A stretch of 64,000 nucleotides of DNA from Magnetococcales bacterium (GCA_015228925.1 JADGCQ010000007.1:1588-65587), one strand, 5' to 3'. Shown: positions 1 through 64,000, numbered from the stretch's first letter. Notes: generated from the sequence alone by a model not told the origin. Made by a program: numbers and translations.

Positions 1-1431
1 GGCGGCCAATTGTTGGTATTTGATGGCAAATGACTGCATTTCGCTGGAGAAAAAGGCAAACCCGTTTTTGCCACACCGTTTGGCATGGTGCATGGCGGTA
101 TCGGCCTTCCCAATCAGATCTTCAACCTGGACGCCATCGTGGGGATAAACGGCAATACCGATACTGGCACCAATACGGCCTTCTCGCCCTTCGATGTCAA
201 AAGGTTTGGACATTTCTTCGACAATTTTATGGGCCACTACCCGGGCGCGATCTTTGAGTTCGATGCGGATGCCTGCAATGAATTCATCACCATTTTTTCG
301 ACTGAGAAAATCTTCCTTGCGTAAACATTCTTGCAATCTTTTGGCAGCCAATTCCAGAAGTGTGTCTCCTGCTTTGTGTCCCAGGATATCGTTAATGGTT
401 TTGAAATGATCCAGATCGATGAATAAAATAGCAAACTGTCCCGGGAGAACCCGTGAGCTGATCCACTGTTCCATCCTTTTGGTGAAGGTGATCCAATTGG
501 GTAGTCCGGTCAACGCATCGTAACGGGCCAAAATTTCCAATTGGTGTTCTTTACATTTTCGATCGATCAACGCAGCCAGGGTATTGGCGACAGTCGTTAA
601 TATCCCTTCCTCTTCGGGGCAGCGGACATGCTGGTGGGCAATGTACAGGTTGAGAACACCCAGAAGGGTCGTGTCCAGCATGATGGGGATACAATAATGG
701 CCATGTTGGCGCATCCCCTCCATGCGGATGCTGTGACGCTCATCGATTTGAGAAGCAAACACCACTTGCTTGGTTTCAGCAGCCAGACCACACAAACAGG
801 TGCCATGAGCGACGGTATGACACTGCCGCAGCAAAGTTTCCGGGAATCCAATATGGGTTGTGAGTATCAGCTTTTTATTGATAGAATCATTCAAGAATAT
901 GGACCCTTTAGATTCAATAGAAATCCAAGGGATTGAAAATATTATTTTAAGAATATCTGTAAAAATTTCTTCTTTGGGAATTTGTCTCAGACTTGCAGCG
1001 ACGATTTGGTTGACCACACTGTCAATAATGGCTTTCTGTTCTTGTTGGGAGATATCCTGAACGGTCCCTGTGATCATTTCTGGGCGACCATGACGGTCAA
1101 GAAGTGTCCAACCACGGGAACGGACGACGCAGAATCTGTTGTCTTGTCGATTGATGCGATGCTTTAAGTCGAATGCGATCCCCTTTTTTGCCTGGCGCAG
1201 GGCATGGATAACGTGTGTTCGGTCTTTGAGATCAATTTTTCTCAAGAACTCGGTGACTGTCGGTTGGTGCCGACTTTCCATCCCAAAGATACGCTGTGTT
1301 TCTTGGGACAAGTGGACTTGTTTTTCGGTAAGCCGCCACTCCCAATCGCCCGTATGGGTGACATCTTGAAGGAGGTCAAGACGGGCCTGTAACGATTGAT
1401 GGTAATGTTCGTCATTATACGTAGTATTCAT
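1..1431 (-). CDS. PAS-GAF-GGDEF signalling protein (diguanylate cyclase family); 3' end runs off the left edge of the window
   Basis: Absent from the supplied ORF track because there is no in-window stop. My reverse-strand translation from the ATG at 1431-1429 stays open to nt 1 (MNTTYNDEHYHQSLQARLDLLQDV...). GAF-like block HGTCLCGLAAETKQVVF. GGDEF-domain blocks YDALTGLPNW, FIDLDHFKTINDILGHKAGD, SRKNGDEFIAGI, IGASIGIAVYP and ADTAMHHAKRCGKNGFAFF. Confidence 0.8.
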   Translation of the reverse strand, partial: MNTTYNDEHYHQSLQARLDLLQDVTHTGDWEWRLTEKQVHLSQETQRIFGMESRHQPTVTEFLRKIDLKDRTHVIHALRQAKKGIAFDLKHRINRQDNRFCVVRSRGWTLLDRHGRPEMITGTVQDISQQEQKAIIDSVVNQIVAASLRQIPKEEIFTDILKIIFSIPWISIESKGSIFLNDSINKKLILTTHIGFPETLLRQCHTVAHGTCLCGLAAETKQVVFASQIDERHSIRMEGMRQHGHYCIPIMLDTTLLGVLNLYIAHQHVRCPEEEGILTTVANTLAALIDRKCKEHQLEILARYDALTGLPNWITFTKRMEQWISSRVLPGQFAILFIDLDHFKTINDILGHKAGDTLLELAAKRLQECLRKEDFLSRKNGDEFIAGIRIELKDRARVVAHKIVEEMSKPFDIEGREGRIGASIGIAVYPHDGVQVEDLIGKADTAMHHAKRCGKNGFAFFSSEMQSFAIKYQQLAA

Positions 1432-1601
1432 GACTATTTTGTTTCTCACGACCGCAAATGGCCCCCGGACATCCCCATCCAAGAATGAAGATACCACAGG
1501 AATGGTATGGGTTAGCCAGGGATTATAAACAATATATCGGGCGTGGATCTTTTTTTAATTGATGGCTAGGTTTTGAAGAGGTGCATGGAGGCTTTTACCG
1601 G

Positions 1602-1629
1602 GGCTGGCCGCCCAAGATAGCGGCCAGCC
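1602..1629 (-). terminator. Perfect 10-bp GC-rich hairpin just downstream of acnB
   Basis: ggctggccgc / 8-nt loop / gcggccagcc, 19 nt past the acnB stop. There is no clear U-tract, so intrinsic-terminator status is uncertain. Confidence 0.4.
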
Positions 1630-1647
1630 TTAAGAACGATTGCAGGG

Positions 1648-4203
1648 TTATACCGGTTGGATTGGAATGATCGCACCACGTTTTTCAAAATCGGGAATGG
1701 TGTGAAAATTGAGATAACGATAGGTCTTGTCCGCTTTGGGAAGAACCCTCTCATTCATCGCTTTCATGTATTCCTCGACGGTGGGAATCCGTCCCAAAAG
1801 TGCTGTTACCGCAGCCACTTCGGCGGAAGAGAGGAATACCTTGGCCCCTTTGCCCATGCGATTATCAAAGTTGCGTGTGGAAGTTGAGACGACGGTAGCA
1901 TTGTCGCGCACCCGCGCCTGATTGCCCATGCACAAAGAACACCCCGGAACTTCCGTGCGGGCACCCGCTTTGCCGAAGATGCTGTAAACCCCTTCCTCTT
2001 TGAGTTGTTGCTCATCCATCCGCGTCGGTGGTGCGACCCACAGACGGACATCCACCGGGTTTTGACCATCGAGAATAGTGCCAGCGGCCCGGAAATGACC
2101 GATATTGGTCATGCAGGAGCCAAGGAACACCTCATCGACTTTGGTGCCAGCCACCTCCGAAAGTGTTTTGACATCGTCAGGATCATTGGGACATGCCAGG
2201 ATCGGTTCGGTGATGGTGGCTAGATCGATCTCAATGATTTCTTTGTATTGGGCATTTGCGTCGGGAGCAAGCAACTCCGGGTTGGCCAGCCAAGCCTCCA
2301 TGGCGGCCATGCGGCGTTTGATGGCTTTGGCCGATTCATAGCCACGATTGAGCAGATTTTTTAGGAGGGTCACGTTGGATTGGATGTATTCCATGACCGG
2401 TTCTTTGTTCAATAGCACCGTACACCCAGAGGCGGACCGTTCCGCAGAGGCATCGGCCAGTTCGAAAGCTTGTTCAACTTTCAAGTCTCCCAACCCTTCG
2501 ATTTCCAAGATCGCTCCGGCAAATACATTTTTTTTACCCGCTTTCGCCACGGTCAGAAGACCTCTCTGAATGGCAACCCATGGAATGGCGTTGACCAGAT
2601 CCCGCAAGGTGACTCCGGGTTGCATGGTCCCGCGAAACCGGACCAGAACCGATTCCGGCATCAACAAGGGCATGGTCCCGGTTGCGGCGGCAAAGGCGAC
2701 CAATCCCGATCCGGCGGGAAAGGAGAGGCCAATGGGAAAACGGGTGTGGGAATCGCCTCCGGTCCCCACGGTATCGGGAAGACACATGCGATTGAGCCAG
2801 GAGTGAATGATCCCATCGCCGGGAGCCAGGGAGATTCCGCCACGTTCTGTCATGAACTTAGGCAGAGTTTCATGGGTTTTCACGTCCACCCCCCTGGGAT
2901 AGGCGGCGGTGTGACAAAAAGATTGCATCACAAGGTCGGCGGAAAAGCCCAGACACGCCAACTCTTTGATTTCATCCCGCGTCATGGGTCCCGTGGTGTC
3001 CTGAGAGCCAACGGTAGTCATGTTTGGTTCGCAATATTCTCCTGGACGGACCCCTTTTTTGCCGACGGCGCGTCCCACAATTTTTTGCGCTTGGGAATAA
3101 CCCTGGCCCGATTCGGGTGGGCAATCGGGGAGGACAAACATTTGCGTTGCCGACAATCCCAGTGCCTGACGGGCTTTTTCGGTCAATTTGCGACCCACGA
3201 TCAGATTGACACGCCCCCCCGCACGGACTTCATCGGCCAGATTATTGGGCTGTAACGAAAAGGTTGTCACCTCGACCCCATTGCGGGTGATGGACCCTTT
3301 TGCGGTATGGATGGTGATGACATCTCCCGTGGCAAGTCCGCTGACATTGCACTGGATGGGCAACATGCCCGAATCTTCTGCGGTATTGAAAAAAATGGGT
3401 GCGATGGTTCCTCCCAGGACGACCCCGCCCGTTTTTTTGGCAGGGACGTGGGGAATGTCACGGCCCACAAACCATAGTAGGGAATTCACGGCTGATTTTC
3501 GCGATGAGCCGGTCCCCACCACATCGCCGACAAAGGCGATGGGACCACCTTTGGCCAGGAGTCCTTTGAGCGTTCCCAAAACTTCTGGCCCACGGTTGAT
3601 GAGCATGGATTGGGCGTGCAAGGGGATATCGGGACGGCTCCAGGCTTCGGAGGCGGGAGAAAAATCGTCGGTATTGATTTCGCCATCCACTTTGAACACC
3701 GTGACGGTCACCTCCTGCGGCATCGGGGGGCGGGAGGTAAACCAGGTGCCATCGGCCCAATTTTGTAAAACTTGTTTGGCGGGGGGGCAGGTGTGTGACA
3801 GCGTGACCACACGGTCAAAGGAATCATAGATCATCAACGTGTTGGATAAGGCTTCCACGGCATGATGGGCCATGGTGGTATCTTCCAGGAGGGCGATCAG
3901 GGGGAGGATATTGAACCCGCCGATCATGGTTCCCAAAAGGCTCACCGCCTCGAAGCGATCAAACAATGGACAAACCAGGGAACCTGTGGCAATCCCCGCC
4001 AGGAATTCCGCTTTGACCCGGGAGGCTTCATCAACCCCAGGTGGCACTTGGTTGGCCAGGAGATCTTTCAAAAACGGTCCCTCTCCTGGCGGAGGAGACA
4101 TAAGCCGTTGGGTGAGAGCCGAGGTTTGTTCGGCAGTCAATGGCAGTGGCGGAATACCTTGTTTTTCCCTTTCAGCCACATGTTGGCGATAGGCTTCAAG
4201 CAT
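1648..4203 (-). CDS. acnB: Aconitate hydratase B (bifunctional aconitase 2 / 2-methylisocitrate dehydratase)
   Basis: 851-aa ORF. The N-terminus [22 protein letters not shown] is characteristic of AcnB. Fe-S ligand regions DSHTR and [21 protein letters not shown]. Confidence 0.95.
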
Positions 4204-4356
4204 CGATCATCCCCTTTTTTCATCCATTATGGCGGAATCCATATCGGTGACCTGCCAAGGTACACCATAAAGAAAAAATGCCTATTCTGACAAGGCTGGC
4301 CTAGTGTAGCATGATCGGCAAACGGATGTTCGCCAAAACCTGCACCTTGCCGACTT

Positions 4357-5502
4357 ATGATCATGCCTCAGGATCCGCCTGCCATACAACAGTTTCTTAA
4401 AAATTCCGGGCGTCTTGATTTCAAGGCGTTGGAATCTTTTGCCGAGAACCATGACGAGGAGGCATTTGTCCGTTTCCTCAAGACCCCGGTTCTTATGGGT
4501 AACGAAGTTCTTGAAGGGGAGTTGTCGCATCGTCGCGGTGATGCCACCGTTTTTATCTCGGACCACGCCAATATTTCCAGGCGTCAGGTGTTGATGCGTC
4601 CCCCGTTGATGCATTTGGTTTATCCTTTGATCAAGAGGTTACCCACGGGGAATCCCGATTTTTTCTCCATTGGCCGCAACGAAGAGAATGATTTTGTCTT
4701 ACCGGACTATACGATTTCCAACATTCAGGCGGGGATTCGCCGTACTGGGGCCAATCGCTATTTGTTGCGTTCTGCCCCTGCGACCAACCCGACCTTTTTA
4801 AATGGTCGCACCGTCGAAAAATCCGAAGTATTTCTCCATGATGAGGACCGGATCACATTGGGCCGTTATGAATTTTTATTTCTCAGCCCCAGTGCGTTGT
4901 ATTGCCGGTTCAAAGGGGTGGAACTGAAGCTCAGAATTCAGCAGTTTTTGGATTCTTTGGGCAAGGCGGACCATGATTTTTTGCAGGATTATGCCATCCG
5001 CCATGGGCAGGAGATGTTTGAACAATTGATGATGAGTCCCAGCTTGGTGGGATCGGGGTTGTTTCGTGGCTACTCCCTGGACCGGGATACGCGTGACGGC
5101 AACACGACGCTGGCATTTTTGCCGGATATTACTTTCGGTATGGAGCCGAAACATTTTAAAATGTTAGAGCGGGCCATCTATCCGTTGGTAGAGCCTGAAA
5201 CCGCATGGGAAGATTATCCGATCATCCGCATTGGCCGTTCCGAAACCAATGATGTTATCATGCAGGAGGGTTCCATTTCCAACAACCATGCGACAATCGG
5301 CCTGCTTGGACCGGGCCATTACCATATGAGCGATTTGGGATCGACCAATGGCTCTTTTGTCAACGACAGGCCAGTCTCTTCTCGGGGTCAGGATCTCCAC
5401 GATGGCGACCGGGTCAAGCTCGGTCGATTTGAGTTTACATTTCTTTATCCCGGTTCGCTCTATATGCGGATGACACCTGAGAATGTTCGCCGACGCCGAT
5501 AG
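4357..5502 (+). CDS. Protein with two FHA (forkhead-associated) domains
   Basis: Two FHA-type blocks: IGRNEENDFVLPDYTISNIQAGIRR...NPTFLNGRTV...DRITLGRYEFLF and IGRSETNDVIMQEGSISNNHATI...STNGSFVNDRPV...GDRVKLGRFEFTF. Confidence 0.8.
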   Translation: MIMPQDPPAIQQFLKNSGRLDFKALESFAENHDEEAFVRFLKTPVLMGNEVLEGELSHRRGDATVFISDHANISRRQVLMRPPLMHLVYPLIKRLPTGNPDFFSIGRNEENDFVLPDYTISNIQAGIRRTGANRYLLRSAPATNPTFLNGRTVEKSEVFLHDEDRITLGRYEFLFLSPSALYCRFKGVELKLRIQQFLDSLGKADHDFLQDYAIRHGQEMFEQLMMSPSLVGSGLFRGYSLDRDTRDGNTTLAFLPDITFGMEPKHFKMLERAIYPLVEPETAWEDYPIIRIGRSETNDVIMQEGSISNNHATIGLLGPGHYHMSDLGSTNGSFVNDRPVSSRGQDLHDGDRVKLGRFEFTFLYPGSLYMRMTPENVRRRR

Positions 5503-5524
5503 GTGGGTAATGCGTGGCCATGGT

Positions 5525-6568
5525 CTACCGTAATGGGAGATATCCGGGCACGGACATGACAATCTGAGTAAAAGCCTGGGCCATGGTTTCGGTCAATTGC
5601 CGCCCGATCCGATCGACCCAACGGTCTTCGTTGGTGAAATCGACCGTTTTTTCGACTTTGATCACTTCCCGGGCAATCCAATCCGCCGATCCCAGGTCAT
5701 CGACCAACCCATACTCTTTGGCTTGATCCGCAGTCCAATAGAGTCCCTGAAACAGATCGGTTTTCCCGGTTTTCAACCGTTCGCCCCGTCCCTCTTTGAC
5801 CGCTTGAATGAACTGGCCATGAATTCTATCGAGGAGACCTTTGGCATGGGTGACCTCCTCTTCGAGCATGGGTTTGAAAGGGTTGAGGAAGGCTTTATTT
5901 TTCCCGGAGGTCAGATTGCGATCTTCCACCCCAATTTTTTCCATGGTTTTTTCCAGGCCAAAATTGAACATGACAACGCCAATGGAACCGACGATGGAGG
6001 CTTTGTCGGCATAGATGGCGTCAGCCGCAGCGGCCAAGTAATACCCACCGGAGAGACAGGCATCCTCCACGGCGGCATAGAGTTGAATGGCGGGATATTT
6101 TTTCCGCAGGCGTTTGATTTCGTCGTAGATTTGGCCAGCCTGAACCGGGGAGCCACCGGGGGAATTGATTCTGAGGATGACCCCTTTGGTATCGGGATCT
6201 TTGAAGGCGGCTTGCAAACTTGTGATAATATTTTTGGCTCCGGCGGGGGAGCCGGTTGCGATGGGACCGATGACATCGATAATGGCCGTATGTCCTTTTG
6301 TTTCGGCCATGGGACGTAATCCCATGCTATTGAATTGATCTCCCAGTCCGATCCAAGCAAGAAACAGCAGGTAGCCGATGATGAAGAGGCGGAAAAATAG
6401 TTTCCAGCGGCGCGTGCGCCGTTGTTCTTTGAGAAACTGGGAAAACATTTCTTCAAGGACATGCCGTTCGGCGGCGCGTTCTTTTCGCATGTGCTGCAAC
6501 AAGGTGTCCCCGAAGGATTCCCCGCTGGTATCCACGGATTCAGAGAGTTCGGGTTCCAGCTTGTTCAT
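5525..6568 (-). CDS. sppA: Signal peptide peptidase SppA, 36K type (S49 peptidase)
   Basis: N-terminal TM segment (WKLFFRLFIIGYLLFLAWIGL). S49 blocks VILRINSPGGSPVQAG and ACLSGGYYLAAAADAIYADKASIVGSIGV. Confidence 0.85.
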   Translation of the reverse strand: MNKLEPELSESVDTSGESFGDTLLQHMRKERAAERHVLEEMFSQFLKEQRRTRRWKLFFRLFIIGYLLFLAWIGLGDQFNSMGLRPMAETKGHTAIIDVIGPIATGSPAGAKNIITSLQAAFKDPDTKGVILRINSPGGSPVQAGQIYDEIKRLRKKYPAIQLYAAVEDACLSGGYYLAAAADAIYADKASIVGSIGVVMFNFGLEKTMEKIGVEDRNLTSGKNKAFLNPFKPMLEEEVTHAKGLLDRIHGQFIQAVKEGRGERLKTGKTDLFQGLYWTADQAKEYGLVDDLGSADWIAREVIKVEKTVDFTNEDRWVDRIGRQLTETMAQAFTQIVMSVPGYLPLR

Positions 6569-6588
6569 GTTGTATAAACCCTGTGTTT

Positions 6589-7089
6589 TTACTCGGATAG
6601 TATGGAAGATTGCGCACCATCGGGGCTTTCTTCCTTGAGTTGGATATCGACGACGTTTTTAAGGGTGCTGACTTGGTGCCGTAGTTGGTACACTTCACAT
6701 AACCGACATTGTTGTCCTGTTTCGTCACATAGATTATTTTTATTGGCCCAGCAGGGAAACTGGTGATTAGGGATCACTGGGCATTGGTTGCGCGAGGTAT
6801 AATCGCATTGACGAATTTTCCAGCAGGGGATCAGCGACAGGAGGGCGCGGATTCCGGCGATGCTGATGCTGGATTTGATCATTCTTCGCAGTTCCACGAG
6901 CCATTGGATATCATCCTGGGAAAAATAACGGGTACCCGCGCTGTTTTTGTAAGCGATGAACAGCCCTTCACGTTCGTACATGTGGATGGTACGAATGGAG
7001 ATGCCCAGAAGTTTGGCGACTTCGCCGATTTTGACCATCCCAGGGGGGACTCCGGGTTCTTGTTCTACCGGTTGCAACGTTGAATCCAT
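6589..7089 (-). CDS. MerR-family transcriptional regulator with a Cys-rich C-terminal extension
   Basis: MerR HTH block MVKIGEVAKLLGISIRTIHMYEREGL...AGTRYFSQDDIQWL. Seven Cys lie between residues 89 and 131. Confidence 0.8.
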   Translation of the reverse strand: MDSTLQPVEQEPGVPPGMVKIGEVAKLLGISIRTIHMYEREGLFIAYKNSAGTRYFSQDDIQWLVELRRMIKSSISIAGIRALLSLIPCWKIRQCDYTSRNQCPVIPNHQFPCWANKNNLCDETGQQCRLCEVYQLRHQVSTLKNVVDIQLKEESPDGAQSSILSE

Positions 7090-7377
7090 ACTACCCTCTA
7101 TCCAGGATGAGGCTCGCTTCGCTGCCCAGGTCGGGAAGATCGGCGCAAAAGAGGCTCACGATGGCCATCCCTCTGAGCCACCGAGCAGGTGACCTGTTTC
7201 GTATGTTGGGCTGCGAGTTATTGTGTGGTGTTGATCACGGGCGGATACCGCCGCATTACGGTTTGATAACAGACGAGCCATGGAACCATGCTATGGCTTT
7301 TGGGCAAGATTTGTCAATCCTCGTTGGAATATGAAGCCCCATTGCGCCGTGTTGTGATGCAACGGCCCAATCGGGTT

Positions 7378-10300
7378 TTAGTGACCTTTTTTGGGGCTTT
7401 GACTCCGGGTCGAAACATCCAAGACAATGACTTCGATGGAATTACGATATTCATTGGGGATTGTTTCCCGCAAGGAATTTTCCAATTCCTGAGGTGTTGG
7501 GGGTAGTTTCGGCCCATTTTCACGTTTACCATACCAAATAACCAGATAAATGCCATAGACCCCCGTCTTTTGATCCTGCATGTACGAGATCAACTGATCT
7601 TCGATAGCGTTCCAAAGTTTTTGGTTACTGTCTTGTTTGATTTCAATCGGGATATTCCAGTCTAGGTACTGTACCTCGATATCAGAACGCCTACCACCGG
7701 CATGTCGTACTTCAGGCTCAACGCGGAGACCCGGAAAGGATGCAAGCTTATGTTGCAACGAATCCACAAGCCGGTCCCTGCTGTTGTCTTCCACTTTTGG
7801 GTTGGTAGGTTGGTTATGGCGGCCTTCAGTGTTCCAGTAGGTCTTATAACCATCGGTTTTCTTATCCCGCAGTTCTTTGGCGATGGTCCGAATTTGGTCA
7901 ACAACCAATGCATGAAAATCTGACGCTGTGGCAGGAACATTGCCAGTGACAACGTTGATAACTTCCTTCCATCCTAAGGCTTCAAAAGACTCGTCAGCCA
8001 TTTTATGGCGATGTTGGCTCAAAGCATAGCGAAGCCTATCTCCCCATGCACTAAGATCTTTGTGATCAATGAGCCGTTGCAAAGCATCAGTGGCATCTGA
8101 AGACATCTTTTCTGCGATTTCATCAATCAATGTAACAATACGTTGTGATTTGAAGAATTTTTGGTCATTTTCTATTTTTCCAAATTCCACGGGAGGGTAG
8201 ATTTTTCCATAAAAATTTAGCAAATCTTCGGCATTTTTTATTTTCAGGACTATCCCTGGTATTTTTTTCACTCTTTCCACTTTCTGTGGATAAAAAACAT
8301 TAAAAATAAAGCCAAAAAAATCACTGGCATAATTTTCATTTTGAGAAAGAACAGGTTTGATTTCTGACCATTCGCATTTCTCAAGAATGTACGCCACCGC
8401 TGCCCATTGAGGCCAACCTGGAGTTTGATCCATCTTACAACGACAAATAGTTAGAGAAGTCAACGCAGAACGGTCTCCCCACATCAGCGCAGCAATCAAT
8501 AGATGCGACAAATGGCTTCCCTTTAGTTCGGGGCATTCCTCCAAGAGCGGAATTGCAACTCTTTGAGCGATGCCCGACCACATTTCATTGCTGGATAGAG
8601 CGAATAATCTATTGACATGATCTATTCCAGCTTGCAGTTGTGGCAACCAAAATTCTTTGCAGGCGTTCGCAGCAATATCTGGAAGTGTTGTTAATATTTT
8701 ATTAAACCATGCTGGGTGATCGTCATCGTATGCTTCTGATAGCCGAAAGGCAATAGCTGAAGACCATACCGTATCAGAAGCACAGAGGTTAAAATCTAAT
8801 GCGGACAATACAGCTAAAGCAATATTATATCTTCTATTTTCTATAGAGATTTTTCCAATTTCCTCCGGGGTAGGGAGTGAATGGTTTGTTAGAAATTGCA
8901 CAAAACCTTCTTCTGCGGCCTGGGCAATTTCACTGGAAGTTTCTTCTATTAGACGTTGGTGAGGCTGAATTTTTGTGTTTGCACCTGTAAACCAGCCTTG
9001 ATAAATTTGACTTAGACCAAAAATTGCACCAAAATCGCTGCCATTTCGAATACCAGGAAGTCGATTGGACAAGTCAGTGACAAGTTTATCTTTTTCAGTT
9101 TTTGTTTTTGAATTATTTTTTTGACGAAACTCCCAACCATGACTATACAGATCGCAATATAAATATAAATCGAGACATTTCTCAAACTTGGGATATTTTT
9201 CCACAAGAGCGAAGGCGCGTTCATATGATCGTTCAGGTTGTTTCCGAAGAAGTTCCGAGATCCCGATACGAAACAACGTTACAGAAATGCTATCATACTG
9301 GTCCTCCGTGGCCAGTTTTAAACACCATTCTGGAAACCAGATTGGGACTGTCCAACTCCTCATCATTCCCCAGAAATAATAGGTGTGTTTTCCAAGATCC
9401 TTAGCAACGGTACGTTGTAAGAACAACAAGAAAAGAGATTTAATTTTTTCAGGGTGAAAATGCAGCCAATTTTTTACTCGAATAGCATCTTGATTGTCTT
9501 GAACATCAATATTTGGGATACCGAATCTGCCGGTTCCCACCCGTAGCCATAGATATAGGGTTTCGACAGGAACATGTTCTCCGTGTTGCTCCAGGGACCG
9601 TGCCAAGGCTATTTCTGCAAGGGAGTGCCAATTTGATTCGCTTTCATACAATTCATATTCGCACTTAATATCATCCAGGATATCCACCAAAGTTGGCAAC
9701 TGTTCGTCAGGGGTCATCTTAACCAAATCGTGGGCTAATGATAAGGAACCAATAGTACCATCACGTGGTGGAACAAGAAATCGCTTTATTTCCTGTAGCG
9801 TCAACTTAGCTGGATATAATGCTTCTAAAAGGACGGCCCGCAATTCAAGGTCATTTTCTGGATTTTTGTGATCTCCCAACCCTTCAAGAATCGGCTTTAG
9901 ATCATCCAAACGATACGAACAATGCGTTAAGAAGACACTTGCGGCCCTGCTACGAAAATGCGATGGGATTGCTGGGTTACGAATGAATGTCAACAGGATT
10001 TCTGGAGAAACAAAGAATACTTTTCCATATTGCATGATGTCCAGAATCGTAAAAATCAGGTGACTCCGTTCTGGTTGCAAACCAGACAGAATGGCCTCAA
10101 ATCGATCTTTGAATAGGGGATCTGCCATACGTCCGAGTGGATAACCCTCCCAATACCCACCACGAAACCACGGGTTTTCTTTTGCTAAATCGAAAAAACA
10201 GTCCAACAGATCTTTTTTTCGGCTCGGTGAGAGAGAAGCGGTGTCTCCGTACAGTGCCAAACCCATGGGATCTGTTCGTAGAAACAAAGAAATCGTAGGC

Positions 10301-11415
10301 TCTGGACACAGCGTAGCAACCCAGGCGTGGCAACCCCGCAGGTGGGATGGGACAAGCTCATTTTTATAACTCAACAGTCTGCGTACCCGTTCAGCGGGCA
10401 GACTTTCTGCCATTTTATGGACAAGGAAACGGGCGGCCAGATATTCGGCCATGGTACGGTGATAATAAGCGGCGCGTTCTTGGGCAGGATGGCGGAAGAG
10501 TTTGGTGCGGGCTGCTTCGACAAGGGGCAATTGGGTTTCCGGGAAACGTGTCAGGTCCGGGAATCTCTTTTTTGCGTTGGTGCGTTTGAGAGAGACTCCA
10601 TCCAAGTCGGCGCGTAGGATTGTGGCGCACAGCAACCCGGCGGCCAAAATCAATTGGTCATCTGTGTGGTTGGTTTTCGCCCTGTCATAGTCGTGTTCTT
10701 GCACAAATTCTGAACAGACACTTTCGAAGAGTTCTTTGCGGGTTTCAGGCCATTTCTGACCCTGGGACACCACTTCCAACACCATGTTCAGAAGTTGCGG
10801 GTTGGTGGTCCACTCCGCGATGCCCGATTGCCGTGCTTGTTCCAAGAAGTTCTGTCCATCAAGACCACGGTTGGAGACGATCTCCCGAACCTGGTCTTCG
10901 CTCAGGGGTTCCAGGCGTATGACGACAATCCCTGGAGGAAATTCGTTGTGGAGTTCTTTCTGATCTAAGTGGATGGACCAGTCCGCTGTACGGCAGGAAA
11001 GGCGGAATTTTGGACAGTGAAGATCTTGCAAACGCTCGATGATGGCGTCGAGAACGGTTTTGTCGTTTGCCTTTCCGGCACGTTGTTCGTCCAGCCCGTC
11101 CAGGTAGAGGGTTTTTCCTTCAAGCTTTGTGGAATTGTTCTGACGGCAGAATTTTCGGATGGTCAGACATTCCGCATTTTCTTCTTCGCGGGCAGCCTGG
11201 ATGAAGCTGGTGGTCTTGCCCATCCCCGGTTCGCCGAGAATTACCAGGGCATGTTTGTTAAAAAAATCGGATAAGGGACGTGGTTCGTTCTTTTCTCCCT
11301 GGGGTGGATCCAAGCGGGAAAAGAGGCGTGGGACGATCAGGAGATCATCGGGGAGATTGGAACAGCCCATGCGTGTATCTCGGATATTGTGTTGAATATA
11401 AGCTGCTGAATGCAT
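7378..11415 (-). CDS. STAND/NACHT-like P-loop NTPase (about 1345 aa) with a long helical middle region and a C-terminal PD-(D/E)xK nuclease-like domain; candidate single-gene NLR-type defence protein
   Basis: The ORF track gives 7378..11418 (TTG); the first ATG is at 11415-11413. Walker A ILGEPGMGKTT (nt 11212-11235). Walker B-like TLYLDGLDE. STAND winged-helix-type signature YYHRTMAEYLAARFL. C-terminal RRSDIEVQYLDWNIPIEIKQD gives a D...E-x-K motif (nt 7636-7692). Confidence 0.75.
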   Translation of the reverse strand: MHSAAYIQHNIRDTRMGCSNLPDDLLIVPRLFSRLDPPQGEKNEPRPLSDFFNKHALVILGEPGMGKTTSFIQAAREEENAECLTIRKFCRQNNSTKLEGKTLYLDGLDEQRAGKANDKTVLDAIIERLQDLHCPKFRLSCRTADWSIHLDQKELHNEFPPGIVVIRLEPLSEDQVREIVSNRGLDGQNFLEQARQSGIAEWTTNPQLLNMVLEVVSQGQKWPETRKELFESVCSEFVQEHDYDRAKTNHTDDQLILAAGLLCATILRADLDGVSLKRTNAKKRFPDLTRFPETQLPLVEAARTKLFRHPAQERAAYYHRTMAEYLAARFLVHKMAESLPAERVRRLLSYKNELVPSHLRGCHAWVATLCPEPTISLFLRTDPMGLALYGDTASLSPSRKKDLLDCFFDLAKENPWFRGGYWEGYPLGRMADPLFKDRFEAILSGLQPERSHLIFTILDIMQYGKVFFVSPEILLTFIRNPAIPSHFRSRAASVFLTHCSYRLDDLKPILEGLGDHKNPENDLELRAVLLEALYPAKLTLQEIKRFLVPPRDGTIGSLSLAHDLVKMTPDEQLPTLVDILDDIKCEYELYESESNWHSLAEIALARSLEQHGEHVPVETLYLWLRVGTGRFGIPNIDVQDNQDAIRVKNWLHFHPEKIKSLFLLFLQRTVAKDLGKHTYYFWGMMRSWTVPIWFPEWCLKLATEDQYDSISVTLFRIGISELLRKQPERSYERAFALVEKYPKFEKCLDLYLYCDLYSHGWEFRQKNNSKTKTEKDKLVTDLSNRLPGIRNGSDFGAIFGLSQIYQGWFTGANTKIQPHQRLIEETSSEIAQAAEEGFVQFLTNHSLPTPEEIGKISIENRRYNIALAVLSALDFNLCASDTVWSSAIAFRLSEAYDDDHPAWFNKILTTLPDIAANACKEFWLPQLQAGIDHVNRLFALSSNEMWSGIAQRVAIPLLEECPELKGSHLSHLLIAALMWGDRSALTSLTICRCKMDQTPGWPQWAAVAYILEKCEWSEIKPVLSQNENYASDFFGFIFNVFYPQKVERVKKIPGIVLKIKNAEDLLNFYGKIYPPVEFGKIENDQKFFKSQRIVTLIDEIAEKMSSDATDALQRLIDHKDLSAWGDRLRYALSQHRHKMADESFEALGWKEVINVVTGNVPATASDFHALVVDQIRTIAKELRDKKTDGYKTYWNTEGRHNQPTNPKVEDNSRDRLVDSLQHKLASFPGLRVEPEVRHAGGRRSDIEVQYLDWNIPIEIKQDSNQKLWNAIEDQLISYMQDQKTGVYGIYLVIWYGKRENGPKLPPTPQELENSLRETIPNEYRNSIEVIVLDVSTRSQSPKKGH

Positions 11416-11912
11416 CAAGTTTTATTATCGGGTTTAAAGCGCAGGGCCAGCCCGTTGTTGCACCATCGTTGCAAGGTTGGCGGTGGGCCATCGTCGAAGA
11501 GGTGGCCTTGGTGACCTCCGCAACGGGCGCAGTGGTACTCGGTGCGGGGGAAAAAAAATTTAAAATCGGTTTTTTGGGCGAGGCGGTGGGGAATGGCGGT
11601 GGTAAAACTGGGCCAGCCGGTGCCGCTGTCATATTTCATGGCGGAGGTGAATAAGGCCAAATCACAACCGGCACAACAATAAATACCATCGCGTTTTTCA
11701 TGGTTGAGCGGGCTGGAGAATGGTCGTTCCGTCCCTTCCTGGCGCAAAATTTCATACACCTCGGCACTCAGGATTTTTTTCCATTCCGCATCATCCTTGA
11801 GGATCGGATCCAGGCTTTGCTGCTCCCAGGGGGCAGCAAACGGGTGGGTGGTTGCGACCAGAAGGCCGCCGCATGTGGTGAAAAAACGGATCAGAAATAA
11901 GCGTCGGTTCAT
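11415..11912 (-). CDS. msrB: Peptide-methionine (R)-S-oxide reductase MsrB, exported form
   Basis: Tat/Sec-like leader MNRRLFLIRFFTTCGGLLVA. SelR blocks CAGCDLALF, GWPSF and YHCARCGGHQGHLFDDGP. Confidence 0.9.
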   Translation of the reverse strand: MNRRLFLIRFFTTCGGLLVATTHPFAAPWEQQSLDPILKDDAEWKKILSAEVYEILRQEGTERPFSSPLNHEKRDGIYCCAGCDLALFTSAMKYDSGTGWPSFTTAIPHRLAQKTDFKFFFPRTEYHCARCGGHQGHLFDDGPPPTLQRWCNNGLALRFKPDNKT

Positions 11913-12562
11913 CGGGCGATCCCCTTGATCAGCAGATTGGAATCATAACCATCCCAGAGAGATTTTAATCGATTGTCTCGTCCACAACTGAAACGATAAT
12001 ATTGATAGCGCAGTGGATTTTTATGGTGATAATCCTGGTGACTCTCTTCTGCGGGGTAGAAGGTTTTGGCGTCGGTAATGGCGACCGCAACCGACTCCTG
12101 GAAAGGTTTGGACTGTTGTAACTGGCGCAACGTGGTTTCGGCAGCCAGCCTTTGGGCTGGGGTGTGAACGAAAATCTCCGGTCGGTACTGGTCGCCATGG
12201 TCACAAAATTGGCCGTGCGCGGTGGTGGGATCAATGTTGATCCAAAATTGGCGCAAGAGATCGGCATAACGGACTTGGTGTTCGTCATAAACCACCTGGA
12301 CCGCCTCGGTATGACCGGTTCCGCCGGATGATACTTGGTGGTAGGTGGGATTGGCAAGCGTGCCGCCACAATAGCCGGAGGTGGTGGCAAGAACCCCAGG
12401 TATGGCGTCAAACAATGCTTCCACGCACCAAAAACACCCTCCGGCAAAGGTGGCGATGGCTTTGTTCTCGGCAAAGGGTGACCGTATCCCGATTGACGCA
12501 AGACAAAGTGATGATAACAGAATGACCGAACAAAATTTAAAGAAAATTTTCATGGTTTGCAT
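11909..12562 (-). CDS. msrA: Peptide-methionine (S)-S-oxide reductase MsrA, exported form
   Basis: Signal peptide, then the catalytic block FAGGCFWCVEALF and GHTEAVQVVYD. ATGA start/stop overlap with msrB. Confidence 0.9.
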   Translation of the reverse strand: MQTMKIFFKFCSVILLSSLCLASIGIRSPFAENKAIATFAGGCFWCVEALFDAIPGVLATTSGYCGGTLANPTYHQVSSGGTGHTEAVQVVYDEHQVRYADLLRQFWINIDPTTAHGQFCDHGDQYRPEIFVHTPAQRLAAETTLRQLQQSKPFQESVAVAITDAKTFYPAEESHQDYHHKNPLRYQYYRFSCGRDNRLKSLWDGYDSNLLIKGIAR

Positions 12563-13673
12563 GGATCCGAATGGGGGTGGCGGGATTGTGATGATCGTCT
12601 TCCAGGTTGAAATAAGGGAGTGTCAGTTGCCGCCAAGTTCCGGGAGCATTTTGGCAGGGACCGGATAGGGTGATCCCCAAGAGCCGTACCCCCCTGGGTG
12701 GAATCGCAATACGGCGAAATAAAAGTCTTGCGATGGCCATCATTTCTGCCGCATCCATGATGGGGCGGTCGCTGGTGCGGCTACGGGTCACCTGCCGAAA
12801 ATCGGCAAATTTGATCTTCAACGTCAGCGTCTTGCCGGAAAAATGGCATTTTTCCATGCGTCGCACGACTTCATGGACAATAAATTCCAACCGCGCCAAC
12901 AGTGCGTCGGGGTCGCGAAGATCTTGCTCAAAGGTATCCTCCGTCCCCACCGAGTGGCGTTCCCGGCTGGGATCCACGGGCCGATCATCCTGATTGCGCA
13001 CAATCTGGTAATAAAACCGACCTGTTTTTCCAAAGGCAGTTTCCAGTTCCACCAAGGGCCGACGCAATAAATCGGCCCCCGTTTTGATCCCCATGGCGTG
13101 CATTTTGGTGGCGGTGACCTTGCCGACCCCATAAAATTTTTCGATGGGTAACGTGGCGATGAACGACGATGCCTGTTGCGGCGCAATCAACGTGAAACCA
13201 TCGGGTTTGTTCATGTCCGAGGCCACCTTGGCGAGAAATTTATTGATGCTGACACCCGCCGATGCGGTCAGGCCCGTTTGTTGGCGAATCCGGGCACGAA
13301 TCTCCTGTGCCACCATGGACGCAGAAACCATCCCCTTTTTGTTGGTGGTGACATCCAGGAAGGCTTCATCCAATGAAAGCGGTTCCATCAAATCGGTATA
13401 TTCCAGGAAGATGGCCTGAATTTGTTGGGATACCGCCTTGTAGGCGGCCATCCTGGGGGGGACGACGATCAGGTTTGGGCATTGGGCCAAGGCTTTTTGC
13501 ATGGCCATGGCGGAACGAACGCCAAATTTTCGCGCCTCATAACTGGCGGCGGCGACGACACCGCGGGCACTCCTCCCCCCGACCACCAGGGGATGGCCAC
13601 GAAAGGCGGGGTTGTCCCTTTGCTCTACCGAAGCATAAAAAGCGTCCATGTCGATATGGATGATTTTGCGCAT
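12537..13673 (-). CDS. dinB: DNA polymerase IV (Y-family)
   Basis: MRKIIHIDMDAFYASVEQRDNP, SLDEAFLDVT and GVGKVTATKM. The ORF track extends to 13721, but the MRKIIHIDMD start matches the usual DinB N-terminus. Confidence 0.9.
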   Translation of the reverse strand: MRKIIHIDMDAFYASVEQRDNPAFRGHPLVVGGRSARGVVAAASYEARKFGVRSAMAMQKALAQCPNLIVVPPRMAAYKAVSQQIQAIFLEYTDLMEPLSLDEAFLDVTTNKKGMVSASMVAQEIRARIRQQTGLTASAGVSINKFLAKVASDMNKPDGFTLIAPQQASSFIATLPIEKFYGVGKVTATKMHAMGIKTGADLLRRPLVELETAFGKTGRFYYQIVRNQDDRPVDPSRERHSVGTEDTFEQDLRDPDALLARLEFIVHEVVRRMEKCHFSGKTLTLKIKFADFRQVTRSRTSDRPIMDAAEMMAIARLLFRRIAIPPRGVRLLGITLSGPCQNAPGTWRQLTLPYFNLEDDHHNPATPIRIHANHENFL

Positions 13674-13948
13674 GACATCCGGCCCCGTTCCATGACACGC
13701 ATGAAGCAAAAAAAAGATCATAAACGCTCCGTCTCTTTTTTCACAAGAAGCTTGTCAGCCGTTTCTGTCCAAACAGGCGTCCTTTTTATCCCCGCGAGCA
13801 TTTTCCGGGAATTGAAATGAAAGGGGTGGGCAAGGGGGGGAAAATCGGGTAGAATTTGGGGTTCGATAACCAGTAGCTTTGATTCATCCAAATACCTGTG
13901 GCCAATCCTGGCCTAAAAACCGATTGCCTAAAGAATATTGAAGAGCTT

Positions 13949-16771
<2,823 letters not shown>

Positions 16772-16774
16772 GCC

Positions 16775-18067
16775 GTGTTGGATATCAAGCAGATTCGTGA
16801 GCAGCCGCAGTGGGTTGAAGACCGTCTGAAAAGGCGGGGAGGTAAGATTGACCTGTCTGGTTTTCACGCTTCCGAGGCCCGATTGCGCGAGATTCGCGTG
16901 GAGACGGAAAAACTTCAGGCGCGTCGCAATGAGATTTCAACGGAAATTGGCCGTCGCAAAGCGGTCAAGCAGGATATTACCGAGCTTTTCGAGGAAATGA
17001 AAACCTTGGGTCCGGCGTTGAAAAATCTTGAGAACCAATTGCGGGAGCAAGAACGTCTTGTTGAAGCGACGCTGGTGGTGATTCCCAATCTTCCTGAAGA
17101 TTCGGTTCCAGAGGGGCGGGATGAGCGGGATAATGTGGTGTTGCGGTATTGGCCGGAGGAAAAGAGTCTGGCGCAGCATTCTTTTCAACCCAAGCCCCAT
17201 TGGGAAATTGGCGAGGCGTTGGGTATTCTTGATTTTGAGGCGGGTACGCAGATTGCGGGGACACGGTTTACCGTCCTCCGGGGTGCGGGTGCGCGGTTGT
17301 CGCGGGCTTTGATCAATTTTATGTTGGATCTCCATACGGGTGAGCATGGTTACACCGAAATTATGCCACCCTTGTTGGCGAATGATCGGACTTTGTTTGG
17401 TACGGGGCAACTGCCTAAATTTGAGGAAGATTTGTTTGCCTGTCGTGACAATCCCTTGTTTTTAATTCCCACCGCCGAGGTTCCCCTGACCAATCTGGTT
17501 GCCGATCAGATTTTGGATGAAAAACAATTGCCCATGCAGATGACCGCTTGGACAACTTGTTTTCGCCGTGAGGCGGGGGCGGCGGGTAAGGATACCCGTG
17601 GGTTGATCCGCCAGCATCAGTTTGACAAGGTTGAGCTGGTCTGGATTACCCGCCCGGAGGAGAGTGGTGCCGCACTGGAACGGTTGACGGGCCATGCCGA
17701 GGAGGTATTGAAACGTTTGGAATTGCCGTTTCGGACGGTGAGCTTGTGTGCTGGGGATATGGGGTTTTCCGCTGCCAAGACCTATGATTTGGAGGTTTGG
17801 TTACCGGGGCAGGGGTGTTATCGGGAGATTTCTTCGTGTTCCAACACCCAGGCGTTCCAGGCGAGACGGATGAAGGCCCGTTTTCGTCGGGGTGGCGAGA
17901 AAAAGACCGAACTTGTGCATACGTTGAATGGATCTGGTGTTGCGGTGGGACGTACTTTGGTTGCTATTTTGGAAAATGGTCAGCAGGCGGATGGCAGTGT
18001 GGTGATCCCCAAGGCGTTGCGACCTTTTATGGGGGGGATGGAGGTGATTACCCCTCAGGCTGTTTGA
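16775..18067 (+). CDS. serS: Seryl-tRNA synthetase
   Basis: [15 protein letters not shown]-terminus (GTG start). Class II motifs [23 protein letters not shown] and [17 protein letters not shown]. Confidence 0.95.
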
Positions 18068-18173
18068 TTTGCAATAAATCCGCGTGATTGCGGAGCAAAG
18101 CTTTTGTTTGAAGAAAGCGGATTTCAACAAGGTGGGGCATTTAAAAATCGAAAACATGACAAAGGGGTAAAAA

Positions 18174-18434
18174 ATGAAAAAAATCCTTGGTGCTGTGACT
18201 GGTTTGGTGCTGACGTTTGGTCTTTCTTCCGTTGCTTTGGCCCAGGATGTGGTTATCCATCCTGCGGTTGCCGGTGTGATGGTGCAGCCTGTTTCTCAGG
18301 GGACGCAACAGATGGTGATCATTCCTGTGGTTGACGAGTCACACGGTCATTTTCTGGGGCGTTCTCACTATCAAAGATACCACCACCACCATGGTTTTCT
18401 CAGCCATCTTTTTGGCAGTGCCGAGCATTGGTAG
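18174..18434 (+). CDS. Small secreted His-rich protein (hypothetical)
   Basis: Sec signal peptide MKKILGAVTGLVLTFGLSSVALAQD. C-terminal SHGHFLGRSHYQRYHHHHGFLSHLFGSAEHW. Followed by a hairpin. Confidence 0.5.
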   Translation: MKKILGAVTGLVLTFGLSSVALAQDVVIHPAVAGVMVQPVSQGTQQMVIIPVVDESHGHFLGRSHYQRYHHHHGFLSHLFGSAEHW

Positions 18435-18454
18435 ACAATGCCGGAAGGTCGATC

Positions 18455-18478
18455 AAAGGGGTCTTTCGAGACCCCTTT
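18455..18478 (+). terminator. Perfect 9-bp hairpin after the small His-rich ORF
   Basis: aaaggggtc / tttcga / gaccccttt, 21 nt after the stop codon. Confidence 0.45.
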
Positions 18479-18582
18479 AGCTTTGGTAAAGAACTACTTT
18501 GAGATTTATAATTTAAAGAAACATCGCGATGGTTTTGCGGGTGGCCCCCTTGAACATCACCATAAGTCATTTAAATCACTCT

Positions 18583-19182
18583 CTAGGCCGTGTTCCCACT
18601 GTGTTGGATCTGGCCTTGTAGAAACCATTTGGCAAAAACGCTGGTCTGACCCATATCTTCGGCAACATGGTGGGCTTCCAGGGCATCTTTATCGGTAATG
18701 TCATAGCCGCTGTGAACCAACACCAAATGACCGACACCCGCCTGACGCGCCGCTTGAATGTCGCTGAGTTTATCCCCGACCATGATGGAATGGGATAAAT
18801 CAATCTGATGTCGCTCCGACGCATCGAGGATCATCCCTGGCTGGGGTTTGCGACAGGAACATTGCAGACGATACTGGGGAATGAGGGCTTTGGGATGATG
18901 GGGGCAGTAAAATACGTCGGTGAGCGCAATACCCGCTTCGAGGAAACGTGCGGTCATCCAGCGGTTCAGATGGTGAAAATCATCCTCGGTGTAATACCCC
19001 CGGGCAATGCCCGACTGGTTGGTCACAACAATCAGGGCATAGCCGGCATCCTGAAACAGGCGGCATGTGTCAAACAAATGGGGGATGAATATAAAATCTT
19101 CTATCTTATAAAGATAATTGACCTCTTTGTTGATCACCCCATCGCGGTCCAGAAACAAAGCGGGTCGTTTCCTGTTGGTCAT
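18583..19182 (-). CDS. gmhB: D,D-heptose 1,7-bisphosphate phosphatase-like HAD phosphatase
   Basis: HAD motif I FLDRDGVINK. Zn-binding pattern YCPHHP...CSCRKPQPGM, typical of GmhB/HisB-N. MVGDKLSDIQAA. Confidence 0.7.
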   Translation of the reverse strand: MTNRKRPALFLDRDGVINKEVNYLYKIEDFIFIPHLFDTCRLFQDAGYALIVVTNQSGIARGYYTEDDFHHLNRWMTARFLEAGIALTDVFYCPHHPKALIPQYRLQCSCRKPQPGMILDASERHQIDLSHSIMVGDKLSDIQAARQAGVGHLVLVHSGYDITDKDALEAHHVAEDMGQTSVFAKWFLQGQIQHSGNTA

Positions 19183-19417
19183 GGCAAAAAAATACTCCGT
19201 GCGGAGGAAATGTCCTGGAAAGTTCGCGTCGCATTATAGACATGAGCCGCCCGGTTGCAAATGGATGGTCCGGCAAAAGGGGGATTAAAGAGGGTGGGTC
19301 TCGTTAAATAGCGTTGCCAAATCGCTCATTTTAGGATACTAGAATCGTCGGCATCCGAAATCAAATGTGAACACAATGTTTTTCTTGCTCCTACAAGCTT
19401 GATCAGGGGGGAATCTC

Positions 19418-20158
19418 ATGGCTGCAACGGCAAAACCACCGCGTATTCTGGCCATGACCCTGGCGAGGGGCGGATCCAAAAGCGTACCCCGTAAAAATAT
19501 TGCCCCCATACTCGGCATCCCCTTGATCGCGTACACCATTGGCGAAGCTAAAAAAAGTACGTTGATCACCCACTATGTGGTCTCCACCGATGATGTGGAG
19601 ATCCAACAGGTGGCCATCGCGTATGGTGCCGAGGCCCCCTTTCTACGACCGGCACACTTGGCCAGCGATACCGCCAATTCCCGTGATCCCATGCAACATG
19701 CGGTTACCTGGATGGAGGGGCGTGAAGGGCAACCTTATGATTATGTGATCGAATTGATGGCAACCAATCCCATGAAAACGGTGGAGGATATCGATGGTTG
19801 TCTGAAAAAACTTATCGAGACCGGTGCCGATTCGGTGATCGCCGTGCATGAATTGCAAGATCATCACCCCATGCGCATCAAAAAAATTGTTGATGATCGT
19901 ATTGTTGATTTTTGTGTTCCCGAACCGCCGAACGCCCGCCGTCAGGATCTGTTGCCCAAAGCCTACATCCGTAGTGGGGCTATCTATGCCATGCGGCGTG
20001 ACCATTTGATGGTGGAGAATTGTCGTTACGGTTCGTCCAACAGCCGCCCCTGGTTTTTATCCGCAGAAAGGGCTGTCAATGTCGATTCCATGGCCGATTT
20101 TTATTTGGCCGAAATTTTACTGAAACAACGCCAGGAGGGTGCAGGATGCGTATCTTGA
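19418..20158 (+). CDS. Acylneuraminate (nonulosonic acid) cytidylyltransferase family protein (CMP-sugar synthetase)
   Basis: ILAMTLARGGSKSVPRKNI... and ATNPM are typical of the CMP-NeuAc/Pse/Leg synthetase family. Confidence 0.8.
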   Translation: MAATAKPPRILAMTLARGGSKSVPRKNIAPILGIPLIAYTIGEAKKSTLITHYVVSTDDVEIQQVAIAYGAEAPFLRPAHLASDTANSRDPMQHAVTWMEGREGQPYDYVIELMATNPMKTVEDIDGCLKKLIETGADSVIAVHELQDHHPMRIKKIVDDRIVDFCVPEPPNARRQDLLPKAYIRSGAIYAMRRDHLMVENCRYGSSNSRPWFLSAERAVNVDSMADFYLAEILLKQRQEGAGCVS

Positions 20159-20883
20159 AAAGAAACATTTCGGTTGTCGGATTGGTCGCCATGTGTGCAT
20201 TGCCTTCCCTGGCATGGTCTGAAGATCCTGCCCCGACGGCGGCACCTGCGACGATGGATCAACAGGCTAAGTTTAGCTACCTTCTGGGTTGGCGCATGGC
20301 TTCCGAACTGGAAAATTTTCCCATGAAGCTAGATCCCAAGGCGTTGATGCAGGCGATACAGGATCGGATGGCGGGAAGTCCTCCGAAAATAGATAAGGTG
20401 GAGATGGAAAAGGTCCGCATGGAGATGATGGCCTCATTCCAAAAGGAAAAAGCGCGGCAGGTGGAAGAGTTGGGCGGCAAAAATCGGGCCGCAGGTCAGG
20501 CGTTCATGGCGGAGAACGCAAAAAAACCGGGGGTCATGACAACCCCCAGCGGTCTGCAATATCAGGTGTTGGTCGAGGGCAAAGGGGGCAAACCCAAGGC
20601 GACCGATCAGGTGACGGTCCATTATCGGGGTACCTTGTTGGATGGTACCGAGTTTGATAGTTCCATCAAGCGTGGCCAGCCGACGACGTTTCCTTTGGAC
20701 AAGGTGATCGCTGGTTGGACGGAAGGGTTGCAGTTGATGGCGCAAGGGGCCAAATACAAACTGTTTGTCCCTCCTCAACTGGCCTATGGCAAAATGGGGT
20801 CGGGAGGGGTCATTGGACCTGAGGCGACGTTGATCTTCGAGGTGGAATTGTTGGAAATCCAACCCGCTCAATCGACCCCATGA
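20146..20883 (+). CDS. FKBP-type peptidyl-prolyl cis-trans isomerase, periplasmic (FkpA/Mip-like)
   Basis: The ATG at 20146 gives the signal peptide MRILKRNISVVGLVAMCALPSLAWS. FKBP block VTVHYRGTLLDGTEFDSS...VIAGWTEGLQLM...LIFEVELLEI. The upstream part of the tracked ORF overlaps the previous gene. Confidence 0.85.
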   Translation: MRILKRNISVVGLVAMCALPSLAWSEDPAPTAAPATMDQQAKFSYLLGWRMASELENFPMKLDPKALMQAIQDRMAGSPPKIDKVEMEKVRMEMMASFQKEKARQVEELGGKNRAAGQAFMAENAKKPGVMTTPSGLQYQVLVEGKGGKPKATDQVTVHYRGTLLDGTEFDSSIKRGQPTTFPLDKVIAGWTEGLQLMAQGAKYKLFVPPQLAYGKMGSGGVIGPEATLIFEVELLEIQPAQSTP

Positions 20884-20919
20884 TGATTCGGGTACGTTAT
20901 CCCCGGATGGAGACTATAA

Positions 20920-22122
20920 ATGGTGATTCTATCTCAACGCATTCAAAAGGTTAAACCTTCCGCAACACTGCAAATCACGGCCAAGGCCAAGGAGTTGCGT
21001 GCCCAGGGGAAAAATGTCATCGGATTGGGGGCTGGAGAGCCTGATTTTGATACCCCAGAGCATATCAAAGATGCCGCTGTTACGGCGTTGCGTGCCGGTT
21101 TTACCAAATACACCCCTGTGGATGGCATTCCTGAATTAAAGAAAGCCATCGTTGGTAAAATGCAACGAGATCACAACCTGTCTTACGGCGTTGATGAGGT
21201 GTTGGTCACGGCTGGGGGTAAACAGGCTTTTTTTAATATGGCGTTGGCCTTGCTGGATCCGGGTGATGAGGTGATCATACCGGCCCCCTATTGGGTCTCC
21301 TATCCCGATATGACCTTGGTGGCTGATGGCAAGCCGGTGATTGTGGATACCGAGGAGGCGGATGGATTTAAATTAAAACCGGAAAGATTGGCTGCCGCCA
21401 TCACGCCAAAGACCCGTTTTGTGGTGATCAACTCCCCTTCCAATCCGACGGGAGCCGCCTATTCCGTCGATGAGTTGGCAAAGATCGCCGAAGTCATCCG
21501 GCCCCATCCCCACGTTTGGGTGGTGACGGACGATATTTATGAACAAATTGTCTACGGCGGATTTCACCAATCCAACATTGTCGCCGTAGCCCCGTTTCTT
21601 AAGGACCGGACCCTTTTGTTGAATGGTGTTTCCAAGACCTATTCCATGACGGGGTGGCGTATCGGTTATGCCGTGGGGCCACGCGATGCCATCAAGGCCA
21701 TGGGCAAGGTTCAGGAGCAAAGCACCTCCTGCGCCACCTCCATCTCCCAGAAAGCGGCTGCCGCAGCCATATCGGGGGATCAAAGCTGTATTCAACCCAT
21801 GCTTCAGGCATTTTCCGAACGCCGCGACTTTGTTGTTCAGGCTTTGAATGCGATTCCCGGTATCCATTGCAACACACCGGAAGGGGCCTTTTATGTTTTT
21901 CCCAACGTGGCGGGTTTGATGGGGAAGAAGACCTCTCAGGGCAAGCTGATTCAAAACAGCATGGATTTGGCGGATCATCTGTTGAACGATTGGGAGGTCG
22001 CTTTGGTCCCCGGTTCCGCGTTTGGCAAGGATCCTTTTGTTCGGATTTCTTTTGCCATCTCTATGGACGACCTCAAAGAGGCGATGAAACGAATCGCGCG
22101 GGCGGCACGAGAGCTTGTGTAA
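20920..22122 (+). CDS. Class I pyridoxal-phosphate aminotransferase (aspartate/prephenate aminotransferase-like)
   Basis: NPSNPTGAAY and the SKTYSMTGWRIGY PLP-lysine block. 400 aa. Confidence 0.9.
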   Translation: MVILSQRIQKVKPSATLQITAKAKELRAQGKNVIGLGAGEPDFDTPEHIKDAAVTALRAGFTKYTPVDGIPELKKAIVGKMQRDHNLSYGVDEVLVTAGGKQAFFNMALALLDPGDEVIIPAPYWVSYPDMTLVADGKPVIVDTEEADGFKLKPERLAAAITPKTRFVVINSPSNPTGAAYSVDELAKIAEVIRPHPHVWVVTDDIYEQIVYGGFHQSNIVAVAPFLKDRTLLLNGVSKTYSMTGWRIGYAVGPRDAIKAMGKVQEQSTSCATSISQKAAAAAISGDQSCIQPMLQAFSERRDFVVQALNAIPGIHCNTPEGAFYVFPNVAGLMGKKTSQGKLIQNSMDLADHLLNDWEVALVPGSAFGKDPFVRISFAISMDDLKEAMKRIARAARELV

Positions 22123-22146
22123 TCCTGAATGTGTGTGGAAAATAAA

Positions 22147-22935
22147 ATGCCAAAAGAAATAGCATTGGATCGGATCGCATCATTGCGAAGGCAACTCGAT
22201 GACCACCCCGTTTACTCCGCCGTAAAATCGATCGAAGATTTGCGCGTGTTCATGTCGCACCATATTTTTTCGGTGTGGGACTTTATGAGTTTATTGAAGT
22301 TTCTCCAAAGAGAACTCGCCCCGACTGAGATTCCCTGGGCACCGCGTGGGAATACCTCCGTCCGCCGTTTTATCAACCACATCGTTCTGGAAGAAGAGAC
22401 CGATTTGGGCCTCCCGGATGAAGCGGGTGAACCTCGGTATGCCAGTCACTTTGAGCTTTATGCGGCGGCCATGGAAGAGGTGGGCGCGTCTTCCCAGGTT
22501 GCACAAACGTTTGCGAAAAAAGCGGCGGAGAAGGGATTTCATGATGCACTGCTTTCATCGGCCCATGAAATTCCGCAACCTGCCCAAAATTTCATGAAGC
22601 AGACATTTGCGTTTATTGCGAGTGGAAAACCCCACGTTGTCGCAGCGGCATTCGCCCTCGGAAGGGAACATATCATACCGCCGATGTTTCGGGCATTGAT
22701 CAGGAAAATGTCGATTGCACCCGCCGCAGCCCCAGCGTTTCATTATTATCTGGAAAGGCATATTCACCTGGATGAAGATCACCACGGGCCATTGTCCTTG
22801 TTGATGCTCAATTCACTGTGTGCCGCCGACCCCTATTTTTTTGAAGAGGCGGAGACTGCCGCCAAACAGGCGATTCAAGCACGCATCCAATTTTGGGATG
22901 GTGTGTTGGAATCGCTCCACATGGCGGGGCATTGA
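22147..22935 (+). CDS. DUF3050-like (heme-oxygenase-like fold) protein
   Basis: HPVYSAVKSIEDLRVFMSHHIFSVWDFMSLLKFLQ matches the block I remember for DUF3050. Family assignment is from memory only. Confidence 0.6.
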   Translation: MPKEIALDRIASLRRQLDDHPVYSAVKSIEDLRVFMSHHIFSVWDFMSLLKFLQRELAPTEIPWAPRGNTSVRRFINHIVLEEETDLGLPDEAGEPRYASHFELYAAAMEEVGASSQVAQTFAKKAAEKGFHDALLSSAHEIPQPAQNFMKQTFAFIASGKPHVVAAAFALGREHIIPPMFRALIRKMSIAPAAAPAFHYYLERHIHLDEDHHGPLSLLMLNSLCAADPYFFEEAETAAKQAIQARIQFWDGVLESLHMAGH

Positions 22936-22972
22936 TCCACGCACCGGGGTCAATATTTTTAAGGAGAACACG

Positions 22973-23371
22973 ATGGATAAAAATCAATATGTCGTTTTAA
23001 AATCTGTTCAAGGAACCTTTGATGCCGTGGTGGCCAAGGTGCGTCATGCGTTGATGCAGCAGGGCTTCGGCGTGTTGACGGAAATTGATTTGTCGGGAAC
23101 TTTTAAAAGCAAGTTGAATGTTGATTGGCCGCGGACCATCATCTTGGGTGCGTGCAATCCTCCGGTGGCGCATCGGGCGATGTCGGCGGATCATGATGTC
23201 GCTGTGTTTTTGCCGTGTAACGTGGTTGTCCGGGAAATCGGCCACGGTGCGGTGGAAGTCGCTGCCATGAATCCTGAAATCATCGGTTACGTGATTCAAA
23301 ATGATCGTCTTACCGAGGTGGTCACTGAGGTTCTGGCGAAAATACGCACAGCCCTGGATCAGGTGGGATGA
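22973..23371 (+). CDS. DUF302 domain protein
   Basis: RBS aaggag at 22961-22966, then an ATG. GFGVLTEIDL...IILGACNPPVAHRAM...LPCNVVVRE is typical of DUF302. Confidence 0.65.
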   Translation: MDKNQYVVLKSVQGTFDAVVAKVRHALMQQGFGVLTEIDLSGTFKSKLNVDWPRTIILGACNPPVAHRAMSADHDVAVFLPCNVVVREIGHGAVEVAAMNPEIIGYVIQNDRLTEVVTEVLAKIRTALDQVG

Positions 23372-23379
23372 TCAAGTCT

Positions 23380-23415
23380 GTGTGTCCACAGCCTGGACCC
23401 AGGGTGTGGACACAC
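23380..23415. terminator. Perfect 11-bp hairpin between convergent genes (possibly a bidirectional terminator)
   Basis: gtgtgtccaca / 14-nt loop / tgtggacacac, between the stops at 23371 (+) and 23429 (-). Confidence 0.5.
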
Positions 23416-23428
23416 GCATGATCTTCAA

Positions 23429-24487
23429 TCAGGAAAATACCTCCGGGTAATCCCGGCTCGCCTGTTGTAAATCTCCCATCCGTCCGATGTCCATCCAATA
23501 GTCCAGGAACGGGAATGCGGCGGTGGCGTGCCCTTTGGCGATGACCCGGTGGAACAGGTCGGGCATGTCAAAATAGGTGTTTTCCGGGATGTAATCGATG
23601 ACCTTGGGATCCAGCAGATAGATGCCCGCATTGATGAAATATTCTTGAACCGGCTTTTCCTCGATTCGCAACAGGGTGTGATGGTCCGTATGGACCACGC
23701 CGTAGGGGATGGATTGTTCGACCTTGCGGACGCACAATGTCGCCAATGATCCATGTTCCTCGTGGAATTCCAGGATGTTTTTATAGTTGATCTGGGTCAG
23801 AAGATCACCGTTCATGACAAAAAACGGATCTTCCGGCATTTCAGGCAACAACGCCAATGGTCCCGCCGTGCCCCGCCGATCCTGTTCTTCCAGATACTGG
23901 ATGGTGACTCCCCAGTCGGAACCATCCTTAAAATAATCCTGGATGATCTCTTTGCGATAATTGACGGAGAAATAAAACTGTTTGAAGCCGTCGGCGGCAA
24001 AGCTTTCCAGGATTAATTCCAGTATGGGCTTGCTCCCGACCTTCAGCATGGGTTTGGGGCAGGATTTGGTCAGCGGTCCCATGCGGGAACCCAACCCCCC
24101 CGCCATCAGAACGACCCAATTGTTACGTTGCTCCCGACTGGCCAATTCCCGCAATGTTTTGAGACCGATCAGGTGACCATCCTCATCAACGACCGGCATG
24201 TGGTCGATACTTTTGCTGGTCATCAGTGCCAATACCCGGTCTTCAGAGTCGCTGATCCGTGCAACGGTCGGTGTTCGTGCCATCACGTTTTCGACGGGAT
24301 CTTTCATGTTGATGCCACTCAATAATCCTCGGCGTATGTCGCCATCGGTGACGACACCGATCAAACGGCTGGACTCATCGGTCACCAGTGCCACTCTGAG
24401 GGCACCACGGTCGATCACCTTCATGACATCCAGAACGGATGTCTGCGAACCAATGACAACCTTCCGCCAATATTCTACGGCCGTCAT
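23429..24487 (-). CDS. CBS-pair + sugar-phosphate nucleotidyltransferase (PtmE-like architecture)
   Basis: N-terminal tandem CBS region (VMKVIDRGALRVALVTDESSRLIGVVTDGDIRR; MPVVDEDGHLIGL), then the NTP-transferase P-loop VVLMAGGLGSRMGPLTKSCPKPMLKV. Confidence 0.8.
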   Translation of the reverse strand: MTAVEYWRKVVIGSQTSVLDVMKVIDRGALRVALVTDESSRLIGVVTDGDIRRGLLSGINMKDPVENVMARTPTVARISDSEDRVLALMTSKSIDHMPVVDEDGHLIGLKTLRELASREQRNNWVVLMAGGLGSRMGPLTKSCPKPMLKVGSKPILELILESFAADGFKQFYFSVNYRKEIIQDYFKDGSDWGVTIQYLEEQDRRGTAGPLALLPEMPEDPFFVMNGDLLTQINYKNILEFHEEHGSLATLCVRKVEQSIPYGVVHTDHHTLLRIEEKPVQEYFINAGIYLLDPKVIDYIPENTYFDMPDLFHRVIAKGHATAAFPFLDYWMDIGRMGDLQQASRDYPEVFS

Positions 24488-24555
24488 AACTGTATCCTCC
24501 CTGGCATTTCAACTTGCTTCAAACCCAAGACATTCAAGGGTTCTGGGGGTGAATA

Positions 24556-24571
24556 TGCAATAATGGTGCCT
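24556..24571 (-). promoter_or_regulatory. Candidate sigma-54 (-24/-12) promoter upstream of the CBS-nucleotidyltransferase gene
   Basis: The minus strand reads aGGCACcattaTTGCA. The GG and GC elements have the canonical 12-nt register. It lies about 70 nt upstream of the ATG at 24487, in a 200-nt A+T-rich intergenic gap. Confidence 0.4.
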
Positions 24572-24687
24572 AAATGGAAAATTTATTCATATCATTGTTT
24601 TTACTGGGTAATAGTTCCATATTTTTATGGTTTCATAAAACAGGGGAATGTCCATGGGCAAATCGGTATCCATGGGAGCGGCAAGAA

Positions 24688-25368
24688 TTACCGCAGACTG
24701 TGGACTGGCTTGGCGGGAATACCCGCCACCCTGGCGTTTTCGGGGATATTGTTGACGACAGTGGCCCCCGCAGCAATCAAGGCACCGGAACCGATATGGA
24801 TCCCCTGAATCACGACCGCTCCCGTACCGATGTGTGCGCCAGATCCCACATGAACGCCACCCGATAACACCGCTCCAGGGGCAATGTGGACATGGCTTTC
24901 AATCTGGCAATCGTGGTCGATGATGGCTCCGGTATTGAGGATGACATTATCATGCAGGGTGGTACCCGGTTGGATCATGGATCCCGCCATGAGCTGACAA
25001 CCTTCCCCGATGGTGACGGCCTGGGCGCAATAATGCCGGGGATGGACGACCGAGGCGAAGCGATATCCCAGATTTCGATAATGCGTAAAAAGTTGTTTTC
25101 GTTTTTCGTTGCTCGCCACCGCACCGATTCCCATAATCAAGTGTACGGCACTGGGGGGAAACTGTTGGATGAGGGCGGCGTCGGAGGAAATACGCGGTAT
25201 CTTTTCTCCCCAGGGGGGGACACTGGCATCTGGGGGAATATAAAGACCCAGAATTTTTTGTTGGTTTGGGTACAGGGCATCCAGCAGGACGCTGGCATGT
25301 CCTCCAGCACCCAGCAATACCAAGGGATCGGTGTGATTGGGAATGATGGTTAAATTTTCAAACATCAT
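24688..25368 (-). CDS. NeuD/PglD-family sugar N/O-acetyltransferase (left-handed beta-helix)
   Basis: LVLLGAGGHASVLLDAL N-terminal Rossmann-like part, followed by hexapeptide repeats (IGEGCQLMAGSMI..., IESHVHIAPGAVLSGGVHVGSGAHIGTGAVV). Confidence 0.8.
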   Translation of the reverse strand: MMFENLTIIPNHTDPLVLLGAGGHASVLLDALYPNQQKILGLYIPPDASVPPWGEKIPRISSDAALIQQFPPSAVHLIMGIGAVASNEKRKQLFTHYRNLGYRFASVVHPRHYCAQAVTIGEGCQLMAGSMIQPGTTLHDNVILNTGAIIDHDCQIESHVHIAPGAVLSGGVHVGSGAHIGTGAVVIQGIHIGSGALIAAGATVVNNIPENARVAGIPAKPVHSLR

Positions 25369-26531
25369 TCCAACCTTTGTAATCCCCGACGAACTTCCGT
25401 GACAACGTGCTGAAGTTCTTCCTCGGTGATGGTGGTGGAGCAGGGGAGGACTACAATCCGAAACCAGAGTTCTTCACTAACGGTTTGGCGGGTCGTCGGG
25501 ACGTTGCGATAAGGATCCTGGAGGTGCAATGGTTTCCAAAACGGTTTGGACTCGATCCCCTGTTGCCGCAAAAAAGTTCTGAGTTCCGTGGTCACGGTGA
25601 GCGATGGGTTTTTCAGGACAATTCCAGAAAACCAATCTGCCGATTGGCCCTGAAGGGATTGGGGAAACAGGGTAACTGCTTCCAGGTCATGGAATGCTCG
25701 GCGATAGGTTTCCCGGATTTTTTGTTTTCTGGCGACCAAGTGATCCAATCGTTCGAGTTGGGCACACCCTACGGCGGCTTGGATATTGGTCAAACGATAA
25801 TTAAATCCGATGTGATCATGATCATAACCTTCGCCACGGCGGGCGGTGGTGGATAAATGGCGGACGTGTTGTAGCAGTTCCTTGTGCGAACCGACGACGG
25901 CACCGCCCCCTCCACAGGTGATGGTCTTGTTGCCATTGAATGAAAACACCGTCAAATCGGCACCCAGATCACCCACGTTGCGGCCATGATATTGGGCACC
26001 CAGGGCAGCGGCGGCATCGGCCACCACCGGCAGGCCAAATTTCTGGGCCAGGGGGAGGATACGATCCATGTCTGCCGGAGTGCCTAGGGTATGGACCGGC
26101 ATGATGGCGGCAATCCGTTGGCCTGTTTTTTTCTGGGTCAACCGTCCACAGCAAAAGTCACATTCTTCGGTAAGAATCTGTTCCAACAATCCGCAATCCA
26201 GGTTCCATGTGTCGGGATCACAATCCACCAACCACGGTTGGGCACCGCAATAGCTGACGGCGTTGGCGGTGGCGATGAAGGTCAAACTGGGAACCACCAC
26301 CAAGTCTCCCGGTTTTACCCCCAGCGCGACCAGGGCAACGTGCAATCCTGCCGTACCGGAGGCGGTGGCCACGGCATAGGGAGATCCTGCTGCCTGGGCG
26401 ATCCTCTGTTCAAATCGGCTGACAAACGGCCCTACCGAGGAGACAAATCCACTGTCGATACATTCTTGCAGGTATTTGGCTTCGTTACCGGAGAGATTGG
26501 GAACAGCCAGAGGAATCAGGGTGGCAGTCAC
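25365..26531 (-). CDS. DegT/DnrJ/EryC1-family sugar aminotransferase
   Basis: PNLSGNEAKYLQECIDSGFVSS and FSFNGNKTITCGGGGAV (PLP-Lys block). 4-nt overlaps with both neighbouring genes. Confidence 0.9.
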   Translation of the reverse strand: MTATLIPLAVPNLSGNEAKYLQECIDSGFVSSVGPFVSRFEQRIAQAAGSPYAVATASGTAGLHVALVALGVKPGDLVVVPSLTFIATANAVSYCGAQPWLVDCDPDTWNLDCGLLEQILTEECDFCCGRLTQKKTGQRIAAIMPVHTLGTPADMDRILPLAQKFGLPVVADAAAALGAQYHGRNVGDLGADLTVFSFNGNKTITCGGGGAVVGSHKELLQHVRHLSTTARRGEGYDHDHIGFNYRLTNIQAAVGCAQLERLDHLVARKQKIRETYRRAFHDLEAVTLFPQSLQGQSADWFSGIVLKNPSLTVTTELRTFLRQQGIESKPFWKPLHLQDPYRNVPTTRQTVSEELWFRIVVLPCSTTITEEELQHVVTEVRRGLQRLE

Positions 26532-27763
26532 ATTTTTTCATCCAAATTTTTGGTTTTTGCCAGATGTTTGAGTCCGGGGACCGCCAAACCGAGCCAATGG
26601 GCCATGGTGTGGGATTCCCAATTTGGGGCGTCGCGTAATGCACACAATCCACGTATCGCTTCTTGAACCGGCCCTTCCAGACTGGGTTGGCTCAAAACAC
26701 GCAAAATTGCGTGAAAGCGTGCGTCATCGACGGTTTCCGAGGGGTCGAAAAATTCCTCAAACGGTTTTTCCCCCGAAGTGTCACTGAGAGAAAAACAACA
26801 GGGCCAACGGGTGTCGCCAGGGTGGCGATTGCGGGCAAAGGCACGGGCTTGATGGTCATCGGCACAGAGTTCCGGTTCCAATCCCCGATCTTGCAACAAG
26901 AGAAGGGCGATATCGGCAAAACTCTTTAAATCCGTATCGGGGTTGAGCTTGGGGATATAGATTTCGCGGTGTTCCCCCAGAAAACAGGCCAGGAGACACA
27001 ATTGGCCCGCCTCCTCATGGGAGATAAAATAACGTTGAATATCCCGTGGTGCCGATAGAGGTTGCCCTTTTTCCAATCGCCGTAAAAATCCATGGGTCAG
27101 GCTTCCATCGGAAAAGGCGACATTGGCAAAGCGCGCACTGGTACAGGTAAAATTGCGCGATGGGAGAAACATCAAACGCTCCATCATCGCCTTGGAAGCC
27201 CCCATCAGGCTGGCGGGCTGTACCGCTTTATCCGAGGAGACGGAAAAAAAACGCTGCGGGGGTGCTTTTTCCAGTTGATCCAGCCAGTGCGCCAGATCAA
27301 GCACATTGGTTTGAATCATCCGCATGGTGCTGAAAGGGTCACGTTCGGAGCGGACATGTTTGAGGGCGGCAAAATTGACCACGGTGTCGAACCGGGGGAC
27401 GCTGGCGAGAAAACGGTCAAACATGGGGGTACCCAAGGCGATGGAAACGGTGGAAAAATCCTTGGGGAAAACGATGTGGGAGGAACGCAGATCTCTGACC
27501 AATTCCACCAAGTTGTTCTCACTGGGATCCACCAAACAGATCCCTTGGGGTCCGATCTCCATGAGTTGTTTAACAAAGTGTGAGCCGATGGAACCCGCAG
27601 CACCGACGACCAACACCCGGCTCGGCTGAACAAGTGCCGCAATCCGATCTTTGGATGCTGCAAAATCTTGTTGAAAAAGCCCCTGGGATCGTCCCAAAAG
27701 GCGGGCCATGAATTCGGTCCGATCAGGCATCAGCGGCTCCTTGTTGATGGGTCGCTTTCTCAA
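26528..27763 (-). CDS. CapD/PglF/FlaA1-type nucleotide-sugar 4,6-dehydratase
   Basis: VLVVGAAGSIGSHFVKQL (GxxGxxG) and SSDKAVQPASLMGASKAMME (CapD-type catalytic block). The start is ambiguous (27763, 27730 or 27709). The longest form overlaps the upstream gene by 41 nt. Confidence 0.8.
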   Translation of the reverse strand: MRKRPINKEPLMPDRTEFMARLLGRSQGLFQQDFAASKDRIAALVQPSRVLVVGAAGSIGSHFVKQLMEIGPQGICLVDPSENNLVELVRDLRSSHIVFPKDFSTVSIALGTPMFDRFLASVPRFDTVVNFAALKHVRSERDPFSTMRMIQTNVLDLAHWLDQLEKAPPQRFFSVSSDKAVQPASLMGASKAMMERLMFLPSRNFTCTSARFANVAFSDGSLTHGFLRRLEKGQPLSAPRDIQRYFISHEEAGQLCLLACFLGEHREIYIPKLNPDTDLKSFADIALLLLQDRGLEPELCADDHQARAFARNRHPGDTRWPCCFSLSDTSGEKPFEEFFDPSETVDDARFHAILRVLSQPSLEGPVQEAIRGLCALRDAPNWESHTMAHWLGLAVPGLKHLAKTKNLDEKM

Positions 27764-30230
27764 GCAGCATCAGGGCCATTTTGTGTTCCGCATCCTTATC
27801 CAAAATCTTCTGGCAACACCCTTTGACCCCATCCCAGTCACCTTCTTCCAACAGCAATTGTGCCAGCTTGACCTGGCTTACAAAATCATCCTTGGCGATT
27901 CGGGTATAATCTTTGTAGATGCCAATCGCCATGGACCGTTCACCCGTCATACGTAACAAATCGGCAAGGAATGGGAAATGGGCCAAAGAGTTTTCCGCCA
28001 GACGCTTGGCGACCGCCGTGGCACTCACCAACTCCCTGCGTCGCAGGTGTACCGTCAATTGTCGCTGCAATCCTTCCATGATCAACGGTTTGTAGGAGAT
28101 CATCCGATACCATTTCAAGGCATGGTCAAAATCGGCTTCATGTTCGGCCAAAAGTCCCCGGATCAGAGAGACAAATTGATCCTTTTCTTCCATGGTCCCC
28201 TGGCTGATTCCATCCATGAAATTCCTTAACCGTTCAATTTCATTGTTTTGATACATGGTCATGATCTTGAAACGGACGGCACCTGGGGCCGCCAGACGAT
28301 TTTTGCAATGCTCCTTATAGTCATTCTGGGTTTGTTGCATCAGGGCGATGAATTCATTCTGAAACGCTTCCAGCCGCGTTTTAATTTTTTCGGGATAACT
28401 GTCGGGCGACTTTTGCTGTTTGGCGAGGAAAACGGCCACGCGCCCCTGCTGGCCATCTTTTTGATATTGTTCCAGGATTGCCTTGATATTGGGCGATTTT
28501 TTTTCCTCTTCCATGCGAGATTGGACGCGGGCGCGGTTTTCGTCGATGGTTTTTAACAGGTTGGTGGCACTATCGCGATAAATCTCATAATAACGACGGC
28601 CAACGGTTTCAATTTCCTCATCGCTCCATTCCTTGTTTTTATCGGGTCGGCTCAACTTGAGGAGATCACCAACACTCCACCGTTTGACCAAACGGGAGGC
28701 ATCGACCAATTCGCCATCCAAAATGGCTTCAATGGCATCCATCCGTTTTTTATATTTAAAATCGGGTGGTTTCCCTTTTCTGCCGAATAACCGCTGATTG
28801 CAATCGATCCCCTCGATCGTCAGTTTTCGGATGCGGCGAATCTCGCCTCGAAGGCGCAATAACTCGGTTTCGACCTGTTGAAAATGGTTAAGACGATCTG
28901 CGGAACTCTCTGCGGGGAGTGTTTGTTGGATCACTTCCCAGGCGGTGCGGTCCACCGGTTCACAGTGCAGCTGATCCCAGGGATGCCAGGCAATCCCTTC
29001 AATTTTAGCTGCCGCCGCCGCTGGATTGATCACCTCACACCCATGGGATTGGGCATATTCCGCCAATGATTGCAGGGCGGGTAGGGCATTGAAGAAATCA
29101 CTGCTGGTTTCGGCCCGCCAGCCGCCGTTGGTTTCAACCCAAAGTTCCGAACGGTGGACATAGGGGCCGGTCGCCATTTCGATGCTGCCACGGGCATGGG
29201 TAAACCCTTCCTTGCTGAAACATAAGTCCAGTCCTGCCAAGATAATTCTGGAAAATCCCATATCCACTGCCGCCCCCAGGGCCTGATGGCTGACGGTAAT
29301 GCCCGGATAATTGCGCGATGCAGGATTCAGCGGGGTTGGCCAGGGAAAGAGGGTTCCCATGAACAGGCTGCGTCCCCGCCATAACCCCACGAGCCGGGGG
29401 TTGAGATGGTACATGTTGACCAGGAGACTTTTTTCGTAAAATTCGAGCGTTTTTTTGCTCTGATGAAAGATGATGTCGTTCGGATCGATGGCAAACAGCA
29501 TATCCGGTACAATGTTTTGGGCTGCCAACTGCTCGGCGATACGTGCCACCGCCATGACGACCAGATTGTCCCGATTTTTTTTGACCCAATCAAAACTTTC
29601 ATCCAAAGAGGGGCCACCTCCCAAAAGTACAGCGGTACGTCCCTTGAAGATCTGATCGAAAAGGATGATGGGGGTGCGGTTTTCTGCTAGGTTTTCCAGG
29701 CCCTTGACCATGAAAATCCGGGAACCGGTCTCCTGGGCCACGCCAATCTGAAACTGGCCGAGGCGTTCGTCAAAATCGTTCCATAATTTGACATAGGCGG
29801 CATGGTTGCCATCGATGACCGCCATGGAACGCAGGGAGATGACATTGCCAATGTAAAAATAATCCTTAAGGGATAATTTCTCCGCTTTTTCCAGCCATGT
29901 ATCGGGGGTGGCGATGGCAATATGGTCTGGCAATTGGGGGGGGAGTATGTGTTCATCGTGGAGGCGTTGCAGGAGTTCGGGGTGTTCGATAAACAGATAC
30001 CGGCTCCCTTCGCCGGTTTTTTTATGACAAATCCAGTTGACGAGCAGTCCACCATCGGTGCCGGGGATCAGATGCAGGGAATCCTTGTTTTGGATGATGT
30101 TTCCGAAATGTCGTTGAAAATAACTTTCCGAACCGATTTTGGAAAAGGTTTCACCGTTGATGGCGGGAAAATAGCGTTCACCAAAAGAGTTGGTGAGGAT
30201 GGTACCAAAAGGTGGTGCAGTATCGCTCAT
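27723..30230 (-). CDS. Motility-accessory-factor (Maf, DUF115/MptE-like) putative flagellin glycosyltransferase with a C-terminal TPR-like region
   Basis: 835 aa. DUF115-type block TAVLLGGGPSLDESFDWVKKNRDNLVVMAVARI. Helical-repeat C-terminus. Sits in a nonulosonic-acid biosynthesis operon. Confidence 0.7.
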   Translation of the reverse strand: MSDTAPPFGTILTNSFGERYFPAINGETFSKIGSESYFQRHFGNIIQNKDSLHLIPGTDGGLLVNWICHKKTGEGSRYLFIEHPELLQRLHDEHILPPQLPDHIAIATPDTWLEKAEKLSLKDYFYIGNVISLRSMAVIDGNHAAYVKLWNDFDERLGQFQIGVAQETGSRIFMVKGLENLAENRTPIILFDQIFKGRTAVLLGGGPSLDESFDWVKKNRDNLVVMAVARIAEQLAAQNIVPDMLFAIDPNDIIFHQSKKTLEFYEKSLLVNMYHLNPRLVGLWRGRSLFMGTLFPWPTPLNPASRNYPGITVSHQALGAAVDMGFSRIILAGLDLCFSKEGFTHARGSIEMATGPYVHRSELWVETNGGWRAETSSDFFNALPALQSLAEYAQSHGCEVINPAAAAAKIEGIAWHPWDQLHCEPVDRTAWEVIQQTLPAESSADRLNHFQQVETELLRLRGEIRRIRKLTIEGIDCNQRLFGRKGKPPDFKYKKRMDAIEAILDGELVDASRLVKRWSVGDLLKLSRPDKNKEWSDEEIETVGRRYYEIYRDSATNLLKTIDENRARVQSRMEEEKKSPNIKAILEQYQKDGQQGRVAVFLAKQQKSPDSYPEKIKTRLEAFQNEFIALMQQTQNDYKEHCKNRLAAPGAVRFKIMTMYQNNEIERLRNFMDGISQGTMEEKDQFVSLIRGLLAEHEADFDHALKWYRMISYKPLIMEGLQRQLTVHLRRRELVSATAVAKRLAENSLAHFPFLADLLRMTGERSMAIGIYKDYTRIAKDDFVSQVKLAQLLLEEGDWDGVKGCCQKILDKDAEHKMALMLLEKATHQQGAADA

Positions 30231-30336
30231 GGTTGAGAAGTCTTTGGCTAAGAAGTTAAAAGAGAACTTGATCTTTACTGGGAGGGGAGCCTATCCTCAA
30301 AAGGTTATTGGCAGTTGTACGCAGTTTCAACCGTGA

Positions 30337-31827
30337 ATGGTCACCATGTCATCAGACCCCTCCGATCCTGTGCAAACTTTAATCCATGAATCGGTTCGGT
30401 TGCTCAAAAGCAATTTGGGAAAAGAGGTCGTTGCCCGCATCAAGCCTTTCATGCAGCAATTTCCGGGCCATCCACGGTTACATCACCTTTTGGGATTGGC
30501 TCTGGAGCAATGCGGTGATTCCGATGCCGCGATTCATCACGTCAGCCGGGCCATCGCGCTGGAACCTGACGAAGGGGAATCGTATCAATCCTTGGCCTTG
30601 CTGTTGAGAAAAAAAGGGAAAATTTCTATTGCCCTGGCCAGGGCTATGGATGCCCTGGAACGGAGACCCCATGATTCGGATATTCACTTTTTGTTGGGTG
30701 ATCTCCATATGGATCGGGGGGCCATGGAACAGGCGATAGCCAGTTTGACCCAGGCCGTTACCCTGCGACCGGAATTTTTATCCGCATGGATCAATTTGGG
30801 ATTGTGTTATAAGGCTCAGGGACAGTTGGAACGTGCCAAAGAATGTTTTGAACAGGTTTTGACCGTTGACCCCGAAAGTTCGTTGGCTCACGTCAATTTG
30901 GCTTTGACATGGTTACTTCTGGGGGAGTATGGACGCGGTTTTGATGCCTTTGAATGGCGTTTTCGTTTACCGTCGGGAGAACATCCCCCCGTTCCGCCAC
31001 CGGAAAATATTCCTCGGTGGCATGGAGAGTCTTTGCAGGGCAAGAATATCCTGGTCATCGCGGAACAGGGTTATGGGGATACCATTCAGTTTGTCCGGTT
31101 TTTGCCGCGATTGGGATCGTTGGGTGCCAAGGTCCATGTGATGGTACCGGTCCCCCTTGAATCATTGTTGGCGCAGCACCCGGAGATGGGGCAGGTGCAA
31201 TCCACGACCCGGTGGGAGGAAACATTGGATTATTTTATCCCCATGATGAGCCTGGGGAGGTTTTTTGCGCGTGATTTGGGACAACTGGCCCCTTTTCCTC
31301 ATTATCTCGCCGCCGATCCTGAAAAAACCCGTTATTGGCAACGCCGGTTGCCTCAGGATCGTTTGAAAGTTGGTCTGGTCTGGGAGGGTAAACCCTTGCA
31401 CAGCAACGATCCTCTGCGACGCCGTTCGGTGACGCCGCATGACCTTGCCCCCCTGGGACAGTTGCCGGAGGAGAAAGTTGTGTTTGTCAGTTTGCAACGG
31501 GAGGTCACTCAGGAACAACGGCACTGTTTTCCCCAGGGGATGACGGTGGTGGATGTTGGGATGGATTTGCACGATTTTTCCGATACGGCGGCGGTGATGG
31601 CCAATCTGGATCTGATGATCACCATCGATACCGCTGCGGCGCATCTGGCGGGTGCCATGGGGAAACCTGTTTGGGTACTGCTCCCTTTGGCACCCGATTG
31701 GCGGTGGAGTATGGATCGGGATTCTTCTCCCTGGTATCCCAGTTCCAAGCTTTATCGGCAAACCCAGATCAATCATTGGGAGGATCCGATCCATCAAATG
31801 GTCATCGATCTGAGAAACAGGCTATGA
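30337..31827 (+). CDS. TPR-repeat + glycosyltransferase family 9-like protein (FlmG-like architecture), paralog 1
   Basis: N-terminal TPRs (HHLLGLALEQCGDSDAAIHHVSRAIALEPDEGE...). C-terminal GT9-like blocks EQGYGDTIQFVRFLPRL and ITIDTAAAHLAGAMGKPVWVLL. Conserved tail PDWRWSMDRDSSPWYP. Confidence 0.75.
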   Translation: MVTMSSDPSDPVQTLIHESVRLLKSNLGKEVVARIKPFMQQFPGHPRLHHLLGLALEQCGDSDAAIHHVSRAIALEPDEGESYQSLALLLRKKGKISIALARAMDALERRPHDSDIHFLLGDLHMDRGAMEQAIASLTQAVTLRPEFLSAWINLGLCYKAQGQLERAKECFEQVLTVDPESSLAHVNLALTWLLLGEYGRGFDAFEWRFRLPSGEHPPVPPPENIPRWHGESLQGKNILVIAEQGYGDTIQFVRFLPRLGSLGAKVHVMVPVPLESLLAQHPEMGQVQSTTRWEETLDYFIPMMSLGRFFARDLGQLAPFPHYLAADPEKTRYWQRRLPQDRLKVGLVWEGKPLHSNDPLRRRSVTPHDLAPLGQLPEEKVVFVSLQREVTQEQRHCFPQGMTVVDVGMDLHDFSDTAAVMANLDLMITIDTAAAHLAGAMGKPVWVLLPLAPDWRWSMDRDSSPWYPSSKLYRQTQINHWEDPIHQMVIDLRNRL

Positions 31828-33317
31828 GCGAAGAGACGATTCCACAGTTATTGCAGCAGGCCACCGAGTTTTATGCTCAGGGCAATCTTGCCAAGGCGGG
31901 TGCGCTGGCCAATCAGGTCTATGGCAAACAACACGATAACCATCATGCCCTCTATATTTTGGGGATGGTCGCCAATGCCGCAGGTCGGGATACGCTGGCG
32001 GTGACGTTGTTACAGCAAGCCATCGCCATCCATGCGCATCACCCTTATTATTATTTTCATTTGGGGAGTATTCTGCAAGGTCAGGAACGATTGGTACGGG
32101 CCAAAGATGCCTATCAGTCGGCCCTGCAACTCAAACCTGATTTTTGTGAAGCGCATTTGAATCTGGGCAATATTCAGTTTTTAGAGGGCGATGCTGGGGG
32201 TGCCAGGGAAAGTTTTCAGGCGGCCATCGCTTGTAATCCCAATCATGCCACGGCTTATTTCAATCTTGGGGTGTTATCTCAGGAAGAGGGCGACCATGAA
32301 GCTGCTCTGTTGTCTATTGACCGCTCGTTACAGTGTCATCCCGATGCCCCCCAGGCCCACATGGCCAAGGCATTTTCATTGCTGATGCTGGAGCGTTTTG
32401 CCGAGGGATGGTTGGAATATGAATGGCGTTGGCGTCTGGATAATCTTTCGCCACGGATTTGTCCCAAACCCCGTTGGCAGGGCGAATCATTGGCGGGGAA
32501 GAGTATCTATGTTTATACCGAACAGGGTTTTGGTGATGCTATTATGGTGTGCCGCCTTTTGAAGTTATTGAAAGCTGGAGGGGCGCGGGTTCATTTTGAG
32601 TGTAAGCCGGAGTTGGAATCTTTGTTACGCCTTGCCGAGTTGTCGGATTTACTGCACATCCGCCAGCCCGATGATGTCGATCCGCCCCCTTTTGACTATG
32701 ATGTGCATCTTCCCATCATGAGTTTGCCTGGTTTTTTTATCCAGACTTTGGCTGACATTCCCAAGGAAATTCCTTATTTGAAGGCAGACCCTGATCGCCT
32801 TCTGTATTGGTGTCGTCGTCTGAATCCGGGACATGGATTAAAAGTGGGGCTGAACTGGTCCGGCAATCCCAATGCCACCGCCAACCGTTACCGAGCTTGC
32901 ACGCTTCAGGATTTATATCCATTGACTCAGGTTCCTGGAGTCCGTTTTTTCAGTTTACAAAAGGGGTCACCTGCCGAGCAGTTGCGGTTTGTGGACAAGG
33001 AGGGAAAAATTACCGATTATGCGGACGAGTTGGTTGATTTTGCCGAAACTGCCGCATTGTTAAGCAATTTGGATTTGTTGATTTCCACCGATACGGCTGT
33101 GGTGCATTTGGCGGGGGCGTTGGGGATTCCCACCTGGACGTTGTTGCATACCGGTTCCGAATGGCGTTGGCTGGCGCGTCGTGATGACAGCCCCTGGTAT
33201 CCTGGTATGCGGTTGTTTCGTCAAAAGACTCCCAAAGATTGGGCGTCGATGATTGCGGATGTTGTCCAGGAGTTGAAAATTTATCGTCGGGGATTACGGA
33301 AAAGGTCGATGCCATGA
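31824..33317 (+). CDS. TPR-repeat + glycosyltransferase family 9-like protein, paralog 2
   Basis: ATGA overlap with paralog 1 (ATG at 31824). Same block structure: EQGFGDAIMVCRLLKLL, ISTDTAVVHLAGALGIPTWTLL and SEWRWLARRDDSPWYP. Confidence 0.75.
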   Translation: MSEETIPQLLQQATEFYAQGNLAKAGALANQVYGKQHDNHHALYILGMVANAAGRDTLAVTLLQQAIAIHAHHPYYYFHLGSILQGQERLVRAKDAYQSALQLKPDFCEAHLNLGNIQFLEGDAGGARESFQAAIACNPNHATAYFNLGVLSQEEGDHEAALLSIDRSLQCHPDAPQAHMAKAFSLLMLERFAEGWLEYEWRWRLDNLSPRICPKPRWQGESLAGKSIYVYTEQGFGDAIMVCRLLKLLKAGGARVHFECKPELESLLRLAELSDLLHIRQPDDVDPPPFDYDVHLPIMSLPGFFIQTLADIPKEIPYLKADPDRLLYWCRRLNPGHGLKVGLNWSGNPNATANRYRACTLQDLYPLTQVPGVRFFSLQKGSPAEQLRFVDKEGKITDYADELVDFAETAALLSNLDLLISTDTAVVHLAGALGIPTWTLLHTGSEWRWLARRDDSPWYPGMRLFRQKTPKDWASMIADVVQELKIYRRGLRKRSMP

Positions 33318-33628
33318 TGAAGGGGCGGGGGGATGATCCCTGCAAGATTTTTTTTCTTGGAAAAAAATTCCAAATCGTGTACGTTACACGAGGGTGAGAT
33401 GGGGGACCAGTACGGATCGAAGTTAGGGGGCTTTGTCGTTTCACATTGCCGTTTTTGTTCAGGTTTATTCCTGATGGCATGGTCAGTGCTTCAGGTTGAT
33501 TCGGATGAAGCGGGTGGCTTTAGGCTTTTAAATCCGAGGGTACATGGCTCTTGATAGTAGGGATCCAGGGTTGTGTCATCTCCCGACCAAATAGAAGGTG
33601 TTTTTTTGCCGAACAAGTGAGGTCAGAA

Positions 33629-33874
33629 ATGGAAGCGAGCGTTCGTAGTCTTCTCATCAGTATTCTTGATAAAGGTTCTCATGTGATCCGGGACGATGCG
33701 GAGTATAAGACCCTGCGGGACTATGCCGATACTGGACTGGTTGCGTTTGGGTTTCATTTTAAAAATCGGCAGAGTGAAGCCAAATTGACATCTCTTGGAA
33801 GGCGTTATGTTGAGTTTATTGTCAAGCCTGAAGCCAGACGGGAATCGGGCTTGGCCGTGGAAAATGGAGTTTAG
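33629..33874 (+). CDS. Small hypothetical protein (81 aa)
   Basis: gaggt RBS-like motif before the ATG at 33629. MEASVRSLLISILDKGSHVIRDDAEYKTLRDYADTGLV...LTSLGRRYVEFI. I recognise no family. Confidence 0.35.
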   Translation: MEASVRSLLISILDKGSHVIRDDAEYKTLRDYADTGLVAFGFHFKNRQSEAKLTSLGRRYVEFIVKPEARRESGLAVENGV

Positions 33875-33890
33875 TTAGCAATCATGAACA

Positions 33891-34736
33891 GTGCGCAGCA
33901 GACGCTTTTGGTTTCTTGGATTCCGACTCTTCGGCCCAATCTTTCGATTTGTCAACCTGAAATTACGAGGGCTACTTTCTGCTGACGGGACGGGGGTGTA
34001 CGCTTGCTGCAAGGGGGGATTCTCCGATACCGACGATGCGTTACGCGCTGAGGTGGAGTATCACTTTGAATTGAGCAAATTACGCAAGGTATCCATCGGG
34101 ATCCCGGAGTACTTGTGGGTGACGCTGATTGTGCATGAATTGGATCTGATGTCCGGCTTTGTCTATTTCAGTGCCGGTTTCTCAAAAGATCAAGAGGGGA
34201 GGATCCCCGTTCGTGACCTTAGCCAAAGTGACAAGGAAATCCTACTGAATAATATTGCCTTCCGCACTGTCAAAGAAGTTTATCATAAGCATCTTCATCA
34301 TGTGCCGGAAGCTGACGGGATGATTGGCTGTTTTGAATTCCATGGTGATGGTCATGAGTCGTCGGTAAAAGCCAGAGATTATGTTTTTGGGAGTACGATT
34401 GCGTATTATGAGGAGAAGTCAAAGAAATATTTAGACCAATCTTTTATTGACAAAGAATTTTCCAAGGAAGCCCTTTTGACCGTCATGGATATGTTGCTTC
34501 AAGGGAAGGGGGAGATTGTTTTTGCCGCAGCATGTCTTTCTATCATGTCGAAGAGTATTGAAGATCCCGGTTTGATCGAGAATCATCGGGTGAGCATTGA
34601 GCTTTACCAAAAATCGATGGAAGTTTCGCACATGCGGGCGTTTCAGAACTTTCTTTCTCAACACTGCAAAGGTGACTCTTTTCTGAAGAATGGGTTTGAC
34701 GTGGTGACAGGGATGGCGGGGCTTTCCGTTGGATGA
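33891..34736 (+). CDS. Hypothetical protein (281 aa as tracked), no recognisable domain
   Basis: The only upstream start is GTG at 33891; the first in-frame ATG is at 34149. Low G+C (hand-counted lines 33-45%). The stop codon abuts the GT9 relic. Confidence 0.45.
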   Translation: MRSRRFWFLGFRLFGPIFRFVNLKLRGLLSADGTGVYACCKGGFSDTDDALRAEVEYHFELSKLRKVSIGIPEYLWVTLIVHELDLMSGFVYFSAGFSKDQEGRIPVRDLSQSDKEILLNNIAFRTVKEVYHKHLHHVPEADGMIGCFEFHGDGHESSVKARDYVFGSTIAYYEEKSKKYLDQSFIDKEFSKEALLTVMDMLLQGKGEIVFAAACLSIMSKSIEDPGLIENHRVSIELYQKSMEVSHMRAFQNFLSQHCKGDSFLKNGFDVVTGMAGLSVG

Positions 34737-34870
34737 ATACCGGTTCTGAATGGCGTTGGCTTGCTTATGGTGATGACCACCCTTGGTATCCCGGCAAGCG
34801 GTTGTTTCGCCAAAAGATTCCCAAAGGCCGGGCGTCGATGGTTGCGGATGCCGTCTACTTTCGATGGTGA
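34736..34870 (+). pseudogene. 3'-terminal relic (44 codons + stop) of a third TPR-GT9 paralog
   Basis: 34737-34850 aligns without gaps to 33148-33261 with 96/114 identities by hand count. It translates to NTGSEWRWLAYGDDHPWYPGKRLFRQKIPKGRASMVAD, against HTGSEWRWLARRDDSPWYPGMRLFRQKTPKDWASMIAD in paralog 2. No start codon or upstream GT9 sequence remains. Confidence 0.65.
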
Positions 34871-35164
34871 CTCTGGGTTATGGCGATGAAACTCAAAACC
34901 GAAGGGTGTTTGGAATGCCGTGAGGTCGGAGAGGGGGATGGCGAATTGACCGTTGCACAGATGGATCGCGCCCATGCCCGACGGATGGAGGAGGAGATGC
35001 GGTTATCTGGAATGAAACATACCTCCTGGTCGTCTATCTCAGCCTGTGATGATGAGGATCTTGAACCTTCTTGATCGGGTCGCCTTGTCCTGTGTTGGCT
35101 GTGCGTCCGTATATATACAAAAGGGGGGGGAGGCGATTGTTTGACTACGGCTTTTCTCGAACAC

Positions 35165-35199
35165 AAAAAAAACCGCAAACATTGTTTTGCGGTTTTTTT
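35165..35199. terminator. Rho-independent, bidirectional-type terminator hairpin flanked by A- and T-runs
   Basis: aaaaaaaaccgcaaa-cattg-ttttgcggttttttt, immediately 3' of tRNA-Glu on the minus strand. Confidence 0.6.
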
Positions 35200-35218
35200 G
35201 TCTCTTCGGACGTAATTA

Positions 35219-35294
35219 TGGCGTCCCCAACGGGAGTCGAACCCGTGTTACCGGCGTGAGAGGCCAGCGTCCTAGGCCACTAGACGATGGGGAC
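35219..35294 (-). tRNA. tRNA-Glu (anticodon CUC), CCA encoded
   Basis: The reverse complement GTCCCCATCGTCTAGTGGCCTAGGACGCTGGCCTCTCACGCCGGTAACACGGGTTCGACTCCCGTTGGGGACGCCA folds as a cloverleaf. There is a 7-bp acceptor stem, anticodon loop CTCTCAC and a GGTTCGA T-loop. It closely resembles E. coli tRNA-Glu. Confidence 0.9.
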
Positions 35295-35368
35295 CGAAGA
35301 GATAAGCGGAGCATTCTGCACCAACTGCCCCGACTAGGCAAGTAACTTTGTCACTCTCCCTGCGTTAT

Positions 35369-35761
35369 TTAAACCACCTTGATGGGAAACACCGACGGTT
35401 TGCGACGTTTACCCGCTTTCTTCAAGGCTTCCAGATAGTCCTGCCACAACACGTCTTTCTTTTCCCCCAATTCATACAAGGTGTCCCAGGAATAGAGACC
35501 GCTATCGTGGTCGTCACTGAACACCAATTTGACCGCATAATGGCCTACAGGGACAATAGAACGAATCGTAATATCTTGTTTGCCATCGATCAATTGCGCT
35601 TGGTCTGGGGTATGGCCACTACACTTGGCACAGGGACACATCACCCGCAGATATTCCATGGAATACTCATAAACTTCGCCGTTGGACCAACGGATCTGTA
35701 CCTGCCGATCCTTGGTGATCTGCCGAATTTGCGTCGGCTGAAACTGGCTGCTGAAAGACAT
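35369..35761 (-). CDS. DUF971 (gamma-butyrobetaine hydroxylase N-terminal-like) protein
   Basis: VQIRWSNGEVYEYSMEYLRVMCPCAKCSGH...VGHYAVKLVFSDDHDSGLYSW. Confidence 0.7.
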   Translation of the reverse strand: MSFSSQFQPTQIRQITKDRQVQIRWSNGEVYEYSMEYLRVMCPCAKCSGHTPDQAQLIDGKQDITIRSIVPVGHYAVKLVFSDDHDSGLYSWDTLYELGEKKDVLWQDYLEALKKAGKRRKPSVFPIKVV

Positions 35762-35821
35762 GATACCAATGTCACCTCGGTTGAATTGATGGATGCCTGG
35801 ATTCTCTACCTTTCTCTATTC

Positions 35822-36952
35822 TTAAGTCAAGATGGTATCGACACTTAGAACGGGTTCGGTGGGATCAACCCCCAGAATATCGGTGGCAACCGCCTCCAAC
35901 CGCGCACGTCGGTGCCGATAACTTTCATCGGCCAACAATTGTCGCCAATCACCCGGTGTAACCCGATATTTATCCAACATCCGCCCAATCGTCTCGGTGC
36001 GGAACAGGGGACCACCACCATGGTGTGTTATCTCCTCCCAGGCCGCAATAACGCCCCGTTGGGCAGCCTCATTGTCCTCCATCCGGCCCGTACAAACCAG
36101 CACCAAATCACATCCCGCCACCACCGCTCGTCGGGTCCGTTCACGAATATCCCCCTCTAAAGCGGCCATCTCAATGGCGTCGGACACAACCAATCCCCGG
36201 TAACCCCACTCCCGGCGCAACAGGTCAATCAGTATTCGGGAGGACCAAGTTGCCGGATGATCCCGATCTATTTCTGTGGCTACCAGATGGGCCGTCATCA
36301 ACGCCGGTAACTCCCCGGCCAACGTCCTGAAAGGGAGCAATTCTTCACCATCCAATCGTTGTCTGCTTTTATCAACCACCGGCAGATGACGATGCGAATC
36401 CACCATAGCGGCACCGTGTCCTGGAAAATGTTTGCCCACCGCCATGCATCCGCTCTGCGCCAACCCTTGCAGCCATCCCCGCGCCAGCCGTATCACCTGC
36501 TCTGGATGGTCACCAAAAGCGCGATCACCAATGACCGGATGTGCCCCCGGTTCCCTCAGGTCGAGAACCGGGGCACAGTTAACCCCAAAGCCTAAAGAGG
36601 TCAATTCTTGACCACAGATCAAACCCCACAGATAGGCGACTGCCACTGCATCATCCGTGTCGCGTTGATCCCATCGTGCCAACGCCTCGGCGGTGGGGTA
36701 ACGGGTCAGCGGTGTCCGTAACCGCTGAACCCTTCCCCCTTCCTGATCCAACCACAAGGTTGGCGGCGGATCTGTCGTGGCGCGAATGCAACGCACCAAC
36801 GCCACGACCTCATCCAAAGTTCCGAGATTGCGCGAAAAAAGAATGACACCAGCCGGTTTATGATCCATAATCCAGGCTTGTTCGTCGGATTCTAACGTTT
36901 TTCCGGCAATTCCAATCACCAGATGTCCCGCAGGATATTTACTTTCTTTCAT
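35822..36952 (-). CDS. nagZ: Beta-N-acetylhexosaminidase (GH3)
   Basis: DQEGGRVQRL, GFGVNCAPVLD, KHFPGHG and VVSDAIEMAAL. Confidence 0.85.
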   Translation of the reverse strand: MKESKYPAGHLVIGIAGKTLESDEQAWIMDHKPAGVILFSRNLGTLDEVVALVRCIRATTDPPPTLWLDQEGGRVQRLRTPLTRYPTAEALARWDQRDTDDAVAVAYLWGLICGQELTSLGFGVNCAPVLDLREPGAHPVIGDRAFGDHPEQVIRLARGWLQGLAQSGCMAVGKHFPGHGAAMVDSHRHLPVVDKSRQRLDGEELLPFRTLAGELPALMTAHLVATEIDRDHPATWSSRILIDLLRREWGYRGLVVSDAIEMAALEGDIRERTRRAVVAGCDLVLVCTGRMEDNEAAQRGVIAAWEEITHHGGGPLFRTETIGRMLDKYRVTPGDWRQLLADESYRHRRARLEAVATDILGVDPTEPVLSVDTILT

Positions 36953-36960
36953 AACCGACC

Positions 36961-37503
36961 ATGTTTTTTCATCATCCCAATAATCAGACCAGAACGCTCT
37001 GGACCCTGGCTATGCTATCCTATTCGATCTGGATCTACTACCTCTCTTCTGGGGTTGTTGAAATTCCTTTGCCCGATTTCCCTTTCCAAGATAAAATCTT
37101 CCACACCATCGCCTATGGCATCCTTGCGTCTATTTCCTGGTTGATGTTTCGGCAATGGCCCTTTTTTGAACGCCCCTGGTTGTGGGCTTGGCTCTATACG
37201 GCAGGATACGGTATCTCTGATGAATGGCACCAATATTACGTCCCCGGTCGCTATGTAGACGCATGGGATGTTGTCGCCGATGCGTTGGGTGCCGCCTTCT
37301 TCATCTCAATTTTGGAGATCATCCGTTACCGCAATGAAACCATCAGGGATCCTGTGATTCATTTTCACTCCCAGAAGAATGTGCAACGCTTGGCTCAAAA
37401 ACTGGGGCAGATACGTCATCAAAACGGGTTACCGCAACCCGGTTATCGTGAAAAGCTGCCCCCCCATCTGGAGCCACCGAATTCGCCGCCGTCAGGCTGT
37501 TGA
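36961..37503 (+). CDS. VanZ-family membrane protein
   Basis: DKIFHTIAYGILA and SDEWHQYYVPGRYVDAWDVVADALGA. The low-complexity C-terminal tail overlaps the convergent gene. Confidence 0.7.
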   Translation: MFFHHPNNQTRTLWTLAMLSYSIWIYYLSSGVVEIPLPDFPFQDKIFHTIAYGILASISWLMFRQWPFFERPWLWAWLYTAGYGISDEWHQYYVPGRYVDAWDVVADALGAAFFISILEIIRYRNETIRDPVIHFHSQKNVQRLAQKLGQIRHQNGLPQPGYREKLPPHLEPPNSPPSGC

Positions 37504-39448
37504 GCGAAAGGCCATCGGCAAATATCGCCCCTTTCGGCAGACCATGACATAACGTCAATCCAGGTCTTACCGACTCTGTGAGCGTGGCGCACATACGCAA
37601 ACGTCCCCGTTCATTGGCGACGATCACCTCATCTCCCTCCTCAATGGCTCGTGCCCGGGCATCCTCTGGGTGAATCCATAGCCGTGGTGGTTGCCATATC
37701 CGGGTAGCCGTTGGCAAATGCGAAAACGTGGTATTCAAAGTTTCCACGCTGGGAGGAGTCATGAAATCCAGGGTGTCTGTGCGTCCTTGTTGTCCCCGAT
37801 CACGCGCATTGACCGGCCAATGGTCGGGCATGGATGGCATGGCGGGATCACTCCAGTGGGGATAAAAATGAAATCGGCCATCCTGGGTTGGAAATTGTTC
37901 TTCAAACTGGCGTTCAGATCGGGGTGGGCGACAATCCAACCAACCCGGCTTGCTCCACTCTGCCAACGGGGGATAGTTTGAAGCGGCTAACACCTGTTCG
38001 ATCCGCTCCAGACTACTCCCCGAAAACGCCGGTTCCGAAAATCCCATCGCCTGGGCCAACGCATTGACCACATCATGATTGCACCGGGCCTCCCCCCGTG
38101 GAGGTAGGCAACCCATGCCAATCTGGAGAGTATACTGGCCGTAGGATTTAAACAGGTCATCCTGTTCCAAAAAGGTTGTCGCCGGCCAGATGACATCCGC
38201 CAGTTTGGCCGTATCGGTCATCACCTGCTCATGGACCACGGTAAACAGATCTTCGCGCATCAATCCTCGGTGGACCCGATTCAGGTCGGGACAGGAAGTG
38301 GCGGGATTGGCATTAAAAACCAAAAGTCCTTTGATGGGGGGAGAGGGTGGGGCATCGCTCAGCAGTGGTCCCAGGTGGCACATATCCAGGATGCGGGATG
38401 GCCGGGTCATCAGCACCGTCTGTCGCACCGGTTCGCCTTGGATATGAAAGGCATCCCCGGTGGCAAACAAGGCTCCGCCTCCCGGTTTGTCCCAGGCTCC
38501 GGTCATGGCGGCCAAACAGGAGACCGCATGGACGTTGACGGCACCGTTGTTTTGGCGACTCATCCCCAGACCGATGCGGATGAAGGGTGCTTTGGCCTGA
38601 GCCAACCGACGGGCAAAGGTTTGGATGACGGTTCCATCGATTCCCGTGATTTCGGCGGCCCATTCCAAACTTTTTGATTGAAGATGCTCGGCCATGGTGG
38701 GGTCAAAGTCGGTCCGTCGGGCCAGATAATCGATATTTGCCAACCCCTCACGCAGCATCACCCCCATCATAGCCACTGCCAATGCCCCGTCCGTACCTGG
38801 ACGCGGTTGCACATGGTCATGAGCCATGCGGGCGGTTCGGCTGACATAGGGGTCTACCACCACCAACCGTCCCCCTTTTTTTGTGGCTTTTTTCACATGA
38901 CCCATGAGCGTGACATGGGTTACCACCGCATCCATTCCCCATAGGACCACCAAATCGCTCTCTGCCACATCCGCCGGATCCGGTCCTATCGCCCGACCGA
39001 CGCCAGCCCGCCAACCAGCAAAACCGATGGGATAACAAATTGTCCCCAACATGCGGGAAAATCCGGCGCGATGGGTCAACCGATCCACCGCCCCACGCTG
39101 CACCAACCCCATGGTCCCGCCATAATAAAACGGCCATATCGCTTCGGGGGTATGACGGTCCATGATTCCTTGGAATTGTTCCGCCACTCGGTGTAAACTC
39201 TCTTCCCAACCTACCCGGCGGAATTGCCCCGAACCTTTGGGACCGCTACGCACCATGGGAAACAAAATCCGTTCACCTTCCTGAAGATCACGATAGCGGG
39301 CGACTTTGCCGCAAATCACCCCTTGGGTGAATGGGTGGTCTCGACGACCGCGAATGGTTTTGATCTTCTCTTGCTCTACCGCCACCTCCAGGGCACAGGC
39401 ACCGGGGCAATCGAGAGGGCAAACCAGATGATGGTGACGTTCGGTCAT
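37343..39448 (-). CDS. Molybdopterin-dependent oxidoreductase (MopB superfamily, 4Fe-4S N-terminal motif)
   Basis: CPLDCPGACALEV cluster motif. 701 aa with MopB-type blocks (VVLWGMDAVVTH, LLVFNANPATSCPD) and a C-terminal molybdopterin-dinucleotide-binding-like part (IHPEDARARAIEEGDEVIVANERG). Confidence 0.85.
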   Translation of the reverse strand: MTERHHHLVCPLDCPGACALEVAVEQEKIKTIRGRRDHPFTQGVICGKVARYRDLQEGERILFPMVRSGPKGSGQFRRVGWEESLHRVAEQFQGIMDRHTPEAIWPFYYGGTMGLVQRGAVDRLTHRAGFSRMLGTICYPIGFAGWRAGVGRAIGPDPADVAESDLVVLWGMDAVVTHVTLMGHVKKATKKGGRLVVVDPYVSRTARMAHDHVQPRPGTDGALAVAMMGVMLREGLANIDYLARRTDFDPTMAEHLQSKSLEWAAEITGIDGTVIQTFARRLAQAKAPFIRIGLGMSRQNNGAVNVHAVSCLAAMTGAWDKPGGGALFATGDAFHIQGEPVRQTVLMTRPSRILDMCHLGPLLSDAPPSPPIKGLLVFNANPATSCPDLNRVHRGLMREDLFTVVHEQVMTDTAKLADVIWPATTFLEQDDLFKSYGQYTLQIGMGCLPPRGEARCNHDVVNALAQAMGFSEPAFSGSSLERIEQVLAASNYPPLAEWSKPGWLDCRPPRSERQFEEQFPTQDGRFHFYPHWSDPAMPSMPDHWPVNARDRGQQGRTDTLDFMTPPSVETLNTTFSHLPTATRIWQPPRLWIHPEDARARAIEEGDEVIVANERGRLRMCATLTESVRPGLTLCHGLPKGAIFADGLSLNSLTAANSVAPDGGAAFHDNRVAVTRFDDVSAPVFEPSVAHSSGSENESQDP

Positions 39449-39491
39449 GGTTGTCCTTTGCCAAAAAGGAAAATTGGGTGATCATTGCGTC

Positions 39492-40115
39492 ATGAAAAAT
39501 GAGACCATTGTGGCATTATTCACCGCTCTGAGGAAAGACAATCCCAACCCCAAGGGCGAATTATACTCCGAAACCCCCTTCCAACATTTGGTGGCGGTCG
39601 TGTTGTCGGCGCAATCTACCGATGCGGGCGTCAATCGTGTCACACCAGCATTGTTTGCCGCCGCCCCCACCGCTTATGACATGGTGCAACTGGGAGAGGA
39701 AGGGATCCGGGATCATATCCGCTCCCTGGGGCTTTTTAATTCCAAGGCTAGACATCTTTTTGCCCTGAGTCACATACTGAACGAGCGTTATCGGGGAGAG
39801 GTTCCCGATGATCGGGCTATTTTGGAATCGTTGCCGGGGGTCGGACGAAAAACCGCCAATGTGGTGTTGAATGTCTGTTTTGGCCATCCAACCTTGGCGG
39901 TGGATACCCATGTATTTCGTTTGGCCCGGCGCACGGGTTTGGCTCAGGGAAAAACACCGGAGGCGGTTGAAAAAATCTTGTTACAAAAAATTCCCCAGGA
40001 ATTTTTGAGACATGCCCATCATTGGCTTATTTTGCATGGTCGCCGTGTCTGCGCCGCTAGAAAACCGGCTTGTCACCACTGCCTGATTGCACCATGGTGC
40101 GAAAAACATTTATAA
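39492..40115 (+). CDS. nth: Endonuclease III
   Basis: HhH-GPD block LPGVGRKTANVVLN, catalytic VDTHVFR, and the C-terminal Fe-S motif CAARKPACHHCLIAPWC. The ATG at 39492 (MKNETIVALF) is preferred over the tracked 39447. Confidence 0.9.
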   Translation: MKNETIVALFTALRKDNPNPKGELYSETPFQHLVAVVLSAQSTDAGVNRVTPALFAAAPTAYDMVQLGEEGIRDHIRSLGLFNSKARHLFALSHILNERYRGEVPDDRAILESLPGVGRKTANVVLNVCFGHPTLAVDTHVFRLARRTGLAQGKTPEAVEKILLQKIPQEFLRHAHHWLILHGRRVCAARKPACHHCLIAPWCEKHL

Positions 40116-40300
40116 GTTCGGAGCTAAACCCATACCATTTCGAGATTCGTAGTTTCTCCACATCGGGATCCAGGGAATTTTTTACCCACAGCCGATCTGC
40201 AAGCTCGAAAGGAGTATAATGGACCCCACTTTCAACCTTCAGCATGTCACACCTTAATATTAAGGAAAGTTACATGCCTATCATGCCTCATTTGCAATCA

Positions 40301-40334
40301 AAAAAACTACGTATTTCGTGATGGTTGCGGTTTA
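40301..40334 (+). repeat. 34-bp direct repeat, copy A
   Basis: aaaaaactacgtatttcgtgatggttgcggttta, 32/34 identical to copy B at 43233-43266. Confidence 0.65.
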
Positions 40335-40372
40335 AGTGCCATTGGGGTCTCGATCACTGAATCGGAAGCACC

Positions 40373-42562
40373 TCAAAAGGACGGATCCGGGGTACGCCCA
40401 GGCCGATAGGGAGGCCAGTATTCCAGAACGATCCTGTGCTTTCCCGCAGCCGAGAGGGCAACCCCCTGGTGGATATGGTAGAGGGGGATGATCCGCGATT
40501 CTCGTCCGTTGATCCATACCCGCCAGGAAGGGTCGTAATTGACCGCCAAAGCCAGCATGGCCGGTCCATCAACCTCAACATTCACCACCAGACGATCCGG
40601 CCTGGAGGGTTCAAGGTGAACTTCCCCGTGGCGATAGTCCGGCTGGAAACGCGCCAGATCCCCCGTTTCCCCCCGCTCCACAAAGGCCGTCCTCCGGAGA
40701 TCCTCCACGCTGGCCTCGGCCAATGCCTGCAACAGGGTTTCGGTATCGGCATATGCCTGTACATTGTTCAGCAAGCGCACACGCGGCAAAACAGTGGTGT
40801 TTTCGTATAGGTAGACGGCCTGTGGCGGAAACTCCCCCTTCAAGGCGGACAAAACCATTTGCCGTCGTCGAAGCATCTCCCAGGCCGCCCGCTTTCGCGT
40901 CTCCTCCACAGGGGTATGCAACAATTGGAGATCCTCATGCACGAGGGGAGAATGGCTGTAGATGTAGCGCACATTCATGAGGGAGAGGAGATCAAGGTCG
41001 TACCAGCAGGCAAAATCCACCGCCTCGTTCTGTCTGAACCCACCTGGAGGCGCAAAAAGATACTGCAATTTATAGGTGTTGGCAGCCAGATCCGGATACT
41101 GGGCAACTACGCCGTGAATCACCTTCTTCCAGAAGTGAAAGAGCCGCCCAGAATACATGCGGTAGTAGCCATCGGCACTTTCCAGGCCATAGGCGAAGGC
41201 GTAGGCGGGATAGAGCCTCTGCCCGGAAATGGCCGTTACTCGGGGGGGCTCCGCGCCCGCCATGGCCACCCGGAATGGTTCCTCCCGTGGCAGTGCCGCC
41301 AGACCCTTGAGAACCGGATCGCTGAAATTGATTGCAAAATTATCCGTAGGCATGCGCCGGGCCAATAGAACGGTTGTTCTCTCCCAGAAATAAAGTGGCC
41401 AGGCCAGAGTCGCTAGGCTCAATCCCGCCAGCACTATCCGCCCCCATGACCGTACTGAAAGGAACTCCGAGCGCTGGATCAGGTGCAGACCGGCGGCACC
41501 AAGAAGAACTCCAGAGAATGTTGAAAACTGGTAATAATCGTGAAGGTTACCTTTGGCCGAGGGAAAAACATCCCTGGCAAGCAGTTGCAGCCACAGAAAA
41601 AACTCTCCCACGGTGGCACACAGAACAAAAAGCCAGAGCAGCCGCCATGCCGGTCCTTCCGACCGTGGATTCAAGGCCAGTCCCAGGGCGGCAAGCAATA
41701 GATAGATCTTGTTGTCGGGCAAGATTCGCTCAAGCACCGTCACATTGAAACTGTGCCAGACCTGTTCAAACACGGAGGCATCCATCCCTCCGGCCAACGC
41801 CATCCGGGAACTGGCGGAAACGTGGCTCATGAGGGCTACGGCGGAAGGCATGGAGGCCAGAACCGCACCCAGCAAAAAGGGCAGCCAGACCGACAGCCAG
41901 TGTCGGAGAGGCTGTCGGCTGACCAACACGAACCAAACCGGCAGTGCCGTCACCAGAAAAACCGTATAGAGGGCGGTCTCAGCCACCAGCGACAGGCCCA
42001 TCCCCACAAGCACCGCCGGAAACATCCTCTGCCATCCGGTTTTTTTCAGGAGCCTCTCCAACATCCAGATGAACATGGCCGTACAGGGCGGACCCAAGCC
42101 ATCGTAGAGGGTCCAGTCCCGTACCGACCAAGCATTTAGGGAAAAGGCGAGACCAGCAAAGAGTGCTGCGAAGGTGTTGAGGCGCAGGAAATCACAACAA
42201 AGGCGAAAGGTGAAATAGGCCGCAAGAAAACGTTGAAGAAACATGGTGATGCCGTAGGCAGCCCATGGCGGCAGTGCTACCCATGGCAATCCGTTGATCA
42301 AAAAGCTGTCGATCATGGGGAAGGGCATGGTCGGCATGCCGCCGCTGAAGAGCGGCTGCCACCAAGTCACACCGTATTCCAGAAGATCCCGCGCCGCCGA
42401 CATGAGGTAGGGAACGCTGACATCCGCCGTATCCTGAATACGCAAATAGGAGTGGGGCCCCAAAATCCAATAGACGGCGGAATTGAGCAGCGACCAGATG
42501 AACCACAACAGCAGCCATTGGCTCGGCCCCAGAGACTCAAATGAAAAGGATATCCGTTTCAT
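40373..42562 (-). CDS. Large polytopic membrane protein, YfhO/DUF6044-like (putative glycosyl/lipid-linked transferase)
   Basis: 729 aa. At least 10 hydrophobic segments in the first ~420 aa, followed by a soluble C-terminal domain. Family assignment is from general resemblance only. Confidence 0.5.
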   Translation of the reverse strand: MKRISFSFESLGPSQWLLLWFIWSLLNSAVYWILGPHSYLRIQDTADVSVPYLMSAARDLLEYGVTWWQPLFSGGMPTMPFPMIDSFLINGLPWVALPPWAAYGITMFLQRFLAAYFTFRLCCDFLRLNTFAALFAGLAFSLNAWSVRDWTLYDGLGPPCTAMFIWMLERLLKKTGWQRMFPAVLVGMGLSLVAETALYTVFLVTALPVWFVLVSRQPLRHWLSVWLPFLLGAVLASMPSAVALMSHVSASSRMALAGGMDASVFEQVWHSFNVTVLERILPDNKIYLLLAALGLALNPRSEGPAWRLLWLFVLCATVGEFFLWLQLLARDVFPSAKGNLHDYYQFSTFSGVLLGAAGLHLIQRSEFLSVRSWGRIVLAGLSLATLAWPLYFWERTTVLLARRMPTDNFAINFSDPVLKGLAALPREEPFRVAMAGAEPPRVTAISGQRLYPAYAFAYGLESADGYYRMYSGRLFHFWKKVIHGVVAQYPDLAANTYKLQYLFAPPGGFRQNEAVDFACWYDLDLLSLMNVRYIYSHSPLVHEDLQLLHTPVEETRKRAAWEMLRRRQMVLSALKGEFPPQAVYLYENTTVLPRVRLLNNVQAYADTETLLQALAEASVEDLRRTAFVERGETGDLARFQPDYRHGEVHLEPSRPDRLVVNVEVDGPAMLALAVNYDPSWRVWINGRESRIIPLYHIHQGVALSAAGKHRIVLEYWPPYRPGRTPDPSF

Positions 42563-42773
42563 GCTGTGGCGATCCCGTCATGCCCCCTTGGGTGCGTTTG
42601 GATAAACCCATCGGGGCGAGGATGATGTCCTTCGGGCAAAAAGTCAACAGAAAAATCAAAATCCTGGAGCTTCGCCTCACATCCCGCTTGAAACCGGCAC
42701 AGTATTTGCATCCAGTGTCGAAACTCTTATCTTCTTCTGCGCTGAGCAAGGATTCCTGCCAGTCATTACCGCT

Positions 42774-43232
42774 GGGTGGTCTTTCAGAATTGTTGTTGCT
42801 TTCAATTAAGTGGTATCCTTTGCCGTATGAAAATCAATTCTCAGGTGGAGGATGTGAAAATGGCTGTGTTGGACGTGAAGTGCCCCAGATGTGCTGGATT
42901 GAATGTCGTAAAGCATGGCAAACTTCCTGGTGGAGAACAGAGGTATCGCTGTGGTTCTCCTGACTGTTGGTATGATGACCTTTATTCTGAATTACACGGC
43001 TATTGGTCGAACTCAAGAGGCTAAGGCCAAAATTGTGAGGTTGGAAAGAGAAACAGGCAAAAGATTGAACGGAAAAAAACTGAATTTTAGAACGAGGCTG
43101 AAGCGGTTGGCTCGGAAAACCATCTGCTTTTCGAAGACAATTCAGATGCACGACGTTGTGATCGGATTGTTTATCAACCGTTTAAGAATTTGGTTTGGCT
43201 GTTTGAAAATCAACTATTTTGGAACACCACCC
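42774..43232 (+). mobile_element. Internally deleted IS1-family element (MITE-like relic, 459 bp)
   Basis: InsA-type zinc finger MAVLDVKCPRCAGLNVVKHGKLPGGEQRYRC (ATG at 42860). IS1 transposase C-terminal end LNFRTRLKRLARKTICFSKTIQMHDVVIGLFINR lies in another frame. Terminal inverted repeats gggtggtctttcagaattgttg (42774-42795) and caactattttggaacaccaccc (43211-43232) match 18/22. The catalytic core is missing. Confidence 0.7.
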
Positions 43233-43266
43233 AAAAAACTACGTATTCCTTGATGGTTGCGGTTTA
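43233..43266 (+). repeat. 34-bp direct repeat, copy B (abuts the right IR of the IS1 relic)
   Basis: aaaaaactacgtattccttgatggttgcggttta. Confidence 0.65.
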
Positions 43267-43285
43267 GAGGGACTGGGAAACCGCC

Positions 43286-44161
43286 ATGTTCGTTTGGGTT
43301 GTCTTTTTCATCTCGGTGCTTGTGAACAGTACCACGCCGCTGGCTATCCAGTGGAGTCAACAAGGGGTTGGACTATTTCTCGCGGTTACGGTCCGCATGA
43401 TGCTGGCGTTATTGATTTGTCTTGGTCTGCACCTGTTAAGCCGCACCCCCCTGCCGCGGACCCAACAGGCCATCCATACCTATCTGATTGGTGGATTGGG
43501 TTTTTTCTTTGGCGTTTCTTGTTGTTATTGGGGGTTGCAATGGATTCCATCGGGTTGGACGGCGGTATTGTTTGGACTCAGCCCCATTTTTAATGGACTG
43601 CTCGCCAGACGATTTTTATCGGAGTCCTTTGGGTGGAATCGCGGGGTTGGCTCTTTGTTGGGATTGATGGGGTTGGGGTTTATTTTCTACCAAAGTTCCC
43701 AAAATGAACTTTCCAAACTGGGGCTGGGTGTGGTCATTACCCTTGCTGCTGTGATCATCTTTTCGTTTACTTCAGTATTCATGAAGAAGGTTGGGCGCAA
43801 CATCAACCCTATGGCCATTACCACGGGGTGTCTCATGGTGATGATTCCTTGTTTCTTTGCCAGTTGGTATGTGAAAGAAGGGGGGGTGCCGTTGGAAATT
43901 CCCTGGCGGAGCCTGGGGGCTATCCTGTATTTGGCGATGGTTTCGACGGTTATCGGCTTTATAGCGTTATACTATTTGTTGGGCAAAGTGGACGCGACGG
44001 TGGCGGCTCTGCCCAATCTTTTGGCACCCGCGTTGGCGGTCTGGTTGGGGGTGGTGTTTAACGGTGAAACATTGCAGTCTGGGTTTTTGTTTGGGACCGC
44101 TTTTATTCTTTTAGGTTTGAGTATTTTTCAATGGAAGTCCCCCAGGATGATGGTGTCTTGA
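43286..44161 (+). CDS. DMT-superfamily (EamA-like) transporter
   Basis: 291 aa and about 10 TM segments, with the two-fold EamA-like layout. Confidence 0.8.
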   Translation: MFVWVVFFISVLVNSTTPLAIQWSQQGVGLFLAVTVRMMLALLICLGLHLLSRTPLPRTQQAIHTYLIGGLGFFFGVSCCYWGLQWIPSGWTAVLFGLSPIFNGLLARRFLSESFGWNRGVGSLLGLMGLGFIFYQSSQNELSKLGLGVVITLAAVIIFSFTSVFMKKVGRNINPMAITTGCLMVMIPCFFASWYVKEGGVPLEIPWRSLGAILYLAMVSTVIGFIALYYLLGKVDATVAALPNLLAPALAVWLGVVFNGETLQSGFLFGTAFILLGLSIFQWKSPRMMVS

Positions 44162-44206
44162 TCATGGGCTGAGAAAGAGGTTCCACAGATCACGGCTCTG
44201 GGGGGG

Positions 44207-44659
44207 CTACGACAGAACGGGTGCCCCTTCGGCAGGTTCGAGGGAAAACCCCTGACGCGACCATTCCATAATTCCGCCGATAAGTTCGCAGGCGGAAAAT
44301 CCGTGTTCCAGAAAAATTTCCATGGCAATTTCCGTTCTGGGGCCAGATCGGCACACCAGGACAAAACGCATGAGCGGATTGAATTTTTCCGGCTTAAAAA
44401 GAAGATTGAAACAACGGCGAAAAACGCTGGTATCGCTCCTGTCTTCAAGATTATGATCGTTGGGAAACAATACGGAGCCAGGGATGATCCCTTCCCGATA
44501 TTCTTCACGACACCGTATATCAAGCAACATCAATCTTTGAGGATTTCCGGCCATGACATCGTGAAGCTGTTGGGCCGAGATCATTTCGTTGAAGAGTGCT
44601 CTTTCGATGATTTCCTCGACGGTTTGTGCTGTGGAGATAGTCATAAGGCTGTGTGCCAT
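44207..44659 (-). CDS. Rhodanese-domain sulfurtransferase-like protein
   Basis: LLDIRCREEYREGIIPGSVLFP and the active-site loop VLVCRSGPRTEIA. Confidence 0.8.
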   Translation of the reverse strand: MAHSLMTISTAQTVEEIIERALFNEMISAQQLHDVMAGNPQRLMLLDIRCREEYREGIIPGSVLFPNDHNLEDRSDTSVFRRCFNLLFKPEKFNPLMRFVLVCRSGPRTEIAMEIFLEHGFSACELIGGIMEWSRQGFSLEPAEGAPVLS

Positions 44660-44660
44660 G

Positions 44661-45164
44661 TCAAATGCTGTTGGACCGATGCAACAACTCCGACGGACCC
44701 GGGGGGGAGAGTCGGGACGTTTCTGTCTTAAAATAAGGGCCGTATTGGGTGTCGGTATGATTGATATGATTGGTGATCCATTCCTGGAGAAACAATTTTA
44801 CCGCACCAATAGCCTGAAATTCACGTCTTTTTACTTTGATTCTCAGATCTGCCAATACGTTGATCAACTGTTGATGCTGGGCGTGATGATCGGGGAGGGT
44901 GGGGTAACCCCGTTTGGCCATCGCTTGTTCTTCCTCCTTAAAGTGAACGCGGGTATACTTTTCCAGACGCACAAAAATGCCATCCATTTGGTCCCACTCA
45001 TCGGGGAACGGTGTTCGCAGACGGAACCGTGCGCTCAATCGGGTAAACTCTTCGATATAGAAGAGAAGCCGCTGATGGTCCTTGTTGAATCTCTCGACCC
45101 CGACATCGGATACCGTGAGATTGCTCATGTCAAACCCCTTGGACTGGATGCTGATGGCCATCAT
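44661..45164 (-). CDS. Bacteriohemerythrin (hemerythrin-like metal-binding protein)
   Basis: FNKDHQRLLFYIEEF, HFKEEEQAM, HHAQHQQL and WITNHINHTDTQY. Confidence 0.8.
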   Translation of the reverse strand: MMAISIQSKGFDMSNLTVSDVGVERFNKDHQRLLFYIEEFTRLSARFRLRTPFPDEWDQMDGIFVRLEKYTRVHFKEEEQAMAKRGYPTLPDHHAQHQQLINVLADLRIKVKRREFQAIGAVKLFLQEWITNHINHTDTQYGPYFKTETSRLSPPGPSELLHRSNSI

Positions 45165-45344
45165 CAGCCTGTTGATGTTTTATCACAATGCAGCGATTTT
45201 GCAATACCCTAACACCCATACGAGAGCTGTTTATTTTCCCTTGACTGGGACTGGCCTGGATTTACCAGAACATGGTAACCTGATCGGCGTGCTGAAACAG
45301 GTAACCCATTTTCCAACTTTTTAACCAATAGGAAGACCGACTCC

Positions 45345-46988
45345 ATGGCCGTGCTTACCGATTTGCCCCAATGGAAGGCCCTCGAAGCCCATCGTGATCA
45401 GATTGCCGACGTGACCATGCGTGAACTTTTTGATGGCGATCCGGGACGCTTTCATTCCTTTTCCTTACGTCTGGAGGAGATGATCTTCGACTACTCCAAG
45501 AACTGTGCCAACGGCGAGACGATGAAACGCCTGATGGCGTTGGCGCGGGCCTGCGATGTCGAAGGGTGGCGGGATCGCATGTTCTCTGGGGAAAAAATCA
45601 ACAACACCGAAAATCGGGCCGTTTTGCATGTGGCATTGCGCCATGGTTCTGACGAGCCGATCATGGTGGATGGCAAGGATGTGATGCCGGAGGTGCGGGC
45701 TGTTCTTGAACAGATGAAGCAGTTTTGTGAAGAAGTTCATCGGGGAACTTTCCGGGGTCATACCGGAAAGCCTATGACCGATATTGTCAATATCGGCATT
45801 GGCGGTTCCGACTTGGGGCCGGTGATGGTCTGCGAGGCTTTGAGACCTTATGCCCATAAAGGGTTGTCGGTTCATTTTATTTCCAACGTTGACGGTACCC
45901 ATGTGGCGGAGACGTTGCGCCGGTTGAATGCTGAAACGACTCTGTTTATTGTTGCCTCGAAGACATTTACCACGCAGGAGACCATCAGTAATGCCCTTTC
46001 GGCACGCTCCTGGCTGGTGGATCGGTTGGGTGAGGCGGCGGTGGCCAAACATTTTGTGGCACTTTCGACCAATGCCGACGAAGTGGGTAAGTTTGGGATC
46101 AATACCGACTACATGTTTGGTTTTTGGGATTGGGTTGGTGGACGCTACAGTCTGTGGTCGGCCATCGGTCTGCCTATTGCCTTGGCCATTGGTTTTGACA
46201 ATCTGATGGCGTTACATGCGGGCGCATTTGCCATGGATCAACATTTCCGCACGGCACCTTTGGAAAAAAATATCCCGGTGATCAAAGCGATGCTGGGGAT
46301 ATGGAATCATAATTTTCTCGGGGCGGAAAGTTATGCGGTATTACCGTATGACCAATATTTGCATCGCCTGCCGGCATTTTTGCAGCAAGCCGACATGGAG
46401 TCCAATGGTAAAACCGTTACCAGGGATGGGGAGAAACTTTCCACCACCAGCGGTCCGATCTTGTTTGGCGAACCTGGCACCAATGGTCAACATTCGTTCT
46501 ATCAACTGATGCACCAGGGGACGCGATTGGTTCCAGCCGATTTTCTCGCTGCGGTCGAGACCCACAATCCGGTTCGGGATCATCATGCGATTCTGTTGTC
46601 CAACTTTTTTGCCCAATCGGAAGCCCTGATGCGTGGAAAAACCTTGAAAGAGGCGCGGCAGGAACTTTCCGATCAAGGGTTACAAGGGGAGGAATTGGAA
46701 TTTTTGAGTCGGCACAAGGTATTTCCAGGAAATCGGCCAACCAACTCCATCTTGGTGAGAATCTTTGATCCGCGCACCTTGGGGATGATTATTGCCATGT
46801 ACGAACACACCATCCATGTTCAAGGGGTGGTTTGGGGGATTAATTCTTATGACCAATGGGGGGTGGAATTGGGGAAACAGTTGGCAAAAAAAATATTGCC
46901 AGAGTTGATTTCCCAGGGGACAGTGAATAGCCACGATGCTTCCACCAACGGGTTAATCAACTACTATAAGCAACTCAAAGGTCTTTGA
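45345..46988 (+). CDS. pgi: Glucose-6-phosphate isomerase
   Basis: [24 protein letters not shown] and the GVELGK-type blocks. 547 aa. Confidence 0.95.
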
Positions 46989-47084
46989 TATCTGTGTGAA
47001 AACAACCCAGGGCCAGTGAGGGGTAACCTTGCTGCTCCCTGGGCCATCTCCATAGTCTGAGTGGAAAGGGCCATGGTTTGGACC

Positions 47085-47149
47085 GTAACCGTTCAGACCC
47101 CCCCCTTGTTTTTTCCCCTCTCCCTTTGGGAGAGGGGCAGGGGTGAGGG
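47085..47149. repeat. REP-like palindromic element, left arm of an inverted pair
   Basis: gtaaccgttcagaccccc...cccctctccctttgggagaggggcaggggtgaggg, with an internal hairpin (ctctccc-ttt-gggagag). Confidence 0.6.
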
Positions 47150-47263
47150 AACCAGCGTTTTGATCAACAGTATTCTTGTAAAAAGGTATCGTCATAAAAT
47201 CAAGTCATTAGATCGGTTCCTCAAGGATCGCGACGGACCTTTGAATGATGGAGTTTCCGTTTG

Positions 47264-47311
47264 CCCTCACCCCGGCCCTCTCCCGGAGGGAGAGGGGGTC
47301 TGAACGGTTAC
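47264..47311. repeat. REP-like palindromic element, right arm (inverted copy)
   Basis: ccctcaccccggccctctcccggagggagagggggtctgaacggttac. Its reverse complement matches the left arm, except for a ~13-nt extra segment in the left arm. Confidence 0.6.
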
Positions 47312-47330
47312 TTTGGACCTTGCGTATTCA

Positions 47331-48134
47331 ATGATCAGGAATAAAAAAATGGGACGTATGGATTGGGTACGGATTGATTCTATCATTGTGGCTTTGTTGA
47401 TTGGTATCATTGTGCCGCGCTTCGGAGAGGCGATAGAACTCAACATTTTATTTAGTGCCTATACGCCACCCTACGTTTTTCAAGATAAAAATGAGAAAGG
47501 TGATGGCATTGTGGTGGAGATTGTCCGCGAGTCCCTGGACGGACAGGGATATAAGATCCATCCTGTTTATCTCCCGATTGGCCGAAGTTTTAAAATGTTT
47601 TCGGAAGAACAGGTTGATGGGACGACGATTATTCAGGAAAGTTCGGGATTGGATGCCAATTATTCCGATTATTTTATGCAATACCATAATTTTGCAATTA
47701 CCCGGACGGACAGAAACATCGCAATCCATAGTATGGAAGATCTTCTTGGAAAAGATATCATCGCATTCCAACAGGCGGACAAATATTTGGGGCCAAAATT
47801 TGGTGTGATCGCTGTGGGTAATCCACGGTACTCCGAGATGGACAACCAGGAACGGCAGGTTCATATGCTTTTGGCGGGGCGCACGGATATTGCCATTATG
47901 GATGAGAGCATTTTTCGGTATTACTGTCAAAAACTGGTTCGTGAGGGGAAGGTATCCCAGGAGCCAAAGGTCACGTTCCACAATATTTTTCCTCCGACGA
48001 AATATCGTGCAGCCTTTGTCGATCCGAAGGTCAGAGACGCTTTCAATGTTGGATTGGCGATGCTACGTGCGAATGGACGCTATAGGGCAATCTATGATAA
48101 ATATACCCGCCTTTATTTTGATATCAAGGAATAA
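47331..48134 (+). CDS. Periplasmic solute-binding protein, family 3-like (associated with the downstream kinase)
   Basis: N-terminal hydrophobic anchor, then YTPPYVFQD...IVVEIVRESL...FQQADKYLG...MLLAGRTDIAIMDE, typical of amino-acid-type SBPs. The tracked start at 47313 is TTG; ATGs are at 47331 and 47349. Confidence 0.7.
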   Translation: MIRNKKMGRMDWVRIDSIIVALLIGIIVPRFGEAIELNILFSAYTPPYVFQDKNEKGDGIVVEIVRESLDGQGYKIHPVYLPIGRSFKMFSEEQVDGTTIIQESSGLDANYSDYFMQYHNFAITRTDRNIAIHSMEDLLGKDIIAFQQADKYLGPKFGVIAVGNPRYSEMDNQERQVHMLLAGRTDIAIMDESIFRYYCQKLVREGKVSQEPKVTFHNIFPPTKYRAAFVDPKVRDAFNVGLAMLRANGRYRAIYDKYTRLYFDIKE

Positions 48135-48139
48135 CCTGA

Positions 48140-50500
48140 ATGAATGATCCTGTTGGCAGGTCGCTTTCCGTCAAGCTCCTCCGCACGGTGTTTGCTATTT
48201 ATTTTATGATTACTTTGTTGGTAACCGCGCTCCATGTGATTATTGAATATCAGAAAACCAAGGATGATATTTTACGAGAATTGGCAGAGGTTGCACATGC
48301 GTTTTCACAATCCTTGGAGGTAGCTCTCTGGCAGATCAATCCAGAGCAGCAGCGTTCGATTGCCACTGGAATTTTAAATTTATCGATTGTGACAGGGCTG
48401 GAAATTTCGCAAACGGATGGTCAGATATCGCGTATGGGAGAAGCGGAATTTTCTCCGAATTCGGAAACGGTGTTTTTTCACCCGTTTTCCATTAACCATG
48501 ATTTTAATGGAAAAAAAACGCACCTTGCGGATGTTCGATTTTACAGCGACCAGTCGGTCGTGATTAGCCGTGTGAAAACGGGATTCATCATGATCTTGTT
48601 GAATGCGGTCATTAAGTGTCTGGCATTGTGGTTTCTCTTTTTATGGGCATTTCGCCGCCTTTTGAACCGGCCATTGTCCGATTTTGTGTCGCAGATGCTC
48701 AAAATCAATATAAATAATATTGGCAATCAAAGAATTCATCTCGGTATTGGGGAAGACAATGAGTTACGACGTATGGAAGGTTCTTTTAATACCATGCTGG
48801 ATACCATTGAGGAGGGACGTGCTAATCTGGTTGCTTTACAGGCCGGAACACAAAAATATTTGGAAGAGACCGTGGAAGAACGGACTCAAAGTCTTGAAGT
48901 TGAAGTGGCGTTTAGAAAACGGATGGGAGAAGATTTGAGGAACAGCCAAAACCTCCTTTTGGCTATTTTGGAATCGACGAGGGATGCCGTATTGGCGGTT
49001 CATGGAGACGGCGGTATCAGTCATTATAACAATCGATTTTTGGAATTGTGGAAAATCCCAAAAGAGGCCATGAAACCCCCATGCCGGGATAAAATTTTAT
49101 TAGAGATGGTTTGTGATCAACTGCAAGATCCGCAACAGTTTTTGTCCAAGATTCGGGAATTATATGATTCTGTGGAAGAAAGTTTGGATGTGCTACATTT
49201 TAAGGATGGTCGTGTTTTTGAAAGATTTTCGCTTCCACTCAGCCATGACGATGGCAATAACGGGCGCGTATGGTGTTTTAGTGATGTCACCGAACGCAAG
49301 CGTTTTGAGGAAAGTTTGAGCCAGGCCAAGCGGGAAGCGGAGGGGGCCAACCAAGCGAAGAGCGAATTTTTGTCGGTGATGTCGCATGAGATTCGTACAC
49401 CGATGAATGCCATTCTGGGGATGGGTGAGCTTCTGAAAGAGACCCAACTGACCGAAACACAGGGTTTATACGTCAAATTATTGAATCATTCTGGCGAGGC
49501 ACTGCTATCTTTAATTAATGATATTCTTGACTTATCCAAGATTGAGTCCGGCCAGCTCAGGCTGGAAAAAGTAACTTTTGATTTATGGCAAATGGTTCAT
49601 GGGGTGATGGATGTGTTTCAGTTTACCGCCATGGATATGGGCGTGATGCTCCGCCATCACATCGGCGCAGATGTTGTGCAATGGGTGGAAGGGGATCCGA
49701 TTCGCATTCGACAGATTCTCATGAATTTGGTGAGTAATGCCATCAAATTTGCCAGCAAAGGGGAGGTTTTTGTCCATGTGACGCACGGTCCCAATCCTAT
49801 GATTTCTATGGCGGTGCAGGATAATGGCCCCGGTATTCCATTGGAAAAGCAGGAAGAAGTGTTCAAGCCGTTTACACAGGCCGATTCAAGCACCACACGC
49901 AAGCATGGTGGCACGGGGTTGGGTTTGACGATTTGTAGACGATTAGCCGATCTCATGGGGGGGCAGATTGATTTGGAGAGTGTCCCTGGCCAGGGTTGTA
50001 CGTTTACCGTGATGATTCCGCTGCCCGCCGTCGAAATACGTCGTGATACCCAGGGCACTGGTGATGCAGACCATGCGGAAGATATCTTGGGTGGGCAACA
50101 GGGTGCGTTGGTGAAACAGGGTTATGAGATACTCCTTGTGGAAGATACCCCAGAAAATCGGATTGTTGTGGAATCTTTTCTCCGTTCTGTCACCAAGCGG
50201 TTGGTACAGGCGGAAAATGGGGCTGAAGCGGTAAAGATTTTCAGGAAGGATCGGTTTGATCTTGTATTAATGGATATTGAGATGCCGGTGATGGATGGTT
50301 ACCAAGCCATACAGGAGATCCGTGCATGGGAGCTGGAGGGGGATAGGCATCCAACCCCCATTATCGCTTTGACCGCGCACGCCTTGTCTGAGGAGTCCAA
50401 AAAAATCCAATCCGCCGGGTTTGATTTTCATTTGACCAAACCGATTCGGAAACAAAAATTGTTGGATACCATTCGTCACGTAACCCACGAAAACAGATAA
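48140..50500 (+). CDS. Hybrid sensor histidine kinase (2 TM - HAMP - PAS - HisKA - HATPase - REC)
   Basis: [18 protein letters not shown] (H-box), NLVSNAIKF, DNGPGIP, GTGLGLTICRRLADLMGG, and REC ILLVEDTPENR...DLVLMDIEMPVMDG...LTKP. Confidence 0.9.
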   Translation: MNDPVGRSLSVKLLRTVFAIYFMITLLVTALHVIIEYQKTKDDILRELAEVAHAFSQSLEVALWQINPEQQRSIATGILNLSIVTGLEISQTDGQISRMGEAEFSPNSETVFFHPFSINHDFNGKKTHLADVRFYSDQSVVISRVKTGFIMILLNAVIKCLALWFLFLWAFRRLLNRPLSDFVSQMLKININNIGNQRIHLGIGEDNELRRMEGSFNTMLDTIEEGRANLVALQAGTQKYLEETVEERTQSLEVEVAFRKRMGEDLRNSQNLLLAILESTRDAVLAVHGDGGISHYNNRFLELWKIPKEAMKPPCRDKILLEMVCDQLQDPQQFLSKIRELYDSVEESLDVLHFKDGRVFERFSLPLSHDDGNNGRVWCFSDVTERKRFEESLSQAKREAEGANQAKSEFLSVMSHEIRTPMNAILGMGELLKETQLTETQGLYVKLLNHSGEALLSLINDILDLSKIESGQLRLEKVTFDLWQMVHGVMDVFQFTAMDMGVMLRHHIGADVVQWVEGDPIRIRQILMNLVSNAIKFASKGEVFVHVTHGPNPMISMAVQDNGPGIPLEKQEEVFKPFTQADSSTTRKHGGTGLGLTICRRLADLMGGQIDLESVPGQGCTFTVMIPLPAVEIRRDTQGTGDADHAEDILGGQQGALVKQGYEILLVEDTPENRIVVESFLRSVTKRLVQAENGAEAVKIFRKDRFDLVLMDIEMPVMDGYQAIQEIRAWELEGDRHPTPIIALTAHALSEESKKIQSAGFDFHLTKPIRKQKLLDTIRHVTHENR

Positions 50501-50581
50501 TTGTCGGGCATCCCGATAAATGATGATTCTCAGTGATTGTGCGGGGATATGTCAGATTTTGGTAATATCGATTGATTCCTG

Positions 50582-50610
50582 TTGTCAGTATAGTGATTTT
50601 GGTGTAGATT
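50582..50610 (+). promoter_or_regulatory. Possible sigma-70-type promoter for the cyclase/TIR module
   Basis: TTGTCA - 17 nt - TAGATT, about 85 nt upstream of the cyclase start. Pattern match only. Confidence 0.25.
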
Positions 50611-50695
50611 TTGCGGACGGATGTAGTCGGCAGCCGTTGATGGGGGTAGACACCATTGCCAAGATTTTTCCTTTCCGCCATAAAGAGATGTGATC

Positions 50696-52138
50696 ATGAA
50701 TGGATACATCGTATTTTCAGACCTTAAAGGCTTCTCGAAACTGAATGAGTTTCAACTCCGCCTGTATTATCAGAAGTTTCTCCCCGCATTGTCCGCCAAA
50801 GTAGAGCCATGGCTTGAAAAAGCCAAGGTTTTCAATACCTGGGGGGACGGTTTGGTCGCCATCTTTGAGGATGGTGTCAGCACGGTAAATTATTTGATTA
50901 ATTATCAGGAATTTATGTTAATGTTTGACTTTGTTGGCCATGGAATACCACGTTTGGTTCCCAGAATTGGTGCCCACTTTGGGGATCTTGATTATTACGA
51001 TGATCCGTTGATCCATCGTACCAACGCCGTAGGCTTGCATATTCATACCGCTGCTCGGATCGAACCCATCACCCGCCCAGGAGAAATTTTTGTTACCGAA
51101 CCTTTCAAAGACGCCATAGAACAATTACCTGTGGCACCTGGGGGGATTGGTTTTGATTCTTTGGGACAATTTCCCCTGGCCAAAGGTTTTGGCAGGATGG
51201 ATCTCTACCGTTTGCGAAAAGCCAATGAAAAATCACTCGATATTGATCGGATTCTCACACAAAACATTGCCAATGATCTTCCCGAACCTGAGAAAATGAG
51301 TTTGGATGAGGAGCATTATTTGGCACGTTTCAAGAAAGCCCCCAACGTGGCAACATTCGCCGAATGGGTCGATCAGCAACGACAAGGTATTGCTCAAAAT
51401 TTTTCTGGAGAATATTTGTTGGAGGTTGGCCAACTGTGCCTTAATTTTGGTTGCTATGCGACAGCTTTGGAATTGATTGACAAACTGGAGTCTTGGCAGC
51501 TTCCGGCCAGTGGTGCGTTGCTCTACCCTTATCGAACCGATGCCAGGTTGTTGAAGTTAAAGGCTAATTGCCTCACAAGAGTTGGCAGATACAATGATGC
51601 GGCTAACATTGTTTATGGTTTGTGGCAGAGGTATCCTGGTGATTCAGATATTTTGTCCATGCTGGCCGGTCAGTATAAACGGCACGCCTTGTTTGGGGAT
51701 GGTCATGCCACCGATGGATCAGAGACCATTGACCCGGGTAAAATCAACGGTGAACTTCTTACCCGTGCGCGTGACTTGTATATTGAGGCATTTCGTCGTG
51801 ATATGGGGAGTTATTATGCCGCCATCAACGTGGCCTATCTTTATCGGATACTCCGGGGGTTTCAGGAAGGGCGCGGGATCAAACTTGCCCAACACATCAT
51901 TGGTACATGGGAGAAACAAAAGGGGGAAAATTGGTGGGTTGCCTGTACCCTCGCCGAGGCGGAGGTGATCCAAAATGACTATGAAAAAGCTTCGGAGCGA
52001 CTTCGTTATGCGGTGATGACCCATCATCCTACGGTTTTTGAGTTGGATGCCACGAGAACCCAATTGCGTATCTATGGGCAATTGATTGGTGCGGTGCGAG
52101 AGATCGAAACTGTCATTGAATCATCCTGTAAGGTTTAA
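50696..52138 (+). CDS. Minimal class III nucleotidyl-cyclase-like domain fused to a C-terminal TPR-like (DUF4071/MAP3K-TRAF-binding-like) domain
   Basis: The N-terminal ~175 aa carry the cyclase-homology blocks YIVFSDLKGFS and NTWGDGLVAIF (the two metal-Asp contexts), plus RIGAHFGDL, GLHIHTAARIE and GEIFVTE. The C-terminal ~270 aa are helical repeats with SYYAAINVAYLY and ENWWVACTLAEAEV blocks, which I associate from memory with DUF4071-type domains. Start is GTG 50690 or ATG 50696. Confidence 0.7.
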   Translation: MNGYIVFSDLKGFSKLNEFQLRLYYQKFLPALSAKVEPWLEKAKVFNTWGDGLVAIFEDGVSTVNYLINYQEFMLMFDFVGHGIPRLVPRIGAHFGDLDYYDDPLIHRTNAVGLHIHTAARIEPITRPGEIFVTEPFKDAIEQLPVAPGGIGFDSLGQFPLAKGFGRMDLYRLRKANEKSLDIDRILTQNIANDLPEPEKMSLDEEHYLARFKKAPNVATFAEWVDQQRQGIAQNFSGEYLLEVGQLCLNFGCYATALELIDKLESWQLPASGALLYPYRTDARLLKLKANCLTRVGRYNDAANIVYGLWQRYPGDSDILSMLAGQYKRHALFGDGHATDGSETIDPGKINGELLTRARDLYIEAFRRDMGSYYAAINVAYLYRILRGFQEGRGIKLAQHIIGTWEKQKGENWWVACTLAEAEVIQNDYEKASERLRYAVMTHHPTVFELDATRTQLRIYGQLIGAVREIETVIESSCKV

Positions 52139-52207
52139 GTGTCTTATTGTATGAATGCCGATACTGGCTGACAAATATCTCCATTTCCGATAGGGAAAGA
52201 ACAAAGC

Positions 52208-53542
52208 GTGGAAGAAACGATTCAATGTTTACCGGGTGAAATGGTGCAGATCATAAAATCTGACCCGGATGTGGTCGATTTTCCCCCTGCGCTTGTTATT
52301 CTTGAGGACAATGCCCTTGTCAGCATATTTGAACTGCTTCCTGGTAAAACAATAATTGGTCGGAGTGATAGCTGCGCCATTATGATATTATGTGCCCAAG
52401 CCTCCAGAAACCATTGTCTTCTGACTGTTTCGGAAGACTTGGATCGTGTGGTGGTTGAAGACCTTTCATCCAAAAATGGGACGTGGCTCAACTTGGTTCG
52501 CATTCAGCGTCCAGAAGCCCTTCAGCAAGGTGACACTTTGCATGTCGGAACTGTGGCCATGCGGTTTTTGCCCAAGAATGATCCCGATCATGTCCTCTAT
52601 CAACAACTTTCAAAATTTCATAAATTGGACCCCTCTACGGCATGTATTGGTAGGACTTTGTTTAACGATCTGGTGGAAAAGCAGATTAGGATCGCGGCTC
52701 GTAACGGTACTGGGTTTGCAATTTTGTACCTCCAGATGGAGCATATCGATTGCGTCGTTACAGGTCGGGATATTAATGTTCGTGAAACAATCATGAAGAC
52801 GGCTATCTACATGATTCGTAATTCTGGATTGCGGGATGGGGATGCTGTCTTTCGCTACAGCCCCAATGCTTTCGCAATACTGATTCCCAAAATAGACACC
52901 GCTTTGGCCGAAAGAATTTGCCAGAGATATGCAGATATTATTCGGAGTCACGAATTTAATTATGGTGATCGAGTTTCATCGGGAGTTATCTCTACGGCAT
53001 TCGCCAACTATTCTTATGAACATGCCAATGCCGAACGTGAAGCGCACAAAGATGTTTTCTTAAGTTATTCTCGTGAGGATATAGATTCTGTAAGTGCTTT
53101 ACTAAACACCTTGGACGATATTTGCGTATCTCTTTGGGTTGACCGTTTGGACATGAAAGGGGGGGATATTTTTGCGGGTCGAATCGCCCAGGCGATCAAT
53201 CATTGCAAGGTTGTCATCGTCGCCTTGACACCCAATGCGGTAAAATCCCAGTATGTCTATAAAGAACTCGCCTTGGCTGTGGACACGGATAAGCCCATTA
53301 TTCCCATACGGTTTGGGAAATTTCCGTTGTCGGATAACTTTAGACTTCTTCTGGCGGGTATTCATGAAATACATATGGTCCAGGATGATCCTGGTGTCTA
53401 TGATCACCTTATCCGGCGACTGAAAGAATTGGGTGTTGCTACTCTCGACGCAGAAGCCATTGCCAAAGAGCGAGACCAATTGATCGAGCAATTGCATGGA
53501 GCCATAGAAAACTGTACGACGGTTGGTTTCGGCAAGGGCTGA
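52208..53542 (+). CDS. FHA - degenerate GGDEF-fold - TIR three-domain protein
   Basis: FHA: IIGRSDSCAIMI...SRNHCLL...SKNGTWLN...GDTLHVGTVAMRF (nt ~52340-52568). GGDEF-fold region with LQMEHID and RYSPNAFAILIP in place of the DxDxFK and GGDEF signatures (nt ~52625-53017). TIR: KDVFLSYSREDIDS...LWVDRLDMKGGD...VVIVALTPNAVKSQYVYKELALA...PIIPIRF (nt ~53048-53392). Start is GTG 52208 or ATG 52241. Confidence 0.75.
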   Translation: MEETIQCLPGEMVQIIKSDPDVVDFPPALVILEDNALVSIFELLPGKTIIGRSDSCAIMILCAQASRNHCLLTVSEDLDRVVVEDLSSKNGTWLNLVRIQRPEALQQGDTLHVGTVAMRFLPKNDPDHVLYQQLSKFHKLDPSTACIGRTLFNDLVEKQIRIAARNGTGFAILYLQMEHIDCVVTGRDINVRETIMKTAIYMIRNSGLRDGDAVFRYSPNAFAILIPKIDTALAERICQRYADIIRSHEFNYGDRVSSGVISTAFANYSYEHANAEREAHKDVFLSYSREDIDSVSALLNTLDDICVSLWVDRLDMKGGDIFAGRIAQAINHCKVVIVALTPNAVKSQYVYKELALAVDTDKPIIPIRFGKFPLSDNFRLLLAGIHEIHMVQDDPGVYDHLIRRLKELGVATLDAEAIAKERDQLIEQLHGAIENCTTVGFGKG

Positions 53543-53580
53543 CGCGACTTTTTTCGCAGGGGGGCTTCATAGACCCGAAT

Positions 53581-54720
53581 CTATAGACCCGAATCACCCA
53601 TATTTTTACTACAATAGACTTCGGAATCAGTTGTTGGTAGCCCCCCTTGAGGGGGGAGGGAGTAGCTCGTCATGACCTTGGGGATGGGACAGGTGATCCC
53701 CGCACGACGACACACTTGGGCCAAATGGGGGTGATAGTGGGGTATGCGGAGTACGGCGATCCCCTTCTTGAGCGCAAGGTCTGATGCATATCCCAATAAA
53801 GGCAAAAGATTTTTATCATCCGGTGAATCGGCCCATACATCGAGTGCCAGATAGCTTTCCCCATCGGGCCAGTGATGGGTGGGCTGTTTCGTGAATAAAC
53901 CAAACGCAACCAGTTCGCCATTTTTTTGATGAACCAACAGATCGCAGGGGAGGCGATTGGGATTCTTCTGAAGATACCACTTCAGATCCAAAGATCCGCG
54001 CACATTGGTCCATGGAAAGCGTTTGTGGGTGCGCTGCCATAGCCGGTCGAATTCTGGTCCGATGATTGTAGTTTGGAATAATTCTCCTTGATTCTCGGAA
54101 ATTTTCTTAAAATATTGTTGTTGGCGAACATATTGGATCAAGGATAAAATGACTTGCATCCATGGTGTTCTGGATTGAACGTTGGGCCACCAGTTGACAT
54201 GGATTCGGGCAATATCCTTGATGCGTTGCCAAACCGAACCGCCGGCACGGGGACGGATGATGACGCTTTCTGTGGTAACTCCGTGGGAAAAATGGGTGAA
54301 GGGGACACGGTTTAACAGAGCCTCCACATCTTTGGTCGGTGTCGTATTCAGCAGGGGGTACCCTTGGGCGTATTCCATGAGGGCCAGAAATAGTTTCATG
54401 CTGTGTTGGCGCAGTGCCGTGTGTACACGCCAGCAGGACATGTTGGCGGCGACTCTTTCTTCGGAGTTCCATACGATCCGTGATGGAATCAAGGCAAACA
54501 TGCCACCTATTTTTCCATCGGCTTCCAGCAGACACCCCCTGGGGAAATCGGGGGAAAAGGCGTGGTTTTCTTCCCACCAGAAATCAAATCGTTGCTGCCA
54601 AAACGACACCGGACGGGTTTCGTCTGGGAAATGGGCGCAAAACTCCGCGAGTGCAGGGATATCCGCAGCGGTGATAGACCGTAATAAAACCTGTTTGTCG
54701 GCTATGTTCACTTGCGCCAC
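53581..54720 (-). CDS. Hypothetical protein, possibly a GNAT-like acyltransferase fold
   Basis: 379-aa ORF. N-terminal LRSITAADIPALAEF...LLEADGKIGGMFALIP resembles a GNAT beta-strand pattern. No firm motif. Confidence 0.4.
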   Translation of the reverse strand: MAQVNIADKQVLLRSITAADIPALAEFCAHFPDETRPVSFWQQRFDFWWEENHAFSPDFPRGCLLEADGKIGGMFALIPSRIVWNSEERVAANMSCWRVHTALRQHSMKLFLALMEYAQGYPLLNTTPTKDVEALLNRVPFTHFSHGVTTESVIIRPRAGGSVWQRIKDIARIHVNWWPNVQSRTPWMQVILSLIQYVRQQQYFKKISENQGELFQTTIIGPEFDRLWQRTHKRFPWTNVRGSLDLKWYLQKNPNRLPCDLLVHQKNGELVAFGLFTKQPTHHWPDGESYLALDVWADSPDDKNLLPLLGYASDLALKKGIAVLRIPHYHPHLAQVCRRAGITCPIPKVMTSYSLPPQGGLPTTDSEVYCSKNMGDSGL

Positions 54721-54862
54721 CTATTTGGGATTGTCACGGGGAGAAAGCTTTGATATGTGGTATAACAAAGGCACTTTATACCGATGAGGCATCATTCGTC
54801 TAATGTTTGGCACGATTGAGACCAGGGTATCGATCTTCCGCACTTATTGAGGGTACGCCGGC

Positions 54863-57800
54863 ATGGAAAATGACTTGACCTACCGCGGAAAAAGACAATG
54901 GGAACGGCAGGAATACCAAGCCAGAATGACCCTGGAGCTTACGGATGGCAACGTCATGTATGGCAATACCCTGGATGTCAGTCTGGGGGGTGTTTTCCTG
55001 TTAACCGATGTTCCGCCGGGAAATATAGCCTTGGGGACGCCAGGAAAACTTTTTGTCAAGGTTGTTCACCATAATATTGCTTTTCCGTGTCGTGTGGTTC
55101 GGAGAGATCATCAAGGCGTGGGTGTCAATTTTATGGCCAACCATTCCGAATTCGGGATGCTCATCAGCCATGATATGACGCTGGGCCTCATTACCCGCAC
55201 CAATCATGCGTTTGCCCAATCGATGGATTTGGAAACGACGCTGCAAACCAGTGTTTCTCATATTAAAAATTATATGCAGGCAGAAGCGGCCTCTTTGTTT
55301 CTTTTGGAGAATGATCGTGCTGGCATCGTTTGTCGGGCCTACACGGGTCCGGTCAATATTCTGGGTACGCGACTCATGGTGGGCGAGGGGATCGTCGGTC
55401 GCACCATTGCCCAGGGGAAATCCGAGATGGTCCATTATCCCAGAAGCGATGCGGGGTTTGCCCATCATATCGATCTTGCGACAGGATTTATCACCGAATC
55501 CCTCCTGTGTGCCCCCCTGATCGTCGGTGATCAAACCATTGGTGCCATGGAGGTGTTGAACAAGCGGGGTTCCGGTTCCTTTTCCGATCATGATCTGATC
55601 GCCTTGGAGGCATTGGCATCCATTTCCGCCCTGGCGATTCACAATGCGATGGAGATGGCAAAACGGTTGGCAGCCGAGTCGGCCAGTCATGCCAAAGGCG
55701 AATTTCTTGCCAACATGAGCCATGAAATTCGCACCCCTTTGAATGCGATTATCGGTCTCACCTATCTGTGCCTGCAAACCGACTTGAAAGAACAGCAGAG
55801 AGATTATTTGAACAAGGTCAATCTGAGTGCCAATAATCTTTTGGTATTGATCAATGATATCCTCGATTTCTCCAAGATTGAGGCGGGAAAACTTTCTATG
55901 GAAAGGGTGCCGTTCTCTTTGGATGAAGTTTTTGAGGGGATTGTTGCGGTTTTGGGGGTTAAAAGTCAGGAAAAAGGGCTGGAATTATTGGTTGACGCCA
56001 ATGTAGAGATTCCCTATCGTTTGTTGGGAGACCCCCTGCGGTTGGGACAGATCCTTACCAATCTGGCAGGCAATGCCGTCAAATTTACCTGTGAGGGTGA
56101 AGTTTCCATCCGCGTCTCCATCCTGGATGAAAACGTCAATAGCTTGTTGTTGCAGTTCAGTATCCAGGACACCGGCATTGGCATGTCATCGGAGCAAATG
56201 GCCAATCTGTTTACTGTTTTCTCTCAGGGAGATTCGTCAACCACCCGGAAATATGGTGGGACCGGGTTGGGACTTGCCATCAGCAAGCGGTTGGTGGAAT
56301 TGATGGGGGGCAGCATACATGTCCAGAGTGAAGTGGGGGTCGGAAGTCGTTTTATTTTTACCTCCCGGTTTGAGAAGACGAACCTGCCGATCATGCCTCT
56401 GTTGGCTCCAACGTCCGATTTTAAAGATTTGTCAGTCCTGATTCTTGATGATAACGCCAGTGCCCGTCGGATTATGGAAGATCACTGCGCGGCGTTTCAT
56501 TGGCACTGCATCAGCGTTGGAAGTGGACAGGAAGCTTTGGACATTCTCAAACGGTCCCACCAGGATGGTCCAACGGTGAATTTGATGTTGTTGGATTGGA
56601 AAATGCCCAATCTCAACGGCATCGAAGTGGCTACCCAGGTGCGAGAATGTCTTGCACCGGAAAAAATGCCCAAAATAATCATGACAACCGCTTATGACCG
56701 TAGTGAAATGATGGTGGATGGTGAATACGCGCATTTGATCGATGGTTTTTTGACAAAGCCGGTTCAAAGGAGGGGACTCTTTGAACATGTCATGGCTGTC
56801 TTTAACCGGAATACCGAAAGCATGGGCGATCATGGTGCGGTCAAGTCGAAACCACGGCCTGACCTTTCCGGGGTAAGAGTTTTGTTGGCGGAGGACAATG
56901 AGATCAATCAACAGGTCGCCAAAGAATTGCTGGAAAAGATTGGCATTCGGGTTATCATCGCCCAGAATGGGGCCGAGGCGGTGGTCTTGGCCCGTGAAGA
57001 GACGTTTGATGCCATTTTGATGGATGTGCAAATGCCTGTTTTGGATGGTTATGGTGCGACGCGGCAAATACGTGCCCTGGAAAATTCCCAGCGATTGCCG
57101 ATCATTGCCATGACCGCCAACGCCATGGCGGGTGATCGGGAGAAGTGTTTGGAAACAGGGATGAATGATCATGTGGCCAAACCCGTTGTCCCCGACGAAC
57201 TGTATGCGACGTTAAGTCAATGGATTGGCCGGTCTGCTTTCGATGTTCCTGATGCGTGTGCTTCCCCTCTGGTGGAGATTCCTCCTATCCCTGGGATTGA
57301 CCTGGATGTTGGGAGTCGGCATGTGGGTGGTGATCGGGTTCTTTTGCGGGATGTTTTATTAAAATTTGCAAGAAACCGAGATCGTGCGCATTATCGATTG
57401 CCTACATTTCTGGCCGATAACGATTTGGAGGGTTTATCCCGGGCGGCACATACGCTCAAGGGGATCAGTGCCACTTTGGGAGCGATCCGGGTGTCTACCC
57501 TAGCGGCCAGGATCGAGCGTGAGGCCAAGGCTGGAAAAGACCTGGACGATCTGAGAGAGCCGGTCGTGGAGTTGGCTCTGGAATTGGATTGCGTTATTGC
57601 AGGAATCGAAGCGGCGTTGCGTCCCGATGTTCCGGTTTCATCCTGTCCGACGCATCCAAATGATGAGAAAAACTTGGAAGTCCTGGCAGTTTCTATTCGC
57701 AAGGCGGTTGAATTGCTTGTCAATTACGATTCGGATGTGGAATATGTTGTGGAGGAACTTGCCCCTTGGGTGCAGCATGGTCCCCGAAGGGAGCGGTTTG

Positions 57801-57901
57801 TTTTGATCGAAAAGGCATTGGATCATTACGACTTTGAATCAGCTCTGGCCATCTTTCGCCAATGGGCATTGGCGGAAAATATTGAACTGGAATCTTTATG
57901 A
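54863..57901 (+). CDS. Hybrid sensor histidine kinase: PilZ - GAF - HisKA - HATPase - REC - REC - Hpt
   Basis: PilZ motifs RQWER and DVSLGG. GAF ([15 protein letters not shown]...GEGIVGR...[19 protein letters not shown]). H-box [36 protein letters not shown]. Two REC domains (LILDDN...[11 protein letters not shown]; [11 protein letters not shown]...[12 protein letters not shown]). Hpt [13 protein letters not shown]. Confidence 0.85.
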
Positions 57902-58971
57902 ATAAAAGCTTGGCAGGTCATGCCGCAAAAAAAACCGTACTGATTGTCGATGATGTACCGGAAAATTTGTATGTATTACAGCGGATACTTGCGGTTCACT
58001 ATCGGGTGCAGATAGCGACCAACGGACGCACGGCTATCAAGATCGCCCTATCGCCATCGCAACCTGATTTAATCTTGCTGGATGTCATGATGCCGGAGTT
58101 GGACGGTTATGAAACCTGCCAACTTTTAAAGCAACAGGAGCGTACCCGAGACATTCCCCTTCTGTTTGTGACGGCCAAATCGGAAGTGGAAGATGAAACC
58201 AAGGGTTTTGAACTGGGGGCGGCTGATTATCTGGTCAAACCCATCAGCCCCCCTGTGGTGCTGTCCAGAGTCAAGACCCATCTGGCCATGCATGACCAAA
58301 GAAAGCTTTTGGCGGATCAGGTGGCGACCCGGACTGCACAATTGCAGGCACGTAATCAGGAGTTGGAGGAGACCCATCAGGAGGTGATCCGCCAGTTGGG
58401 CCGTGCGTCGGAATATCGTGACAATGAGACCGGATTGCATATTGTACGGATGAGCCGTTACGTTCGGATGCTGGCGTTAAAATCGGGATTGAGTGAACCT
58501 GAAGCGGATCAAATGATGCAAGCGGCTCCGATGCACGACCTGGGGAAGATTGGCATTCCTGATCACATTCTTTTAAAACCCGGAAAATTGACGCCGGAGG
58601 AGTTTGCCATCATCAAAACCCATCCTGAAATTGGGTATAACATCATCGGCGATCAAAAATCGGGATTGTTGCATTTGGGGCGCACCATTGCCTTGTCGCA
58701 TCATGAAAAATGGAACGGTTTGGGCTATCCGAAGGGGTTGAAAGGGGAAGAGATCCCTTTGGCAGGTCGATTGACCGCCATCGGCGATGTTTTTGACGCA
58801 TTGACCTCCTCCCGGCCTTACAAGAGGGGATGGACGTTGGATGATGCCATGGGGTTGATTCTCAAGGAGTCTGGGGAACATTTCGATCCGACGTTGGTTC
58901 CGATCTTTTCCAGTCTGCGGGAAGAAGTTGCCAAGATCATGGACCAATATCAGGACAAGGATGAGGCATAG
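57898..58971 (+). CDS. Response regulator with an HD-GYP c-di-GMP phosphodiesterase domain (RpfG-like)
   Basis: [14 protein letters not shown]...[13 protein letters not shown]...VKP. HD-GYP blocks [28 protein letters not shown] and [17 protein letters not shown] overlap with the upstream kinase. Confidence 0.9.
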
Positions 58972-59540
58972 CACTTATAGAACGGGAATTCCAACCGTCC
59001 TATCTGGAAACGGGCCGCGAAATCTTTGCGTAGTCTGGGGGCGTCCTGGAGATGGTACGGGGCGTTGGATTGGATGCAGTCGATGAGGTTTTCTTTGCGA
59101 AACATAAGGCCGGACAAAGTACCCTCTTGCAGACCATTGCGGCGTTCCAGGACTTTTTCCTGGTGATCGACGGAGACGCAATCCATCGCCACCGCTTGGT
59201 AACAGCGGTTCATATCCAGGAAAATCTTCATGGTTTGGAGGCAGTTGCGATTGAGATAATCGTCCGCACTGACCAGCATGATGTAACGTCCCAAGGTGTG
59301 ACGGATGGCGGTGTTTAGATCAACACGGGATACAAGGCGACAATTTTCCAGAGTGGTTAGATTTTCCAGCATGATTTTTGAGTGGTCATCGTCTGCGTTG
59401 TCCATGACCAGAATTTCCAATAGTTGGTTGATAATCCCCTCTTGATGGCTGATGCTGCGAACGCACCTTTCCACCCAACGTTTGTGATGGGAACAGGTGA
59501 CGATCACGGAAATATCCGGTAGGTAGCTTTTTGCCGCCAT
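58950..59540 (-). CDS. Short GT-A fold (family 2-like) glycosyltransferase
   Basis: ISVIVTCSHHKRWVERCVRSISHQ...LEILVMDNADDD and YIMLVSADDYL. The ATG at 59540 (MAAKSYLPD) is preferred over the tracked 59714. 22-nt convergent overlap with the HD-GYP gene. Confidence 0.55.
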   Translation of the reverse strand: MAAKSYLPDISVIVTCSHHKRWVERCVRSISHQEGIINQLLEILVMDNADDDHSKIMLENLTTLENCRLVSRVDLNTAIRHTLGRYIMLVSADDYLNRNCLQTMKIFLDMNRCYQAVAMDCVSVDHQEKVLERRNGLQEGTLSGLMFRKENLIDCIQSNAPYHLQDAPRLRKDFAARFQIGRLEFPFYKCYASSLS

Positions 59541-59968
59541 TGTTTTCTTTCCCTCGTGTTCATGACACATTGTTTGGCCATGATACACCATCACGCCCAA
59601 AATCCTGAAGAATGATTTTGTCCCAAAAAAATCTTTCATGATCTGGCATCGCCGGTGAGGAAACAGGGATGGGATTGAAAAACCATTGCCTTGGACATGG
59701 ATTATCGTTACCATGGGTGGGACTGGTGCGGGAATATGGCATTTCCGTGCGTGTCAGGCCCGCGCTGTTTGTCGTTGATCCGCTGTTTGCGTGGGTTGTT
59801 TTTGTGTCGGTTCTTCAGGAACCATCCCGTCGCAAAGGATCGGTGGAAACATTCGTCCCATTTTATCGCCGCCGTGCCCGAAAGCCGTTCTCTCACATTG
59901 CCAACCCCTGGTATCCCGTGGTCGTCGGACGTTTCTTTGCGCCATTATAAAGGAAAGCTCAAGTCGTC

Positions 59969-60274
59969 ATGAAGGTTAACTATTCACATTTACATTTATG
60001 CAAAACATGTCATGGAACAGGGCTGATTGCCCCGCCAACAGGTACCCGTGCTTCCTTTTTTCCATGTGATCGTTGCATGGGAAAGGGGACAATCAACGAA
60101 GACGATATTGTGAGTCAGGTCGTCGAAGCCATGCGGCCCTTGGTCATGAAAGGGTGCAAGTGTACCGAATCGCAAAAGAAAAAAGGGACAAAATCGGTTC
60201 ATTGCACCGTCCATAATCTGGACCTTGAAGCCATGGCCCAGGCGGCGATTCTGGTGGCGGCGCGCTACGATTGA
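59969..60274 (+). CDS. Small Cys-rich protein with two DnaJ-type CxxCxGxG zinc-finger motifs
   Basis: CKTCHGTG and CDRCMGKG, 22 residues apart. 101 aa. Confidence 0.45.
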   Translation: MKVNYSHLHLCKTCHGTGLIAPPTGTRASFFPCDRCMGKGTINEDDIVSQVVEAMRPLVMKGCKCTESQKKKGTKSVHCTVHNLDLEAMAQAAILVAARYD

Positions 60275-60317
60275 AGACGACGCCGTTTGGGACGATGGCA
60301 GGCCGTTCCTGGTGAGG

Positions 60318-60725
60318 TCATCGGTCGGCGATGATGGTGCAGACGATGGTTCGTACCCTGCGTGGTCCGTCAAATTCGCAAAAGAAAATATTTTGCCATT
60401 GCGATAATCCCAACTGCCCATCGATCAAAGGGATGGTCTGGGAGGGGCCTACCAGCCCCGCTTTCAGATGAGCGTCGCCATTGCCATCCTGGCGATCATG
60501 AAGCCACCCCCCTCTGGGGATGACTTTTTGCAGTAGGTGGATCACATCCTTCTGCACGGAGTCATCCCAATTTTCCTGGATCATGATGGCCCCTGTGGCA
60601 CCCTGGGCGTAGACGGAAACCAAACCGTTGTGAATGCCACTTTCGCGGACAACTTGGTGAACGGATTGGGTGATATCCACCAATTCTTCACGTTGCCGTG
60701 TGGAAATAGTGATCAAATCGCGCAT
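60318..60725 (-). CDS. yjbQ: YjbQ/UPF0047 family protein (secondary thiamine-phosphate synthase-like)
   Basis: ISTRQREELVDITQSV..., HTTGAI-like GATGAIMIQENWD and GDAHLKA. Confidence 0.8.
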   Translation of the reverse strand: MRDLITISTRQREELVDITQSVHQVVRESGIHNGLVSVYAQGATGAIMIQENWDDSVQKDVIHLLQKVIPRGGWLHDRQDGNGDAHLKAGLVGPSQTIPLIDGQLGLSQWQNIFFCEFDGPRRVRTIVCTIIADR

Positions 60726-60776
60726 GAGAGAAATTCCCAGTAAAGAAGGTTATCCGTTGTGTCCCATGATTCGGGT

Positions 60777-62609
60777 TCAACGTCTTCCAAATAATTTTTC
60801 AATGTCCGGTAGTGACAAGGTGATATGGGTTGGTCGTCCATGGCCGCATTGGCCGGAGCGCATGGTTGTTTCAATCTGACGCAACAGGGCGTTCATCTCC
60901 GGCACCTGGAGTCGGCGATTGGCGCGGATTGAACCATGACAGGCCATGGTGGTCAAAATCTCATTTCTTTGATGATCCAAGGCTTCGCTAGCACCAAACC
61001 GTTCCAAATCCTGGATAATGTCCATCACCAGATTACGTATGCTGATCTCTCCCAAGATGGCGGGTAATTCGCGCACGGCAAAGGCGTTTTCTCCAAAGGA
61101 GTCGAGGACAATCCCTAGTTTTTCCAGGGTCTTGGCATGACGTTTGACGAGTTGTGCCTCTCCAGACGAAACGTGCAAAATTTCTGGAATCAACAGCATC
61201 TGACGTTCAGGAACATTCCCGGCGGCAAAGATTTCTTTCAAACGTTCATAAACGATCCGTTCGTGGGCCGCATGTTGATCCACAAGGACCAGCCCTTCCT
61301 GAGTTTGGGCGAGGATGTAGGTGCCATGAATCTGGGCCACCGCCTCCCCAAGGGGAAATGATTTGGCAAATGAGGGGAGAGGCTCTTGGATTCTGGGTGC
61401 GGCGGGGATGGTTTCCAGATTGAATGCCCGTTGGCTTGGAACCGAAGCGACGGGCGGTTTGCTGGCCGGGGCGGGGGGAGACCATTGGACCGGTTTGGAG
61501 GCCGAAGGGGGGAGGGTCACCTCGGTGATTGGGCGTTCCTCTGGGAAAGGGGTGGCGGGAAGGTTGGGGAGGTTGACATAGGTTCCCACGAGACTGGTGG
61601 TATGGTGGTCTTCCAGTGCCCTACCCAGCGTTCGGCGGATGATGGCGTGGATGTGGTTGCTGTTATGGAAACGGATTTCCTGTTTGGTGGGGTGGACGTT
61701 GACATCCAAATCGCCTGGGTCCAATTCGATGAAGAGTGCCAGGGTTGGAAACCGATCCCGGGGGATGGTGTCCCGATAGGCTTCGCGGGCGGCGTGGCTG
61801 ATCACCTTGTCACGGACATGGCGGCCATTGACAAAAAAATACATGGCCAAACCGTTGCTGCGATGCAGATTGGGAAGACCCATCCAACCCGATACGTGTA
61901 CCCCCTCTTGTTCTCCCTCAAATTGGATGCAATGTTCGGAAAAGTCGTTCCCCATGATCCGGTCAAGCCGTTGTCGTGTCGCCCATTCATCTTCCCCTTC
62001 GCGGATGTGGAAAAGTTCTCGGCCATCGATGATCATGCGAAAGGCGATGTGGGGATTGGCCAAGGCACATTTTTGGACGGTATCGGATATGTGTGCCGCT
62101 TCGGTTTTTTCGGCTCGGAGAAATTTAAGCCGGGCTGGGGTGTTGAAAAACAAATTGCGGACGCTGATGCGGGTTCCTGGGGACATGACCAAGCTGGAGG
62201 TTTCCACATTTTTTCCACCATGGGTGCGAATACGGATCCCTTCTGCGGCATCTTGGGTTCGGGTTTCCAAATCCATGTGGGAGACCGACGCGATGGAGGG
62301 GAGGGCCTCACCACGAAAACCCAGGGTACGAATGTTGAAAAGGTCTTCCACCCGAGAGATTTTTGAGGTGGCGTGGCGTAACAGGGCCAATGGGGCATCG
62401 GCTGCCGTCATGCCATGACCGTTATCGGAAACCTTGATCAACCGTTTACCACCCTGATCGATCTCCACTTCAATGCGGGTGGCTCCGGCGTCGATGCTGT
62501 TTTCCACCAACTCCTTGACCACCGAAGCGGGGCGTTCCACCACTTCACCGGCGGCAATCTGGTTGGCAAGAATTTCGGGAAGAACCTGGACGGCAGCGTG
62601 TTGGGACAT
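60777..62609 (-). CDS. mutL: DNA mismatch repair protein MutL
   Basis: LANQIAAGEVVERPASVVKELVENSIDAGA, DNGHGM and GFRGEALPSI. C-terminal dimerisation/endonuclease-region blocks QHAAHERIVYE and ACHGSIRANR. Confidence 0.95.
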   Translation of the reverse strand: MSQHAAVQVLPEILANQIAAGEVVERPASVVKELVENSIDAGATRIEVEIDQGGKRLIKVSDNGHGMTAADAPLALLRHATSKISRVEDLFNIRTLGFRGEALPSIASVSHMDLETRTQDAAEGIRIRTHGGKNVETSSLVMSPGTRISVRNLFFNTPARLKFLRAEKTEAAHISDTVQKCALANPHIAFRMIIDGRELFHIREGEDEWATRQRLDRIMGNDFSEHCIQFEGEQEGVHVSGWMGLPNLHRSNGLAMYFFVNGRHVRDKVISHAAREAYRDTIPRDRFPTLALFIELDPGDLDVNVHPTKQEIRFHNSNHIHAIIRRTLGRALEDHHTTSLVGTYVNLPNLPATPFPEERPITEVTLPPSASKPVQWSPPAPASKPPVASVPSQRAFNLETIPAAPRIQEPLPSFAKSFPLGEAVAQIHGTYILAQTQEGLVLVDQHAAHERIVYERLKEIFAAGNVPERQMLLIPEILHVSSGEAQLVKRHAKTLEKLGIVLDSFGENAFAVRELPAILGEISIRNLVMDIIQDLERFGASEALDHQRNEILTTMACHGSIRANRRLQVPEMNALLRQIETTMRSGQCGHGRPTHITLSLPDIEKLFGRR

Positions 62610-62793
62610 GATGATATGGGGACTGTTCCGAGAGAATGTTGGGATAACGGGTTCGTAGGACAGTCTACACGTTTCTGGTCATGTGGGTCGAGTTGCTATT
62701 TTCCTATTGATTTTTTCATGGAATATACACAGAATTCTTCGGACGTGTGTAAATGATTATAAACATCTAACAGATCTTCGCGGGGGAACATTG

Positions 62794-63249
62794 ATGCAAA
62801 GTCAATCGCAAATGTCTTCTGATTTTTATGAATTAAAAAAAAGACTGAAAGATGTTGGGGTTGCAAAATTTAATTCTGATCATGAAAGATTGGTCAGAAT
62901 TATTTCCAGCTTCAATGACGTTGTGGACAAGCTTAAGAAAAGAAGGCCGGAGCCGGCGGATTGGGAGGAAATAGAGAAGATTTTCGCTGAGCTTAAGAGT
63001 TATACGGTGAGGCATTTTAGTGCCGAAGAGGCGTTATTTGAAAAACACGCCTACAAAAATAAAAATGAACATGTTCGGGAGCATCACCAACTGATACACC
63101 GTTTGGATGAGTTGGAGGGGAGGATATCAGAAAAGCAAATTTCTTACGCAGTTGATCTTCAGTTTTTTTTAATGGACTGGCTCTTTAACCATATCAATCG
63201 CCATGATATGAAATATAAAGATTTTTTCAATGCGCATGGTGTCTCATGA
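62794..63249 (+). CDS. Bacteriohemerythrin (second copy in the window)
   Basis: FNSDHERLVRIISSF, HFSAEEALFEKH, EHVREHHQLI and WLFNHINRHDMKY. The ATG at 62794 is preferred over the tracked GTG-type start at 62683. Confidence 0.8.
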   Translation: MQSQSQMSSDFYELKKRLKDVGVAKFNSDHERLVRIISSFNDVVDKLKKRRPEPADWEEIEKIFAELKSYTVRHFSAEEALFEKHAYKNKNEHVREHHQLIHRLDELEGRISEKQISYAVDLQFFLMDWLFNHINRHDMKYKDFFNAHGVS

Positions 63250-63260
63250 GTGTCGGGTGA

Positions 63261-63584
63261 CTAAGGTTGAGTGGGTTGGATGACTGGGGTGCTGTCAGGG
63301 GTCATGCGGTGGCATAGATCCGCCATGGCCGCCTCGGACAAGTCTCGTCCCGGTTTGAGGAATCCGCCAGTTTTTTGCATGATGTCGGAGGAGATGCCAA
63401 ACTGGGACAGCGTGGTGGGCGGTGGGCTGAGACCATACTCGATGCCGAACAATCCGACGATGAGCATGGCACTCCACAGGATCATGGCCAACCCCATGGT
63501 GATGATGCGATACAGGCCGTAGAGGCTCATGGCCCCGCCCAGTATCAAAAATGTCCAGGGGAGGATGTCGGCGTGGAGTTCCAT
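63261..63584 (-). CDS. Small membrane protein (hypothetical, 2-3 TM)
   Basis: WTFLILGGAMSLYGLYRIITMGLAMILWSAMLIVGLFGI are hydrophobic segments. No family recognised. Confidence 0.45.
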   Translation of the reverse strand: MELHADILPWTFLILGGAMSLYGLYRIITMGLAMILWSAMLIVGLFGIEYGLSPPPTTLSQFGISSDIMQKTGGFLKPGRDLSEAAMADLCHRMTPDSTPVIQPTQP

Positions 63585-63598
63585 GGGGATCGCTTTCT

Positions 63599-64000
63599 TT
63601 AAGTTGGTGGTTCGGGCAGATTACATGCCGACAGTGGGCCGTGGGCGATGATGGTCTGGATGGTCTCTTCGGCGCGTCGCAGACTTTGGTGGTTCTCATG
63701 GTTTTGTTGTTTCAATTTTCCCACAAGATCACTGTCGTCAAGGTTGGGTTGATTGTTCGTGATGGCTGCGAATAAAACACCCGCTTCGTCCATGCTCCTT
63801 TGCAGCAATTGTACCGTTTTTTGCGCCTGCTGGATTTGGTACACCTTGAGTGCGCCCAAATCTTTTTTGCCGCGCAGCATGTCTTGAGAACGCCGGTCGA
63901 GGAAATGTTGCTGGGCATGGAACAGGCGTTCCGATAGAACCTGGTCCATGGCCTCGGTCACCGGTCCGATTGCGGCGAAGGCTTCTTTGTATTGGCGTAT
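63599..64000 (-). CDS. Hypothetical coiled-coil-like protein; 5' end beyond the right edge of the window
   Basis: The frame stays open upstream of the tracked Met (...IRQYKEAFAAIGPVTEAMDQ...). Gln/Leu-rich helical sequence. Confidence 0.35.
   Translation of the reverse strand: MRQYKEAFAAIGPVTEAMDQVLSERLFHAQQHFLDRRSQDMLRGKKDLGALKVYQIQQAQKTVQLLQRSMDEAGVLFAAITNNQPNLDDSDLVGKLKQQNHENHQSLRRAEETIQTIIAHGPLSACNLPEPPT

Follow-up and report, generated by a model that had tools for sequence, protein, structure and literature searches.

A Candidate Thoeris-Like Gene Pair with a TPR-S Cyclase and a TIR Protein in a Magnetococcales Bacterium

Two adjacent genes of a Magnetococcales bacterium on balance probably encode a Thoeris-like TIR signaling system, most likely directed against phages, in which a TIR protein would make the signal, a TPR-S domain would receive it, and a class III cyclase would provide the output. 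The genes lie within positions 50582–53542 of the window, the 64,000-nt stretch of DNA that was analyzed; all features described below are on its plus strand unless stated otherwise. The initial annotation had proposed a nucleotide-signaling TIR defense module, and the locus still looks like one. It had also proposed that information flows from the cyclase through a signal to a degenerate GGDEF domain and then to TIR. This order was not borne out, as the partners of such cyclases are often bare TIR proteins and the TPR-S domain is shared with a type VIII–like effector. Judged from the sequences, the direction is probably the reverse, with the TIR protein upstream and the cyclase downstream.

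Organization of the Locus

Gene 1 (50696–52138) begins with ATG and encodes a class III cyclase domain followed by TPR-S in 480 amino acids. A GTG at 50690 is an alternative start, and depending on the start used, the product has 480–482 amino acids and the gap 5′ of the gene measures 189–195 nt. The upstream intergenic region (50501–50695) contains a sigma-70–like site, TTGTCA-17-TAGATT, at 50582–50610, which is a putative promoter solely by its match to the consensus. Position 50582, which had been taken as the start of the module, corresponds to this promoter-like hexamer; no ORF begins there. Gene 2 (52208–53542) encodes FHA, degenerate GGDEF, and TIR domains in 444 amino acids, and its GTG start is kept in all three alleles. 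The spacer between the genes (52139–52207) has no terminator-like site, and the two genes are probably co-transcribed. The convergent gene described 3′ of the pair is present as an ORF on the minus strand (53581–54720). The view of the two co-oriented genes, 69 nt apart, as a unit held up as well.

Low G+C had been offered as a sign of accessory DNA, and this stood in part. The module has a G+C content of 45.8%, whereas the window averages 50.9%; this puts the module at the 6.5th percentile among equal-sized windows, and the contrast is clearer in GC3 (0.44–0.47 in the module versus 0.55–0.58 in pgi and the downstream genes). However, pgi as a whole gene has 51.1% and not 58–63% as had been stated, and the SBP and kinase genes adjoining the module are as low as the module itself (44–46%).

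The Cyclase–TPR-S Protein

The cyclase homology domain of gene 1 (amino acids 1–178; 50696–51229) was delimited by Foldseek, the alignment with Rv1900c/1ybt, and family conservation. A Pfam search of gene 1 gave no direct match to Guanylate_cyc, but the cyclase assignment was otherwise upheld by phmmer against the PDB (3mr7, E=0.0016; Rv1900c/1ybt also matched), by PF00211 matches in homologs, and by structure. The AF2 model (pLDDT 91.4) retrieved the class III cyclase domains 6sir, 3r5g, and 1ybt in Foldseek (E~1e-8, TMt 0.75–0.83). Gene 1 has the cyclase homology fold, the two metal-binding Asp residues, and the transition-state Arg of class III enzymes. Both metal-Asp contexts had been recognized correctly: Asp9 (50720–50722) in FSDLKGFS is kept by at least 90% of the 30 homologs compared, and Asp51 (50846–50848) in NTWGDG is invariant across them. 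Arg121 (51056–51058) is invariant in the family.

Other active-site positions are unusual. Asn47 (50834–50836) occupies the Lys position and Asn110 (51023–51025) the Asp position, and 90% or more of the family has Asn at each. The Asn-to-His change read in GLHIHTAAR is real; His117 (51044–51046, within GLHIHTAARIE) occupies the position of the catalytic Asn and also occurs in both of the closest alleles and in a single further homolog, while most of the family has Asn. Gene 1 thus has neither the catalytic Asn nor a canonical Lys/Asp (adenylyl) or Glu/Cys-type (guanylyl) base-selecting pair, and since Asn stands at both canonical base-selecting positions, the substrate is not predictable. Rv1900c of Mycobacterium tuberculosis (1ybt/1ybu) is one of the top matches in both sequence and fold, and when it is aligned with gene 1, both have Asn in place of the substrate Lys and His in place of the catalytic Asn. 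Rv1900c differs in retaining Asp as the second base-selecting residue (Asn110 in the family of gene 1), in having an alpha/beta-hydrolase partner domain and no TPR-S, and in having no TIR neighbor. Sinha et al. reportedly showed in 2005 that the Asn and His at these two positions are dispensable for Rv1900c activity, so an inactive enzyme need not follow from His117.

The TPR-like C-terminus that had been noted is an all-helical TPR-S domain (amino acids 203–480; 51302–52135, from Pfam and the AF2 helices), with a PF20308 match at 51467–51841 that exceeds the gathering score (E=5.6e-13). Searching with a profile built from this domain retrieved 337 proteins, and PF20308 was found in 81 of the 82 that were tested. 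Among these 82 proteins, TPR-S was fused to cyclase (13), TIR (12), RyR (8), trypsin (3), caspase (2), or patatin (1) domains, and 29 also matched MAP3K_TRAF_bd. TPR-S is a portable module joined to effector-type domains. Its conserved core is polar and aromatic (KR, YY-x-IN, W, and E), a composition that suggests a ligand pocket. The same domain links gene 1 to Thoeris-type effectors. For example, the E. coli plasmid pKMi029_2 encodes a ThsI-like protein of 402 amino acids with TPR-S (PF20308, E=1.5e-17), which also matches sequences retrieved by the gene 1 profile (e.g., P0238, E=9e-24), and the adjoining ThsB is 56% identical to a validated Yersinia type VIII TIR.

The FHA–GGDEF–TIR Protein

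All three domains proposed for gene 2 were recovered. The FHA domain (amino acids 48–114; 52349–52549; Pfam E=8e-17) has a complete phosphothreonine-binding signature as read from the translation, namely Gly51-Arg52, Ser66-Arg-Asn-His69, and Asn90-Gly-Thr92. The GGDEF-fold domain (amino acids 140–260; 52625–52987; Pfam E=2.8e-6, with alignments to 3ign and 6hbz) is catalytically dead. Alignment to the diguanylate cyclase 3ign confirmed the replaced signatures, with LQMEHID (52730–52750) in place of DxDxFK and SPNAF (52859–52873) in place of GGDEF (GGEEF in 3ign), and the loss of the active site was also seen against P0004, a homolog with an intact FHA-GGDEF. Gene 2 retains the diguanylate cyclase fold and is missing GG[DE]EF and the metal-binding Asp. 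An RxxD I-site–like motif, RDGD (52832–52843), is retained and could allow gene 2 to take a nucleotide as input. The TIR domain (amino acids 283–393; 53054–53386; TIR_2 E=4e-20; AbTIR 8g83 E=4e-5) carries the conserved Glu where it had been placed, as Glu353 (53264–53266), aligned with ThsB and other TIRs. It is of the TIR_2 type and not the ThsB type: its ThsB_TIR match is sub-threshold (20.6 bits against a cut-off of 21.2), and by BLAST at E≤0.01 it matches none of the type VIII reference TIR domains.

The FHA + GGDEF + TIR architecture occurs three times among 5.8 billion protein clusters, and the FHA and degenerate GGDEF front end is limited to the Magnetococcus lineage, with three sequences. 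Amino acids 26–263 of gene 2 align across both domains of Bdellovibrio DgcB (6hbz), an FHA-GGDEF diguanylate cyclase, from which gene 2 differs by its destroyed GGDEF active site and by the appended TIR domain. The FHA domain of DgcB senses a phosphopeptide (PMC6733907). As the gene 2 front end resembles a DgcB-type phospho-sensing module, it more likely feeds into TIR than receives the product of the cyclase.

Homologous Loci and Accessory Character

Homologs of the two genes had been expected to neighbor each other in unrelated genomes, and they do. Among 24 full-length cyclase–TPR-S loci from a one-genome-per-species collection, 22 had flanks sufficient to judge, and 14 of these 22 had a TIR gene within the examined flank, lying 2–6 kb off in one locus (L004) and adjacent in the others. 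The 14 loci come from many phyla, namely from Cohnella, Sulfurimonas, Pseudomonadales, seven Syntrophomonadaceae, Magnetococcales, Leptospirales, Melioribacteraceae, and Bacillus; the pairing was also found in Magnetococcus marinus MC-1 and in a metagenome contig. About one-third of the homolog loci have no TIR gene, and these form separate deep clades. Defense islands around homologs had been suggested as a check, and neighbors of homolog loci do include GmrSD, mad3/mad5, PbeA, STAND NTPases, and the R subunit of a type I restriction system (E=0), but there is no such island around the module within the window.

Comparison with Magnetococcus sp. THC-1 separated the module from its surroundings. 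The flanking genes are 98–100% identical, while identity drops to 76% for gene 1 and 86% for gene 2. The divergent patch (50750–53550) has 65–95% nucleotide identity against 98–100% in the flanks, and its limits coincide with the two genes; the upstream region (50501–50695) is 93–94% identical to THC-1 and thus lies outside it. Inside the patch, dS is 0.32–0.54 compared to 0.02–0.09 in the flanking genes, approximately 10-fold higher, and near-identical flanks together with this dS indicate allele replacement confined to the two genes. The dN/dS within the module is 0.20–0.25, which shows that both genes are functional. These sequence comparisons support an accessory module that is exchanged as a unit.

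The same wiring might instead serve a housekeeping role, in which a Ser/Thr kinase phospho-signal would reach TIR, then the cyclase, and then the cell's own cNMP or c-di-GMP network. We regard this as unlikely. The module's neighbors in the window are two-component and c-di-GMP signaling genes, and those flanking it encode a hybrid histidine kinase, a PilZ-GAF hybrid kinase, and a response regulator with HD-GYP, which would suit such a network; GAF domains can bind cNMPs. Synteny of the locus in two relatives and the absence of mobile-element genes beside the module point the same way. However, a third relative has the module directly after pgi and without the kinase, the THC-1 comparison implies allele replacement, and homolog loci adjoin restriction, MADS, GmrSD, and STAND genes.

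Direction of Signaling and Proposed Mechanism

The TIR domain is the only constant feature among the partners of cyclase–TPR-S genes, which is the pattern expected for a variable sensor and not for a cNMP-activated effector. Some partners are bare ThsB-type proteins of 135–166 amino acids (L002, L003, L011, and MC-1) and are therefore too small for an added cyclic-nucleotide sensor; others are fusions to beta-helix, TPR, FGE-sulfatase, NACHT, or kinase domains. For some gene 1 homologs, the partner ThsB proteins are 42–57% identical to validated type VIII TIR domains, for which Table S1 of 10.64898/2025.12.03.692087 supplied the reference sequences. Sulfurimonas ThsB shares 57% identity with the TIR domain of a validated Pseudomonas type VIII Thoeris, and a ThsB-type (PF08937) TIR close to the validated cADPR producers is present at L003, L011, and MC-1. 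As the gene 2 TIR is of the TIR_2 type and 25–32% identical to the other partner TIRs, the type VIII result extends to it indirectly. Furthermore, genes for RyR-domain proteins, which bind or cleave cADPR-isomer signals (PMC13232231), lie between the cyclase–TPR-S and TIR genes in five Syntrophomonadaceae loci and in the B. cereus cluster, and RyR domains are fused to distant cyclases. A gene for PycTM, a Pycsar-type membrane effector, was found in Bacillus homolog loci only, including the B. cereus cluster, and this nearby effector makes it probable that, in B. cereus at least, the cyclase product serves as a signal.

In the favored reading, gene 2 would be both sensor and signal maker. Its DgcB-like FHA and dead GGDEF domains would answer a phosphothreonine cue, possibly with nucleotide input at the retained RxxD site, and the cue would drive assembly of the protein and bring its TIR domains together. 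Using Glu353 for catalysis, the assembled TIR would convert NAD+ into an ADP-ribose–derived messenger of the cADPR type. Gene 1 would be the responder, in which the C-terminal TPR-S binds the messenger and releases the N-terminal cyclase. The freed cyclase would produce a cyclic mononucleotide, either draining the NTP pool or providing a second-tier signal to receptors encoded elsewhere; the two-gene operon encodes no cNMP receptor. At the B. cereus homolog locus, the candidate receiver is the PycTM in the same gene cluster.

The opposite order, as in Pycsar and Pucsar, would have the gene 1 TPR sense infection, the cyclase product bind the degenerate GGDEF domain, and TIR deplete NAD+. Cyclase-to-TIR signaling is known in both systems (10.64898/2026.08.12.744502), gene 2 has a nucleotide-binding fold with RxxD kept, and the PycTM near the B. 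cereus homolog makes a signaling role of the cyclase product probable there. This order is nevertheless improbable. Pycsar and Pucsar TIR effectors have a cyclic-nucleotide-binding domain that gene 2 and all partner TIRs do not, many partners consist of a bare TIR domain, and one shares 57% identity with a TIR that has been shown to sense infection and produce cADPR. The ligand of RxxD sites, c-di-GMP, is not made by class III cyclases, and FHA plus GGDEF is present in three sequences only, compared to the widespread cyclase–TPR-S/TIR pairing. No PADLOC 2023 model matched gene 1, and no Pycsar model did so at E≤1.

It is very improbable that TPR-S binds the TIR protein or a phosphopeptide in a physical complex whose contact regulates one or both enzymes with no diffusible ADPR signal: TPR domains are classical protein-binding scaffolds, the name of the related MAP3K_TRAF_bd family matched by TPR-S proteins reflects protein binding, and the two genes diverge jointly, but external cADPR suffices for toxicity in type VIII Thoeris, RyR-domain proteins in the loci indicate ADPR-type ligands, and the partner TIRs span two TIR families with very different extra domains, a diversity across which a shared small ligand is easier to maintain than a shared protein interface.

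Comparison with Known Systems

The favored TIR-first wiring places the module nearest to Thoeris. The general features found here are a TIR with the conserved catalytic Glu (Glu353) and an adjacent effector with a signal-receiving domain (TPR-S), with the pairing conserved across genomes. Indirect pointers to a role against phages are the defense genes near homolog loci and the module's own signature of allele replacement. In type VIII Thoeris, described by Yirmiya et al. (bioRxiv 10.64898/2025.12.03.692087), the ThsB TIR is paired with ThsI, which has a CMP hydrolase and TPR. Upon infection, the TIR makes canonical cADPR and the TPR-bearing effector responds; the ThsI TPR was proposed as the cADPR receptor, and external cADPR alone sets off toxicity (10.64898/2025.12.03.692087). 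The module is likewise a two-gene operon of a TIR gene and an effector gene with C-terminal Pfam TPR-S. It differs in three respects. First, gene 1 has a class III cyclase as its enzymatic head and not a CMP hydrolase or nucleoside deoxyribosyltransferase-like domain. Second, its TIR protein belongs to the TIR_2 type and has FHA and dead GGDEF domains in addition. Third, the predicted output is a cyclic nucleotide and not direct nucleotide hydrolysis. No cyclase effector was found in the accessible parts of the text and tables of 10.64898/2025.12.03.692087. "Immune clade 1" cNMP cyclases have been computationally predicted among immune-associated architectures with TPR and TIR (10.64898/2026.08.12.744502).

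Compared to Pycsar and Pucsar, the module shares a class III-type cyclase beside a TIR protein, and PycTM occurs in the B. cereus homolog cluster. Those systems pair a cyclase with CNBD-TIR or 3TM PycTM effectors. Domain searches found neither a cyclic-nucleotide-binding domain (Pfam) nor PycTM in gene 2 or in the neighboring ORF (53581–54720), in agreement with the initial annotation that this is not canonical Pycsar. Pycsar-clade cyclases are standalone or AGS-C–fused, unlike the TPR-S–bearing gene 1, and the signal direction is likely opposite.

The idea of a TPR-S sensor is older. Burroughs and Aravind are said to have predicted TIR/TPR-S conflict systems in 2020 (J Bacteriol), with the TPR scaffold recognizing NAD+-derived signals. 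That prediction, which was computational only, resembles the module in the PF20308 sensor family and in the idea of reading a TIR product. The module had been called undescribed, and this holds for part of it. The logic of a TIR with a TPR-S effector is already known from the 2020 prediction, and its validation, with another effector, followed in 2025. In the accessible literature, no description was found of a cyclase as the output or of the phospho-sensing front end of TIR, and an FHA + dead-GGDEF + TIR protein is nowhere mentioned. A more tentative extension, which we consider possible and no more than that, is a two-tier relay in which an ADPR-type signal from TIR would activate the TPR-S cyclase, whose cyclic mononucleotide would in turn act on Pycsar-type or unlinked effectors, with the TIR gated by phosphothreonine in the Magnetococcus lineage. 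Such a relay, if true, would be the first link of Thoeris-type with Pycsar-type signaling.

Layout and exchange of the two-gene unit

Gene 1 (50696–52138, forward strand, 480 aa) begins with an ATG, with an in-frame GTG at 50690, and is followed after a spacer of 69 nt by gene 2 (52208–53542, forward strand, 444 aa), which begins with a GTG. About 190 nt without coding precede gene 1, a convergent ORF (53581–54720) closes the unit downstream, and a search for a terminator-like site between the two genes found none. The co-oriented pair and its convergent neighbor are present as the initial annotation had given them, except that its start coordinate, 50582, marks a promoter-like hexamer instead of an ORF start. 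No cNMP receptor is encoded in the two-gene operon.

The convergent ORF (reverse strand) encodes 379 aa without a Pfam family and is 93–98% conserved in both relatives. Its counterpart in the near-identical relative Magnetococcus sp. THC-1 is annotated as two genes (74 and 280 aa); tblastn aligns all 379 aa. Elsewhere in the window, a single 1346-aa ORF (7378–11418, reverse strand), with no Pfam family at E ≤ 0.001, occupies the stretch of lowest G+C (40–41% at 8–10 kb). The sign of the GC skew flips at about 35–36 kb (region 35001–41000), near the only tRNA gene of the window (tRNA-Glu, 35219–35294, reverse strand); the likely cause is a change in gene orientation.

Amino acid identity between the window and THC-1 is 99.8% for pgi, 98.5% for the SBP, 99.1% for the hybrid kinase, 98.2% for the 379-aa ORF, 99.5% for the PilZ-GAF kinase, and 100% for the HD-GYP regulator, compared to 76% for gene 1 and 86% for gene 2. 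Synonymous divergence is 0.32–0.54 in the module and 0.02–0.09 in the flanks, and the divergent patch (about 50750–53550) comprises exactly the two genes. The dN/dS of the module genes (0.20–0.25) shows that both are functional, and the patch reads as an allele replacement rather than decay. In a third allele (L041), the SBP and kinase genes are missing and pgi immediately precedes the module. In the window these two genes, for a periplasmic-binding protein (43.9% G+C) and a hybrid histidine kinase (46.1% G+C), fill the interval between pgi and the module (47313–50500); they are shared with THC-1 and absent in L041, an indel beside the module.

The low G+C content that had been taken to fit accessory DNA is real for the module (45.8% against a window mean of 50.9%, at the 6.5th percentile); the contrasting value of 58–63% for pgi does not hold, the whole gene being 51%. 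As proof of horizontal origin, low G+C was downgraded, since G+C is just as low in the adjacent SBP and kinase genes. The bounded allele patch is better evidence of an exchanged accessory cassette, and a swap so sharply bounded between near-identical Magnetococcus genomes provides a clean natural example of a defense-like cassette replaced in place. Signalling genes rather than defense genes surround the module in the window; set beside the exchanged patch, a housekeeping role of the pair is unlikely.

Gene 1 as a class III cyclase with a TPR-S domain

Pfam called TPR-S (PF20308, "Tetratricopeptide Repeats-Sensor") in gene 1 (E=5.6e-13) and made no direct cyclase call. The TPR-S domain (aa ~200–480) contains a QYKR motif with a conserved Lys-Arg pair. 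The cyclase assignment is borne out by matches to structures of class III cyclases that are weak but specific in sequence (3mr7, E=0.0016; Rv1900c, 1ybt), by PF00211 matches in many homologs, and by a confident AF2 model (pLDDT 91.4), which Foldseek matched to class III cyclase domains (E~1e-8, TM 0.75–0.83).

Among 30 gene 1 homologs, Asp51 and Arg121 never vary, and at least 90% keep Asp9. The replacement of the catalytic Asn by His, suspected by eye in the initial annotation, is real (His117); it occurs in the window, two close alleles, and one other homolog, with Asn in most family members, and is lineage-specific. Rv1900c, when aligned to gene 1, shares both the Asn in place of the substrate Lys and the His in place of the catalytic Asn. 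Rv1900c was reportedly found by Sinha et al. in 2005 to be active as a cyclase, with those residues dispensable, and His117 is therefore no argument for an inactive gene 1. The substrate is not predictable because both base-selecting positions, Asn47 and Asn110, are Asn, as in at least 90% of the family.

Gene 2 as a rare FHA, degenerate GGDEF, and TIR protein

The three domains proposed for gene 2 were recovered by Pfam (FHA, E=8e-17; GGDEF, E=2.8e-6; TIR_2, E=4e-20). All parts of the FHA signature are present (GR, SRNH, NGT). In the second domain, alignment confirmed that the GGDEF motif is replaced by SPNAF and the metal-binding DxDxFK by LQMEHID; an RxxD motif (RDGD, beginning with Arg209) is retained at the I-site position, which would allow a nucleotide input. 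The conserved TIR glutamate is also kept, Glu353 being in line with that of ThsB, the TIR protein of Thoeris, and of other TIRs. Residues 26–263 align with PDB 6hbz over both FHA and GGDEF domains; 6hbz belongs to Bdellovibrio DgcB, in which the FHA domain recognizes a phosphopeptide from the protein's own N-terminal tail (PMC6733907). Judged from its domains, the FHA and dead-GGDEF front end suggests that a bacterial TIR can take protein phosphorylation as a cue of infection or stress.

This architecture is very rare: a search of 5.8 billion protein clusters yielded only three full-length members, all from Magnetococcus, namely the window protein and two relatives, one 90% and the other 86% identical. 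For gene 2, an AF2 model built from 5 sequences was poor (pLDDT 54). In contrast, the family of gene 1, cyclase-TPR-S proteins of ~470 aa, is widespread, with members in Bacillota, Campylobacterota, Magnetococcales, Leptospirales, Bacteroidota relatives, and others.

TIR genes beside cyclase-TPR-S genes

A scan of one genome per species yielded 24 full-length cyclase-TPR-S loci, whose neighbors were called from crude ORF maps and then by BLAST, Pfam, and two home-built TIR HMMs. The initial annotation had proposed a search for conserved neighbors, and a TIR gene lies in the fetched flank at 14 of the 22 loci that had sufficient flanking sequence for a call. Cohnella (L002) has a ThsB-type TIR upstream and an overlapping TIR_2 protein downstream, with a type I restriction R subunit just ahead; in Sulfurimonas (L003), a 135-aa ThsB lies 4 nt downstream, followed by GmrSD. 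Seven Syntrophomonadaceae loci (L005–L008, L010, L012, L014) encode a TIR-beta-helix protein, and in five of them (L005, L006, L008, L010, L014) a ~94-aa ORF for a small RyR-domain protein stands between the cyclase-TPR-S and TIR genes (e.g., L006 4388–4672). The remaining partners are a convergent TIR-TPR protein in Magnetococcales (L009), a 140-aa ThsB in Leptospirales (L011), a TIR-TPR protein with a second TIR in Melioribacteraceae (L013), two TIR-FGE-sulfatase proteins 2–6 kb upstream on the opposite strand in Pseudomonadales (L004), and a TIR in Bacillus sp. N9 (L024).

Two further loci came from single-homolog look-ups. In M. marinus MC-1, ThsB adjoins Mmc1_3119: a 61-aa ThsB-like fragment (L037 5819–6004), probably the remnant of an operonic ThsB, overlaps the start of this gene, and about 850 nt upstream the other strand encodes an intact 138-aa ThsB. 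A metagenome contig (L038 1–5800, reverse strand) carries TIR-NACHT-FGE-sulfatase and TIR-kinase-FGE-sulfatase genes; both are divergent from a His117-type cyclase-TPR-S homolog, and the fusion of TIR with a protein kinase is noteworthy given the FHA domain of gene 2.

Loci without a recognizable TIR form separate deep clades in a neighbor-joining (NJ) tree, and some carry DUF4062-NACHT or nSTAND proteins instead. The Bacillus cereus cluster (L019 9467–16244) encodes, in order, cyclase-TPR-S, a 358-aa unknown protein, the Pycsar-type membrane effector PycTM, RyR (11222–11512), and DUF4062-NACHT-WD40. This gene set recurs in Bacillus sp. N9, where the cyclase-TPR-S and 358-aa genes are fragmented and probably pseudogenes. 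In a Spirochaetia locus (L022 7986–10293), the cyclase-TPR-S gene is interrupted into 364-aa and 121-aa parts about 850 nt apart with two small ORFs between, possibly by an insertion. At the closest homolog outside Magnetococcus sp. (L001/L035), the contig stops directly after the cyclase gene, and the 492-aa protein upstream has no Pfam or TIR-HMM match.

TPR-S as a candidate receiver of TIR signals

A word-index search with the TPR-S region alone returned only 4 matches and was replaced by a full HMMER search with a small profile, which found 337 proteins among 1.84 billion representatives. PF20308 was present in 81 of 82 tested TPR-S proteins outside the gene 1 family; these 82 include fusions to cyclase (13), TIR (12), RyR (8), HTH (4), trypsin (3), caspase (2), and patatin (1), a pattern that would be expected of a portable receiver joined to outputs. 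Neither the TPR-S proteins nor the small ThsB partners received a name from NCBIfam, and in TPR-S proteins of 380–415 aa the N-terminal ~130 aa found no assignment when profiles were searched against the PDB.

[quoted passage not shown] The E. coli plasmid pKMi029_2 encodes a ThsB that shares 56% identity with the validated TIR of Yersinia and adjoins a 402-aa "TRAFs-binding domain" protein that carries PF20308 (E=1.5e-17) and also matches proteins from the gene 1 TPR-S profile search. In comparisons of the gene 1 family with this ThsI-like protein and with a 781-aa protein at L011, hhalign was uninformative, and links by Pfam and BLAST took its place. The plasmid, an IncP conjugative one, groups the ThsI-like gene with two ThsB genes and a DUF4231/SLATT gene (L039 2776–5972), the combined type VII and VIII arrangement of the Thoeris preprint (10.64898/2025.12.03.692087). 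Of 25 listed plasmid matches, the best 21 each show 56% identity with the query TIR domain, which suggests that this cassette is present on many plasmids of Enterobacterales.

RyR-domain proteins bind or cleave cADPR-isomer signals (PMC13232231). Their occurrence in these loci, and a distant 864-aa cyclase fused to RyR with a 1035-aa TIR neighbor (L026 6468–9062), fit ADPR-type messengers, which the host-encoded RyR proteins may buffer or sense.

Direction of signalling

In the initial annotation, the cyclase product was to be sensed by the degenerate GGDEF domain and to release TIR activity. The RxxD motif of gene 2 leaves room for such an input, but the TIR domain is the sole constant of the partner proteins across loci, and several partners consist of a TIR alone, too short to accommodate a receiver; this direction is therefore quite unlikely. 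The extra domains of the other partners are highly variable, as is usual for sensors. The TIR of gene 2, of TIR_2 type, is only 25–32% identical to the other partner TIRs. A purely physical complex of the two proteins is improbable.

Signalling probably runs from TIR through TPR-S to the cyclase, as argued by the TIR domain as the only constant of the partners, the 57% match to type VIII, the shared PF20308, the portable-receiver fusions of TPR-S, and the RyR proteins in the loci. In a simple NJ tree without support values, TPR-S domains partnered with ThsB-type TIRs group together, a weak hint that receiver and TIR type co-segregate. The cyclase might then deplete an NTP, signal to unlinked receptors, or feed PycTM as in Bacillus.

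If this direction is correct, Thoeris-type immunity can end in second-messenger synthesis instead of a killing enzyme, and a relay or amplification would connect TIR-derived ADPR signals and cyclase-derived cNMPs, which have hitherto been studied apart. Production of cNMPs would also offer a second, enzymatically easy read-out for TPR-S ligands, of use for the validated type VIII system too.

Comparison with known systems

A reading of gene 1 as a Pycsar cyclase was set aside as unlikely, in agreement with the first assessment that the pair is not canonical Pycsar: PADLOC 2023 has no model matching gene 1, its architecture differs, and its partners lack a CNBD. With neither a CNBD nor a 3TM protein, the pair also lies outside Pycsar and Pucsar by effector. 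An association of TIR with TPR-S was reportedly predicted by Burroughs and Aravind in 2020. A figure legend of a 2026 preprint names immune-associated cNMP cyclases with TPR and TIR (10.64898/2026.08.12.744502). The literature searched gave no experimental description of a TIR system with cyclase output and none of an FHA, dead-GGDEF, and TIR protein; in these two respects the claim of an undescribed system stands, whereas the Thoeris-type logic is known. It is Thoeris, with type VIII nearest, whose logic the gene pair matches, and the effector domain sets the pair apart from type VIII, since gene 1 is a cyclase and not a CMP hydrolase.
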